In this document: one piece after another, positions 1 to 64,000 of the stretch
How the letters are laid out: every line of letters begins with the position of its first letter
How positions within the stretch are numbered: position 1 is the first letter of the stretch
NCBI RefSeq assembly: GCF_006345805.1
Contig: NW_021831828.1
Location: forward strand, 978 to 64,977
Origin: Octopus sinensis
Taxonomy: Eukaryota
DNA length: 64,000 bases
Reading direction: 5' to 3'
Notes under the pieces: model-generated
Told to the model about the DNA's origin: nothing
What the model saw: the letters and a program-made list of their open reading frames with translations, nothing else
The model's database searches: none
Translations under genes and position numbers: made by a program

Positions 1-2096
1 GATCCCGAGGCTGGAACTTTGGAAATAAGAGACACAGGAATTGGGATGACTAAGGAAGACCTCATAAAACATTTGGGAACCATTGCCGACTCTGGAACTT
101 CAGAGTTTTTCAAAAAATTTGAAAATTCTGACACTGAGGGCCAAAATGACTTAATTGGAAAATTTGGGGTCGGATTTTACTCTTCTTTCCTCGTTTCTGA
201 GAAAGTGGCGGTCATCTCGAAACACAACGACGACCAACAGTACATTTGGACATCTGACGCCTCCTCATACACCGTGGTCCCCGATCCGAGTGGGAATACT
301 TTGGGACGAGGAACTAAAATTATTCTATTCCTCCGTGAGGAAAGTCGTGAGTTCCTTGAAGTCTTCAAATTGGATTCGATGTGTAGAAAGTTCTCTCAAT
401 TCTTGTCTTTTCCGATATATTTACGCGACAAAAAAAACGTGTACGATTCGGATGAGTCTGAAAACAAGGAACCGAGGACCGAAGAATATTGGAAACATGT
501 CAACACGGTAAAACCTCTTTGGCAAAGAAAGTTTGTCCCCCACAAATTATTTAAGTCCGAGTGAAGTAGAGGAGAGTGAATACAACGAATTCTACCAGCA
601 TTTGACAAAAGATAGCAGCCCTGTCATGTTCTACAGTCACTTTAAGGCAGAGGGGGATGTCAGCTTTTCGGCAATGATCTTTGTCCCTTCCAAGCTTGTG
701 CTTGAAAACTTGCCAAAGAACAATGTTAGAGTTTGTACATTTGGTGGTTGATCTTAAGTTATATGTTCGCCGTGTTTTTATTTCAGACATTTTCAATGAT
801 AATGAGTTTATGCCTTCATATTTGCGTTTTCTTGTCATTTTGATCGATTCTGACGATCTCCCACTCAACGTCTCTCGTGATCAATTGCAGGAGAGCAACT
901 TGCTCAAAATAATCCGAAAGAAAATAATCAGAAAATTTATTGAAACTGTTTCCAAACTCCCAGAAGAAAAAAGACAGGAGTTTTGGAAGGAATATGGAAT
1001 TCAGTAGCTTTTGTTGTTTTTTATTTCAGAATTAAAATGGGAATTAATGAAGACACTGGAAACAGAAATCGGCTTGCAAAAATAACTCATTTCTACTCTT
1101 CAATCTCGAACGAGACGATGACAACCCTGGATGACTATGTGGACAGAATGGATCCGAAACAACCCGCAATTTACTACATTGGCGGAGATTCCCTCCAAAC
1201 TGTCCAAAAGTCCCCATTCGTGGAACGACTTATGCGGAGGAATTATGAGATACTATATTTGTTGGATCCCGTGGATGAATATGCAGTGGGGCATCTGACG
1301 GAACACAAGGGAAAAAGATTCCAGAATATTGCTAAAGGAGATATTGAGATATCTGAGTCGGATCAAGTCGCCGAGCGCAGAGCACAGTTGGAAGTCGAGT
1401 ATAAGGAATTTGGAGACAGAATTAAGTCAATTCTTAACGTCTTGATTTCCAAAGTGAAATTGTCACACCGATTGGTCAATACGTCGTGTGTGGTTGTGGC
1501 CGACACAGACGGACTGACTGGAAATATGGAGAGGATAATGACGGCACAGACCGCTCACAGGGCTCAGGATCCAACTGCCAGGTGAGAGACAAGGATTGAG
1601 GATTGGTAGATATTATATGCAAATGAAAAAGATTTTGGAAATAAATCCATATAGCTCACTTGTCAAGAAGTTGAAGAGTGACTTTGATGTACTTGGTGTT
1701 GATAATTTGTAGGTTCATGGTGGTAATGATACCGAGTGGGTGGACACTCTAAAGTTTTTTTATCAGATCTGCATGATGAGGTCTCAATATACCCCGCGTG
1801 ATTCGATTGGATTTGCTAATCGTGCCGAAAAACATTTGAAAAATAGTTTGCAAGTGAATGATGACGATTTTTCCAATGAAGTAGTTTTTAAGTATTTTAG
1901 TGTTTTTTAGTTGTTTTTAATTGATGACGATATCGAAAATTCAGTAGATGTTACATCGGAGGGGGATACGTCTAATAAGATTTTTGAACCATCAATGGCT
2001 GACAGCTTGCCTCAACCAGAGGACGCTGACATCACTGCTGATCCTGTTACTGAGGTTTTCTGTATTAATCTGATTTAGGCTAATCAGGAATTATAA
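1..2096 (+). CDS. HSP90B1: Endoplasmin / GRP94 (ER Hsp90), 5' part outside the window, 7 short introns
   Basis: Hsp90 motifs IRDTGIGMTKEDL, LGTIADSGT, IGKFGVGFYS and LYVRRVFI. Removing GT-AG introns 531-555, 731-758, 1004-1029, 1582-1609, 1689-1712, 1881-1910 and 2055-2078 gives one frame ending ANQEL-stop (TAA 2094-2096), a KDEL-like ER signal. Confidence 0.93.
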
Positions 2097-2244
2097 CGTT
2101 TAGTTATTTAATTCTTTGTTCGGGTGTTTTTTTCTTTGCCTTTTACCTATAATGTGTTAATTCGTTTTAAGAGAAATTAGTTATTAAGGATGCTGATATT
2201 ATTTTGTTCTATATTTTTAGGACTGTATTTTCCCGGTTATTTTA

Positions 2245-3462
2245 TGTCACCGTCCAGATAGGTCGGGGCGCCAGATCGGTTATGTATAAAATTTTTAATA
2301 AAAACTACCTTTCGGAAGTTATTTTCTTTTTCTGGTCATTCTTTTGTTGATTTTAATATTATTTTTGCAAAAATATTGAAGTTACTGAGTTCATAAAAAA
2401 CCAACATCCAGTCATTTCCAGATAATTACCGTATTGATTTTGCATTTTATTTAAAAACGCTTTAACCAAGGTTAGCCAAACAATTTTCAACAATAAAGTT
2501 TATTAGAAAAATCCATTTTTAATTTTTAAAAATGTTGTAAATTTCTATTTTTATCATTAAAACTCTAAAATACAATCCGGCCTACGGCCGGATGATTAAA
2601 TGTGAATATTTTTCCCTATGCGGCCTTCGGCCGCGTCGAATTTGTAACAATGGCACAATTATTTCACAATTAAGTAAATATGGCACGAGAAAAAACACAG
2701 AACGAACCCCATGAATATTTGCAGTTAAAGTTTTTTTACTCTGCTAATATGTATCCTTTGATCTTTTTCATCCTCTTCATTAATTATCGTTACGAGTTCT
2801 CGATCCCTATTTTTCACAATATATTTTTGTGCAGATATCTCGTCGTATAATGGGTATTTTCTATAACCCGGGTTTGCATCCCCATCATGGCGTATTAAAA
2901 TTTCATCGCCACTTTAAACTTCATCATATTTCCATTTTCTCCGCCTTTTCATTTTTTCTTCCGATTTTACAATATTTTCAAGGGCTTTTTTCTTTTTTTT
3001 CACGACCTCAGAATTTGTTAGTTTTTTATTTGGTTTCTCCAAATCAGTTCCGAACAAGAGATCAAAAGGCCTTTGTTTTGTAGTTTCTTAAGTTCTGTGT
3101 CTTCGATACAAAAAAAACGCAACTTTGAGCCATTTTTAGAAATGTAGGTGTTGTTCTCCTTGAAACTAAATTTTTTGGCATATCTCCGTATTCATGCCCT
3201 TTCTTCCGAACTCAAGGAATCATCAGGGTGGCCTGATTCCAAATACTCCCTAATTTTTTCGAGGGTGTCTCGAGTTAATTCAACTAAAACCATTGATTAA
3301 TGCTAATCTTTTCAACTTTTTAGAACTTTTTTATTAATAAGATTTTATTTTTTTATTATCAATATTTTTTTGCAATGAAATGTTTTGTAGGAAAAATATT
3401 TGTTTTGTATTTAGATAATTGACCTGACCGATCTGGCGCCCCGGCCGGTCTGGACGGTGACA
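2245..3462 (-). mobile_element. Internally deleted Ginger-type (Gypsy-integrase-related) DNA transposon
   Basis: About 36-bp imperfect TIRs (TGTCACCGTCCAGA... / ...TCTGGACGGTGACA) with 5-bp TSD TTTTA at 2240-2244 and 3463-3467. The minus strand encodes decayed integrase flanks (KIREYLESGHP...IRRYAKKF; RPFDLLFG...GDEILIR) with the catalytic core missing. Confidence 0.8.
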
Positions 3463-3528
3463 TTTTATGTTTACTAATATTTTATTAATTAAACGATGTT
3501 GTTATAGTTGAAATAATTTTTCCAAAAT

Positions 3529-4074
3529 TTGTTTTTTTTTAAAAACAAAAATAATTTAACTGAATGCGATCGAAACAAAAAATTATGCGATCTAAATAAT
3601 CAAGCTTCTACACAAGATAAATCATCTAAACTAATTCCCGAATTCCAATCAATTTATCAAACATTTGATTATGAAGATATTAACAACTTTTTGCAACATT
3701 TATTAAATATAGGAAAAGATTTGATTCTCCTATTCCAAGATATTTTTAAATTAGAAATTCCATCTTGGATGATTAATCCTTTTTTGTCGAAGCCAGAAGA
3801 AGAAAAAGGAAATATTCAAGAGGAATTAATTACTTTAAAATTCAATCCAGACTTAAAACTATACTATGAAAATTCAAAAACGTCAGTTATTTTTTGGCAA
3901 AATATCAAAGTGAAAGAGACTTATCCAAAATTGTGCAACGAAAAGCACGATTGCTACTCTATTTTCCGACATCATACTGTGTTGTATATAAAATTTTTAA
4001 GGGGGTCGATTAAATATTAGGGGGGTCAAAAAAATCAGGGGGTTGACAAGTAAAAAAAAGGTTGAGAACCCCTG
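3529..4074 (+). mobile_element. hAT (Buster/Charlie-like) 3' remnant
   Basis: C-terminal transposase text (LEIPSWMINPF...QEELITLK...FW...YPKL) followed by the right TIR GGTTGAGAACCCCTG ending at 4074. Left end not found. Confidence 0.7.
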
Positions 4075-4619
4075 ATTTAAAGCATCAAACAAATGACTCG
4101 ACCGGTTCAAGAAAAGGCACGAGTTATAAAATTCTACTAAGAATTATACTTATACCATTGAACGCTTACATAGTATATAGTCTATTTGATTATAATTCAG
4201 TCCTGAGTTTCTTTATTTTCTCTATAGAAGTGCACTAAAAAGAGCCACGACCATCTTCGAAGCTCTTGACTGTGTTTGCCGAGAATTACTTATCGTGGTC
4301 TTGTAGAATTTTCTGGCTGAGGATGATACGGGTACTGTTCATACTTCAAAGACGCCGTTAAATTTACGCTAATCTTTGAAATAGTCAGACATTGAATCAT
4401 ATTCTCTTCCTTTGAATTTTCATGCTGGAAAATTAAACAATTATATCTCGTTGCAATATTCATTTGATAGACAAAACGGCCTCGGTGTCTGCTTCCTTTA
4501 TCAGATTTTAATTTTGAAAAATACTTAAACACTTATAAAAGGATTAAAACAATTATTAACACGATAGAACACTGATTGACAGCGAGTTTAGAAAAATTTA
4601 CATAGCATTAATCATTTAT

Positions 4620-5660
4620 TTAAGTTTTTTATTCTTGCGTCGCACGACCTGTGAGGAATAGGTTAAATCCGTTTTTTCCCATGTGTCGAAAAGAGCTTCC
4701 AGGATACCCAGGAATGGGTGGCCTACCCTGCTTCAGTGCATCGATCGACGCCTTAGCTTGAACCTATCAATGAATTCACTGAAGAAGCTGAACAAAATCC
4801 CTCCTCCTGGCTCGCAGGGGAGGACTCGCGCTGTGGTTAAGCCGTCAGGATACCCTCCGTGTTCCGAAAAACACGAGCATTAGGATAGCGAGTCATCGCC
4901 TTGACAACCCGCAAATTGACATATCGTCGTCATCAACGTGGCTGAAATATGGGAATGACTCTCCCCGATCAGACAGGTTATTCTCACAACGGAAACAGTG
5001 TAATAACTGTAAAAGTAAGGCAATGACCATTGACCATTTAGCCACGAAGTGCGGAGTATGCTTTACTATAATTACACATGGAGACATAACGAGATGGTGA
5101 AGTCCCTTCGTCTTTTGCTCTGCAATAAGTGAGTCTTGGGACGGTCCAGAAAGTTGCAAAACCATCGAGTTCAATCGTTGTGTGAGAACTCAAAGGTGTG
5201 CATTAAAGTGGATACCCCCATACGCACCTCGATTGTTGTCCAGCACAAACCGGATATTGTGGTCCACAATAAGGTCACCGGGGAGATTGTTATTGTGGAT
5301 GTGGACATCACGTGCCTAGACAGTTTGCAGTTTGCAGAAAGTGTAAGTGGAAATAGGAGGAAGTATGATTTCCTTGCAAACGAGCAAGGGATAATGCATC
5401 AGTTCAAAGTCAATGTCATTCCGTGTGTGATGCCATGGGATGGACTGGTCACCAAATACCACAAGAGGTACTTAAGACTGCTGGGTGTAGACAAGTCTCT
5501 ACAGGGTAATATGCAGTCAACTGTTCTTGAGAGGACTCTGGAGAGTGTCTCGTTTGATCCTTCCCTGACATTTACTCAGCACTTTCTCAAAGGTCTACAG
5601 TGCCAGAGAAGAAAAGGTGCGTGGAGTGCCATTCTCTGTTCACTTCTAAGGCTCTGCACT
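4620..5660 (+). mobile_element. Degenerate RLE non-LTR retrotransposon 3' part (R4/NeSL-type)
   Basis: STWLKYGNDSPRS, CNNC...TIDHLATKC and HNE motifs, then the RLE core KPDIVVHNK...IVIVDV...RKYDFLANE...WDGLVTKYH. Frameshifted. Confidence 0.72.
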
Positions 5661-6712
5661 TAGGCAATTAATTAGTTTTTTTATCCATAAAGTTTAGTTT
5701 ACCTGACCATGAATCCATGGTGTTTTAGGGCTTCCGCATATGTGTATGATTTTTAAGTAATTACACATTGTTTCCATACATTTATTCTTAAATTCTTTTA
5801 CATTATCCTTCTGTAGAATTAACGGTTCTGATAATTTTCTGTATCTTTTTTTAGATTTCTCCAAAATTATTTATTTTTTAAATAACGTTGAGGGGCTATT
5901 ACCCAACCCGGAGTATTATCCAACCCGTGACATAATATGATTAGAAAATGTTTTTGGGATGTGAGAGAATGTGAAAAAATATTTATGGGTACGAGCTCTC
6001 AAAAGGTTTGGAAGCCCTGCTATAAACAATAATTCCATTAGTCTCGTGCATGTATGATTTTTGAGGTTATTTTGTAGGTTATGGTTCAAGAACTTAATTT
6101 TCCCGAATTATTAATCTGAAGATCTTTTAACTTTTCTGGGTTTAAAACCGTAGATTGTTAAAAGTTTTTTTACTTTGATAGTTTTAAAACCATTAAAAAA
6201 GCCACAACAAAACCATAATTTAGTGCAATTCACAAAGAATTTATTCTCAAATTATTATACTATGATGCAGTGCCACAGTCTATCATAACTATAAATATAA
6301 GAGACATTTGCGATTCATAACGAGCTTGCTATAGAAAAATGAAAGTAAGTTTCATATTTTGTCAATTTTATCGTTAAATTAAATTTATTTCATTTTAAAG
6401 ATAAATCAATTTTTGTCGGATTTAAACAAAAATATGCAGATAATAAGAAAAGAAACCTCCGAAAATACCTTAATTTTTCTCATCATTTTTACATATAAAA
6501 ATCAGCAAAGTCTATTAAATTACAAAATTTACATTACACGAATTTTAGATTGGGTGATAAGTTTCTGGATAAACACTACCATCCAACACCGAGGATCTGA
6601 GTTTTGCAGTATTAGGATTAAGAATTTGTGATCGACCGAGTCAAAATGTTTTTTAACATCAATCTACATAGAAAAGAACTTATTCTCATTTTTTTAGTTT
6701 ATAAACTAATTG

Positions 6713-7522
6713 CAGATGACGTCGACTTCGTGTCAGACGACAAATCGGCCTTACTTCGACTCCTTGAAGTGGCACCTGCTGAGCTGAACAGATGGTTCCT
6801 TAAAATGAACGTTGGAAAAACCGACATCGTTGAAATCATGAGGATGGAGAGCAGCTCAAGTGAAGCCTGGCGCAAAACGAACAAACTCGGTTCTCTACTT
6901 GGGGACGGCCATGATATTGTCAGAAGAAAGGCTCTCGCTTGGGCCACGATGAACAAGATAAAGAAAGAGTGGATCGGCAAACGACGACTCTGTACGTCAC
7001 TTCGTCTGAGGATGTATGAAGCCTTTGTCAAACCAATCCTGACATATAATTCGGCGACCTGGGGAATGTCTAGTACTGAACAACGTGGACTCGATTCTTT
7101 TCACCGCAGGCAACTTAGATCCCTACGGATTGAACTGGCCTATAAGAATCAACCAGGAATCGCTATACAATAGATGCAGAACTGGCCCTCTGAGTGTGGA
7201 AATCGTCAATATGCGGTGGAGGTTATTGGCCATATTCTACGAATGGACATGCTTGCCCCAGCTAACATAGCAATGGAGGGCTACTTCCTGAAAGAGGGAT
7301 CGAGCTTCCGTGGACGTCCACGTGTTACGCTGCGGAAACACTTGACGGAGACCTGAAATGTGTGAAGAAAAGGCTAAGGAGTGGTGAGGATCTGGACGAG
7401 CTGAGGAAACTCGCTCACGACAGAGGAGGTTGGAGGAGGCTGGTTCAAAGGATTGTTTTTAATGCTGCACGAGTAAAATTATAACTAATATGATTCTACG
7501 TATGTTGCAAATAATAATAATA
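6713..7522 (+). mobile_element. 5'-truncated RTE-clade LINE
   Basis: Starts in the RT ADD motif (ADDVDFVS) and contains RLRMYEAFVKPILTYNSATW. Ends in a (TAA)n tail; 12-bp TSD ATAAACTAATTG at 6701-6712 and 7523-7534. Confidence 0.85.
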
Positions 7523-7797
7523 ATAAACTAATTGACGATTGTCTTTTTCTGGCTTTTTGACACACTCTTCGCGTTCCAAGCTAGTATTTATTTGATATAC
7601 TTGTGGTTAAGATTTTTATTAAAAATGGTTATTAAAATATATACTTTATTAAAATATATAATTTTTGTTGTTTTTATAAAAATAAAAATGTTATATGACC
7701 TATTTTAGTTTAAAAATAATAAAATAACCAAATTAAACGACTTTGTGATTTAATTTTGGTTTTGTTACGAAACGTACATTATTAAATAGATCTTAAA

Positions 7798-9093
7798 ATG
7801 GGGGAAATATATGACCTAAACATACCTTCAGTATCTTGTTTTGCCTTAAACAACAACAGCACAAGTATAGATAACTTTAATTCCCTTTATCCGCTTAATA
7901 TTCATTAATTAATTCCAGCTCTTGTTGCTTCCCCTTCAAACAAGGAAATCCGTGTTTACAAACTTACTGGCAAAAAGTGGGAGTACTCCGAGACCTTAGG
8001 ACAACACACTCAAACTGTCACCCGACTGAGTTGGTATCCCAACCAAGACAAGTTTCTGTCTTGTTCCTCGGTAAATACATCTCCATCAACGTTAGGACAG
8101 GAACGCCTTCGTCTGGTCGTTAGAGAATGGCAAGTGGACTCCTCAGTTGGTTGTCCTTGGAATCAAGTTCAGTGCCTGCTGTGGGTCGGTCTCCCCTAAA
8201 GGTGTCTTTATTTGCTGCTTAGTACTTTAATAGGACAGAAATTGGAGTTGGTTGCAGTGACAAACTCGTTTCCGTGTGTTTCTACCGAAAGTCTGACAAC
8301 TGGTATACAGGAAGGAGGATAAAGAAGCCCATTCTGTCGACAATTACCTGGTTGTGTGTCATTGGTCACATTAGCATTGACTGGCACCCAGATGAGGTCA
8401 TGTTGGCTTGTGGATCAACTGATTCTCGAGTCAGGTAATGTATAACGTTCTGGGATATTCCAGAGTGTTTTCAACGTACACCAAAGATCTCGATCCATCC
8501 TCTTCGGAAAGCGAATGTGGGAAGTTTGGCGACATGTACTTGGAGACGAGGAGTTGCTACAGCGGATTCGTCAATGATGTAAAATTCTCCCCTTCTGGGA
8601 AATACTTGGCATTTGCTGCCCACGATGCCACTCTCAATGTGGTCGAAATGTCCTCTAAGAACATGTATTGTACCATGTGAGTCCTCAGAGTAGCAGTTCT
8701 CGATTTGACTAGTCTTCCTCTCAAGTGCATCATCTGGACTAGTGAGACCAGTCTTATTGGCGGAGTTTGTCTCTTGTGGTTATTTGCTAGGGATTCGACT
8801 TTATTCCATTTCAGTACGAGTTCAAGAAAAACCATTTGAGCAAAGTGAAGGACATGGACAAGCCCAAGGCAGTCCAGGCTTCGGGGCAGTCTGCAATGAG
8901 CAAATTTAAGAACCTGGACAGGACAGCTCAAGAGGACGACGTAGTGACTGCCAACACTGTGCATGCCAATACCATAATGTGCTTAGTTTAAGTTAGTTTT
9001 AGAGATATCAAACCATTCGCGAGGTCTGGTAATAGTGTCAGTAAAGTAGCTTCAATGTCTATTGAAGGACGGTTTGCAGTCTGGGCTATCTAA
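7798..9093 (+). CDS. ARPC1: Arp2/3 complex subunit 1 (WD40), multi-exon
   Basis: Spliced translation gives DRNAFVW, KKPILSTITCIDWHP, LACGSTDSRVRVFS and KFSPSGKYLAFAAHDATL. Introns include 7865-7918, 8071-8095, 8351-8374 and 8435-8463. Confidence 0.88.
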
Positions 9094-9319
9094 TCCATTC
9101 TTTAATTCTAAGGAGATTCCTTTGGAATAACATTTATGAGTTGAATGATGGCTAATAAATTATTTTCCTTGTTTCGTTTTTAAATTTTTTCGTTTACTTA
9201 TTCTTCATTTGAAATTGGGAAAATTGTGGAAATAAACCAATTTTATTTATTTCGAAAAATTGTTTTTTAATTTTCTTTCTTGTCTCAATAAAATTCAACT
9301 TTGGACACTGCTTCCCATT

Positions 9320-10000
9320 CCAATTAATTGTTTATTGCAGACTGGCTACGCATGCCGTAAAAACCTTCCGGCACTGCGCTTGCAAGAAAATGGGTGGAAA
9401 TCGTATCGGTCGACCGTTTTGTCCCACATACAACGAGCCTGGCATATTTCTAAGTCGAGCCTAGACTTGTTTTCCAGCAAAAGTCCGGCAGAGGACAAAA
9501 GTAACACCTTTAGCTAGTCACCGGAATGCGGTTTACAGGCTGCATTCAGGCGTGCGAGCTGGCGTTGATCATTTTGGGTTCAAAGGTTTTTCAGAAGTTT
9601 TTAACTTCAGTTTCTCGAGACGCATTGATCTACAAAAACGCAAGTCCGGAAGAAGACCAGACATTGGCAGCCCTCGCTTAGCACCTAGACTGTTTAGGAT
9701 AAGGGAAGGGGCCATGAATGAAAGGTAGAAAGCAAAAGCGAGGTTAAAGCAATTGCGAAAACCAATCCTTTCGTGCTGGATTTCAATGTTCGCTCCTGAA
9801 ATAAGCTTTAAATCAACAGGGGTGTTTAAAATTGTTTCAGCGTGCGAATACGAAGGTATCAAGAACCGATAGCTGTTTTTAGGACAAAAGGAGGGAAACG
9901 ACTGGAGAGAAAAAATAGGTGTAAAATGGACAGAAAATTCTTTAGAAAAAACGACGACACTGGAAAGAAGGCAAATTGCGACTACCAGACTCGGACATGA
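9320..10000 (-). mobile_element. Degenerate CRE-clade retrotransposon fragment
   Basis: Minus-strand remnants VDRYDFHPFSCKRSAGRFLRH and AWLNAA, with many stops and frameshifts. Confidence 0.6.
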
Positions 10001-10099
10001 TGACGCAATTATCCATGTAATTTTAAAAAAAACCAATTTTCAAAAAAGCATCAAATTGTTGACGTGGACCACTTGACAAAACTGTTGATTAAAGGGTGG

Positions 10100-10500
10100 C
10101 GAAGATAAGGTTCCGACGATGTTCACGCATGATACGGCATGCGTAGCTTGTACGAAATGTCTCTCTTCTATTTCCAGGGAGAACGGGTTCAGATGCCCGA
10201 TATGTCAGCAATATTTCCACCTCAGCTGCCTCAAAATTTCGAAAAATGTTTCAATAAAGATTCCCAACCTGCTTTGCCTTTCATGTTTTTTGCTTCGGAT
10301 TCTTTACGGAGCACTCCTTTCCATTCGTTTCTTTCACACGAGTATATATGAAAGTTAAACCGAAACGTCCTTTCCGAGGTCCCTGAGACAGCAAGGACTT
10401 TTCCAACTGGCTCTATTGATCAGCCTTAATCTTAATTTTGACAATTGAGGAATCATATAGAGACTGTGAAAAGACGGCAAGATTCGAACAATGCAGACAA
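10100..10500 (+). mobile_element. PHD-finger-like fragment, probably the N-terminal part of a retroelement ORF
   Basis: CVACTKC...CPIC...HLSC...CLSC Cys/His spacing in ORF 10119-10358; flanked by CRE pieces. Confidence 0.45.
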
Positions 10501-10629
10501 TGAAACAAACAATTTCAGAATAGGAAATAATCACAAAAAGAAAACAATTTCTAATGCTAAGCACCAAGTGATAAATAAAACAAGTTAGATGCTAGCTCGA
10601 GTTAATGGATGAAAGAGTAGTCAAGATCC

Positions 10630-11150
10630 TAAGGGTCGACTCAACAACGCTGCATTGCGTATTCAATGGCAGTTTATACGGAGCACTGAGACGAGCTAAA
10701 AGAGCCAGCTTGTCCTCCTCTGGTCGTTTGTTTTTTAGGAGATTCTTCTACCAATGCCAGTGAGGAGTTGAGTTGCGGTCTTAGCGACGATTCCTGAAAT
10801 TTAGAAGGGAAGGGGGGCAAACTCAAAAGAGTCTGGAATACACAGGTATTTCGTTCTCGAATTTTTCGGTCTGAGGACTGGCGGAGCCCGATTGCTGCAA
10901 GTATTAGTGACATTGTCGCCAAAAAAGAGTCGACAGAGATGGCGTCCTAAACCAGGGACTTGCCTTCCCTAAAAGGAAAGGTCGTCATCTCTTCGAGATG
11001 CTTAATGTCGCTCCGGAAAAGGTCGACTGGCTTTAAACTGGAAGGGAAATCCTCCGACTGGAGCCCTCCTGAAAACGTCATTAAGTTGAATGTGGCGAGG
11101 AATTATACCGGCACTCTTCTTACACGACAAGGCGTGCAAGCCGTTCGACG
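10630..11150 (-). mobile_element. CRE-clade retrotransposon 3' fragment, degenerate
   Basis: NGLHALSCKKSAGIIPRHIQLNDVFRR motif; recognisably similar by eye to 46290-46690. Confidence 0.7.
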
Positions 11151-11199
11151 AAACTATGAACTCGCAGATTTTAAAGCTTAAAATCAATAACATTTAAAC

Positions 11200-12090
11200 A
11201 CTAAATTTCTCAAGATGAAATATTAAAAGTATCTTGAAATATTATAAATAAAAAATCAAATTTAGGATTCCAGATTTTGAATTTCGTCACAAAAAAACTC
11301 TGAATCCCTGACTGAATTGAAGCATTCAAAAAAATTTTCCGGGAAGCATAAATCCCTCTAAACAGTATCTCACCCCAACAAATACCTCCAACGATCCACC
11401 AGGAAGTACATTGAAAGATATAAATTGATTCGAAGTTGTAATTACCATCAAACAACGTCCCTTAAATATGACTATATCAGCAATCTTGTCCTCCAAATTA
11501 TACTCCGCAGACACCTCCAATCGATCCATATCGAGAGAAACACTCACCAGTTTATTGTCGCTACTCTATGATTATAAATCTACAAACTGAGAAAGTATTA
11601 GCAAAGAACACTCGTCACACCACACAAGGCACTGAATCCCCCGATCTAAAACACAGGAGTGCAGAGGAAGGCCAGAGTCGACGTCCCAGAGAAATATTTT
11701 ATTGTCCTGTCAATATTTTGTAACCAATTTGACTAACTTGACCAACTGAGATTAATCGATTAAAGTGAGAGGTGACAGATATGAGGGCCTTTAAGGCACT
11801 GTCTGGAGAATTTGAGTCCGTCAAATGACCAAGACATATAGAATTAATGACAAATGAGTTCGGAGGTCTCAGTGATATCCTAATTTTACCATTGCGGTCT
11901 CCAGTAGCAATTAGGTGAGGCCCCACATCACACTATTCTCAAAAATATACAAAATATACCAAAACAGTGACGCTGGAAATATGACTGCAAACAAACAAAA
12001 GTTCTTTTCCATTTATTTGACCCTGGAAGACATTTCCTCTTTTATCGGCAATTAAAAGTGTGCCGGCATCGTCGATGAAAGAAAAGACTG
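11200..12090 (-). CDS. WDR4: tRNA m7G methyltransferase non-catalytic subunit (WDR4/Trm82-like), multi-exon; ends approximate
   Basis: LIADKRGNVF...SHISSV and LIATGDRNGKIRIS...INSICLGH match the WDR4 ADK.GDV and TADRDEKIRVS...CLGH motifs; short introns. Confidence 0.68.
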
Positions 12091-12515
12091 AAATCCTTTT
12101 ATTCAAATTACTAATTAATTAAGTAATGTCAATACAAGGATTGGACGTGTATTTTTTGTTGTAGATCATATATATTTAACTTTGTAGGATTTACTAAGTC
12201 TAATTGAGCAAAATATGTTCCACATTTTGAAAGGGAATTAAGAACATTATTATTTGGACTGATATTTAGTTTGATAGTAGTGACGTGATCGTTACTTTGT
12301 AGTTTAAAATAAAAGTATACTCAAAATTCCAGCATAGCAATTTAATTGGAGAATAAATGATCAAATTATTTTTACTGCAAAATAATGATTTCATTGAACA
12401 ACAAAAACTGATAAAAGTCACGAGATGGATTTTTCCTTACTTATTCTTTAATTTTTATATAAAATTTAAATAAATAAATATATGCTCATTTTATTTAAAA
12501 AATTTCATAAAATTG

Positions 12516-14124
12516 TTTGAAACAAGGTGACCCCCTTGGTCCATTACTCTTCTCCATGGGCGTTAACCCAACAGCACACGCCGTAAAATCACCGCTCAAC
12601 GTTTGGTATCTGGATGACATTACTATTGGTGGTCCTGCTCACCAAGTCATCTTGGATATCGAATCAATCGCTTTAAGTCTGAACAAAATTGGATTACAGT
12701 TGAACCCTTCAAAATGTGAGATCATAAACCTCAACGCCAACGAGGAAGATTTCGCGACTATAGTGGAAAAATATCACTCAGTCTTACCGGGTGGTATTAT
12801 AACCAGGAAAGGGTCGCTTGAAGTCTTAGGATCTCCCATTTTTTCGGAAGGAATCGAGAAAATACTGTCCGGAAAATTATCCACTTTTGAGTTTATGCCA
12901 AGCAGGCTATCCATCCTGGACGCTCACGAAGGGTTTTTCTTGTTGAAAAACTTCATATCACTCCCCAAGCTACAACACGTTCTCCGCTCTGCCCCCTGCT
13001 TTATAAACCCTGAACTTCTCAAAGAACTGGAAACAGGGCTGAAACACAGTGCCGAAAATCTCTACAACATTCGTTTTGACGAAGCCTCGTGGACCCAAGC
13101 CACGCTTCCAATACGATTCGGAGGCATTGGTCTCCGCTCTCCAGCAGATATTGCATTACCCGCTTTCCTCTCTTCTCGATTGTCGTGTGACTCACTGGTG
13201 GTTGCTGTTCTCCCCCTTTCCACTGAACGCAACGCATCCTCCTGGTATCAGATGGCAATCGAAATTTGGTCGAACAAAGGCCTCAAGACACCTGCTAACT
13301 CATTCTCACAGAGATGTTGGGACGACCTGCATTCTATGTCAATTTACCACCACTTGGAAGAGGTCTCTGATCAATCTCGTCTTGCATGCCTTAGAAGCGC
13401 TTCACAAAAACAATCCGGAGCGTGGCTCAATGCATGTCCTATCCCTTCAGTCGGAAACAAACTGGACGACGAGACATTGCGAATTGCAATCTCCTTACGC
13501 CTTTGCATGAAGATCTGTCGCCAGCACCGCTGTAGTTGCAGGGCTTCCGTTGACGAATTCGGACGGCACGCTCTCTCATGCAGACGCAGTGCAGGCCGGT
13601 TTCCAAGACATCACGCAATGAACCTAATTGTCAAGAACGCTTTGCATGCAGCTGGTTTCCCGGCACAGCTGGAGCCTCCTGGTCTCATCCGCACAGACGG
13701 AAAAAGACCTGATGGGATAACAATCTTCCCGTACACCAACGGGAAGTGCCTTGTTTGGGACTGCGCCTACACCGACACCTACTCAGAGACAAACCTGATC
13801 GCCTCAGCCTCCTCTCCAGGATATGCTTCACAGAACTACGAAAAAATCAAAAAATTAAAATATTCAGAGCTCAAGGACAGGTTCATAGTTCAACCGATTA
13901 TTGTGGAGTCATCTGGAGTCTTCGGTCCGGAATCAATCTCTTTCATTAGGAAACTTGGATCCCTGATCTCGGTTCAGACGAAAGATAGAAGGGAGACCGA
14001 ATGGCTGTTTCAACGCCTTTCAACAACCGTTGTCAGGGGTAATAGCCACGCTATCCTTTCTGCTCTTAAGCAACCTTAATTAACTTATATTTTCTTTTCA
14101 AATAAATATCATTAAAATAAAAAA
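12516..14124 (+). mobile_element. 5'-truncated CRE-clade non-LTR retrotransposon with an uninterrupted 520-aa RT+RLE frame
   Basis: QGDPLGP, WYLDD, CRC...DEFGRHALSC...RH zinc knuckle and GKRPDG...WD RLE motif. Poly(A) at 14119-14128; candidate TSD AAAATTG at 12509-12515 and 14125-14131. Confidence 0.9.
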
Positions 14125-14828
14125 AAAATTGATGGATATTGTTTGATTGTTACTAGAAGATGCAGACGATCTAGACAGCTTTCGAAAAATCGGAATTTCA
14201 AGAAGAATGTGGAGGTTTAACAAAATTGTCCAACAAAGTTTCGCAAATTCGACGAGAGGACTATGACTTTCTTATTGTTATGGATGTGCGAATAATAAGA
14301 AAATGAATAGTGTTGTTTATCAATAAATAATCTTTCTATTTCGGGATCTTTGATAAAAGGAACGCCCTAATATCATGCACAACATGCAGTCTCTCACGAT
14401 AAACTGATTTTAAATTGAACAATGATCAACATCCTTGTTTGAAGAGATATGTATTGAAAACAAAGGAAAAAAATCAAGTATATAAAATCCAAGTACAAAT
14501 TTCTGTTTATGTTTTCATTGTGTTTAAATATACAACTTTTATTTATCACGTACGCAGATAGTTGCGCGACAACAGTTGGGCCCATAAAAATTGAGGACCG
14601 ATAACGGAGTTTTTACTTTGTTCACACGTCCATAGGAGACAGTATTCAAATGATCTTGAGCGATTTCGTGATGATTTTGTATGTGACCAGTTGTTCATTG
14701 TCAAGCATGCACGTGCGCTTCTTTCGGAGACGACCGTCGCGAGACGAGCTCGCTATTCCAAAGAATTTCCTTTGCCATTCTTGGGGGCAATTTAAAGGCA
14801 AAGTTTTTAACAGCGGCATTGTCTAGTT

Positions 14829-15436
14829 CAGGGTTTCCCAAACTTTTTCTTTCACGACACTCCTAAAAATGTTAACTTTATCCTTGGCACCCCTAAATAA
14901 TATTTTAAATAAATATTTGTTAAAAATTTGACGATTTTGCTGACTCACAAATACATAGTTCCTTGCGTAATTCAATCAGATGATTTAGAACCTTGCCAAT
15001 TGATAACTATCTAACTTCAGCGTGCAGTAATAATCCTGTATGAGAACCGCCCATTTCATCACATAGATTTTTAAATAATCTCGTATTTTGTGGTCGTGCC
15101 GCAAGATGAGAAAGACTTATCGTTTAGGCCGGAACACATTTTATTATTATTTTTTTGTGAAAATCAAGACAGAAAGAGAACATTTTACCAAAAAACTAAC
15201 TAATTCAAACGAAGTCCCCTCTTGTCCCTTTTTTATTTTGTAGTGTAGCCAATGAAGACATCCGGTTCCGCAGTGAGATGACTGATGGCGGCGTCACTCG
15301 TCACGCCGGGGTCCATATTAGATGCATGGAACCTTCAGTGAGATTCAATAAAATAATTTTTTGAATTTTTTGCGTCACCCCTAATAAATCACCGCAGCAT
15401 CATAAGGTGCCGCGGCACCCACTTTTGGAAACGCTG
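14829..15436. mobile_element. Non-autonomous hAT (Buster-type) MITE
   Basis: TIRs CAGGGTTTCCCAAA / TTTGGAAACGCTG; 8-bp TSD GTCTAGTT at 14821-14828 and 15437-15444 with central TA. Confidence 0.88.
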
Positions 15437-15479
15437 GTCTAGTTAGTTAAGCGCCCTTTTGCGTAGCCCACAAAGGGTT

Positions 15480-16200
15480 TCGTTTGAACCACGCATTTCC
15501 ACTATGCCGCTTCGATTATGTCTTTGATATTTTCAAAAAGCCGCTTCGAGATATATAATGAATAGAACAGGGAATCTCCTTGTGAGTGACAATATTGGTG
15601 CCAAATTTCATTGAATGCTTTATTCAAATTCTCATCAGAAAGCAATAGACTTATTAATCTTAGAAAATCCTTGTCAAGTAGTTTCTTTAGGATATTCATG
15701 AGTTTTTCTCTGTTAGTGATGTCGAATGCATTTGTAGGATTTGGAATACTTTTGAGTATTTTTGACATATTGAAATAAGGCATATATGACACCATACGAC
15801 ATCTGAGGTAGACCTTCTACTTCAGAACCAACTTTAACTTTTAGAGAGGTATTTTTCCACAGGCTCTCGGATATTGTTAAGCTCTATGATCAATGAAGTT
15901 TTTCTGATAGTTGAAAGTAAGATAATGGCCCTTATTCCATCCAGTGACTTTTTTTCCAGGTTTGTGAATTGAGATTAAGAGAACAGTGAAGTTCCAATGA
16001 CTTGTTCAATATGTCGGTGATTATATTCCTAACAATAACCGGAACATGTTTTAGTAACTCGCTAGGTATACAATCATAGCCAGTTGACCGATTGCTTTTG
16101 ACGTGTATGAATGCATCTGTAAATTTTATTACTGTAAAATTGTTTATATAGCTCCTACGGAGGTACTTTACTGTAAATAGGTACTTTGACATCTGTTAAA
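15480..16200 (-). mobile_element. Decayed LINE reverse-transcriptase fragment
   Basis: KSNRSTGYDCIPSELLK and GDSL motifs, broken by stops. Confidence 0.5.
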
Positions 16201-16919
16201 AACACTTTAAGTGGTATTTTAAAGTCTGTTAATAACACTGTTAAGGTCGATTATGATAATAGCTTTAATTTTGATTAATGGTCGATAAAGATATATGGCA
16301 TTTAATTTTATAGTACACACACAGACAGCTCGTATTGAATGCTGATATGTAGATAAACAGTCATCTACATCCCTTTTCACAATAATATCGTCATACCTTT
16401 CAACAGAAGTCAGGGGATTTTAGGAGTGATTCTTGATATGCATCTCTGCTTTTCTCCACATGTAGATAACATACCTCTGATATGCGAAAAGAAAATGGTT
16501 AATCTGGACCTCCTTGAATATGAAAAAGTGGTTCTCATTCGAAAAGAAAATGATTAATCAAGGAAGCTTAATCAAGGCCGTCCAGATTAATCAAACATTG
16601 GTGGTATAGAAACAAATCTGAACTTCAAAATGCTGCTCTATGTGGCTGTAAAACCGACTAGTCGCCCGGTGTGGTCTCGTGCAGGTTTGTGGGAAGAAGA
16701 TGATCTCGCTTGTGAAGTGCATCGGGATCACGTGACTCATTTGTTCTGTTTTTACCGTGGTCTTAATGTAAATAAAAAATTTTTATACATTCAATTAATC
16801 AATTAAAGCTACAATTATAACTAAATTCAATAAAACAACTATTACAATGACCTAATTATTGACTGTTTATTGGATTAGGAATAGAGGCAATAAAGATTCT
16901 GAATAATAATTTTATTAAT

Positions 16920-17900
16920 TCTATATTAAAATGTAAGCGAATGTTATTATGAAAACACTTCCTCTTTCAACTGAATTATCTCCGCAAATGCATCAGCCAA
17001 TTCGTCTTTTAGTTTTTCGTAGTTAGAACAAATGTCAACTTTGCCGGAATAATTCCAACTCAATCGTTCCACCAATTGATTTAACGATTTTAACTGAGTT
17101 TTCCTATCTTCGAGGGACGACTCCACGACTTGGAGATCATGTGTTAGTTGTGCGACAATATTTGTCAGTTGAACTACTTTTGCTTCTTTAATAACTAATT
17201 TGTTCATAGTCTCAACACAGTGTTTGTCGAGTTGATATATGTCTCGTACTGGAAACTGTTTCTTCATGTATTCCACTTTGTTATTAGCAACAACCAACTT
17301 TCTGTTGGCATTGCATAACTGTTCTTGGAGAATGGACATCTTTTCTTGAGCAAACGCTGCCTCCACGCGTCCACAGTGAGCTCTAAACCTGATTAACAAC
17401 AATTTACTCTCTATTTTTTATTTTCTCTTCTAAAACAGCATTTTTTCGAACAAGATTTAAATTTTGAAAAGAAAGCTGTTTCTGTCGTTCCAAATATTCC
17501 TCAATTTTTCGATTTAACAAGATTTTTTCCAGTTTATACAAAGAGTGTGATTTTTCCAGGATATTTTCAACATGTGAGAATCTTTGTTGTAAAATAATAA
17601 GTTTTTTGCGAAATGAATCCTCAATTTCTCTGTTGTGGTTAAAAAATGAACGAAGAAAGTTGTCAATTCCCGAAAGACGAACATTTAGAGATTCAATAAT
17701 CTTTTGTACTAAAAAATACTTAAAATGAAAAATTACAATCAATTTTATTTACAGTCTTGGTTTTGTTTTCATCAAAAATGACCTGATTTATATATACATT
17801 TTTGTTTCGTTCTGAAGAAAAATCAACCTTTTGGGCAATTTGGGTCGAATTCTTCGAATTCTGTCTTTTGTTTTTTTTCTTTTTTTTCACTGCATGCTTA
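16920..17900 (-). CDS. Unidentified coiled-coil protein, multi-exon; may extend to ~18.9 kb
   Basis: ORFs 17404-17742 and 16947-17402 are rich in E/K/L/Q with heptad-like character and abut through an intron-sized gap. Confidence 0.45.
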
Positions 17901-19088
17901 ATTTTTGTTTTGTAATCTGATCTATTTAAAGGTTATCAAAAGATATTTACTTTAAAAATCGGACAATATAAACAAAGGCAATAAGCAAAGTAAAAGCAAC
18001 CAAAAGGACTAATAACGGCGACTCTGATAACATCTATTAAATTTTTTAATTGATTAAGAACAAAAATAAGTAATGAAAATCTGAAAATTATCAAACTAAT
18101 TCACATTGGATTTAAATATTATATTAAGAAAAAAGTAAATAATTTTTTATTAATTTTAATATTATTTTATTAAATTTGCTATTTTAAAAAAACTGAAAAA
18201 ATATCTGACAAAGAAATAATTGGAAACACAAAAGTACAATATGGTCACAAATTCTGACAGCTTAGTTTTTGAGCATATTAGACAAAGCTCATTAGCTCTC
18301 TTCAAGGCTATTCCATTCAATCTTGATTTGTTAGATATATTTTTTAAAAGTACTTCAAAATGTTATGTCAGTTGACTATCGGTACTCTGTCAATATATCA
18401 TTGATCTTATGTCAATCATTAATGCTACAAATTTGATTAGGATTGGATTTAGTTGTAAGATTCCTTAACTTTTCAATCAGTAATGTCATTGGCGAGCGTA
18501 CACGTACACTTCTTTAGGAGATCAGAATATGAATCTCCATTAAGCCAGCGCCTTTATCCCCAACCGACGAGAACTATATTTTCTCGTCCAAGTTTGATAT
18601 TATAAGTCTGATAAGATGTGAAATTGACCTTCAAGATTTGTCAGGATGAGGAAAACCGATTAAGCACGTCTTATTTTATAGCTTTGTATTTAAGATTTTC
18701 TAAGATTACTAGTTTATGGAACTAAACCATTCATTTATGTTGATAAAGACATCAACCTTCATTGCCAATTATAATTGTTTAAGAAAATATTCTTATATTT
18801 TCAAACTCTTCCAATTATGTAGAGATGCTTCTCTGTGATTCTGTTTTGGGCGAGTAGAAATACTTTTTTGAAGTCAAATTTTTGGTTAGAGAGGAAATCC
18901 TCTGGCCATTAATCTTCCTCATACACTAAAAAAATATCAAGAATAGTTTTTGCAGCAGAAGAGTTAAAATAATTAAAAAATTATTTAAATAATAGTTTAA
19001 TATATTTATACTTAATTTAAATAATCAATTATCACATAACTTGGTTGTTTGTGCAAAGTATGTCATGATTATTTATCTGTTAATTAGA

Positions 19089-19646
19089 ATGGCAAGCAAA
19101 AAAACTGTAAAGAGACCTCAAAAAAGACAACAAAGGAGCACATCTAACATATTTGCAATGATTGAGCCTGATCAAATAAAGCGTTTCAAAGAAGTTTTTG
19201 GAATAATTGACCAAGATTCAGACGGAGTAATATCAAAAAATGATCTAAGGAACACCTACAACAATCTCGGTTGAAATATTTTAGTTTATTGCCCAGGGTT
19301 GACACCTTCTGACGCGGATTTGGAAGAAATGCTAGCCGAAGCTCAGGGAAATCTTAATTTCACGATGTACCTGGCCATGTTTGGTGAAAGACTGAAGGAG
19401 TCTGACCCTGAAAGCGTGATTGCGACTGCTTTTGCCTGTTTGGACAGCGAGGGGACTGGATATGTAATGGAAGACGACCTGAGATCATATTTGACCACTA
19501 TGGGAGACAGAATGACCGACGAGGAAGTTTAATTTCATATTCTATTCAAGATTGACGTCATACTCCGAGATGCCAAAGTCAAAGACGAGAAGGTGTACTA
19601 CAAAGAGTGTGCTGCTATGCTCAAGCAAGGACGAAAGGACGACTGA
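19089..19646 (+). CDS. MRLC: Myosin II regulatory light chain (EF-hand)
   Basis: RSTSNIFAM phospho-site motif, EF-hand [14 protein letters not shown] and [13 protein letters not shown]. Introns 19270-19296 and 19527-19550; TGA at 19644-19646. Confidence 0.92.
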
Positions 19647-20589
19647 ATGACTGTTTAATACTAATAAGATATAGTTTCATTTGGTTAATTATTTATTAAT
19701 CAACCTATTTGTTCATTTTATAGAAATTGCGGTTTTAATTAAGGTTATAATCGAATATTTTTAGATTATTGATATTTATTGGTTTATCCTAGAACGGAGT
19801 CCTAACGATATTGATTTGTGATTCTCGACATTTAATTTTTTATCGATTAAATTTAGTATTTTTATAAAATCGATAGGCTAAAAATTATACTATGTTTAAT
19901 GACAGTTAAGTGCTCAAAAAAAGCATTTTGTTAACTTCCAAGAAACATAAAATTTCCGTTGGTAAGTATTTGATGATATAATAAATTTTTTGACAATGTA
20001 TTGCCATCAAAAATTGGATGAATCAGAAATTGATAGCTGGGATTTGAAAGTAAGGCCTTTTTGAAATGTGACATTCCATTAACTAAATTATTGATGTCTT
20101 TGTTTACCGATTTATTCAAATGCAACCAGATTCCACTTCCTTCACAATCACTAGCTAAAAATTGTGCTAAATATATTGCTAATTAATATATGGATTCGTT
20201 TACAATCAAATTCAAGTATTCCATCAAATTTTATTTTATAGAACACAAAAAAATTTTGCGATAACCGATGAGACTCAAATCCCAAACCAACGATATGTCG
20301 CGGGTTTGATGAGATTAATCAAACTCCCTAAAATTACTTATTTGGTGTCATTCACGCAAATTGATTATGCACCTACAAAAATATTATAGCGCAGATTGTT
20401 GATGATTGAAAGACTACTTGCCGGAAGCCTGAAAGACTCGTAAGAATCCTCTGTGCCCGGATGGTCTTTAAGAGAACTTGTTGCTCACTATAATTGTGGT
20501 TAGCATTGAGACACTTTGGTGTCTTTTTTTATTTCCCCGTTAACGATTTTTCCTTGTTCTTTGCGCTTTAGTTTTGTGAACAATAAAAA

Positions 20590-21180
20590 CAATTCAATGT
20601 GAGCGAATTCTTGGGGAAATTAGGATTGGAATTAAATTTCTCCAAGTCGGCGATTAATTCACGATTATATGACGATTTGATCAAATTCTTGGAGGATCGC
20701 GGTGGTTATAAGTACTTCGGGATCACAGAGAGCCTCAAATCGCTCATACTATCTGAAACTAAGATCCAAATATTAGGGGGAGTGCAGAAGTAGGCAGCAA
20801 TTTTATGTAAAACTAGTTTAAATGCTAGGACATTATCCCATGCATTGAATAAGTATGCAATTTCATTGATTAGTTATTATGTGGGTATTGTGGACTTTGA
20901 GCCACATGAGTACGATGATATGGATTGTATGATCCGTAGAATACTAAAAAAAGACCAGGTTCATGTGCTGGCAGCCAATAAGGAGAGGTTATATCCGTCA
21001 CGTGCTAAATTTGAAAGGGAGCTCTGTGGAGTGGCCCATTGAAATGAGTGTATTTTTTAAAGATGTATGATCACCTGTACGCGATCTTGCATACCGAAAA
21101 GTCACGAGCTAGTCACCCTGGAACCATGAAGTCATATTTATTGGCTAAGTACGGTTTTACGATTGAACAAGTATCAGATG
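20590..21180 (+). mobile_element. R4/NeSL-type RLE retrotransposon RT 3' fragment
   Basis: LGLELNFSKSA, YKYFG, LNKYAISLISYYVG and RRILKK...ERLY; stops present. Confidence 0.65.
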
Positions 21181-21410
21181 TAAAGGGGTTGATCTGCTTT
21201 ACAGATGGCATACTTACTGTAGACATCAACGACGGTAAATATCCATTTGTAGCCATCATTTGAATCATTAAATTTTTTAATGTTTATAAGGTCAGGTTGA
21301 AATCGTTTATTTGGTCTTTTAAAAATCACATGGAATCTAGATCGGAAACCTGCATTAATTCTATACTTTAAGTGGAATAGAAAACTTACAAATTGAGCAT
21401 TTGTTGACAA
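21174..21410 (-). mobile_element. Polinton/Maverick-type retroviral-like integrase fragment
   Basis: RFQPDLINIKKFNDSNDGYKWIFTVVDVYSKYA resembles the Q.DL.D....NDGYKYILTVIDVFSKYA segment of Polinton integrases. Confidence 0.6.
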
Positions 21411-21699
21411 TTGGTTCTATAATTTTCCGCTTTATTGTAAAATAAGAGTGTAAAAATTCCCGTTGCAGTTGACAAATTCCAGGAAGGCTATTTCGATGAA
21501 TAAAATTTTCCATAGTTTGCATTTCACTCTCATTATCCATGCAAGTAACTAGTTTGTGATTTTGAAATCTTTTGCTTTTAAGGTATAAACTTTCGTCTCG
21601 AATCCGCTCAATGTATCAATAAAATATAAAGACAATATTCGTTCCAATATTTCCCAGGGCCATCAGTTTAATTTGAAATGGATTGAATATCTTAAAACA

Positions 21700-22480
21700 T
21701 TTAGTTTTTCATTATACTAACTTTCGTAGACAAAAAAATATTCACCACACGAAAAGAGTTAGAGACGAGAAATATTTCGAAGCAATCATGAACTAATTGA
21801 TCAAAACAACTTGAAGTACGAAAGAAGAGAGACTTCATATACTCCAGGGATCAATCAATTTGTGGACATGGTATCTCATCACTTCTCTAACTAATCAGGA
21901 ATTTGGAGAAATACATAAAGGATCTCATTTTGACCTCAAATTACTCAAATTTCAAGAATTTAGTTTCAAACCCAAATTTGGAGATAATTATGACGTTCCA
22001 GTCAACTTTAGTTGGGTGAATCGTAATGTTGTCACTCGTGTTAAAGATGAAGGAAAATGTGGATCCTGTTATATATTTGGAGCTGTATTAGACACTAATC
22101 AATTCGTAGTTGGGAAGTTTTGAAGGCAAATTCGCTATTAAATACGGCAAGCTTGTTAGCTTCAGCGAGCAAAATGTACTGATTGGAACGGACGAATGTC
22201 GTGGGGCACCGAGGTGAGTGTATTTAAATACATAATGAAAAATGGTAGCATCGACACCGAAGAAATGTACTTTTACGGAGCCAGGGTGTACTATCTCATA
22301 TCAATCTTTAGAGTTGGTTCTGCAGATATAGAAAAAATGTTGTAAAAATGATTGGATTTAAAACATTCACATCAGAATTTGAGTTATTGAAAGCACTGAT
22401 CAACATTGGGCTGATCACTGTAGTTATCTGTAGCTCAGATTTATCATTTCAATTATATCAAAAAGGTAATCTTAAATGTT
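21700..22480 (+). pseudogene. CTSL-like: Cathepsin L-like papain-family protease, apparently decayed and truncated by a CRE insertion
   Basis: ERFNIN-like prodomain (RREIFRSNHELIDQNN, GINQFVDM), VTRVKDEGKCGSCYIF and LVSFSEQ. Stops or frameshifts present, and the C-terminal His/Asn region was not seen. Confidence 0.65.
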
Positions 22481-22489
22481 CTAAATTAA

Positions 22490-23850
22490 GGAGTTACCCA
22501 CTTTAAAATTGGTCTGGTCATTAATTCCAGCAAGTCTGAGTTTTTCAATCTTTTTGTTGAGCCATTTATGTTTAAGAACTCTCTTTTCTGCGGATTCCTT
22601 CCTTAGTTGAGACAGACACCTCTGTCTGATCTGGAAATTCTGGGGTCACCGATTCTCGCCGACTCAGCTACACGAATCATCCTCGCCAAAAAATCTTATC
22701 GCATCTATTTGTGAAAAACTTTCTGTCATTGATCCTCATCCTTCATTCTACATCTCCAAGAACTATCTTTTGATCCTAAAAATCATTTATATACTGAGGA
22801 GCTCTTCTTGTTTTTATGTCACGCAGGTGCTGGAATCTTATGATACCTTGATTCTGAGTTCTGCTGAGAAAATTCTTAATGTGCATTTCGATGATATTGG
22901 CTGGTGTCAGGCTAAACTTCCTGTGAGTCACGGAAGTCTGGGCCTCCGTTCCAGTCTGGATTTGACTCTTCCTGCCTTTCTTTCTTCGACGTCTGGATTA
23001 TATCTCCTTGTCCAAAAGATTCTGGAAAAAACTACTGAATCATCGTTGGACTTTGATATTGATTTGGCCCTTGCACTTTGGAAACAAAATTTCTCTAAAC
23101 TCCTTTCCGATGTCATTTCTCAGCAGGATTTGGACAAAATTCTTTGCCGTCGATCTTCAGCTGACTTGAACCGCTACTCTAACAAAACAGACTGGCCTCT
23201 TTCCGTTCCTCCTGTCAGCAATACTCAGGCTCCTGGCTTAATGTACTTTTTCGTTTTGGATACTGTTCTCGATAGGGATTCACTCCGTTTGGGTATTTGT
23301 AATCGCCTTGGACTCCCTGTCTGCAGACCTCACCTCTGTCGTTGTGGGGCTAAAGTTAACGCCCTTGGGGTACATCCTCTGTCTCCGAATGAGTGCCGGC
23401 CGATTTCCTCGGCACACTGAAATTAAAAATCTAATTCACAAAACTTTGGAAAGAGCTGGTTTCCCTTCAGCTCTGGAACCGACGACCTTGAAGATGCAAA
23501 ACGTCCCGACGGCTGTACAGTTTTCGCTTTTGAATCCGGGAAGCAGCTTGTTTGGGACGTCACTTGTGCCGACTCTTTCGCCTAGGGAGCCTTGAATTCC
23601 ATGCCTTGTCGACCCGGTACGTCGGCTTAGAAGGCCGAATCCACGAAACTGATGAAATACGAGGATTTACGCGATCGATTTTGCCTTTGGGCAATTGCCG
23701 TTGAGACTTCCTGTGTTTTTGGGGCCAAGAAGCTTGCTCATCTGAAGAAACTTGGGCGTCTGTGCACGCACCCATCGCTCCAGAGATCCCAGGGAATTTA
23801 TATTCCTTATTCAGAGGATCTCGCTGGCTGTTTTACTGGGGAATTGTGGT
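22490..23850 (+). mobile_element. Degenerate CRE-clade retrotransposon (RT thumb + RLE)
   Basis: WCQAKLPVSHGSLGL, LGLPVCRPHLCRCGAKVNALGVHPL, AGRFPRH and KRPDG-like region; frameshifted. Confidence 0.82.
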
Positions 23851-23868
23851 AGTTAATACAGTAAACTA

Positions 23869-24953
23869 TTGTATTGCACAATGTCTGATATAACACAAGC
23901 AAAACAATCATACGAACTATCTATTATGTCTTTCAATGTAAGAGGCCTTAAATCGACTTGGAAACAACATGCACTATCTGAGGACAGGAAGAAATACAGG
24001 ATCTCGGTTGGATGTCTACAAGAAACCAAAGTGAAGCTCGGGGATGAGCAAGTTTATGGGGACTATCGCCTTATTCTGCTGCCCTCTGAATGCGGACACT
24101 ATGGCCAAGGCTTTGTGACACACAAACACTTATCTACTTGTATTCATCGCTGCTGGAGAATCACCAATCGAATATCTGTACTACAAATAAATACCGGACA
24201 CAAATCCGGAATGCTTTCCATCATTAATGTTTATGCTCCTCAAAGCGGCAGGATCGCCAAGAATCTCGACGAACTAGACTCCTTTTACGAGGAGCTAGCT
24301 AGGACACTCACAAGTCTGGAGGATTTGTCCATTCTATTCATCGCCGGGGATTGGAATGCCACAGTTGGCATCCGCTCTGGGGACGAGCAGTTTATTGGCA
24401 GATATGGCCGTGGGTACAGGAACCTTCCGGGCACTCTTCTGGCCCATTTCTGTGAGACCTTTTCACTATTTTTGTGTAACACGGCTTTCTGCCACGCTGC
24501 ACGACATCGGACCACATGGACTGGAAGTAGAACAAATGGGGCTGGTGAACCTACATCAATCTACAACCAAATCGATTATATTCTTTGTCGACAGACCGAT
24601 AAGGCAAGAACACATGGGAATTCATTATGAATGGTATCCATACGGCTGCTGACGAGCACATCGGGAAGCAACCAAATAATAGTCAGTCCGGGAGATGCTG
24701 CCACCCAGATGTTCGGGCGAAAATCGTTGAGCAAAAGGACCTAAAGCTCAGAATCGAAAACAAGAACGATCATAATGACAAACAGGCACTGAAGAGGAAA
24801 CGTGCCAGAATACAACGACTCATTAAGAAACTAAACCGTCAGCACACTCGCGACACTCTGGAAACCCTTCTAAACGAAATCGAAGGGCTCAAGAACGGCG
24901 CACAAATGTTTCAGGCCATGCGTCTTCTCAAAAGAAGAAAAAACTCTCTCTAA
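23869..24953 (+). mobile_element. RTE-clade LINE 5' part (APE endonuclease), 3'-truncated
   Basis: SFNVRGL, CLQETK, INVYAP, IAGDWNA and NQIDYIL are APE motifs. Confidence 0.85.
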
Positions 24954-25099
24954 TTTGCCATTTTTGGTTCCTGGCAAATTTCAGAATAAAATTTTTATTT
25001 AATTTTCTAATTAATTTAAAAGGAAATATTATTATTAACCAAGGAATTTAAAAAAATTAAATTTTATTAAAGTAATTTTCAATTCCCAATCGCCTTTTC

Positions 25100-25640
25100 A
25101 TAGAATTTTTAATATTTTCTTTATATCATCTTATTGAAGTAATGAATTCCGCATCATTGTCATTTTCAATGTTTTCTAGAAGGCTGTTTTCAATCTTTCT
25201 TAATTTGTATAGCATTTCAGCCTTGCTTAATGATTTATGTACTTCTACACAACCCGATTCTTCTTGTTCCTCAATAGAAATTAATTTCTCCTCATCATCA
25301 ATTGCCTCCTTTGTAATCAATTGAAATAAATTCTTCTATTTAAATTGGATCATAAATATCTTTTTTGCTTACAATGTCAGCTGGTATATTTATGTCAAAA
25401 TTCTTAATCCAATTCGCAAAAATTGATGCTGTTATCCAAGCCCTTTTGGAATTGTAATAACAAACAAAGGAATTATAATCATAATTCTTGAAACATCTGG
25501 GCAATTTTGGTTTCCCGATCAATAGTGTGTGTTCCTGACACATTGGCACACAACATGACTGAGACTCTATCTTTGAAATTTTTATATCCATCAAACAAAA
25601 AATGTCATTAGAAAACAGAATTATAGAACACCGCCATAAA
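25100..25640 (-). mobile_element. pogo/Tigger DDE_1 transposase remnant
   Basis: LLIGKPKLPRCFK...YYNSKRAWITASIFANW. Confidence 0.6.
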
Positions 25641-25952
25641 ATAAGTAGAAAAAGGAATTCATCTTTGCATCAAACCAGCTTGTGAAATTGAAAAAGCACT
25701 GTAAAAAAATCAGGCAAAAAAAAGACAGAAAGAAAATTCAACGAAAACGGGGTGAATAAAATCAACAGAGATGGCCAAGTAACAAATAAAGTATTAAAGC
25801 CTAAATTAAAACATGTCCGGGCAAGTTTAGTTTGCAATCTCAAATTAATTTTAGTAAGTCGGCAAAAAATCTCCAAATTTTCATAAGAAACAAATTATTT
25901 TATTGAACGAAAATGTTAGTATCCAAACAAAAAGACAATGAATAATTAAATT

Positions 25953-27131
<1,179 letters not shown>

Positions 27132-27579
27132 CAGCAAAATTAAAATTTTGATATTCTATTTAATGTTGGATTAAACAGTATAAATAAAATTGTTTTAATT
27201 GAATATAATTCAATAATTTTATGTCGAAAATGCTTAAAACACAGTAAAAAACCAATTTAAGAGACAGAAGCGAATAAATTTATATTTTTTGGAATGGCGA
27301 AAACAAATTTCACTTTTGATGCCAACTATGCATTTAAAAGTAAACAGTGAGTGAATACAGTCAGGATGCCTCCATCAACTTTCCCATATCTGACTCTACA
27401 AATAACTGACATCGTTTTCAGAAACCTTCCCAAACTAGAATAGTCTGAGGATTCTCGGCTGCTTGTAGTCGATGGGAAGCCTCGTTTTGATTCGAGGCTG
27501 CTCTGATTTCTTGTTTTTGCTTCTCTGACAATTCTAATTTCGGTCCCACTCTTTTTTTGCGTTTTGTAAATTACCCCTT

Positions 27580-28451
27580 TTATTATTAGAACTTTCACGA
27601 GAGCCATAATGTTTATAACCCCGCATGTGCAGCTGAAGATATTAGAGAACTAATTAGATTGCTCCAAGCTCTCCTGTTCTTAGCTAGGTTCCTCAGAGAG
27701 TCCAGATCTTCACCAGATGCCAATGTTTTTTACGGTTTTCAGATCGTTTTGTAAACAATCAGGAGGCTAGTTCTTGGTTTTCCACGAAAGTGTCCTACAT
27801 TAGAGAGGGGTAGTAATCCTCCAATGCGATGTTCGGGGGGATTTCGGGTCTAACCTCAGGACATGTCCAAAAAGTCTCCAACGAGAGCTAATGATCTCGC
27901 GACTTATTGGCGTACATTCACACTTATTGTACAGTCCGCTTCGCGAGATCCTGGATGGCCAAAACATTCCAGTTATGTTTCTTAGATGATTCCTGTGAAA
28001 CGAGTCGAGCTTCTCCAATTCCTCTTTTGTCGTGTCCCAGGTCCAGAGTTGTATAGAAGAAATGGTTTGATATATGTGTCGTATAGCCCTTGTTTGTGTT
28101 ATTTCCCTTCTGTTTAACCATATGTTTTTTAGCCTGTGTAATGCCGCGTTTGCCAAGGTTTTTCTCCGTATGATATCTTCATTGTCTTCTAAATAGAATC
28201 AAGTTTCTTAGTGTTCCTCCATTTCTCTTTGAGTGGGTTATTTATTCGTCTTATTCTGTCCATTCTATTTTTTTTCCATGCTCACTGTGAGAAACCATTT
28301 CCCAAGTATATCTAGTTTTTTTGTCTTCAGAGATTAGGACGGCATAAATCACTTTTTCTATTTTTCCTTGGTATAATAGCCTCAGTTCCCTCATAGCAGC
28401 CTCCAAGTATATTGTGAATAGTAGCGGAGACAGGGAGTCTCCCTGAGGAGT
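27580..28451 (-). mobile_element. RTE-clade LINE 3' part, cut at its 5' side by the satellite array
   Basis: PQGDSLSPLLFTIYLEAAMREL and KLDSFHRNHLRNI...WRLFGHVLRL; short TAA-repeat tail near 27580. Confidence 0.8.
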
Positions 28452-30513
28452 GAAGGTGCCAGGATGTGATGATTTAGGGGTACTTGACATTATGTAATTA
28501 ATTGCGTAAATATACTACAATTAAGAAAGGTCTCTAGATGTTAATAATGTGTGGTAATTGAAATTATGTAATAAATTGCCTAATATATTACGTAATTTTT
28601 GGTGGTCCCTATATGTAAAGATATATGGGTCTTGAAATTATGGACTAAATTGTGTTATATACTTTCCAATTTGGAGAGGTTTCTAAATTTTAGGATATGG
28701 GGGTAAAGATTGTATCATGAATTAAAAACATTTATATTATGCAATATAAGGAGGTTCCAGGTGGTTCCAGACTATGTAATAATTTGCGTAATAAATTGAT
28801 TAAAATATAAAATTTGGAGAGCTCCCAGGATGTGAGGATATATGGGTTCTTGAGATTATTAAACAATTTCGTTATGTATTTTCATTTGAAGAGATCTCTA
28901 AATGTTTGGATATGGGGATACTTGAGATTTTGAAATAAATTATGTAACATGCAATTTGGGAAGGTCCCAGGATGTGAGGATTTACGGGTTCTTGAGATTA
29001 ATTAATAAATTTCGTTATATATTTTCATTTGGAGATGTCTCTAAATGTTGGGATATGGGGTTACTTGAGATTTTGAAATAAATTATGTAACATATTATGC
29101 AATTTGGGGAGGTGCCAGGATGTGAGGATTTAGGGGTACTTGAGATTATGTAATTAATTGCGTAATATATACTACAATTAAGAGAGGTCTCTAGATGTGT
29201 GAATAAGTGGGTACTTTAGATTATGTAAAAAATTGCCTAATATATACGTAATTTTTGGAGGTCCCTATATGTAAAGATATATGGGTTCTTGAGATTATGT
29301 ACTAAATTGTGTTATATACTTTCCAATTTAGAGAGGTTTCTTAATTTTAGGATATGGGGGTACATGAGATTATATCATAAATTGAGTAACATTTATATTA
29401 TGCAATATGGTGAGGTTGCAGGATGTAAGGATATGGGGGTTCTTGAAATTATGTAATAAATTGTGTAAAATTTGAATTTTGGAGAATTTCCAGGATGTGA
29501 GGATATATTGTTTCTTGAGATTATTTAATAGATTGCGTTATATATTTTCAATTGGAGAGGTCCCTAAATGTTGGGATATGGAGGTACTTGAAATTTTGTA
29601 ATAAATTATGTAACATATTATGCAATTTGGGAGAGGTGTCAGGATGTGAGGATTTAGGGGTACTTGAGATTATGTAATTAATTGCGTAATATCAACTACA
29701 ATTTAAGAGGTCTCTAGATGTGTGAATAAGTGGGTACTTGAGATTATGTACTAAATTGTGTTATATACTTTCCAATTTAGAGAGGTTTCTTAATTTTAGG
29801 ATATGGGGGTACTTGAGATTATATCATAAATTGAGTAACATTTATATTATGCAATATGGTGAGGTTGCAGGATGTAAGGATATGGGGGTTCTTGAAATTA
29901 TGTAATAAATTGCGTAAAATTTGAATTTTGGAGAATTTCCAGGATGTGAGGATATATTGGTTCTTGAGATTATTTAATAGATTGCGTTATATATTTTCAT
30001 TTGGAGATGTCTCTAAATGTTGGGATATGGGGTTACTTGAGATTTTGAAATAAATTATGTAACATATTATGCAATTAGGGGAATGCCAGGATGTGAGGAT
30101 TTAGGGGTACTTGAGATTATGTAATTAATTGCGTAATATATACTACAATTAAGAGAGGTCTTTAGATGTGTGAAAAAGTGCGTAATTGAGATTATGTAAT
30201 AAATTGCCTAATATATTACGTAATTTTTGGAGGTCCCTATATGTAAAGATATATGGGTTCTTGAGATTATGTACTAAATTGCGTTATATACTTTCCAATT
30301 TGGAGATGTTTCTAAATTTTAGGTTATGGGGGTACTTAATATTGTATCATAAATTGAGTAACATTTATATTATCAATTTGGGGAGGTGTCAGGATGTGAG
30401 GATTTAGGGGTACTTGAGATTATGTAATTAATTGCGTAACAAATTGCGTAAAATATGAATTTTGGAGAGTTTCCAAGATGTGAGGATATATTGGTTCTTG
30501 AGATTATTTAATA

Positions 30514-31104
30514 TGTCGCGAGCGCAGCGAGCGACCACTCAATTTCTAGATCCGATCAATCAAAAAATCTATAAATTGACAAATACCCAGGCTTGTATTT
30601 GGGATTAAATATATTCGATAACAAAAATTAAAATCGATGCCAAAGCAGAATGAGCTTTAAAACCGATTTCATAAATAAAAATAATATTTTAAAATTTATA
30701 ATTGATATTTTAGAATAATGAGAAAAAATCTAAATGCTTCATAATTTATAAAAATGTCAAAACAAGAATCTTCTGAAGGAGCAAGCCTGTCTGCACAGTT
30801 CATTTTTGATTAGAAGACCTAATTTTAGAGATTAAAACGAAAATATAGCAATGAGATCTGTCAAATTATTACCCCCCTCACAACCTAAACCAAATTAGCG
30901 TTCAGTATTCATTGATTTTACTTTTTCTATTAAGGTCTACTTATAAATTATTTTATGGGATTCAATGGAAAACTTAAGTTATTTCAATTTTAATTTTAAA
31001 TCATGTTAAAATTTTAAATAATTTAATAAATATATTTGTTGATGATAGGCTTGTTAGGTGTCAAAGTTGCGTCTAGCGCTCGGTCGCGCGCTGCGCTCGC
31101 GACA
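30514..31104. mobile_element. MITE copy 1 within the satellite (Ginger-like termini)
   Basis: 23-bp TIR TGTCGCGAGCGCAGCGAGCGACC (1 mismatch); 5-bp TSD TAATA at 30509-30513 and 31105-31109. The empty site TTATTTAATAGATTGC occurs in other array units. Confidence 0.88.
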
Positions 31105-33580
31105 TAATAGATTGCATTATATATTTTCATTTGGAGATGTCTGTAAATGTTGGGATATGGGGTTACTTGAGATTTTGAAATAAATTATGTAACATATTAT
31201 GCAATTTGGGGAGGTGCCAGGATGTGAGGATTTAGGGGTACTTGAGATTATGTAATTAATTGCGTAATATCAACTACAATTTAAGAGGTCTCTAGATGTG
31301 TGAATAAGTGGGTAGTTGAGATTGTGTAATAAATTGCATAATATATTACGTAATTTTTGGAGGTCCCTATATGTAAAGATATATGGGTTCTTGAGATTAT
31401 GTACTAAATTGTGTTATATACTTTCCAATTTAGAGAGGTTTCTTAATTTTAGGATATGGGGGTACTTGAGATTATATCATAAATTGAGTAACATTTATAT
31501 TATGCAATATGGTGAGTTTGCAGAATGTAAGGATATGGGGGTTCTTAAAATTATGTAATAAATTGCGTAAAATTTGAATTTTGGAGAATTTCCAGGATGT
31601 GAGGATATATTGGTTCTTGAGATTATTTAATAGATTGCGTTATATATTTTCAATTGGAGAGGTCCCTAAATGTTGGGATATGGAGGTACTTGAAATTTTG
31701 TAATAAATTATGTAACATATTATGCAATTTGGGAGAGGTGTCAGGATGTGAGGATTTAGAGGTACTTGAGATTATGTAATTAATTGCGTAATATAAACTA
31801 CAATTTAAGAGGTCTCTAGATGTGTGAATAAGTGGGTACTTGAGATTATGCACTAAATTGTGTTATATACTTTCCAATTTAGAGAGGTTTCTTAATTTTA
31901 GGATATGGGGGTACTTGAGATTATATCATAAATTGAGTAACATTTATATTATGCAATATGGTGAGGTTGCAGGATGTAAGGATATGGGGGTTCTTGAAAT
32001 TATGTAATAAATTGCGTAAAATTTGAATTTTGGAGAATTTCAGGATGTGAGGATATATGGTTCTTGAGATTATTTAATAGATTGCGTTATATATTTTCAT
32101 TTGGGAGATCTCTAAATGTTGGGATATGGGGTTACTTAAGATTTTGTAATAAATTATGTAACATATTATGCAATTAGGGGAATGCCAGGATGTGAGGATT
32201 TAGGGGTACTTGAGATTATGTAATTAATTGCGTAATATATACTACAATTAAGAGAGGTCTCTAGATGTGTGAATAAGTGGGTACTTTAGATTATGTAAAA
32301 AATTGCCTAATATATACGTAATTTTTGGAGGTCCCTATATGTAAAGATATATGGGTTCTTGAGATTATGTACTAAATTGTGTTATATACTTTCCAATTTA
32401 GAGAGGTTTCTTAATTTTAGGATATGGGGGTACATGAGATTATATCATAAATTGAGTAACATTTATATTATGCAATATGGTGAGGTTGCAGGATGTAAGG
32501 ATATGGGGGTTCTTGAAATTATGTAATAAATTGTGTAAAATTTGAATTTTGGAGAATTTCCAGGATGTGAGGATATATTGGTTCTTGAGATTATTTAATA
32601 GATTGCGTTATATATTTTCAATTGGAGAGGTCCCTAAATGTTGGGATATGGAGGTACTTGAAATTTTGTAATAAATTATGTAACATATTATGCAATTTGG
32701 GAGAGGTGTCAGGATGTGAGGATTTAGGGGTACTTGAGATTATGTAATTAATTGCGTAATATCAACTACAATTTAAGAGGTCTCTAGATGTGTGAATAAG
32801 TGGGTACTTGAGATTATGTACTAAATTGTGTTATATACTTTCCAATTTAGAGAGGTTTCTTAATTTTAGGATATGGGGGTACTTGAGATTATATCATAAA
32901 TTGAGTAACATTTATATTATGCAATATGGTGAGGTTGCAGGATGTAAGGATATGGGGGTTCTTGAAATTATGTAATAAATTGCGTAAAATTTGAATTTTG
33001 GAGAATTTCCAGGATGTGAGGATATATTGGTTCTTGAGATTATTTAATAGATTGCGTTATATATTTTCATTTGGAGAGATCTCTAAATGTTGGGATATGG
33101 GGTTACTTGAGATTTTGAAATAAATTATGTAACATATTATGCAATTAGGGGAATGCCAGGATGTGAGGATTTAGGGGTACTTGAGATTATGTAATTAATT
33201 GCGTAATATATACTACAATTAGAGAGGTCTTTAGATGTGTGAAAAAGTGCGTAATTGAGATTATGTAATAAATTGCCTAATATATTACGTAATTTTTGGA
33301 GGTCCCTATATGTAAAGATATATGGGTTCTTGAGATTATGTACTAAATTGCGTTATATACTTTCCATTTGGAGATGTTTCTAAATTTTAGGTTATGGGGG
33401 TACTTAATATTGTATCATAATTGAGTAACATTTATATTATCAATTTGGGGAGGTGTCAGGATGTGAGGATTTAGGGGTACTTGAGATTATGTAATTAATT
33501 GCGTAACAAATTGCGTAAAATATGAATTTTGGAGAGTTTCCAAGATGTGAGGATATATTGGTTCTTGAGATTATTTAATA

Positions 33581-34169
33581 TGTCGCGAGCGCAGCGAGCG
33601 ACCACTCAATTTCTAGATCCGATCAATCAAAAAATCTATAAATTGACAAATACCCAGGCTTGTATTTGGGATTAAATATATTCGATAACAAAAATTAAAA
33701 TCGATGCCAAAGCAGAATGAGCTTTAAAACCGATTTCATAAATAAAAATAATATTTTAAAATTTATAATTGATATTTTAGAATAATGAGAAAAAATCTAA
33801 ATGCTTCATAATTTATAAAAATGTCAAAACAAGAATCTTCTGAAGGAGCAAGCCTGTCTGCACAGTTCATTTTTGATTAGAAGACCTAATTTTAGAGATT
33901 AAAACGAAAATATAGCAATGAGATCTGTCAAATTATTACCCCCCTCACAACCTAAACCAAATTAGCGTTCAGTATTCATTGATTTTACTTTTTCTATTAA
34001 GGTCTACTTATAAATTATTTTATGGGATTCAATGGAAAACTTAAGTTATTTCAATTTTAATTTTAAATCATGTTAAAATTTTAAATAATTTAATAAATAT
34101 ATTTGTTGAATAGGCTTGTTAGGTGTCAAAGTTGCGTCTAGCGCTCGGTCGCGCGCTGCGCTCGCGACA
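33581..34169. mobile_element. MITE copy 2 within the satellite
   Basis: Near-identical to copy 1; same monomer position and same TAATA TSD. Confidence 0.88.
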
Positions 34170-35906
34170 TAATAGATTGCATTATATATTTTCATTTGGA
34201 GATGTCCTCTAAATGTTGGGATATGGGGTTACTTGAGATTTTGAAATAAATTATGTAACATATTATGCAATTTGGGGAGGTGCCAGGATGTGAGGATTTA
34301 GGGGTACTTGAGATTATGTAATTAATTGCGTAATATCAACTACAATTTAAGAGGTCTCTAGATGTGTGAATAAGTGGGTAGTTGAGATTGTGTAATAAAT
34401 TGCATAATATATTACGTAATTTTTGGAGGTCCCTATATGTAAGATATATGGGTTCTTGAGATTATGTACTAAATTGTGTTATATACTTTCCAATTTAGAG
34501 AGGTTTCTTAATTTTAGGATATGGGGGTACTTGAGATTATATCATAAATTAGGTGAGTAACATTTATATTATGCAATTAGGGGAGGTGTCAGGATGTGAG
34601 GATTTAGGTTTTCATTAGCCTGCAAGGATGTGATGATTTAGGGGTACTTGAGATTATGTAATTAATTGCGTAATATATACTACAATTAAGAGAGGTCTTT
34701 AGATGTGTGAATAAGTGGGTAATTGAGATTATGTAATAAATTGCCTAATATATTACGTAATTTTTGGAGGTCCCTATATGTAAAGATATATGGGTTCTTG
34801 AGATTATGTACTAAATTGTGTTATATACTTTCCAATTTGGAGAGGTTTCTAAATTTTAGAATATGGGGGTACTTAAGATTGTATCATGAATTAAATAACA
34901 TTTATATTATGCAATATAAGGAGGTTCCAGGTGGTTCCAGACTATGTAATAATTTGCGTAATAAATTGCTTAAAATATAAAATTTGGAGAGCTCCCAGGA
35001 TGTGAGGATATATGGGTTCTTGAGATTATTTAAACAATTTCGTTATGTATTTTCATTTGGAGAGATCTCTAAATGTTTGGATATGGGGATACTTGAGATT
35101 TTGAAATAAATTATGTAACATGCAATTTGGGAAGGTGCCAGGATGTGATGATTTAGGGGTACTTGACATTATGTAATTAATTGCGTAATATATACTACAA
35201 TTAAGAAAGGTCTCTAGATGTTAAATAAGTGGGTAATTGAAATTATGTAATAAATTGCCTAATATATTACGTAATTTTTGGTGGTCCCTATATGTAAAGA
35301 TATATGGGTTCTTGAGATTATGTACTAAATTGTGTTATATACTTTCCAATTTGGAGAGGTTTCTAAATTTTAGGATATGGAGGTACTTGAGATTATATCA
35401 TAAATTGAGTAACATTTATATTATGCAATTTGGGGAGGTGTCAGGATGTGAGGATTTAGGGGTACTTGAGATTATGTAATTAATTGCGTAATATCAACTA
35501 CAATTTAAGAGGTCTCTAGATGTGTGAATAAGTGGGTACTTTACATTATGTAATAAATTGCCTAATATATTACGTAATTTTTGGAGGTCCATATATGTAA
35601 AGATATATGGGTTCTTGAGATTATGTATTAAATTGTGTTATATACTTTCCAATTTAGAGAGGTTTCTTAATTTTAGGATATGGGGGTACTTGAGATTATA
35701 TCATAAATTAGGTGAGTAACATTTATATTATGCAATTAGGGGAGGTGTCAGGATGTGAGGATTTAGGTTTTCATTAGCCTGCAAGGATGTGATGATTTAG
35801 GGGTACTTGAGATTATGTAATTAATTGCGTAACAAATTGCGTAAAATATGAATTTTGGAGAGTTTCCAAGATGTGAGGATATATTGGTTCTTGAGATTAT
35901 TTAATA

Positions 35907-36495
35907 TGTCGCGAGCGCAGCGAGCGACCACTCAATTTCTAGATCCGATCAATCAAAAAATCTATAAATTGACAAATACCCAGGCTTGTATTTGGGATTA
36001 AATATATTCGATAACAAAAATTAAAATCGATGCCAAAGCAGAATGAGCTTTAAAACCGATTTCATAAATAAAAATAATATTTTAAAATTTATAATTGATA
36101 TTTTAGAATAATGAGAAAAAATCTAAATGCTTCATAATTTATAAAAATGTCAAAACAAGAATCTTCTGAAGGAGCAAGCCTGTCTGCACAGTTCATTTTT
36201 GATTAGAAGACCTAATTTTAGAGATTAAAACGAAAATATAGCAATGAGATCTGTCAAATTATTACCCCCCTCACAACCTAAACCAAATTAGCGTTCAGTA
36301 TTCATTGATTTTACTTTTTCTATTAAGGTCTACTTATAAATATTTTATGGGATTCAATGGAAAACTTAAGTTATTTCAATTTTAATTTTAAATCATGTTA
36401 AAATTTTAAATAATTTAATAAATATATTGTTGATGATAGGCTTGTTAGGTGTCAAAGTTGCGTCTAGCGCTCGGTCGCGCGCTGCGCTCGCGACA
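35907..36495. mobile_element. MITE copy 3 within the satellite
   Basis: Near-identical to copies 1 and 2; same position and TSD. Confidence 0.88.
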
Positions 36496-39400
36496 TAATA
36501 GATTGCATTATATATTTTCATTTGGAGATGTCTCTAAATGTTGGGATATGGGGTTACTTGAGATTTTGAAATAAATTATGTAACATATTATGCAATTTGG
36601 GGAGGTGCCAGGATGTGAGGATTTAGGGGTACTTGAGATTATGTAATTAATTGCGTAATATCAACTACAATTTAAGAGGTCTCTAGATGTGTGAATAAGT
36701 GGGTAGTTGAGATTGTGTAATAAATTGCATAATATATTACGTAATTTTTGGAGGTCCCTATATGTAAAGATATATGGGTTCTTGAGATTATGTACTAAAT
36801 TGTGTTATATACTTTCCAATTTAGAGAGGTTTCTTAATTTTAGGATATGGGGGTACTTGAGATTATATCATAAATTAGGTGAGTAACATTTATATTATGC
36901 AATTAGGGGAGGTGTCAGGATGTGAGGATTTAGGTTTTCATTAGCCTGCAAGGATGTGATGATTTAGGGGTACTTGACATTATGTAATTAATTGCGTAAT
37001 ATATACTACAGTTAAGAAAGGTCTCTAGATGTTAAATAAGTGGGTAATTGAAATTATGTAATAAATTGCCTAATATATTACGTAATTTTTGGTGGTCCCT
37101 ATATGTAAAGATATATGCGTTCTTGAAATTATGTACTAAATTGTGTTATATACTTTCCAATTTGGAGAGGTTTCTAAATTTTAGGATATGGGGTTACTTA
37201 AGATTTTGTAATAAATTATGTAACATATTATGCAATTTGGGGAGGTGCCAGGATGTGAGGACTTGAGATTATGTAATTAATTGCGTAATATCAACTACAA
37301 TTTAAGAGGTCTCTAGATGTGTGAATAAGTGGGTACTTTACATTATGTAATAAATTGCCTAATATATTACGTAATTTTTGGAGGTCCCTATATGTAAGAT
37401 ATGGGTTCTTGAGATTATGTACTAAATTGTGTTATATACTTTCCAATTTAGAGAGGTTTCTTAATTTTAGGATATGGGGGTACTTGAGATTATATCATAA
37501 ATTGAGTAACATTTATATTATGCAATGGGTGAGGTTGCAGGATGTAAGGATATGGGGGTTCTTGAAATTATGTAATAAATTGCGTAAAATTTGAATTTTG
37601 GAGAATTTCCAGGATGTGAGGATATATTGGTTCTTGAAATTATTTAATAGATTGCGTTATATATTTTCATTTGGAGAGGTCCCTAAATGTTGGGATATGG
37701 AGGTACTTGAAATTTTGTAATAAATTATGTAACATATTATGCAATTTGGGAGAGGTGTCAGGATGTGAGGATTTAGGGGTACTTGAGATTATGTAATTAA
37801 TTGCGTAATATCAACTACAATTTAAGAGGTCTCTAGATGTGTGAATAAGTGGGTACTTGAGATTATGCACTAAATTGTGTTATATACTTTCCAATTTAGA
37901 GAGGTTTCTTAATTTTAGGATATGGGGGTACTTGAGATTATATCATAAATTGAGTAACATTATATTATGCAATATGGTGAGGTTGCAGGATGTAAGGATA
38001 TGGGGGTTCTTGAAATTATGTAATAAATTGCGTAAAATTTGAATTTTGGAGAATTTCCAGGATGTGAGGATATATGGTTCTTGAAATTATTTAATAGATT
38101 GCGTTATATATTTTCATTTGGAGAGATCTCTAAATGGGGATATGGGGTTACTTAAGATTTTGTAATAAATTATGTAACATATTATGCAATTTGGGGAGGT
38201 GCCAGGATGTGAGGACTTGAGATTATGTAATTAATTGCGTAATATATACTACAATTAAGAGAGGTCTCTAGATGTGTGAATAAGTGGGTACTTTAGATTA
38301 TGTAATAAATTGCCTAATATATTACGTAATTTTTGGAGGTCCCTATATGTAAAGATATATGGGTTCTTGAGATTATGTACTAAATTGTGTTATATACTTT
38401 CCAATTTAGAGAGGTTTCTTAATTTTAGGATATGGGGGTACTTGAGATTATATCATAATTGAGTAACATTTATATTATGGAATATGGTGAGGTTGCAGGA
38501 TGTAAGGATATGGGGGTTCTTGAAATTATGTAATAAATTGCGTAAAATTTGAATTTTGGAGAATTTCCAGGATGTGAGGATATATTGGTTCTTGGGATTA
38601 TTTAATAGATTGCGTTATATATTTTCAATTGGAGAGGTCCCTAAATGTTGGGATATGGAGGTACTTGAAATTTTGTAATAAATTATGTAACATATTATGC
38701 AATTTGGGAGAAGTGTCAGGATGTGAGGATTTAGGGGTACTTGAGATTATGTAATTAATTGCGTAATATCAACTACAATTTAAGAGGTCTCTAGATGTGT
38801 GAATAAGTGGGTACTTGAGATTGTGTAATAAATTGCCTAATATATTACGTAATTTTTGGAGGTCCCTATATGTAAAGATATAAGGGTTCTTGAGATTATG
38901 TACTAAATTGCGTTATATACTTTCCAATTTGGAGATGTTTCTAAATTTTAGGATATGGGGGTACTTGAAATTATATCATAAATTGAGTGAGTAACATTTA
39001 TATTATGCAATTAGGGGAGGTGTCAGGATGTGAGGATTTAGGTTTTCTTTAGCCTATGTAATAATTTGCGTAATAAATTGCTTAAAATATGAAATTTCCA
39101 GAGGTCCCAGGATGTGAGGATATATGGGTTCTTGAGATTATTTAAACAATTTCGTTATGTATTTTCATTTGGAGAGGTCTCTAAATGTTTGGATATGGGG
39201 GTACTTCTGTAATAAATTGCATAATATATTACGTAATTTTTGGAGGTACCTATATGTAAAGATATATGGGTTCTTGAGATTATGTACTAAATTGTGTTAT
39301 ATACTTTACAATTTAGAGAGGTTTCTTAATTTTAGGATATGGGGGTACTTGAGATTATATCATAAATTGAGTAACATTTATATTATGCAATATGGTGAGG

Positions 39401-42400
39401 TTGCAGGATGTAAGGATATGGGGGTTCTTGAAATATGTAATAAATAGCGCGTAAAATTTGAATTTTGGAGAATTTCCATGTAATCCAACAATTTCGTTAT
39501 GTATTTTCAATTGGAGAGGTCTCTAAATGTTTGGATATGGGGGTACTTGAGATTTTGAAATAAATTATGTAACATATTATGCAATTTGGGAAGATGCAAG
39601 GATGTGATGATTTAGGGTTCTTGAGATTATGTACTAAATTGTGTTATATACTTTACAATTTAGAGAGGTTTCTTAATTTTAGGATATGGGGGTACTTGAG
39701 ATTATATCATAAATTGAGTAACATTTATATTATGCAATATGGGGAATGCCAGGATGTGAGGATTTAGGGGTACTTGAGATTATGTAATTAATTGCGTAAT
39801 ATATACTACAATTAAGAGAGGTCTCTAGATGTGTGAATAAGTGGGTACTTTAGATTATGTAAAAAATTGCCTAATATATACGTAATTTTTGGAGGTCCCT
39901 ATATGAAGATATATGGGTTCTTGAGATTATGTACTAAATTGTGTTATATACTTTCCAATTTAGAGAGGTTTCTTAATTTTAGGATATGGGGGTACTTGAG
40001 ATTATATCATAAATTGAGTAACATTTATATTATGCAATATGGTGAGGTTGCAGGATGTAAGGATATGGGGGTTCTTGAAATTATGTAATAAATTGCGTAA
40101 AATTTGAATTTTGGAGAATTTCCAGGATGTGAGGATATATTGGTTCTTGAGATTATTTAATAGATTGCGTTATATATTTTCAATTGGAGAGGTCCCTAAA
40201 TGTTGGGATATGGAGGTACTTGAAATTTTGTAATAAATTATGTAACATATTATGCAATTTGGGAGAGGTGTCAGGATGTGAGGATTTAGGGGTACTTGAG
40301 ATTATGTAATTAATTGCGTAATATCAACTACAATTTAAGAGGTCTCTAGATGTGTGAATAAGTGGGTACTTGAGATTATGCACTAAATTGTGTTATATAC
40401 TTTCCAATTTAGAGAGGTTCATAATTTTAGGATATGGGGGTACTTGAGATTATATCATAAATTGAGTAACATTTATATTATGCAATATGGTGAGGTTGCA
40501 GGATGTAAGGATATGGGGGTTCTTGAAATTATGTAATAAATTGCGTAAAATTTCAATTTTGGAGAATTTCCAGGATGTGAGGATATATTGGTTCTTGAAA
40601 TTATTTAATAGATTGCGTTATATATTTTCATTTGGAGAGATCTCTAAATGTTGGGATATGGGGTTACTTAAGATTTTGTAATAAATTATGTAACATATTA
40701 TGCAATTTGGGGAGGTGCCAGGATGTGAGGACTTGAGATTATGTAATTAATTGCGTAATATATACTACAATTAAGAGAGGTCTCTAGATGTGTGAATAAG
40801 TGGGTACTTTAGATTATGTAATAAATTGCCTAATATATTACGTAATTTTTGGAGGTCCCTATATGTAAAGATATATGGGTTCTTGAGATTATGTACTAAA
40901 TTGTGTTATATACTTTCCAATTTAGAGAGGTTTCTTAATTTTAGGATATGGGGGTACTTGAGATTATATCATAAATTGAGTAACATTTATATTATGCAAT
41001 ATGGTGAGGTTGCAGGATGTAAGGATATGGGGGTTCTTGAAATTATGTAATAAATTGCGTAAAATTTGAATTTTGGAGAATTTCCAGGATGTGAGGATAT
41101 ATTGGTTCTTGGGATTATTTAATAGATTGCGTTATATTTTTCAATTGGAGAGGTCCCTAAATGTTGGGATATGGAGGTACTTGAAATTTTGTAATAAATT
41201 ATGTAACATATTATGCAATTTGGGAGAGGTGTCAGGATGTGAGGATTTAGGGGTACTTGAGATTATGTAATTAATTGCGTAATATCAACTACAATTTAAG
41301 AGGTCTCTAGATGTGTGAATAAGTGGGTACTTGAGATTGTGTAATAAATTGCATAATATATTACGTAATTTTTGGAGGTCCCTATATGTAAAGATATATG
41401 GGTTCTTGAGATTATGTACTAAATTGCGTTATATACTTTCCAATTGGAGATGTTTCTAAATTTTAGGATATGGGGGTACTTGAAATTATATCATAAATTG
41501 AGTGAGTAACATTATATTATGCAATTAGGGGAGGTGTCAGGATGTGAGGATTTAGGTTTTCTTTAGCCTATGTAATAATTTGCGTAATAAATTGCTTAAA
41601 ATATGAAATTTCCAGAGGTCCCAGGATGTGAGGATATATGGGTTCTTGAGATTATTTAAACAATTTCGTTATGTATTTTCATTTGGAGAGGTCTCTAAAT
41701 GTTTGGATATGGGGGTACTTGTGTAATAAATTGCATAATATATTACGTAATTTTTGGAGGTACCTATATGTAAAGATATATGGGTTCTTGAGATTATGTA
41801 CTAAATTGTGTTATATACTTTACAATTTAGAGAGGTTTCTTAATTTTAGGATATGGGGGTACTTGAGATTATATCATAAATTGAGTAACATTTATATTAT
41901 GCAATATGGTGAGGTTGCAGGATGTAAGGATATGGGGGTTCTTGAAATTATGTAATAAATTGCGTAAAATTTGAATTTTGGAGAATTTCCATGTAATCCA
42001 ACAATTTCGTTATGTATTTTCATTTGGAGAGGTCTCTAAATGTTTGGATATGGAGGTACTTGAGATTTTGAAATAAATTATGTAACATATTATGCAATTT
42101 GGGAAGGTGCAAGGATGTGATGATTTAGGGGTTCTTGAGATTATGTACTAAATTGTGTTATATACTTTACAATTTAGAGAGGTTTCTTAATTTTAGGATA
42201 TGGGGGTACTTGAGATTATATCATAAATTGAGTAACATTTATATTATGCAATATGGGGAGGTTGCAGGATGTGAGGATATGGGGGTTCTTGAAATTATGT
42301 AATAAATTGCGTAATAAATTGCGTAAAATATGAATTTTGGAGACTACAATTTAGAGAGGTCTCTAGATGTGTGAATAAGTGGGTACTTTAGATTATGTAA

Positions 42401-43299
42401 TAAATTGCCTAATATATTACGTAATTTTTGGAGGTCCCTATATGTAAAGATATATGGGTTCTTGAGATTATGTACTAAATTGCGTTATATACTTTCCAAT
42501 TTGGAGATGTTTCTAATTTTTAGGATATGGGGGTACTTGAGATTATATCATAAATTGAGTGAGTAACATTTATATTATGCAATTTGGGGAGGTCCAGGAT
42601 GTGAGGCTATGGGGGTTCTTTAGACTATATAATAATTTGCGTAATTAATTGCGTAAAATATGTAATTTGGAGAGGTCCCAGGATGTGAGGATTTACGGGT
42701 TCTTGAGATTAATTAATAAATTTCGTTATATATTTTCATTTGGAGATGTCTCTAAATGTTGGATATGGGGTTACTTGAGATTTTGAAATATATTATGTAA
42801 CATATTATGCAATTTGGGGAGGTGCCAGGATGTGAGGATTTAGGGGTACTTGAGATTATGTAATTAATTGCGTAATATCAACTACAATTTAAGAGGTCTC
42901 TAGATGTGTGAATAAGTGGGTACTTGAGATTGTGTAATAAATTGCCTAATATATTACGTAATTTTTGGAGGTCCCTATATGTAAAGATATATGGGTTCTT
43001 GAGATTATGTACTAAATTGCGTTATATACTTTCCAATTTATAGAAGTTTCTTAATTTTAGGATATGGGGCTACTTGAGATTATATCATAAATTGAGTAAC
43101 ATTTATATTATGCAATATGGGGAGGTTGCAGGATGTGAGGATATGGGGGTTCTTGAAATTATGTAATAAATTTCGTAATAAATTGCGTAAAATATGAATT
43201 TTGGAGAGTTCCCAGGATGTGAGGATATATTGGTTCTTGAGATTATTTAATTTAAAATTAGGCGTGCTACGCCTATTCCAATGCGTAGTCGGTAATCAC

Positions 43300-46200
43300 T
43301 CGATGTAATCATGCCACTCTGCGTACGCAAGTGCGAGAGCATTCTGTGCTTGTTTGCATAGTATTTAATCAGTTTGGTTGAATATATGAACAAGGTTTCC
43401 ATAGAGATCTCAAGTCAGCAAGATGCGGCAGTATTTTTATTCATAGAGGAGTAAATCGTAATTTACTTAATTTTGAATATTTCTTTACTTTTTAAAAAAT
43501 CCATATTCGTGACTTACTGCACAAAGAAGACGTCGATTAGAAATAAAGTAGCATAGAATTACATTATGATAAAACAAATTAATTCAGTGAAGCCAAAAAA
43601 AGAGAGTAGACAAGATCCTTTGGGGTAGAAGCAACGTCGACAAAGTCCACTGATTTAATACGCAGTGGCTTCAACTCCCATATACTCTCGAATATATAAC
43701 TTCCGTCTGAAACATTACCAGTGCCCACAATATACTAATCTTATCATAATATTGTATACCAGAAGGAATCTCAACAACTCTCGATAGAACACTTTCATAT
43801 TATCATCTCTAGAACATTCCAGAATATTTTTCACAAGTCGTGAAATTAGTTTATCCATAATTTTCTCAGCTAATTCAAAACGAATGAGAATATCAGAAAT
43901 GAAATAGTCAAACTATAAATGAAAGTAAAATTAAAACATGTTCTTTTACAGAATCAAATTCTAAAGACTTGTGGGTGATATTTGACAATATTTGGAGATA
44001 TCTAAAAAACACAGAAGAGCAATGACTATTCCCTTCCTCGAAAATCCCACTTTCTAATCCACATTGAATAGCAGTGTTAATAACCTACGAATCCAGTCGA
44101 TAAGAACGCAAAACTTTACTAAGTCGTTCCAATTCGGCCACTGTCAAAAAATTGAGAATAAAGCATAAAAAATATATAGCAGGAACTTGAGTCTGTTCAC
44201 AGCACAATAAACTTTGTACATGAATTATGCTGTCTACAAAATCATCACGATTAAGCGAAAAATCAATACAGGATGACTGTAATAAATAAGTCAATTCTAT
44301 ACAACAATCTAAAATTTATTATCGCGTAACATTACATCTTATCACATTCTGATTGGTCGACATGAGTCCACCAAAATAGTATTTTGTAATTTCATTTACA
44401 TCACAAATCGTGTAAAGGAGGCGACAAATAGCCGATACTCGCATTAAATTGAACTCGTATTCGGCAGCAAATAACTAGAAAATCTACCAAAAAGCACACC
44501 CTTTTGACAATATGAGGAAACAACATCTGGATACCCTCAGAGGTCATTATAAATTTTATATCATGTAGAAGACATATTAGCTTTTCCAAATATAAATACG
44601 TACTGCACATCACATCACCCGATGAAATATATAACTGCAAAATGAACCATCGAAAGATAGCGTCTGAGTGGACAGCAGAATTGTAGCCAATTTGGTCCTA
44701 TTTTTTGATTATTGCAAAACAACATTAATTAAGGAAAACATGGCCTGATGGGATTTGGAACTGTCAGACGAAAACAACAAATCAGCTTCCTTTTGTGTAA
44801 AATTTGACGAAAAGTAGTTTTTCAGTTCCTCGAAATGGGATTTCGAAGGGAAATCAAAACACCATTTCGTAAGCTTAAAATAACAAAAATAAAAACCGCA
44901 AAATCTAGATCATTTACACTTAGATCAAGTCGTCGAATCTATATTATATTCGAATGAATTATACTTTTCTTGATAATCCATCCTCATTAACATTATCCTG
45001 CCAATGAGAAAGAGTACAAATACGTTAATTTTGTTTGAAATTAAGTCTGTTTCGACAGCCAGCTTCGTTCTAAACTTATATAGTAGAGGAGTCGCTTCCT
45101 TGACAGGGAATTCATTAAACGATTCCAGATTGGTCTCCTACAATTTGAAATGCCAAATTTACAAAAATAGTCTCATTTGATATTGCAATGGATTCAGGTT
45201 TTAACTTCTTCCTTTCAATTTCTGCCAACTCGTAAATCTAATTGTTATTTTACAAATTATAATATATTTTTGTGGATAACCCAAAAAAATAAATTAACCT
45301 TGTTTTTCTTGTGATGATTTAGCGCGCTTATGTGTGAATGCACATTATTATCCCCAAAGCACACAATGAACATGGAAATAGCACAAAATGCAGCATTTCG
45401 GAGTGTGGGAGAAGAGTAGTCAGCATACTTTATATTTTTTTGCTGTAATATTACCTTTGTAAGTTTTTTTAGAATTAATCCAATTTTCTTATTTGGAATT
45501 CCGTCAAATGCCGTAGGATATCTTCCCATGTATCGAGCAAGAAACAATACTGTCTCCTCGATGACTTTATTCTCAGTTTTATTTAGAAGCTTTAAAATAT
45601 TCTCAACCAGTTCTTCAGCCATACACTTTGAATTAAAAAAAGTTACAAAACCGTTTCAGAAAATGAATCAACGTGATGCCTCAGAACGTCTGACCTGAGT
45701 CGATTCGCAGATTTTAAAATTAAAAATGTTGTCTCAAATAAATAATATGAATTACACGATCTGAAAAGAATTGAAATTGCTCAGATAGGTTTGTAGATAT
45801 GAGTTGGAGAATTTCTAAAATTTTGGATTTTATGACCTGTGAGTTCTCCTTTGCAAGGGACTAAGGTAGAGTAATAGGATTATTTACAAGTAGAAGTGAA
45901 TTGTGGAGAGATTTTAGATGTTCGTCGATTACTAAGTCTGAACCAATTCTTGATAGAATTGATTTGATCTCAAATAGTTGTTCTTGTCTTTCATTAAATG
46001 ATTTTGAAAACTGAAATTTAAAATTTTTTTAATACCAGTTTATCTCGATAATATGACAATTCAGGTATTTGTTGTTTATTAGTATACATAATGTAACACA
46101 AAAAACCAGAATGCAAATTGCGCTATTTATTAAGAATTAATAAATATTTAAAATAATGTATAAATAATTTAGAAAATTATTTGAAAAAATTATTTTCCAA
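43300..46200 (-). CDS. Unidentified multi-exon gene with HEAT/TOG-like helical repeats; boundaries approximate
   Basis: Exon 45257-45622 (SSPTLRNAAFCAISMFIVCFG) resembles a HEAT repeat; further short helical ORFs lie downstream, separated by intron-sized gaps. Confidence 0.4.
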
Positions 46201-46289
46201 TACCAAATTTAATTTTATCACGATGATTAAATTTTAGAAATGATAACGTAAACAAAGTTTGATTAAGTGGCTGATTGGATAGTTGAGAG

Positions 46290-46690
46290 TCTAAGGGTCA
46301 GCTCACAACACCGCACTGAGTATTGAATGGCAGTTTCCGCAAAGCATAGGGACGAAGATTCGCTGAAAGAGTTTGCTCGTGTCCTTCCAGTTGTTTATTT
46401 TTTAGGATATTCTCCTACCAATCTCAGTGAGGAGTTGAGTAGCTGCCTTGCAGTGATTCTTAAGGGTTTTAAGGCAAAAGGTTTTTAAACCAAAATTAAA
46501 GCGTTCAAATACCCAGGTATCTCGTCCTCTTTAACTGAGCACTGGCTGAGCGCTGGTTGCGGCAAATCTTCAGTAGCGTCGTTGTCAAACATGAGTCGAA
46601 ACAGGTGGCGTTCCAAACCAGAAAGTTGCCTTCCCTGAATGGAAAGATCATCATCTCGTTGGGACACTCATCGTCGCTCCGTACTTCGTT
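46290..46690 (-). mobile_element. Degenerate CRE-clade 3' fragment
   Basis: Minus strand IFPFREGNFLVWNATCFDS (RLE region); similar to 10630-11000. Confidence 0.65.
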
Positions 46691-47537
46691 TCAGCCTTTT
46701 TGGACTATAGGAATCACGGGGAAATCAGGGCCAAGTTTAACTTTATATAATAGATTTCTTGAAAGTTTCTGGTTGAAGTTATTTATAAAGCCTAAATGAC
46801 CCTATAAGCCTTGAGGTCTCACCTCTATTAGTGTGAGGCTGTGATAGCTTTTTCATGCTATTAGCTGCATAGCCCGGATATTCCGCTTGCAAGATATGTA
46901 TGAAAAGAACTTATTTTAGCACGTACGTTACCACACAACCTCAATGGTTCGAGAATCAACAGGAAGCTCGTAAAATTGTGGGATCAGTTGGTAGCAAATT
47001 CAAGTCCAGTCTCAGTCCGGTTCTGATTAACTTTTAGCGTGCCAATAAGTTGACCTGTGCATTTTAACATCCCAAAAAACTTCTTTTTGTCTTTCCAATC
47101 GATGATGCCATACACTTTCAAACTCTCTTTTCAATTTCTTTGGATTTGTCGGCTGACGACTTGCAGGAATTTTGGGGAACCTCCCAATTCCTTCAGAGAT
47201 GTCAAGAAAGAAGAATTGGGGTGAGTTCTGGACAGCAAAAAAAAATTGAACTATGCCGATTTTGTAAATTTTATTTTTAAAAAAATTTGAATTTTTTACC
47301 GGCTTGTGGAGATGAATGATACAGTTGTCATGCGAAAATTTGCAAAACTGAAGGACTATGAACTTCCCCGTACTGAAATGGAGTCAGTTGCCTTCCTTCA
47401 AGAGGTTGGAATCTTTCCTAAAGAAAAAAAATGTCAAAACAGACATTTTATGACCCTTCTCCAACAGCAGGAGAGTACAACATGGGTGTGCCATAAAAGT
47501 GGGTGTCGAACATATAGTTCAAGTGAGTCATTTAGAC

Positions 47538-48403
47538 CAGCGGTTCTCAAATGCGGCCCCCGGGGCCGCATGTGGCCCCCAGGATTTTTTTTGCGGCCCC
47601 TCTAGAGTAACTAACTTTTTTAATTTTTTAATAATGTTTAAATTTAATTATTCATTCTTAAGGTTAAACATATCCATAATTGGTGATTTCATTAATCAAT
47701 TTGAAGCACGTTTTGGGGTACATTTATATAAATTGGCACAGCGGCGAGGAGGGCAAAGACCCGGAAGAAAGACAAGTACGCCTCGCTCGCCGACAGATTC
47801 CTCTTTGTGCCTGTTTCAGTCGAAACATCAGGCACATTCGGCCCAGCCACGCTACGTTTTCTCACCGAGAGAGGCCGTCACCTCGGGAGGATTAGAAACG
47901 ACCCCCGCGAGGTCAATCGGCTTTTTGAGCGCGTCTCAATAGCCGTACTCAGGGGGAACAGTTTCTCTATTCTCTCTGCGGCTAGTAGCTGACTTCCTGT
48001 TCCATTTTCTTTTCTATTTCGAAATTAAAAAAAAAATTTATATAAATTTAATTTTTAGAATTTTAAAGAATTCCTTCCTTTAATGAGAATATTCTCAACT
48101 CCATTCAGCGTGGAAATTAAGGATGCGCCTGCAAAGTTTCAACTAGAACTCATTAATTTACAACATGATATAGAACTGGCGGCATTGTTCAAAAATGCGT
48201 CCATTATTAATTTTTACGAATTAATTCCTCAAGACAAATTCAAAAATATAACACACAATGCATATATAAATCTACATATTTATGCGAATCAATATTTAGT
48301 AAAATGGAAAATATAAAAAAATATAAAATATTTTTTGTGCGGCCCGCGAAGCTAATCTTAATTATCGATTTGGCCCTTGAGCTAAAAAGGTTGAGAACCC
48401 CTG
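47538..48403 (+). mobile_element. hAT (Buster/Charlie-like) non-autonomous element nested in Merlin
   Basis: TIRs CAGCGGTTCTCAA / TTGAGAACCCCTG; 8-bp TSD ATTTAGAC at 47530-47537 and 48404-48411. Remnant FSTPFSVEIKDAPAKFQLELINLQ. Confidence 0.9.
47735..48035 (+). mobile_element. 300-bp 5'-truncated CRE 3' end nested in the hAT
   Basis: PVSVETSGTFGP...RLFERVSIAVLRGN; poly(A); TSD ATTTATATAAATT at 47722-47734 and 48036-48048. Confidence 0.88.
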
Positions 48404-48912
48404 ATTTAGACAACTCCTTCGATGAGCTAATAGATGCCATCGTCAAATTTTGTCCGCCGAATATCACGCTTCGTACTACCAGCTGACCTTTTTTATTGTA
48501 ATAAAGATTTTTTCACTGAGGGATAAGCATCTTTATTAACCAACAACTGTATCTTTTTAGACAGGTGGTCGTTAATAGCTCAGATTTAATTTTGTCGGTA
48601 TTGTTTTGACACCACTAAGCCGGTAAAAAATTCAAATTTTTTTAAAAATAAAATTTACAAAATCGGCATAGTTCAATTTTTTAAATTTTCGATCTAATAT
48701 TCATAAAAATTTTCATTAATTAATTTAGTGCCTATTTTCGTGATTCATGAAATGCAACAGTACCGATTTGGTACTTTAAGTTTTGATTTTTATTAGTTTT
48801 TCAATATTAGAAACAAATTTTTATCTGATAAAATGAATGCTCAATCATTTAATTTCGTAAAAATACATTTTTAACCACATCACAGGTAAAGCAAAACAAC
48901 ATTTTCTTTTTC

Positions 48913-48922
<10 letters not shown>

Positions 48923-48946
<24 letters not shown>

Positions 48947-49611
48947 AGGCAAACTTATTGTTAATGAACGAAAAGAGTTAAAATGCGCAGCGAATCGACT
49001 GGCAATTCCCGCGCATGATGGCCAATGAGATCCTTTGAAAGAGTCTGATCGACTCGTTGGGATCTTTCGTGGCAACCACGAGCTTAGATCCAAGGCGACG
49101 GAGAAACGATAGCGTCTGCGGACCGATGACTCCAGAGGTTTCCACCGCGACTGCAGCGAATAGGTGATTCATGGCCAGGACCCGGTACTTCTTCTGTTTT
49201 GTTAGTTCCGCCTGCTTTGCAACTGAGCCCGGTTCCGCAGCGGAGGCAATTAGATTCTTGGCGGAGAAAGTGTCGGAGCAGGTGGCGTCCCAGATAAGGC
49301 ATTTCCCCTTTTCAAACGGGAAGATTGTCATGCCATCCGGGCGCTTACCGTCGCCTCTGTCGAGCCCGACTGGTTCGAGCTCATTAGGAAACCCCGCCGT
49401 CGTTAGGGCACGGCTCACGGTGTCGTTGATGGCGGCGTGTCGTGGGAAACGTCCGGCACTACGTGAGCAGGAGAGGGGATGATGGCCATAAGGGTCCACT
49501 CTTAAACCGCAGCGGCACTGGTGTGTTTTGCAAATGGGAAGTCCGAGGCGGAGAGAGACGGAAATCCTTACACAGTCGTTGTCCATTAAGGTGCCGATTG
49601 ACGCCATATTT
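48923..49611 (-). mobile_element. Young 5'-truncated CRE-clade copy (RLE domain intact)
   Basis: 209-aa open frame with CRC..DPYGHHPLSC..RH and GKRPDG..WDATC. 26-nt T run at 48921-48946 is the poly(A) tail; candidate TSD TTTGTATT at 48915-48922 and 49612-49619. Confidence 0.9.
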
Positions 49612-49940
49612 TTTGTATTATAATCAAAATAATAATTACTTATTTTGTCACGTGATATCTAATCTAATAAACCTGATAAGATAAGTTTTATACAAATTAT
49701 TATAAACATAGTTTTATCGTAAAAAAATATTTTTATAAAAATCACAGGATCTTTTCATAACCTCACTCTCGAAATATTGATTGTAGGGTCCATATGTTTC
49801 CTACACGTGGATTAAATTGATTATTTTATCTCTTGATTTTTAAAATTCTTGGGACGAAAATTAGTCGATACGTCAATGAAATCGCGATTGTCAGTTATAC
49901 ATATGTTTAGTTTAAACATCGCTGTATATTTTATTTATAT

Positions 49941-51723
49941 ATGCTCATTGAAAAAATAGTTTTTTTAGGTGAATTATTATTTACTTTACTTTAGTATTTT
50001 GTTTCAGAATATGCATAAATATGGCAGAAAATGCCTTGTTTGATGCTTTGATCGTCCAAAGTCAATATAATCGAAATGCACGACCACTGGAAAACAACTC
50101 ATTTGACAAACCAGTCGACGTTCGATTAGGATTAAGACTAATTCAGATCACCGACGTGGTGAGAATTCGGTTTATATTTTAGGACGAAAAACGTCAAATC
50201 CTCACGTCTACTCTTCGAATATATCACGTTTTTATTTAAAACTACTTTTTAAGCGTTGGACAGATCCAAGGTTGGTGTGGAATCCAAAAGAATACGAAAA
50301 CATCAAGTTAATGCACATTCCTTCTCGTCTCCTATGGGTTCCGGATATTGGACTTTACAATAAGTTATCCATATTTGTTACGCAACAGTGCCGATGGAAA
50401 TTATGAAATCCCATTAAAAACGAACACTCAGGTGTATTTCAACGGAACAATCATATGGGAACCTGCTGCGATCTACAAAAGTTCATGTCCTATCAACGTT
50501 GAGTTTTTCCCTTTCGACATTCAAGAATGTTACTGGAAATTCGGCTCCTGGACTTACGACGGATCAAAGATAAATCTGATTCACAAAGAAAATAATCTCT
50601 CTAAAAAAGAAACAGACGAACATGGAATCGATTTGACAGAATTCTACCCGAATATCGAATGGGAAGTACTTTCAGTGACAGCAGAGAAGAAAGTCAAGTT
50701 CTACGAGTGCTGTATCGAGCCATATATCGATATATTTTTCTACATCACAATAAGGAGAAAAACAGTGTTTTATCTCGTCAACTTTCTCTTTCCGTGTGTT
50801 TGCATTTCCTTTCTTACGATCCTTGTATTTTATCTCCCTGCCGGATCAGGAGAAAAGATAACTCTGAGTATTTCGATTCTTTTGTCCTTGGCTGTGTTCA
50901 TCCTTCTTTTGGCTGATATTGTGCCCCCGACCTCCCTTGTGATCCCTCTCATTGGCAAATATCTTTTGTTTACTGTTATTTTGGTGACACTTTCCGTCAT
51001 TTTGACAGTGATTGTGCTCAACGTTCACTTCCGGTCGTGTTCTACACATCGAATGCCTATTTGGGTCAAACTACTTTTTTTGTGGGTGTTGCCCTCGTTG
51101 CTTAGAATGCAGAAACTTTATGGATCATTTGAATCAAGCAATAACGACAAAGGATTTGTGAGATTTCTCTACAAATTTCAACAAAAACGAAACAAGCTTA
51201 TAAAGGCATTAAAAAAGTGGTATTATATCAAAAAAGACTCCATAATTGGGAAGAGACCGGCAAGTCCTGTCAGGACTACAACTCCGACGGGAGTCGAAAC
51301 AGAAGCATCGTTGAATTTAAGGAACGACAGTGTTGAACACCTCAATATTTGCATTCGACATAAGATCGATCAAAAGACTAGATACTCAGAATCCATTCGG
51401 AGATCAATTGGTTATGAAAATCAATTTAAACAAAACGAAGAAAAAGAAACGAAAAATCGAATTTTGGGAAATTTGCTGAGTGAATCAATTCAAAGTTGTA
51501 TCGAAGCAGTCAGATTTATCTCAGATATAATGAAGGAAGAAGAGGCAAAGAGTTGTGTATGATTACTTTTTAAACTTTTTAGTCCATGTCAGATTGGCAA
51601 TTTGTCGCTATGGTTTTAGACAGGCTGTTTTTGTGGATTTTTTTTGTAGCGATTTTGATTGGATTTTATACAATTGTCCTTTCTGCGCCAACCTTAGTTG
51701 ACCGTAGAGCTGCAATTGCTTAA
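49941..51723 (+). CDS. CHRNA-like: Nicotinic acetylcholine receptor alpha subunit
   Basis: LWVPDIGLYN, Cys-loop CPINVEFFPFDIQEC, WTYDG, vicinal loop-C cysteines FYECCIEPY, M1-M3, and DWQFVAMVLDRLFLWIF before M4. Introns 49969-49994, 50159-50182, 50228-50253, 50364-50388 and 51557-51582. Confidence 0.94.
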
Positions 51724-52329
51724 ATGCTATTTTATGTGTACTAACCATTTTAAAAATGCTATTTCAATTTAATACATAAACGAAAAAACGTTAGTTAATC
51801 CTTGTTGTCTTTGTCCACGATGAGTCAACAAAACCTCACTCATTAAGGAGCATTACGGTTTAATACCATTTTGAGAATCAAACTTTTCCCATTTGAGTCA
51901 GATGGGTCATGGTTTTATATAACAAAACACCAACAACAAGCGCCCGCGAATCCACAGACCCGTAGGTTACTGAGTTTTCGCTTACACCAGTCGCACAAAG
52001 AGAATTGTTCATTAGATAACAAGAAAGTTAATTATTCTTACTAGAGCCATATCCGAAATTATTGAGTCCTTGTCTCATCAGTTTTCTTTTAGCTGTTGGC
52101 GGCTGTAACGACGCCAGGAAGCTCGTGACGTCCCATCCATAAGTCCATATATGTCATGACGGCGTCACTTGTCAAACCCAATCGGAGCATCCGGGACAGG
52201 CAAGGAGATTATTACCAGACCACTCATGCTTTTATATAAGGCGACAAAAATACTGAACGTTGCTATTATCAAAAAGTAAAAATTTATAATAACAAATTAG
52301 TAAATTAATTAGAGTGGAAAATATCTTAT

Positions 52330-52589
52330 CGAGATAATATTGAATCCAGCTTCCTCCTCTTTGTTTCCGATCCGCCTCCTCCTGCCAGACTCATGTGTCG
52401 GGATAAGACGTTCATGTGCTTGGCAGGTTCCACTAATGTCTCATGGTGGGTACTTTCTCCATTCATTCGCTCATTGATTGCCCTAACATCCATTCCAATA
52501 CTTGTTACGTTATTCGCCCTCGTAGCTGAGAGTATGTATTCCGGACGCATGCCCTCTAATGTCTTTCTAATCACGATCGTTTGGACATA
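52330..52589 (-). mobile_element. 3' end of an R4/NeSL-type RLE retroelement split by Tc1
   Basis: YVQTIVIRKTLEGM matches the C-terminal QSTVLERTLES of the 5136-5663 copy and lies directly beyond the Tc1 TA. Confidence 0.55.
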
Positions 52590-53558
52590 CAGTGGGCCCA
52601 AAAAGTCATGGCACCACTTAATAAATTTCAGTATTTACGTTTTTACCCATAAAATATGAAGTATTTTGACTTTTAATTATTTTTTTTGAAAAATTAAAAA
52701 GATTCTGATTTAGAAAATAATTTTAAATCCTTAAAATATTGATAATTGACAAAGAAAAAACAACTTTTTTTAATTTTTAGCGTTATTGAAGGGTCAAAAA
52801 GTGTTGGCACTTTTATATCTACAGTTTTAGTTTAAGTGCATATGATAAGAGAATGTCATTTTGTCAGATTATTTCTTTTAAGTTTTCTTCACAAAAGCTT
52901 TGTTATCACTTAATAACGCATTATCAATATTGATATTACAAAAACAGCCGTTTTTAGCACTACTTTATGGGAAATCGAAAGGAATATTCTTTTGAGCTAA
53001 AACAGATGATTGTCAAGTCCCACCAAGAAAAAAAAGTTACAAGCAAATTTCCAGACAATTTAATATTCCGAAAAGCTCAGTAAGGAATAAAATAGTCCGT
53101 TGGAAAGAACGAGGAAATGTTTGCAATAAATCGAGGTCTGATGCACCTAAAAAGATATCGAGCCGTTCTTTTTCAATGATAAAAAGGAGTGTGGCAAATA
53201 ATCTCAGAATTATTAGAAGCAAGCTGGTAGATGATTTAGAGACCGTGGGAATAAAAGTTGGTTTATCTACGATAACTAATACATTGCGCAAACAAGGAAT
53301 TCATAAAAGGGGGGCACGACATATTCTTTTACTAAGAAAAGTCCATATATCAGCGCGACTAAAATTCGCTCAGAATATTTTAAATAAAGATTTAAAATAT
53401 ATAATGAACATATTATGGTCAGATGAAACCAAAATGGAACTTTTTGGCCTCAATTATAACAAATACACCCCTCGTCACCGAAAACCGGACAAGCCATTTT
53501 TTATGATTTTATTAATTAAATACGAAAAATCAAAAACTTACGCTTAATATTTTTACTT

Positions 53559-56348
53559 TTTTTTTATTGTTTTTACTATTTGATAATAACTACAAGTTAA
53601 TTAATTAAAAGCTTCATGGGCGGGAAGCCGACGCGATCGAGAAAGAATTAGAGCGTACTATCGCAAGGGATATCCGCTCGAAAAACCATCTCGATTCGCG
53701 GGCGTCGCCTGTGATAGCAGACATGCGGGACCCGATCTCCTGAACGAAGCTGATTGCCTTACTGCCCAAGGAACCGGAAGTCTCAACCGCAAATGGAAGG
53801 AATTGGAACTTCTTCGTAAGTGAGGAGTACTTCCGCATCTTTTTGCATTCCGCGGTTGTGACAATAGATCACCAGGAGCGGAGGCGGACATCAGCAGGTT
53901 CTGAGGCGAGAAAGAGTCCACACACGTGGCATCCCAGGTGAGAGGCTTCCCCCTGTTGAAAGGAAACACAGTTATCCCGTCAGGCCTTTTTCCGTCCCCC
54001 CGATCGATCCCAGAGGGTTCAAGCAGGGAGGGGATTCCGGCGACTTCCAGGGCTCTCCTGATAAGGTCGTTAAGAGCGGCATGACGCGGGATGCGACCAG
54101 CACTGCGTCTACACGATAGAGCGTGCAATCCAAAGCGACAGATTTTCGCGCCACAGCGGCAGACATGTGGCTCGCATAGGCGAAGACCGAGACGTAAACA
54201 AATTCCAGTGCGTACGGACTCGCTGTCCAGAAGGTTCCCAATGCTCGGCAGTGGAGTGGCATTTAGCCAGGCTCCGCTGTGAGGGCGACATGCCGTCTCA
54301 AAGCAGGCCAAGCGGTGTTGGTAGAGAGATTTACGTAAAGATTGGATTCGGGATTGTAGGCGGACTTCGTCCCAAACAAATTGCTTATACTGATCCTCTG
54401 GGATTTCCAGTCCTAGCGAGTGCCACTTTAGGACCGCCGATGATAATTCAGAGGGCACGTAATGTTCAAAATCGGTTAGTAGAACCGTGCCCATGAGTTT
54501 CTGGCATGAAGAAAGTGACGACAGGTAGGCAGGCAGTGCAACATCATTCGGGCACCAAATTCCAAGGCCTCCGTGGCGTATGGGGAGTGAAGCTTGACTC
54601 CACCCCAAAGAGTCGAACTCGACATTGCATATTGAATCGATCTTCGAACGAAGGGAGTCGCCGAGATCAGTGAGAATGTCCTCATGTAGGTAACAAGGTG
54701 CACTTCTGAGGGAGTAGAGTAATTTAGGCAGGGCTAAGAAGTTTCTCGCAAGAAACAGGCCGACGTGGCTGTCCAAAAACGTGAGGCGGTCCAGCAAAAT
54801 AGTTAGCGTGGAATGTTTAGTAAGAAGATCAGTCTTAATAGCGGTCGGCAGGATGGGGGATCCGAGGATCCGGAGATCATTTACATCAGTCGTGCGCACT
54901 TGACCAAGACCAGTGCGGAGGGACGATGATAGGTCGTCAAGGCGTTTATCAGGAATGTTGAGACCGACTAATTCTGATTTGGTGGGGTTAATCTCCAATC
55001 CAATCCTCAGAAGTGCAGGTGCCAACGATAAAGTGTCTCTTAAAATCGTCTCTGGGGAGCCGCCAATAGTGGCATCGTCCAGATACCAAATATTCAGTTC
55101 GGAAGAAACCGACCGAGCTATTCCATTTATTCCCAATGCAAAGAGAAGGGGACCTAGTGGATCGCCCTGTTGAATTCCCGTACTTGAAGGAATAATATCC
55201 GAACCGAATACTAGAGAGCTAGGTCTTCCATATGACAAGAGCGCCAGGGGGTACAAAACGGGGAACTGGTCGTAGCAAACTGACAGGAAGTGATCCCGGT
55301 GGATGCAGTTAAATGCGTTCTTGATATCAAGTTTGAGAAGTGCCCTGTCATGGCGAGAATCGGCTGACGCATTGGCGATATAACATCTCATTGCGTGGGC
55401 GGCGCCTTCACATCCATTTTTGACAGCAACTCCGAGTTGAACAGGTCCGAAAAACGCGCCAAGATCAGAAGAGACGAGCCTGCAAGCAAGCTTAGCAGCC
55501 AGCCTCCTGAAGACATTTCCGACAGCGATGGGGCGAACTCCACCATCGGTCTTCCTCAAGGCAGTGAGATTGGCAGAGAAGAATAAGTCACGTGCGTACG
55601 GGATAAGGTCGCCGGAGAAAAACCGATTGCAAAGAGCAGTGATTGCCTTCACCAGGCGGGTTCTTGCCTCGCCTGTAACCGGGGACGTCAGGTCACGTAG
55701 GTGGCCAGGACGAAGACCGTCCACGCCACCACTGCTGCTGAGGGGGAAACTCGCGATGCAGCTTAAGATCTCCGAGGGTGTAAAGGAATGTGTAGGGGTT
55801 TCAGAGAGGACTGGCAAAGCACGGAGGTCGGTGGGGGCAGCCGGATGTTTAAGTTTGAGTGACTCGAGAAGCTCTTCCGACGGAGGTAGAACAATGTCAT
55901 CGGAAGCGACAAGGCGAACAGCTGCCTTAACATCATTTTCCATAAGCTTGGCGTGGACTTTATTACGAAGGTTTGTGCGTTCAGGTTTATTCGTTAAAGG
56001 GGTCTCAAGTTCAACGGGGGGAGTAAGAAGAACCGTGAATGGATTTTTGTCGAAGAGGGTTAAATTTTCCTTTAATTGCGAAGTCAGTGAGCCGCGCTGC
56101 TTCGAATTAGGTTCCCTGTAGGGTGTGCCAATTGCCATGGAACCAAAGCAAAATAATTTCAGCCAATCAGCAGGCTGGTCAGAATCAAGGGCGTTTACAA
56201 TGGTCTTCGTGAGCGAGTCGGCGACGGCAATCCGAGCTGCTTTCGGAATTTTTATGCATATCTTCCGTGCGCGGCGCAGACCGGCAACAGAGGATAACAA
56301 ATCTTTGAAGGGGATGTCACAAACAACCGGACGAGACGGAAGTGGGGG
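53559..56348 (-). mobile_element. Long CRE-clade non-LTR retrotransposon (RT + CCHC + RLE), one frameshift near the C-terminus
   Basis: 880-aa ORF with GVRPIAVG, QQGDPLGP, WYLDD, CRCG..H.LSC..RH and GKRPDG..WDATC; true C-terminus in ORF 53614-53838. Short poly(A); TSD TAATATTTTTACTT at 53545-53558 and 56377-56390. Confidence 0.92.
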
Positions 56349-56956
56349 ATATTTTTACTTAATAATAATTGTGTATTAATATTTTTACTTAATAATAATT
56401 GTGTATTAATTATTAATTATTTGGAGGAAAAAATCAAGAATATGACCAAAAATGTACCATACCGACAGTTAAAGCACAGAGGAGGCAGCATAATGTTATG
56501 GGGGTGTTTTTCGTCTCAAGGAGTGGGTGAACTATTTTTCATAGATGGAATATTAAGTGCCAAGATGTACGTCGAAATTTTGAAAAATTGTTTAGTTTCG
56601 TCCATCAATAAATTAAAGCTAAGAAGCAATTGGACGTTTCAACACGACAACGATTTCAAACATAAAGCTAAAATAACTAGTGAATGGCTTAATAATAATG
56701 GAATAAATGTTCTGAAATGGCCTAGTCAATCTCTTGACTTAAACCCAATTGAAAATTTATGGAAAACGTTAAAAATAGAGGTAAGAAACCGAAGACCTAG
56801 AAATATAGTGGACTTAAAAGCATTCTGCCGTGAGGAGTGGAATAAAATTTCCAAAGAAGAATGCTTTAAATTAATAGATACATACAAAAGAAGATTAGAA
56901 GCAGTAATTGTTGCAAAAGGGCATGCAACAAAATATTAATAAGGCATCGTGCCAAC

Positions 56957-58810
56957 TAGGGCGAACTAAGTTAAAAAAGTTAAAATTTAATAATAGTAAA
57001 TAAATAATAATTTAAATGATTTTTTAACTATATTTTATTATAAATAAATGCATATTAAACATTATTATTAGGTTAAAAAGTTAAAATTTAAAATTATAAG
57101 GTTAAAATTATTTTAACCTTATATTTTTTGATATAATTTATTAATTTTTTAAATTAACAATTAATAATACATTCTGTAACAAAAATTTTTGGTTGACATG
57201 CCTAAGATAGCAAAATCGTATCAAATCAAAGCTAAAGCCATTGTTAAGGATTATCCTCAAGAATTTATGATTCTTGAGGATGGTGTATTATATTGTCGTC
57301 TCTGTTTGTGTAATATTAAATGCGAAAAAAGGCATTTTGTAAATTCTCATCGATCCTCACAGAAACATCAAAATTCATTGAGTTTATTCGAAATAAAAAT
57401 TATTTTTTGTAGATTATCTGACCACATCACACCAAACAAATATTGACCAATATGCCAAAAATGATGATTGGGCTCTACAAGTAACCAGAGCATTCATTAA
57501 ATCCGATATTCCGCTAAACAAACTATCTATGCCATGGCTTAGAGAATTGTTTTACGGAGGTTCTGTGCGAGTACCCTCACCATCGAAGGCTAGAAGCTGT
57601 GTCAATCAAATCGCAATTGATCAAAAATTGATAATTCAACAAAAAATTGTGTATAAAAATTTACTTTATTTCGTAGCGATCAAAAGGTTTTTGCTATTGC
57701 GGATGAAACACAAATTCGTGGCCAAAGATACGTTGCTGTGATGATTGGATCGTTAAATTCTCCTGAAACAACATATCTGATATCGTTTAAGCCCGTAGAA
57801 TCTGCTCCTAACAAGAACATCATTGCTCAAATAGTCGACGATGTACTTCGGAATAATTTGGTTCAAAGGGAAAATTTCCTTTTGTTAATTTCGGATGCCG
57901 CAAATTATATGAAATCGGGTAAAATTTCATGTTTAAGTTTTAGCTGGCAAAATACTTAAAAATCTGTACCCCAAGTTATTCCATGTCACATGTACTGTTC
58001 ATCTATTACACAATTGTTGTGAGAAAATAAAAGCTTCCTATCCGGAAATTGATTTGATGATTGCTACTGTACAAGCAGCAATTAACAAGAACAATACAAG
58101 AAAACGAATATTTAAAGACAGAAACATCGCCATTCCACCTCGTGTGCATTTGACAAGATGGGGGAGTTGGCTTAAGGCCGCTACTTACTATTCAGAAAAT
58201 CTGATCGGAGTACAAAATATTTTCGCATCATTCGCGGATGATGGATATCTAGTTCGAACAGCCAAAGAAAGTCTTCGAAACCATGTATTAGTGAGCAGTC
58301 TATGTGACCTTATCCGAAGCTATTCAAACATTCCAGGTTTTCGAGTAAATGTCGCTATTGCAGATATTATTACGAAATTTGAAAGTACGCGCTTCACAAT
58401 TGAACAGGCATATTATTGTTTAGAATCGTTGGAATTTGGGAATGACAACAAATTTATCAAAGAATACATAATTCAAAGGCTTAAAACAAACGATATTTCG
58501 AACATAATTAGAATGACTAATTCACAAATATCTCCTGCCGAGTATGCATTACTTCTGAATTGTAAGCCGACCTCTTGCTCGGTTGAAAGAACTTTCTCTC
58601 TAATAAAGAGTTTTCTAAGATCCAACCGAAATTTTCTACAAGAAAATTTAGAAAATCATGTAATTTGTATGTGCAACAAACATTTTTAGTGTTTTTATTG
58701 TTTATTTATAAAGTTAAATTTTTGGGTTAATTTTTTTAGTTTTTAGGTTAATAAAGTTAAAGTTTTTAGGTTAAAATTTTTATTTTTCAGGTTAAAAAAA
58801 AATCGCCCTA
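56957..58810 (+). mobile_element. hAT (Ac-type) transposon with CGGBP1-like zinc finger, inserted in the Tc1 right TIR; transposase frameshifted
   Basis: TIRs TAGGGCGA / TCGCCCTA; 8-bp TSD GTGCCAAC at 56949-56956 and 58811-58818. GVLYCRLC..C...H....H finger, LISDAANYM, TSCSVERTFS; subterminal GTTAA repeats at both ends. Confidence 0.88.
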
Positions 58811-58899
58811 GTGCCAACACTTATTGACCCTTAAATAACGCTAAAAATTAAAAAAATGTTTTTTCTTTGTCAATTATCGCTAATTTAAAAGATTTAATT

Positions 58900-59590
58900 C
58901 GCTTGCCAAGAAATTATATTTATGTAATTTCTTGACTTCAACGTGCTTTAAAGATTGTTCAGAAGTTATTCAAACTTTGATAAGCATAATAATGTTTCAA
59001 ACTTTGTCGTAGACAAAATATCCGGATTATTATTCCTAACTTAAAACCCGTCTTGATCGTCGTGTCCATTTGTCTTTCGATCACCTCAATAGAGACAGTT
59101 TAGTGAACGGAGTGGGTCTTCAATTTCCTAGACTGTTTTATCCCATATTGTCGGCAGATGTCCACGTGAATGCACCCTTCAACCTCATTGTGGCGACGCA
59201 ATCATAACTGTTCAACATTCTGCCATATTTAATAACAAGATGATCCAAAGTATTTTTGGCGGGGTGTATTGGTTTCGACTACTACTTCCGCTGTCAAAGA
59301 ATAAGTTTCGGTGCTGACTCATACACAGCATTCCCTCCGACCTAGGAGAGTTATTCCCATGCAATAACCACCAGGACTACTTCTTCAGATCAATGTCCAA
59401 ATCATCATAGCAATTAAATAAATAAAAGGAACTTTTTTCACAGTGAAGAAGCTTTGTTTTTATCTGCTCAATTAAGTACTTTCCTTGCACATCTTTTAAA
59501 ACGTTCAGTCTGCGGCTTTCCGGAGTTGAATTTTGGTACTTTCTGGATAGGAATTTCCTGATAATGGCTAATTTGTGTTTCACCATTTTT
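58900..59590 (-). mobile_element. R4/NeSL-type RLE retroelement, upstream part of the copy split by Tc1
   Basis: WWLLHGNNSPRSEGMLCMSQHRNLFF, TLDHL, RRHNEVEGCIH and NNPDI...KKLHKYNFLA across frameshifts. Confidence 0.7.
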
Positions 59591-59829
59591 CCCTCAAAAA
59601 AAAATGTCCGTGTCCACCCGTTTGAGTATATCGATGTTTGTTACTTTGGCCCCCCAAGGGATTCTCAATAAACCCCTCCAGCACAAAGTTCTACGGCATT
59701 AATTCTTCTGTTTTATTCAACAAAAATAAAATATTTCATTAAAAAAATATAAATTGTTATTTCAAATTGTTTTAAACAGAAAAAAACATCTAAAAATAAA
59801 ATTAAGTTCTTATCGTTGGTGCACCCAGG

Positions 59830-62800
59830 ATAATTGTGACCGTCAACGCTTTTTTCGAGTTTACGATTTTTTGTTTTTGAAAGTTGTCTAAGCCTTTTGC
59901 ATTTCCTAGCCCCATTCTGACATTTTTAAGATCATTTTGTATTGTTAGCGGAGGCTGTACGTGGACTTCCTAGAAAAGAGTCTGTGCCTCAAAAATACGA
60001 TTTCATGATGTCATTTGCAGGAACAGCAAGGTCAATTCTTAAAATATGTTCAGGCAGTGGTTATGGACCATTCCTTATAATAGTAACCAATCTGATTTTC
60101 ATATATTTGTCATTTGATTAGTTTTACAAGAAAGAAAAATCCTTATTGGTCGATACCCAGCGAGTTTTACTTGACCACGGCGACTTAATAATTTACTTGA
60201 ATAAAGTAAAATATTTTTGAGTAAATACTGATCTCTTTTCAGCATAGAAAAATAAATTTTGAATTTTTTGTAAAACAAAAAATGATTAATTTACGTCAAT
60301 GTTCTCATCGGTAAAAGTCTTAAGTATCATATTGCAGCGAATTGGCTTAATAGAATGAATCAGGGACAACGAATTAATGTTTTGTCCTTTTTTCAAACAA
60401 TCAAAAGCCTTAAAAAGTCAATATGATTTAAAACCACATAATCTATAAAAGACGATCGCTTTATATTTGCAGATTGTTTTTTAGACAAATTACGACCACT
60501 ATTTATTGGCCAGTCCACAATTGGATGATGACTTACAGGAAAGGTCGTATGAGGAAGTTGTTCATCCTCGTACTTATTACAATCAGACAATTAAATAAAC
60601 AAACCTGGACATTCGAACTCGACAAATGTCTTAAATTTCGGAGAATTGCAGAATTTGCAGATTGTATATAATGCATTCTGTGAGACCGTAGAGTAGAGTA
60701 TGGTCGTGTCATTGGTTTTTCCAAAGCTTCTTCGTCTTGATTGTCTATTTTTGAAACTTTTTCTTCCTCGTCATATCGTATTTCGACAGATTCAAACGAT
60801 AAAAGTGCTACAACACTTTTTGTACATATAAAAATACTTCTAAATATTAAAGATCATTACTTATTTTCAGAAACGTATAATTTTTTAATCGGATCACATT
60901 TTGCAGTAGCTCGAATCACTTTTATACACTGAGCAGAGCGGAAATTCCAAATTCGTATTTTCCCATCATAACAGGCAGTGACCACTCTGAAGTAAACAAG
61001 AAAAGCACTCACAGCCACCCTAAATTTGATATTTCAGACTAACTCTGGGTGTGGAAGGCTCATTATTTCACTGATCATCCACTCTGACTTGTTCCAACAC
61101 TTCACCGTACAGTCTCTTGATGACGTCAGCAGATATAAGTCTGTGAGTGAGATTGCTGTTATTGCTGAATTGTGTGCTTTACAAATCTGTAAATTCTAAA
61201 TTTTGGCCATACTTTTTTTAGTTTATAATCTTGAAGCGAATATATTCTCAAAACTCCTGTCTTGTCCCCGGAAGCCATAAAATCGGCGTCAACAGCAATC
61301 CTTACAATTGGTGTGAAATGTTGGAAAGTATGAAGACATTTTCCAGTTAAACTGTCCCAAACTTTAAGTATTGGAAAATCCAATTCTACCTTTGCACGTG
61401 CAATCAGAGGATGCAGAGACGATTATGTTAAAAGAACTTTGTATGTCGTTCACCGTATTTCTGTGACCAATGAATATTTTTGAGCACTTGTTAGTATTTA
61501 AATCCCATTTTCTAGTGAAATAAAATATTATAAATTACCTTATTGTGGTGTCGTAGCTTGCAGAATAAACGACGTCAGATGTTACTAAAAGCGCTCGAAT
61601 CGAACCCACATGTCCTTTAAAAATTTGAGTGACTTTTTGGTAGTTTTCGTCAAATTTCACCACATTGAATGAATTTTGTTTTCCGGTTATTGCTACAACC
61701 TTTCCTTGTTCACCAACACCAGCAGAATACTTCTCTCTGCTGCACTAAAAGTGGGCATTTCAAAAGAACAGAACCATTTGAATAATGGAATAAAATTATA
61801 TGGTTGGAAGTATATATTCCGTTCTTCCAGTTCGACTGATTTGTATGAAATACGCTCTCCTGATTCCAGATGCGTCGGAATATCCATTTTTATGAAACTT
61901 GCATAGTTTTTGTTATAAACTTCACCGGGGAAAAACTAAAAAAAATAGTTTTACAACACAAACGTGTAGAATAATATATTTTTTGTGGTTTCTCATAGCA
62001 ACGCAGTCTTCTCGGAACTCCTTTACTTTAGTGTTCCAAAGACGAGAGACTAAAGACAGATTCCCAAGGGTCTCGTTGTCCAGCATTTGGAATAAATACT
62101 TTAATAGGTTATTAGGCAACTTTCCTATCAAATCAAATCGTGTGCTACATTGGTAGTCAACAGGAGAATACCTTTGTTGCTGATTGCTGTGGTCTTGGTA
62201 CTTGGAAGTTTTACTAATATTTTTAAAATTATTTCTTTTTCTGAGGAGAGAGGTCAACTTGACCAAGACAAACAAAATGTGAAATGATTGAACGTTTTTA
62301 AGTATTTTTATTACAAATTTTATTTGAAGCACTCCTGGTAGAGATCCAAACCATTGAAAAGTATCTTCGATTAAAATTCTTGCGGCATTTGACGGAATTG
62401 CTCTGTCTGCACTTGTGGATGGTGTGTCACATAGTTGGCGAAAATTATGCTGACTAATCGAATAGACATAGTCACGAGAAATCAAAATGTCTAGAATTTT
62501 GGAAAGCTTTAATAGTGAGTCGTAGTTTCTTATTCGGTTCAAAAGGCCATATAGAAAATTTTTTTTAGTTTTTTCACCAATTTGATAAAACCAAGTAATG
62601 TCTTGGAGTTTTTCTGTCAAACGACTGTCGTCCAAATTTTCTTGAAATATTGACAGGCTCGGAGATCTTGTGTATCCAACACAATTTTGGTTCATTAATC
62701 CAGTTATTTCGATATTTCCATTTTTATTTTGATATAATAAGAACGTTAATCGATGAGAAATCTAATCCCAGAAAACAAATGATTTATTGATATTAATTTA

Positions 62801-62931
62801 ACAGAGATTTGTGGTTTGAAAGTGCCGTTTCTATAGAAATTTTGACGCATTCTTAACTTACTATGTGATAAAACAATTCTTAAATAAATTGATTTTAAAG
62901 GTGTATTTGAAGCACCATTCATACAATCCAT
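59830..62931 (-). CDS. FBXW10-like: F-box/WD40 protein, FBXW10/CDRT1-like, multi-exon; ends approximate
   Basis: F-box DLIGKLPNNLLKYLFQMLDNETLGNLSLVSRLW; WD40 repeats (GHVGSIRAL, GHRNTVNDI, ACYDGKIRIWN); N-terminal WF...TKKNFLYGL segment. Confidence 0.72.
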
Positions 62932-63268
62932 TAGTAAAATGTTTTTGTTTAATTATACATTAACGTTCAGATGTATTGTTTAGATCAATCGTTTTTCATT
63001 TTTAAAAGATAATTGTGGTAAAGGAGTTTTCAAGTATACATACACTTTTAATCATAACTACCTGATACTTCTTTGAAGTGTCTATCCGAATTTTGACAGC
63101 AAATTGTGGCCAGGTTCTTCAGAACGGTTAGCTAGGACAACACTGTTTAACAAATTCTGTTTGAATTAAGTTACAATGATGATTTCCAATAACCCGTATC
63201 CATGCAAACTTGACTTGTAAAAACTTCACTCCGTTAGAAGCTAAGTACTATTTTGTCTTCTCGATCTA

Positions 63269-64000
63269 CAGTCCGACCCCAAAATGGGGCAGACCCCAGG
63301 GGTGGGGCACCCTCGGATTTTGGGGCACCCCCGCAATTTGGGGCACTTTATTCCAAAAGTACATTTTGGCAGAAAAAAAATAAAAATCGATAAAAAATTA
63401 TGGAATTTTTGGGGCACCATAAAATCATTTATAAGGAATTAAAAATAAAATAAAATTATAATAAATTAATTATTTTTTGTTTTATTTTCAATTTATATTT
63501 TTATTGTTGTGGTTATGGATTACGAAACTAAATTGAAGATTGCTAAAGAAATTTTGAAGAAAAATTTATCTGAGAGGCAACTAATGAAAAAGTACAACAC
63601 AAGTAAAGGAACAATATCAAGAATAAAACGAAATATTGTACCTTTCTTGCAACACGGCAATACTATTTCTGAGGAATATGACACATTTAAAGCCGATAAA
63701 GATAAATTTGATGATCAAGTCTTTGAAATATTTCAAAGACTACGCGTAGATAAAATTCCGATTTCAGGCCCTATTTTGAAAAAAATTGCCTTAGTTACAG
63801 CTTCAAAAATTGGATTTACTTCTTTTAAAGCTTCCAATGGGTGGCTTGATAGATTTAAATGCTGCAGTTTAATCGGGGAAAAACTTAATCCATTGATTAT
63901 TGGAAAATATAAAAAACCTCGGTGTCTAAAAAATTTTGATGTTCAAGATTTTGGGTTATTGTATTCATCTTCTCAAAATGCATGGATGACTGGAAAGACT
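63269..64000 (+). mobile_element. pogo/Tigger element 5' part with an in-frame internal deletion; runs off the window
   Basis: TA|CAGTCCGACCCC left end. Open frame from 63515: HTH, CENP-B-type HTH (PISGPILKK..A...F.ASNGWLDRFK), joined directly to CCSLIGEKLNPLIIGK...AWMT. Confidence 0.8.

What the first reader, a model, noticed from the sequence alone, without database searches (positions are those of the whole stretch)
28452..43251. Hierarchical higher-order satellite built on a ~74-bp monomer; candidate centromeric or germline-limited DNA
Seen: seven diverged monomer types (spacings 72, 74, 75, 74, 75, 79, 72 bp) form a ~520-bp unit. A 6-mer (~448 bp) arises by loss of one monomer, the two alternate (~968 bp), and blocks are re-duplicated at ~3.07 kb (29161 vs 32231), ~2.33 kb and ~2.5 kb. 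Orientation is uniform and G/C skew is strong. Inference: two monomers (~149 bp) approximate one nucleosome wrap, and the layering resembles alpha-satellite HORs, yet the array lies between ordinary genes. If the host is a dicyemid, where developmental DNA elimination and circular DNA have been reported, it is a candidate eliminated sequence.
Basis: partly seen in the sequence, partly recalled or inferred. Interest (0 to 1): 0.72.

Follow-up and report, generated by a model that had tools for sequence, protein, structure and literature searches.

The report
Layered satellite repeat carrying a transposon
A 14.8-kb block of about 170 head-to-tail 75-bp repeats, ordered in 7- and 6-unit sets, is real, but it looks like an ordinary locally amplified satellite that also copied a small transposon three times; nothing in the sequence shows it is a centromere or eliminated DNA.

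Summary
Window 28452-43251 holds about 170 same-strand monomers of about 75 bp in seven types. Identity is 91-98% within a type and 65-78% between types. The types run in the order ABCGHEF (about 523 bp). A 6-mer lacking B (about 448 bp) alternates with it, giving a roughly 971-bp 13-mer. Blocks are re-duplicated at offsets of 3073, 2326 and 2498 bp.

The 3.07-kb and 2.33-kb periodicities are set by a 593-bp element with 24-bp terminal inverted repeats (MITE-like). It inserted once into an E monomer and was then copied with its flanks to three copies (99.7% identical). The right edge of the array breaks at exactly the nucleotide of that element's left junction. The left edge abuts a LINE reverse transcriptase cut in mid-domain.

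The host fits a dicyemid: 25-26-bp introns, about 36% GC, many LINEs and spiralian-like genes.

No sequence test supports the centromere or nucleosome idea. There is no 10-11-bp WW periodicity, no shared dyad symmetry, no CENP-B-like box, and genes lie 1.3 and 6.7 kb away. Elimination and circle formation cannot be tested here.

Best reading: a non-coding higher-order-repeat satellite growing by unequal exchange. It is a new member of a known kind.

The parts
28452..43251 (+). Whole satellite array: about 170 monomers of about 75 bp, all in one orientation, G-rich on the + strand, plus three inserted 593-bp elements
   Evidence: TRF; nhmmer monomer map; GC skew; composition
29119..29642 (+). 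Example of a 7-monomer higher-order unit, A1-B-C-G-H-E-F (about 524 bp)
   Evidence: Monomer typing and start positions
29643..30089 (+). Example of the 6-monomer unit, A2-C-G-H-E-F (about 447 bp; B absent). With the preceding 7-mer it forms the roughly 971-bp 13-mer
   Evidence: self-BLAST offsets 449 and 954-970
29135..29160 (+). One copy of the conserved box (consensus GGGTACTTGAGATTATGTAATAAATTG, monomer positions 16-42) shared by all seven types
   Evidence: 14 differences among the type consensuses against 32 expected, permutation p=0.006; 34 exact pattern matches, all in the array
30513..31105 (+). MITE-like element, copy 1: 593 bp, 24-bp terminal inverted repeats (23/24 complementary) ATGTCGCGAGCGCAGCG..., AT-rich non-coding interior. 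It sits in an E monomer with a 3-bp (AAT) or 5-bp (TAATA) target duplication
   Evidence: comparison with intact E monomers
33580..34170 (+). MITE-like element, copy 2 (99.7% identical to copy 1, identical flanks)
35906..36496 (+). MITE-like element, copy 3 (99.7% identical to copy 1, identical flanks)
28968..34577 (+). Two copies of a roughly 3.07-kb composite block of satellite plus MITE (28968-31508 and 32041-34577, 98.9% identical)
   Evidence: Self-BLAST
33458..37205 (+). Two copies of a roughly 2.33-kb composite block of satellite plus MITE (33458-34880 and 35784-37205, 98.7% identical)
   Evidence: Self-BLAST
37119..42931 (+). Two copies of a roughly 2.5-kb satellite-only block (37119-40377 and 39617-42931, 95.3% identical)
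   Evidence: Self-BLAST
43216..43251 (+). Terminal half-monomer 'P' (first half of E). The array ends after ...GAGATTATTTAAT, the same nucleotide as the left junction of the MITE in the three internal copies
   Evidence: Four-way alignment; sequence
27800..28456 (-). Degraded LINE fragment whose reverse transcriptase is cut in mid-domain at the left edge of the array (GTFTPQGDSLSPLLF...). Seven bases (AGGTGCC) are shared with the end of an F monomer at the junction
   Evidence: Translation; RVT_1 profile positions 117-153 of 205 begin at the boundary; junction sequence
25953..27130 (-). Nearest gene on the left: UDP-glucose 4-epimerase-like exons. The start codon is about 1.3 kb from the array
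   Evidence: ORF translations with epimerase motifs; weak GDP_Man_Dehyd hit for the last exon. The family name is assigned from motifs I recognise
49973..51720 (+). Nearest gene on the right: nicotinic acetylcholine receptor-like gene with 25- and 26-bp introns (50364-50388 and 51557-51582)
   Evidence: Pfam; tblastn; frame joins

Best explanation
This is a non-coding tandem satellite that grew where it sits by repeated unequal exchange or replication slippage between misaligned repeats.

**Inferred order of events.**
1. An old monomer of about 75 bp diversified into seven types.
2. A 7-monomer set then became the unit of amplification.
3. One copy lost monomer B, and the resulting 7+6 pair (about 971 bp) was amplified.
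4. A 593-bp non-autonomous DNA transposon with terminal inverted repeats inserted once into an E monomer.
5. Recent multi-kb unequal exchanges copied that transposon with its satellite flanks, making new 3.07-kb and 2.33-kb composite units.

The array has no demonstrable cellular job. The conserved 27-bp half of every monomer may be a protein-binding site or simply a slowly changing part.

**Shown:** the structure, the layers of identity, the single origin of the three transposon copies, and the absence of coding, RNA-family or mobile-element signatures for the array as a whole.

**Inferred:** the mechanism (unequal exchange) and the order of events.
For: - Monomers are uniform in orientation and confined to 28452-43251.
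- Identity is nested: 65-78% between types, 91-98% within types, 94-95% between higher-order units, and 95.3-98.9% between kb-scale blocks. The transposon copies are 99.7% identical.
- The loss of B is clean and in monomer register.
- The three transposon copies share flanks over more than 1 kb, so there was one insertion followed by duplication.
- Monomers at the edges differ slightly more from their type consensus than most of the interior (6-7% vs 4-5%), as expected for homogenisation by exchange. A central 34.5-37.5 kb stretch is about as diverged as the edges.
- There is no ORF longer than 96 aa, and its translation has no homologue.
- There is no Rfam match, even at E<=1.
- The array flanks share no target duplication or terminal repeats beyond chance.
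- Short euchromatic satellite arrays, higher-order repeats and links between transposons and satellites are well documented in other animals (PMC5615363).
Against: - Only one locus could be examined. No related sequence was found in any searchable collection, so genome-wide copy number and location are unknown.
- The conserved 27-bp box (p=0.006) hints at some constraint.
- The right edge of the array coincides to the nucleotide with the transposon junction. Simple unequal exchange does not explain this; it implies an extra event there, such as a transposase-induced break or deletion.
Confidence: 0.6

Rival explanations
1. Centromeric satellite. The array, or the family it belongs to, is the DNA on which the kinetochore of this chromosome assembles, as alpha-satellite higher-order repeats are in primates.
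For: - It has higher-order-repeat architecture with recently homogenised blocks.
- It is the most AT-rich 15 kb of the window.
- Transposons lie inside and around it.
- A conserved box is present in every monomer.
- Small genomes can have centromeres of only a few kb (my own knowledge, e.g. some yeasts; PMC7025860 abstract for Malassezia).
Against: - It is only 14.8 kb long, with a gene start 1.3 kb away and another gene 6.7 kb away.
- There is no 10-11-bp WW periodicity.
- Dyad symmetry is not shared across monomer types.
- There is no CENP-B-like box.
- Nothing is known about dicyemid centromeres.
- The prior that any one tandem array is the centromere is low in a genome reported as 49% repeats (PMC6736024).
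Confidence: 0.12
2. Developmentally excised DNA. In somatic cells of a dicyemid host the array is looped out by recombination between its own direct repeats. It then appears as extrachromosomal circles or is lost, so it would be germ-line enriched.
For: - The host features fit a dicyemid (PMC6736024, PMC6543705, PMC13644364).
- Chromatin elimination and circular DNA have been reported for Dicyema (Noto et al. 2003 and Awata et al. 2006, as cited in PMC6543705).
- Direct repeats of 449, 523 and 971 bp at 94-99% identity are good substrates for intrachromosomal recombination.
- Such repeats would assemble as 'circular' contigs under the criterion used in PMC6543705 (terminal repeats of at least 77 nt). 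Those authors themselves suspect that some short 'circles' are direct repeats.
Against: - The array is assembled in continuity with genes on both sides.
- No depth, junction or stage data are available.
- The abundant circles reported in PMC6543705 are mostly 600-800 bp and unrelated to one another in sequence, not a single repeat family.
- The same paper found that circle coverage is not lower than that of linear contigs and doubts diminution.
- No boundary motif is evident.
Confidence: 0.1
3. Transposon-borne or transposon-derived repeat. The array is the expanded internal or tail repeat of a mobile element (for example Helitron/Helentron-like or MITE-like), so the family is spread by transposition and this locus is one insertion.
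For: - The right edge of the array falls exactly at a transposon junction site.
- A 6-bp-stem hairpin (AGGCGT GCT ACGCCT) lies 9 bases outside the right edge.
- The array sits among LINE and DNA-transposon fragments.
- Satellites carried by or derived from MITE-like elements are known (PMC5615363).
Against: - The two array flanks share no terminal inverted repeats or target duplication.
- No Rep/helicase or matching transposase was found in the window.
- The monomer has no similarity to the 593-bp element or to anything else in the window.
- There are no other copies in the searchable collections.
Confidence: 0.1
4. Assembly artefact. The long near-identical blocks (98.7-99.3%) are collapsed or expanded mis-joins, or haplotype duplications made by the assembler, so the higher layers are not real.
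For: The differences between the youngest copies are mostly 1-2-base indels in A/T runs, the usual long-read error type.
Against: The monomer, 7-mer, 6-mer and 13-mer layers rest on hundreds of consistent substitutions. The blocks also have different lengths and contents (3073, 2326 and 2498 bp), which is not what simple duplication errors produce.
Confidence: 0.05

Closest known systems
Primate alpha-satellite higher-order repeats
   Same: Head-to-tail monomers occur in several diverged types (here 65-78% identical) in a fixed order. The multi-monomer unit is copied at much higher identity (here 91-99%). Variant units differ by whole monomers. Transposon insertions occur in the array.
   Different: The monomer is about 75 bp, not 171 bp, and has no sequence relation. 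The array is 14.8 kb, not megabases. It has no CENP-B-like box and is flanked closely by genes. A centromere location is unknown.
Short satellite arrays in euchromatin near genes (for example Tribolium TCAST1 and Drosophila 1.688, as reviewed in PMC5615363)
   Same: A tandem array of kb scale sits between genes and transposon fragments, and its copies are homogenised locally.
   Different: Those families also form large heterochromatic blocks and are dispersed at many loci. For this repeat only one locus is known. Any effect on neighbouring genes (here GALE, 1.3 kb away) is untested.
Composite satellite units that include a transposon, and satellites derived from MITE-like elements (PMC5615363; PMC5932611 for transposon insertions seeding satellites)
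   Same: A small terminal-inverted-repeat element has become part of the amplified unit, making new 3.07-kb and 2.33-kb repeats.
   Different: Here the transposon is a passenger in a pre-existing satellite, not the source of the monomer. There is no similarity between monomer and element.
Eliminated germ-line satellites (for example the Ascaris 121-bp repeat; my own knowledge) and the circular DNAs reported in Dicyema (PMC6543705 and the papers it cites)
   Same: It is a tandem non-coding repeat in a lineage for which somatic genome rearrangement has been reported.
   Different: There is no evidence of differential retention. The array is internal and flanked by retained-looking genes. The reported Dicyema circles are mostly unrelated 600-800-bp sequences.

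Membership tests
Satellite DNA with higher-order repeat organisation | Head-to-tail tandem monomers in one orientation | tested here: met
   170 plus-strand monomers. The minus-strand hits are only weak internal palindrome matches.
Satellite DNA with higher-order repeat organisation | Distinct monomer types in fixed order, with multi-monomer units far more alike than neighbouring monomers | tested here: met
   Seven types; identity 0.91-0.98 within types and 0.65-0.78 between types; lag peaks at 7, 13, 20 and 26.
Satellite DNA with higher-order repeat organisation | High genomic copy number or long arrays in heterochromatin (classical definition, PMC5615363) | not testable with these tools
   Only this locus is available. 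No relatives were found in the metagenome scan or the protein-space search.
Alpha satellite (as a sequence family) | 171-bp monomer homologous to primate alphoid DNA, with a CENP-B box in a subset of monomers | tested here: not met
   The monomer is 72-79 bp. No match to the CENP-B box core lies inside the array, and the window count equals chance.
Centromeric satellite | Occupied by CENP-A/CENH3 nucleosomes and the kinetochore | not testable with these tools
   This needs ChIP or CUT&Tag. No dicyemid centromere data were found.
Centromeric satellite | Sequence features often invoked: about 10-bp WW phasing, or dyad symmetry/non-B DNA in each monomer | tested here: not met
   Spectral peaks are at 12.4, 8.8-9.1 and 8.3 bp, not 10-11 bp. 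Only type B folds better than shuffles (z=-3.2); the other six have z from -1.3 to +1.2.
Centromeric satellite | Gene-poor setting | tested here: inconclusive
   Genes lie 1.3 kb to the left and 6.7 kb to the right. This would be unusual for a large regional centromere but is possible for a very small one.
Germline-limited or developmentally eliminated DNA | Lower or absent representation in somatic cells than in germ-line cells, or excision junctions | not testable with these tools
   No reads or stage-specific data are available. The flanks share no boundary motif.
MITE / non-autonomous terminal-inverted-repeat DNA transposon (the 593-bp insert) | Terminal inverted repeats | tested here: met
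   24-bp ends, 23 of 24 complementary, with 17 perfect.
MITE / non-autonomous terminal-inverted-repeat DNA transposon (the 593-bp insert) | Target-site duplication relative to an empty site | tested here: met
   Intact E monomers read ...ATTATTTAATAGATTGC... The interrupted copy reads ...TTTAAT[element]AATAGATTGC... This gives a 3-bp AAT duplication, or a 5-bp TAATA one if the ends are set one base further in.
MITE / non-autonomous terminal-inverted-repeat DNA transposon (the 593-bp insert) | Small size, no coding capacity | tested here: met
   The element is 593 bp with a 25% GC interior. The only ORF touching it is 48 aa and starts in the satellite.
MITE / non-autonomous terminal-inverted-repeat DNA transposon (the 593-bp insert) | Many dispersed copies, and a related autonomous element | tested here: inconclusive
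   The window holds only the three co-amplified copies. The terminal repeat was not found in prokaryotic genome contigs, as expected. The host genome is not searchable.
Transposon-borne tandem repeats (Helitron/Helentron or MITE cargo) | Array bounded by the element's constant termini and target duplication, with a Rep/helicase or transposase relative | tested here: not met
   The flanks share no terminal repeats or duplication beyond chance. No Rep/helicase was found in the window.

The most novel reading that the evidence does not exclude
The host is a dicyemid, and this array is one of the sequences that somatic cells loop out as circular DNA or under-replicate, with recombination between its 449/523/971-bp direct repeats as the excision mechanism. 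Alternatively, it is the first dicyemid centromere repeat. Either reading would give a defined, PCR-addressable locus for testing the old reports of chromatin elimination in Dicyema.
Probability: 0.12. Interest if true: 0.7.

Novelty: new member of a known kind. Interest (0 to 1): 0.3.

Why it matters
As it stands, this is a well-resolved example of how a satellite builds layers (monomer, 7-mer, 13-mer, kb blocks) and absorbs a transposon into a new repeat unit. That is textbook satellite behaviour. I found no description of a satellite family for dicyemids in the searchable literature.

If the host is Dicyema, the locus has practical value. It has unique flanks (GALE on one side, an nAChR gene on the other), so germ-line versus soma copy number and circle formation can be measured at a single defined place. 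It also shows that arrays with 449-971-bp units exist in such genomes. These would masquerade as 'circular contigs' in short-read assemblies, which is a caution for earlier claims.

Tried and rejected
1. **Relatives elsewhere.** A metagenome scan with the conserved box gave one contig with a single non-repeated match, which is chance. The longest array ORF (96 aa) had no homologue in 5.8 billion proteins. The transposon terminus is absent from prokaryotic genome contigs. So no second locus could be studied.
2. **Host identification by protein identity.** The nAChR exon and an 880-aa LINE ORF found nothing above about 65% and 53% identity. The species is not in the database, and the host is inferred only from intron size, GC and gene affinities.
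3. **Structured RNA or ribozyme satellite.** There is no Rfam hit at the gathering thresholds or at E<=1, and there are no tRNAs.
4. **Monomer hairpins or non-B DNA.** These are not shared across types.
5. **Nucleosome phasing signal.** Absent.
6. **Array as an insertion into the left-flank LINE.** The missing half of the reverse transcriptase is not on the right side. No LINE target duplication was found.
7. **Array as a mobile unit.** The flanks share no terminal repeats or duplication.
8. **The 34-36-bp and 57-bp 'gaps' in the monomer map as captured flank DNA.** They are truncated or degenerate monomers of the long-H (M/D) type.
9. **The 6-mer as an A/B hybrid from unequal exchange.** Rejected. 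A is intact (A2 subtype) and B is simply absent.
10. **Motifs of the Dicyema 'circular contigs'.** They are given only in figures, so no comparison was possible.
11. **Bacterial promoter/terminator scan on the transposon.** Irrelevant for a eukaryote and ignored.

Full report

Yes. Tandem Repeats Finder places periods of 74-75, 149, 224, 303, 347, 373 and 448-449 bp only between 28463 and 43190. A profile search with the 75-bp consensus finds 170 plus-strand monomers from 28463 to 43252. Outside the array it finds a single chance-level hit.

The array is strongly strand-asymmetric. GC skew is +0.29 to +0.50, against about 0 in the flanks. Composition is A .31, C .077, G .229, T .38.

Clustering all monomers by pairwise identity gives seven main types: A 74, B 75, C 75, G 79, H 72, E 73 and F 75 bp. 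They run in the order ABCGHEF, which sums to 523 bp. Mean identity is 0.91-0.98 within types and 0.65-0.78 between them. Identity against monomer lag peaks at 7, 13, 20 and 26.

The 6-mer is ACGHEF. B is missing cleanly, and the A in that context is always the A2 subtype. The true recurring unit is therefore a 13-mer, A1BCGHEF-A2CGHEF, of about 971 bp.

- 28968-31508 vs 32041-34577: 98.9%, offset 3073.
- 33458-34880 vs 35784-37205: 98.7%, offset 2326.
- 37119-40377 vs 39617-42931: 95.3%, offset 2498.

Types C/E and G/F are each other's closest relatives (0.78 and 0.77). This points to an older dimer stage, but the lag-2 signal today is negligible.

**2.

The monomer map has three gaps of about 626 bp. 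Each holds a near-identical 593-bp element at 30513-31105, 33580-34170 and 35906-36496. Its 24-bp terminal inverted repeats read ATGTCGCGAGCGCAGCG(A/C)GCGACC, with 23 of 24 bases complementary. The interior is AT-rich and non-coding.

Intact E monomers read ...ATTATTTAATAGATTGC... The interrupted ones read ...TTTAAT[element]AATAGATTGC... The insertion therefore made a 3-bp (AAT) target duplication, or a 5-bp (TAATA) one if the ends are set one base further in. This is a MITE-like DNA transposon.

The three copies share identical flanks over more than 1 kb and lie inside the 3.07-kb and 2.33-kb duplicated blocks. They therefore descend from one insertion that was later copied along with the satellite. 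The '3.07 kb' and '2.33 kb' layers are composite units of satellite plus transposon.

**3. The edges.**

*Right edge.* The last monomers are ...ABCG-I-P. I is an 84-bp long variant of H that occurs only four times: three times just before the transposon and once here. P is the first half of E and stops after GAGATTATTTAAT. That is exactly the nucleotide of the transposon's left junction.

This terminal block is more diverged from the three internal copies than they are from each other: about 8 differences in the last 150 bp, against 0. A boundary coinciding with the insertion site within one base has a chance of roughly 3 in 523 positions of the 7-mer.

I therefore infer an event anchored at the transposon end. 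Examples are excision or a transposase-induced break followed by loss of the element and everything to its right. This step is inferred, not shown.

*Left edge.* The array abuts a minus-strand LINE whose reverse transcriptase starts in mid-domain at the boundary (RVT_1 profile positions 117-153 of 205). Seven bases (AGGTGCC) are shared between the LINE and the end of an F monomer. I found no LINE target duplication. The two flanks share no terminal repeats or duplication beyond chance. The array as a whole does not look like a mobile insertion.

**4. Setting and host.**

The window is from an animal. It holds Hsp90 exons, an nAChR gene (49973-51720, +), an F-box ORF, several LINE fragments and a DDE_3 transposase fragment.

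Epimerase (GALE-like) exons lie at 25953-27130 on the minus strand, so that gene's start is 1.3 kb from the array. 'Between ordinary genes' is correct, but the 23-kb intergenic stretch is full of transposon debris.

The nAChR gene has GT-AG introns of 25 bp (50364-50388) and 26 bp (51557-51582). The best protein relatives are protostomes at 55-65% identity.

These features match published Dicyema figures: GC 36.7%, 49% repeats, LINE expansion and mean intron 38 bp (PMC6736024); median intron 27 bp and eight nAChR-like genes (PMC6543705). Among the 51 metazoan genomes compared in PMC13644364, introns under 30 bp were found only in myxobolid myxozoans and Dicyema japonicum.

The protostome affinity of the receptor argues against a myxozoan. 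I rate a dicyemid host at about 0.7. The species itself is not in the protein database.

**5. Tests of the functional ideas.**

- *Coding.* No ORF exceeds 96 aa, and its translation has no homologue.
- *RNA.* No Rfam family matches at the curated thresholds or at E<=1.
- *Nucleosome fit.* The WW, AA/TT and SS spectra of the array peak at harmonics of 12.4, 8.8-9.1 and 8.3 bp, not at 10-11 bp. The sequence encodes no rotational positioning signal, and 2 x 75 = 150 bp is only arithmetic.
- *Non-B DNA.* Only type B has a hairpin better than shuffles (z=-3.2). The other six do not.
- *CENP-B-like box.* None lies in the array.
- *Constraint.* Monomer positions 16-42 (GGGTACTTGAGATTATGTAATAAATTG) are much better conserved among the seven types than the rest: 14 differences against 32 expected, permutation p=0.006. 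This is the one hint of constraint. It is the kind of 'box' seen in many satellites and says nothing specific about centromeres.
- *Homogenisation pattern.* Monomers at both edges, and in the rearranged middle part, are a little more diverged from their type consensus than the rest. This fits homogenisation by exchange.

**6. Most likely mechanism.**

The array is a selfish or neutral satellite that expanded in place by unequal exchange or slippage at successively larger registers. A MITE was caught and co-amplified. At least one transposon-associated break shaped the right edge (confidence 0.6).

The rivals are:
- a centromere repeat (0.12);
- DNA that is looped out or eliminated in somatic cells (0.10);
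- transposon cargo (0.10);
- an assembly artefact for the youngest layers (0.05).

The elimination idea cannot be tested here, but one remark is useful. Arrays with 449-, 523- and 971-bp units at 94-99% identity would satisfy the 'circular contig' criterion used for Dicyema sp. (terminal repeats of at least 77 nt; PMC6543705). Those authors already suspected that part of their short circles were direct repeats.

**7. Comparison with known systems, and novelty.**

In architecture this works like alpha-satellite higher-order repeats. It also resembles the short euchromatic satellite arrays of insects, and satellites that carry or derive from transposons (PMC5615363, PMC5932611). It is not a member of the alpha-satellite family: the monomer length is different, there is no homology and there is no CENP-B box.

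I found no description of dicyemid satellites or centromeres in the searchable literature. This is a new member of a known kind.

Interest is modest (0.3). It would rise only if depth, Circle-seq or CENH3 data tied the array to elimination or to centromeres.

Noticed in passing
window 47240-47305 and 48617-48682: A perfect 66-nt inverted repeat pair encloses 1311 bp. The ORFs inside have no Pfam hit. It looks like another young terminal-inverted-repeat transposon in the right-hand intergenic region.
   Followed up: partly
window 53658-56300 (-) and 48978-49607 (-): There is an 880-aa LINE ORF at 51.6% GC and a LINE C-terminal fragment at 55.6% GC in a genome of about 36% GC. The best named relatives are Octopus sinensis proteins (49% identity for the ORF, 66% over 173 aa for the fragment). 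Cephalopods are the hosts of dicyemids, so host-to-parasite transfer comes to mind. However, unnamed metagenome proteins and a moth protein score similarly, so this is only a lead.
   Followed up: partly
window 50364-50388 and 51557-51582: The nAChR-like gene has GT-AG mini-introns of 25 and 26 bp, and at least two more are apparent upstream from the frame shifts. This is the strongest clue to the host lineage.
   Followed up: yes
window 25953-27130 (-): A UDP-glucose 4-epimerase-like gene has its first exon only about 1.3 kb from the satellite, with a degraded LINE fragment filling the space between. Any effect of the array on this gene's expression is unknown.
   Followed up: no
window 56421-56939 (+) and 56349-56410: A DDE_3 (Tc1/mariner-type) transposase fragment lies directly after a perfect 30-bp x 2.1 tandem repeat.
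   Followed up: no
window 28452-43251 vs flanks: CpG observed/expected is 0.46 in the array against 0.90-1.05 in both flanks, while the transposon termini are CpG-rich. Because the array is one short sequence repeated about 170 times, this may only reflect the composition of the monomer.
   Followed up: no
window 43261-43275: A short hairpin (AGGCGT GCT ACGCCT) lies 9 bases beyond the right edge of the array. It could be the terminus of an unrecognised element, but no partner end was found.
   Followed up: partly
window 48902-48946 and 63303-63346: There is a 45-nt T run, and an 18-bp GC-rich unit (TGGGGCACCCCCGCAATT) repeated 2.4 times. Neither is related to the satellite.
   Followed up: no
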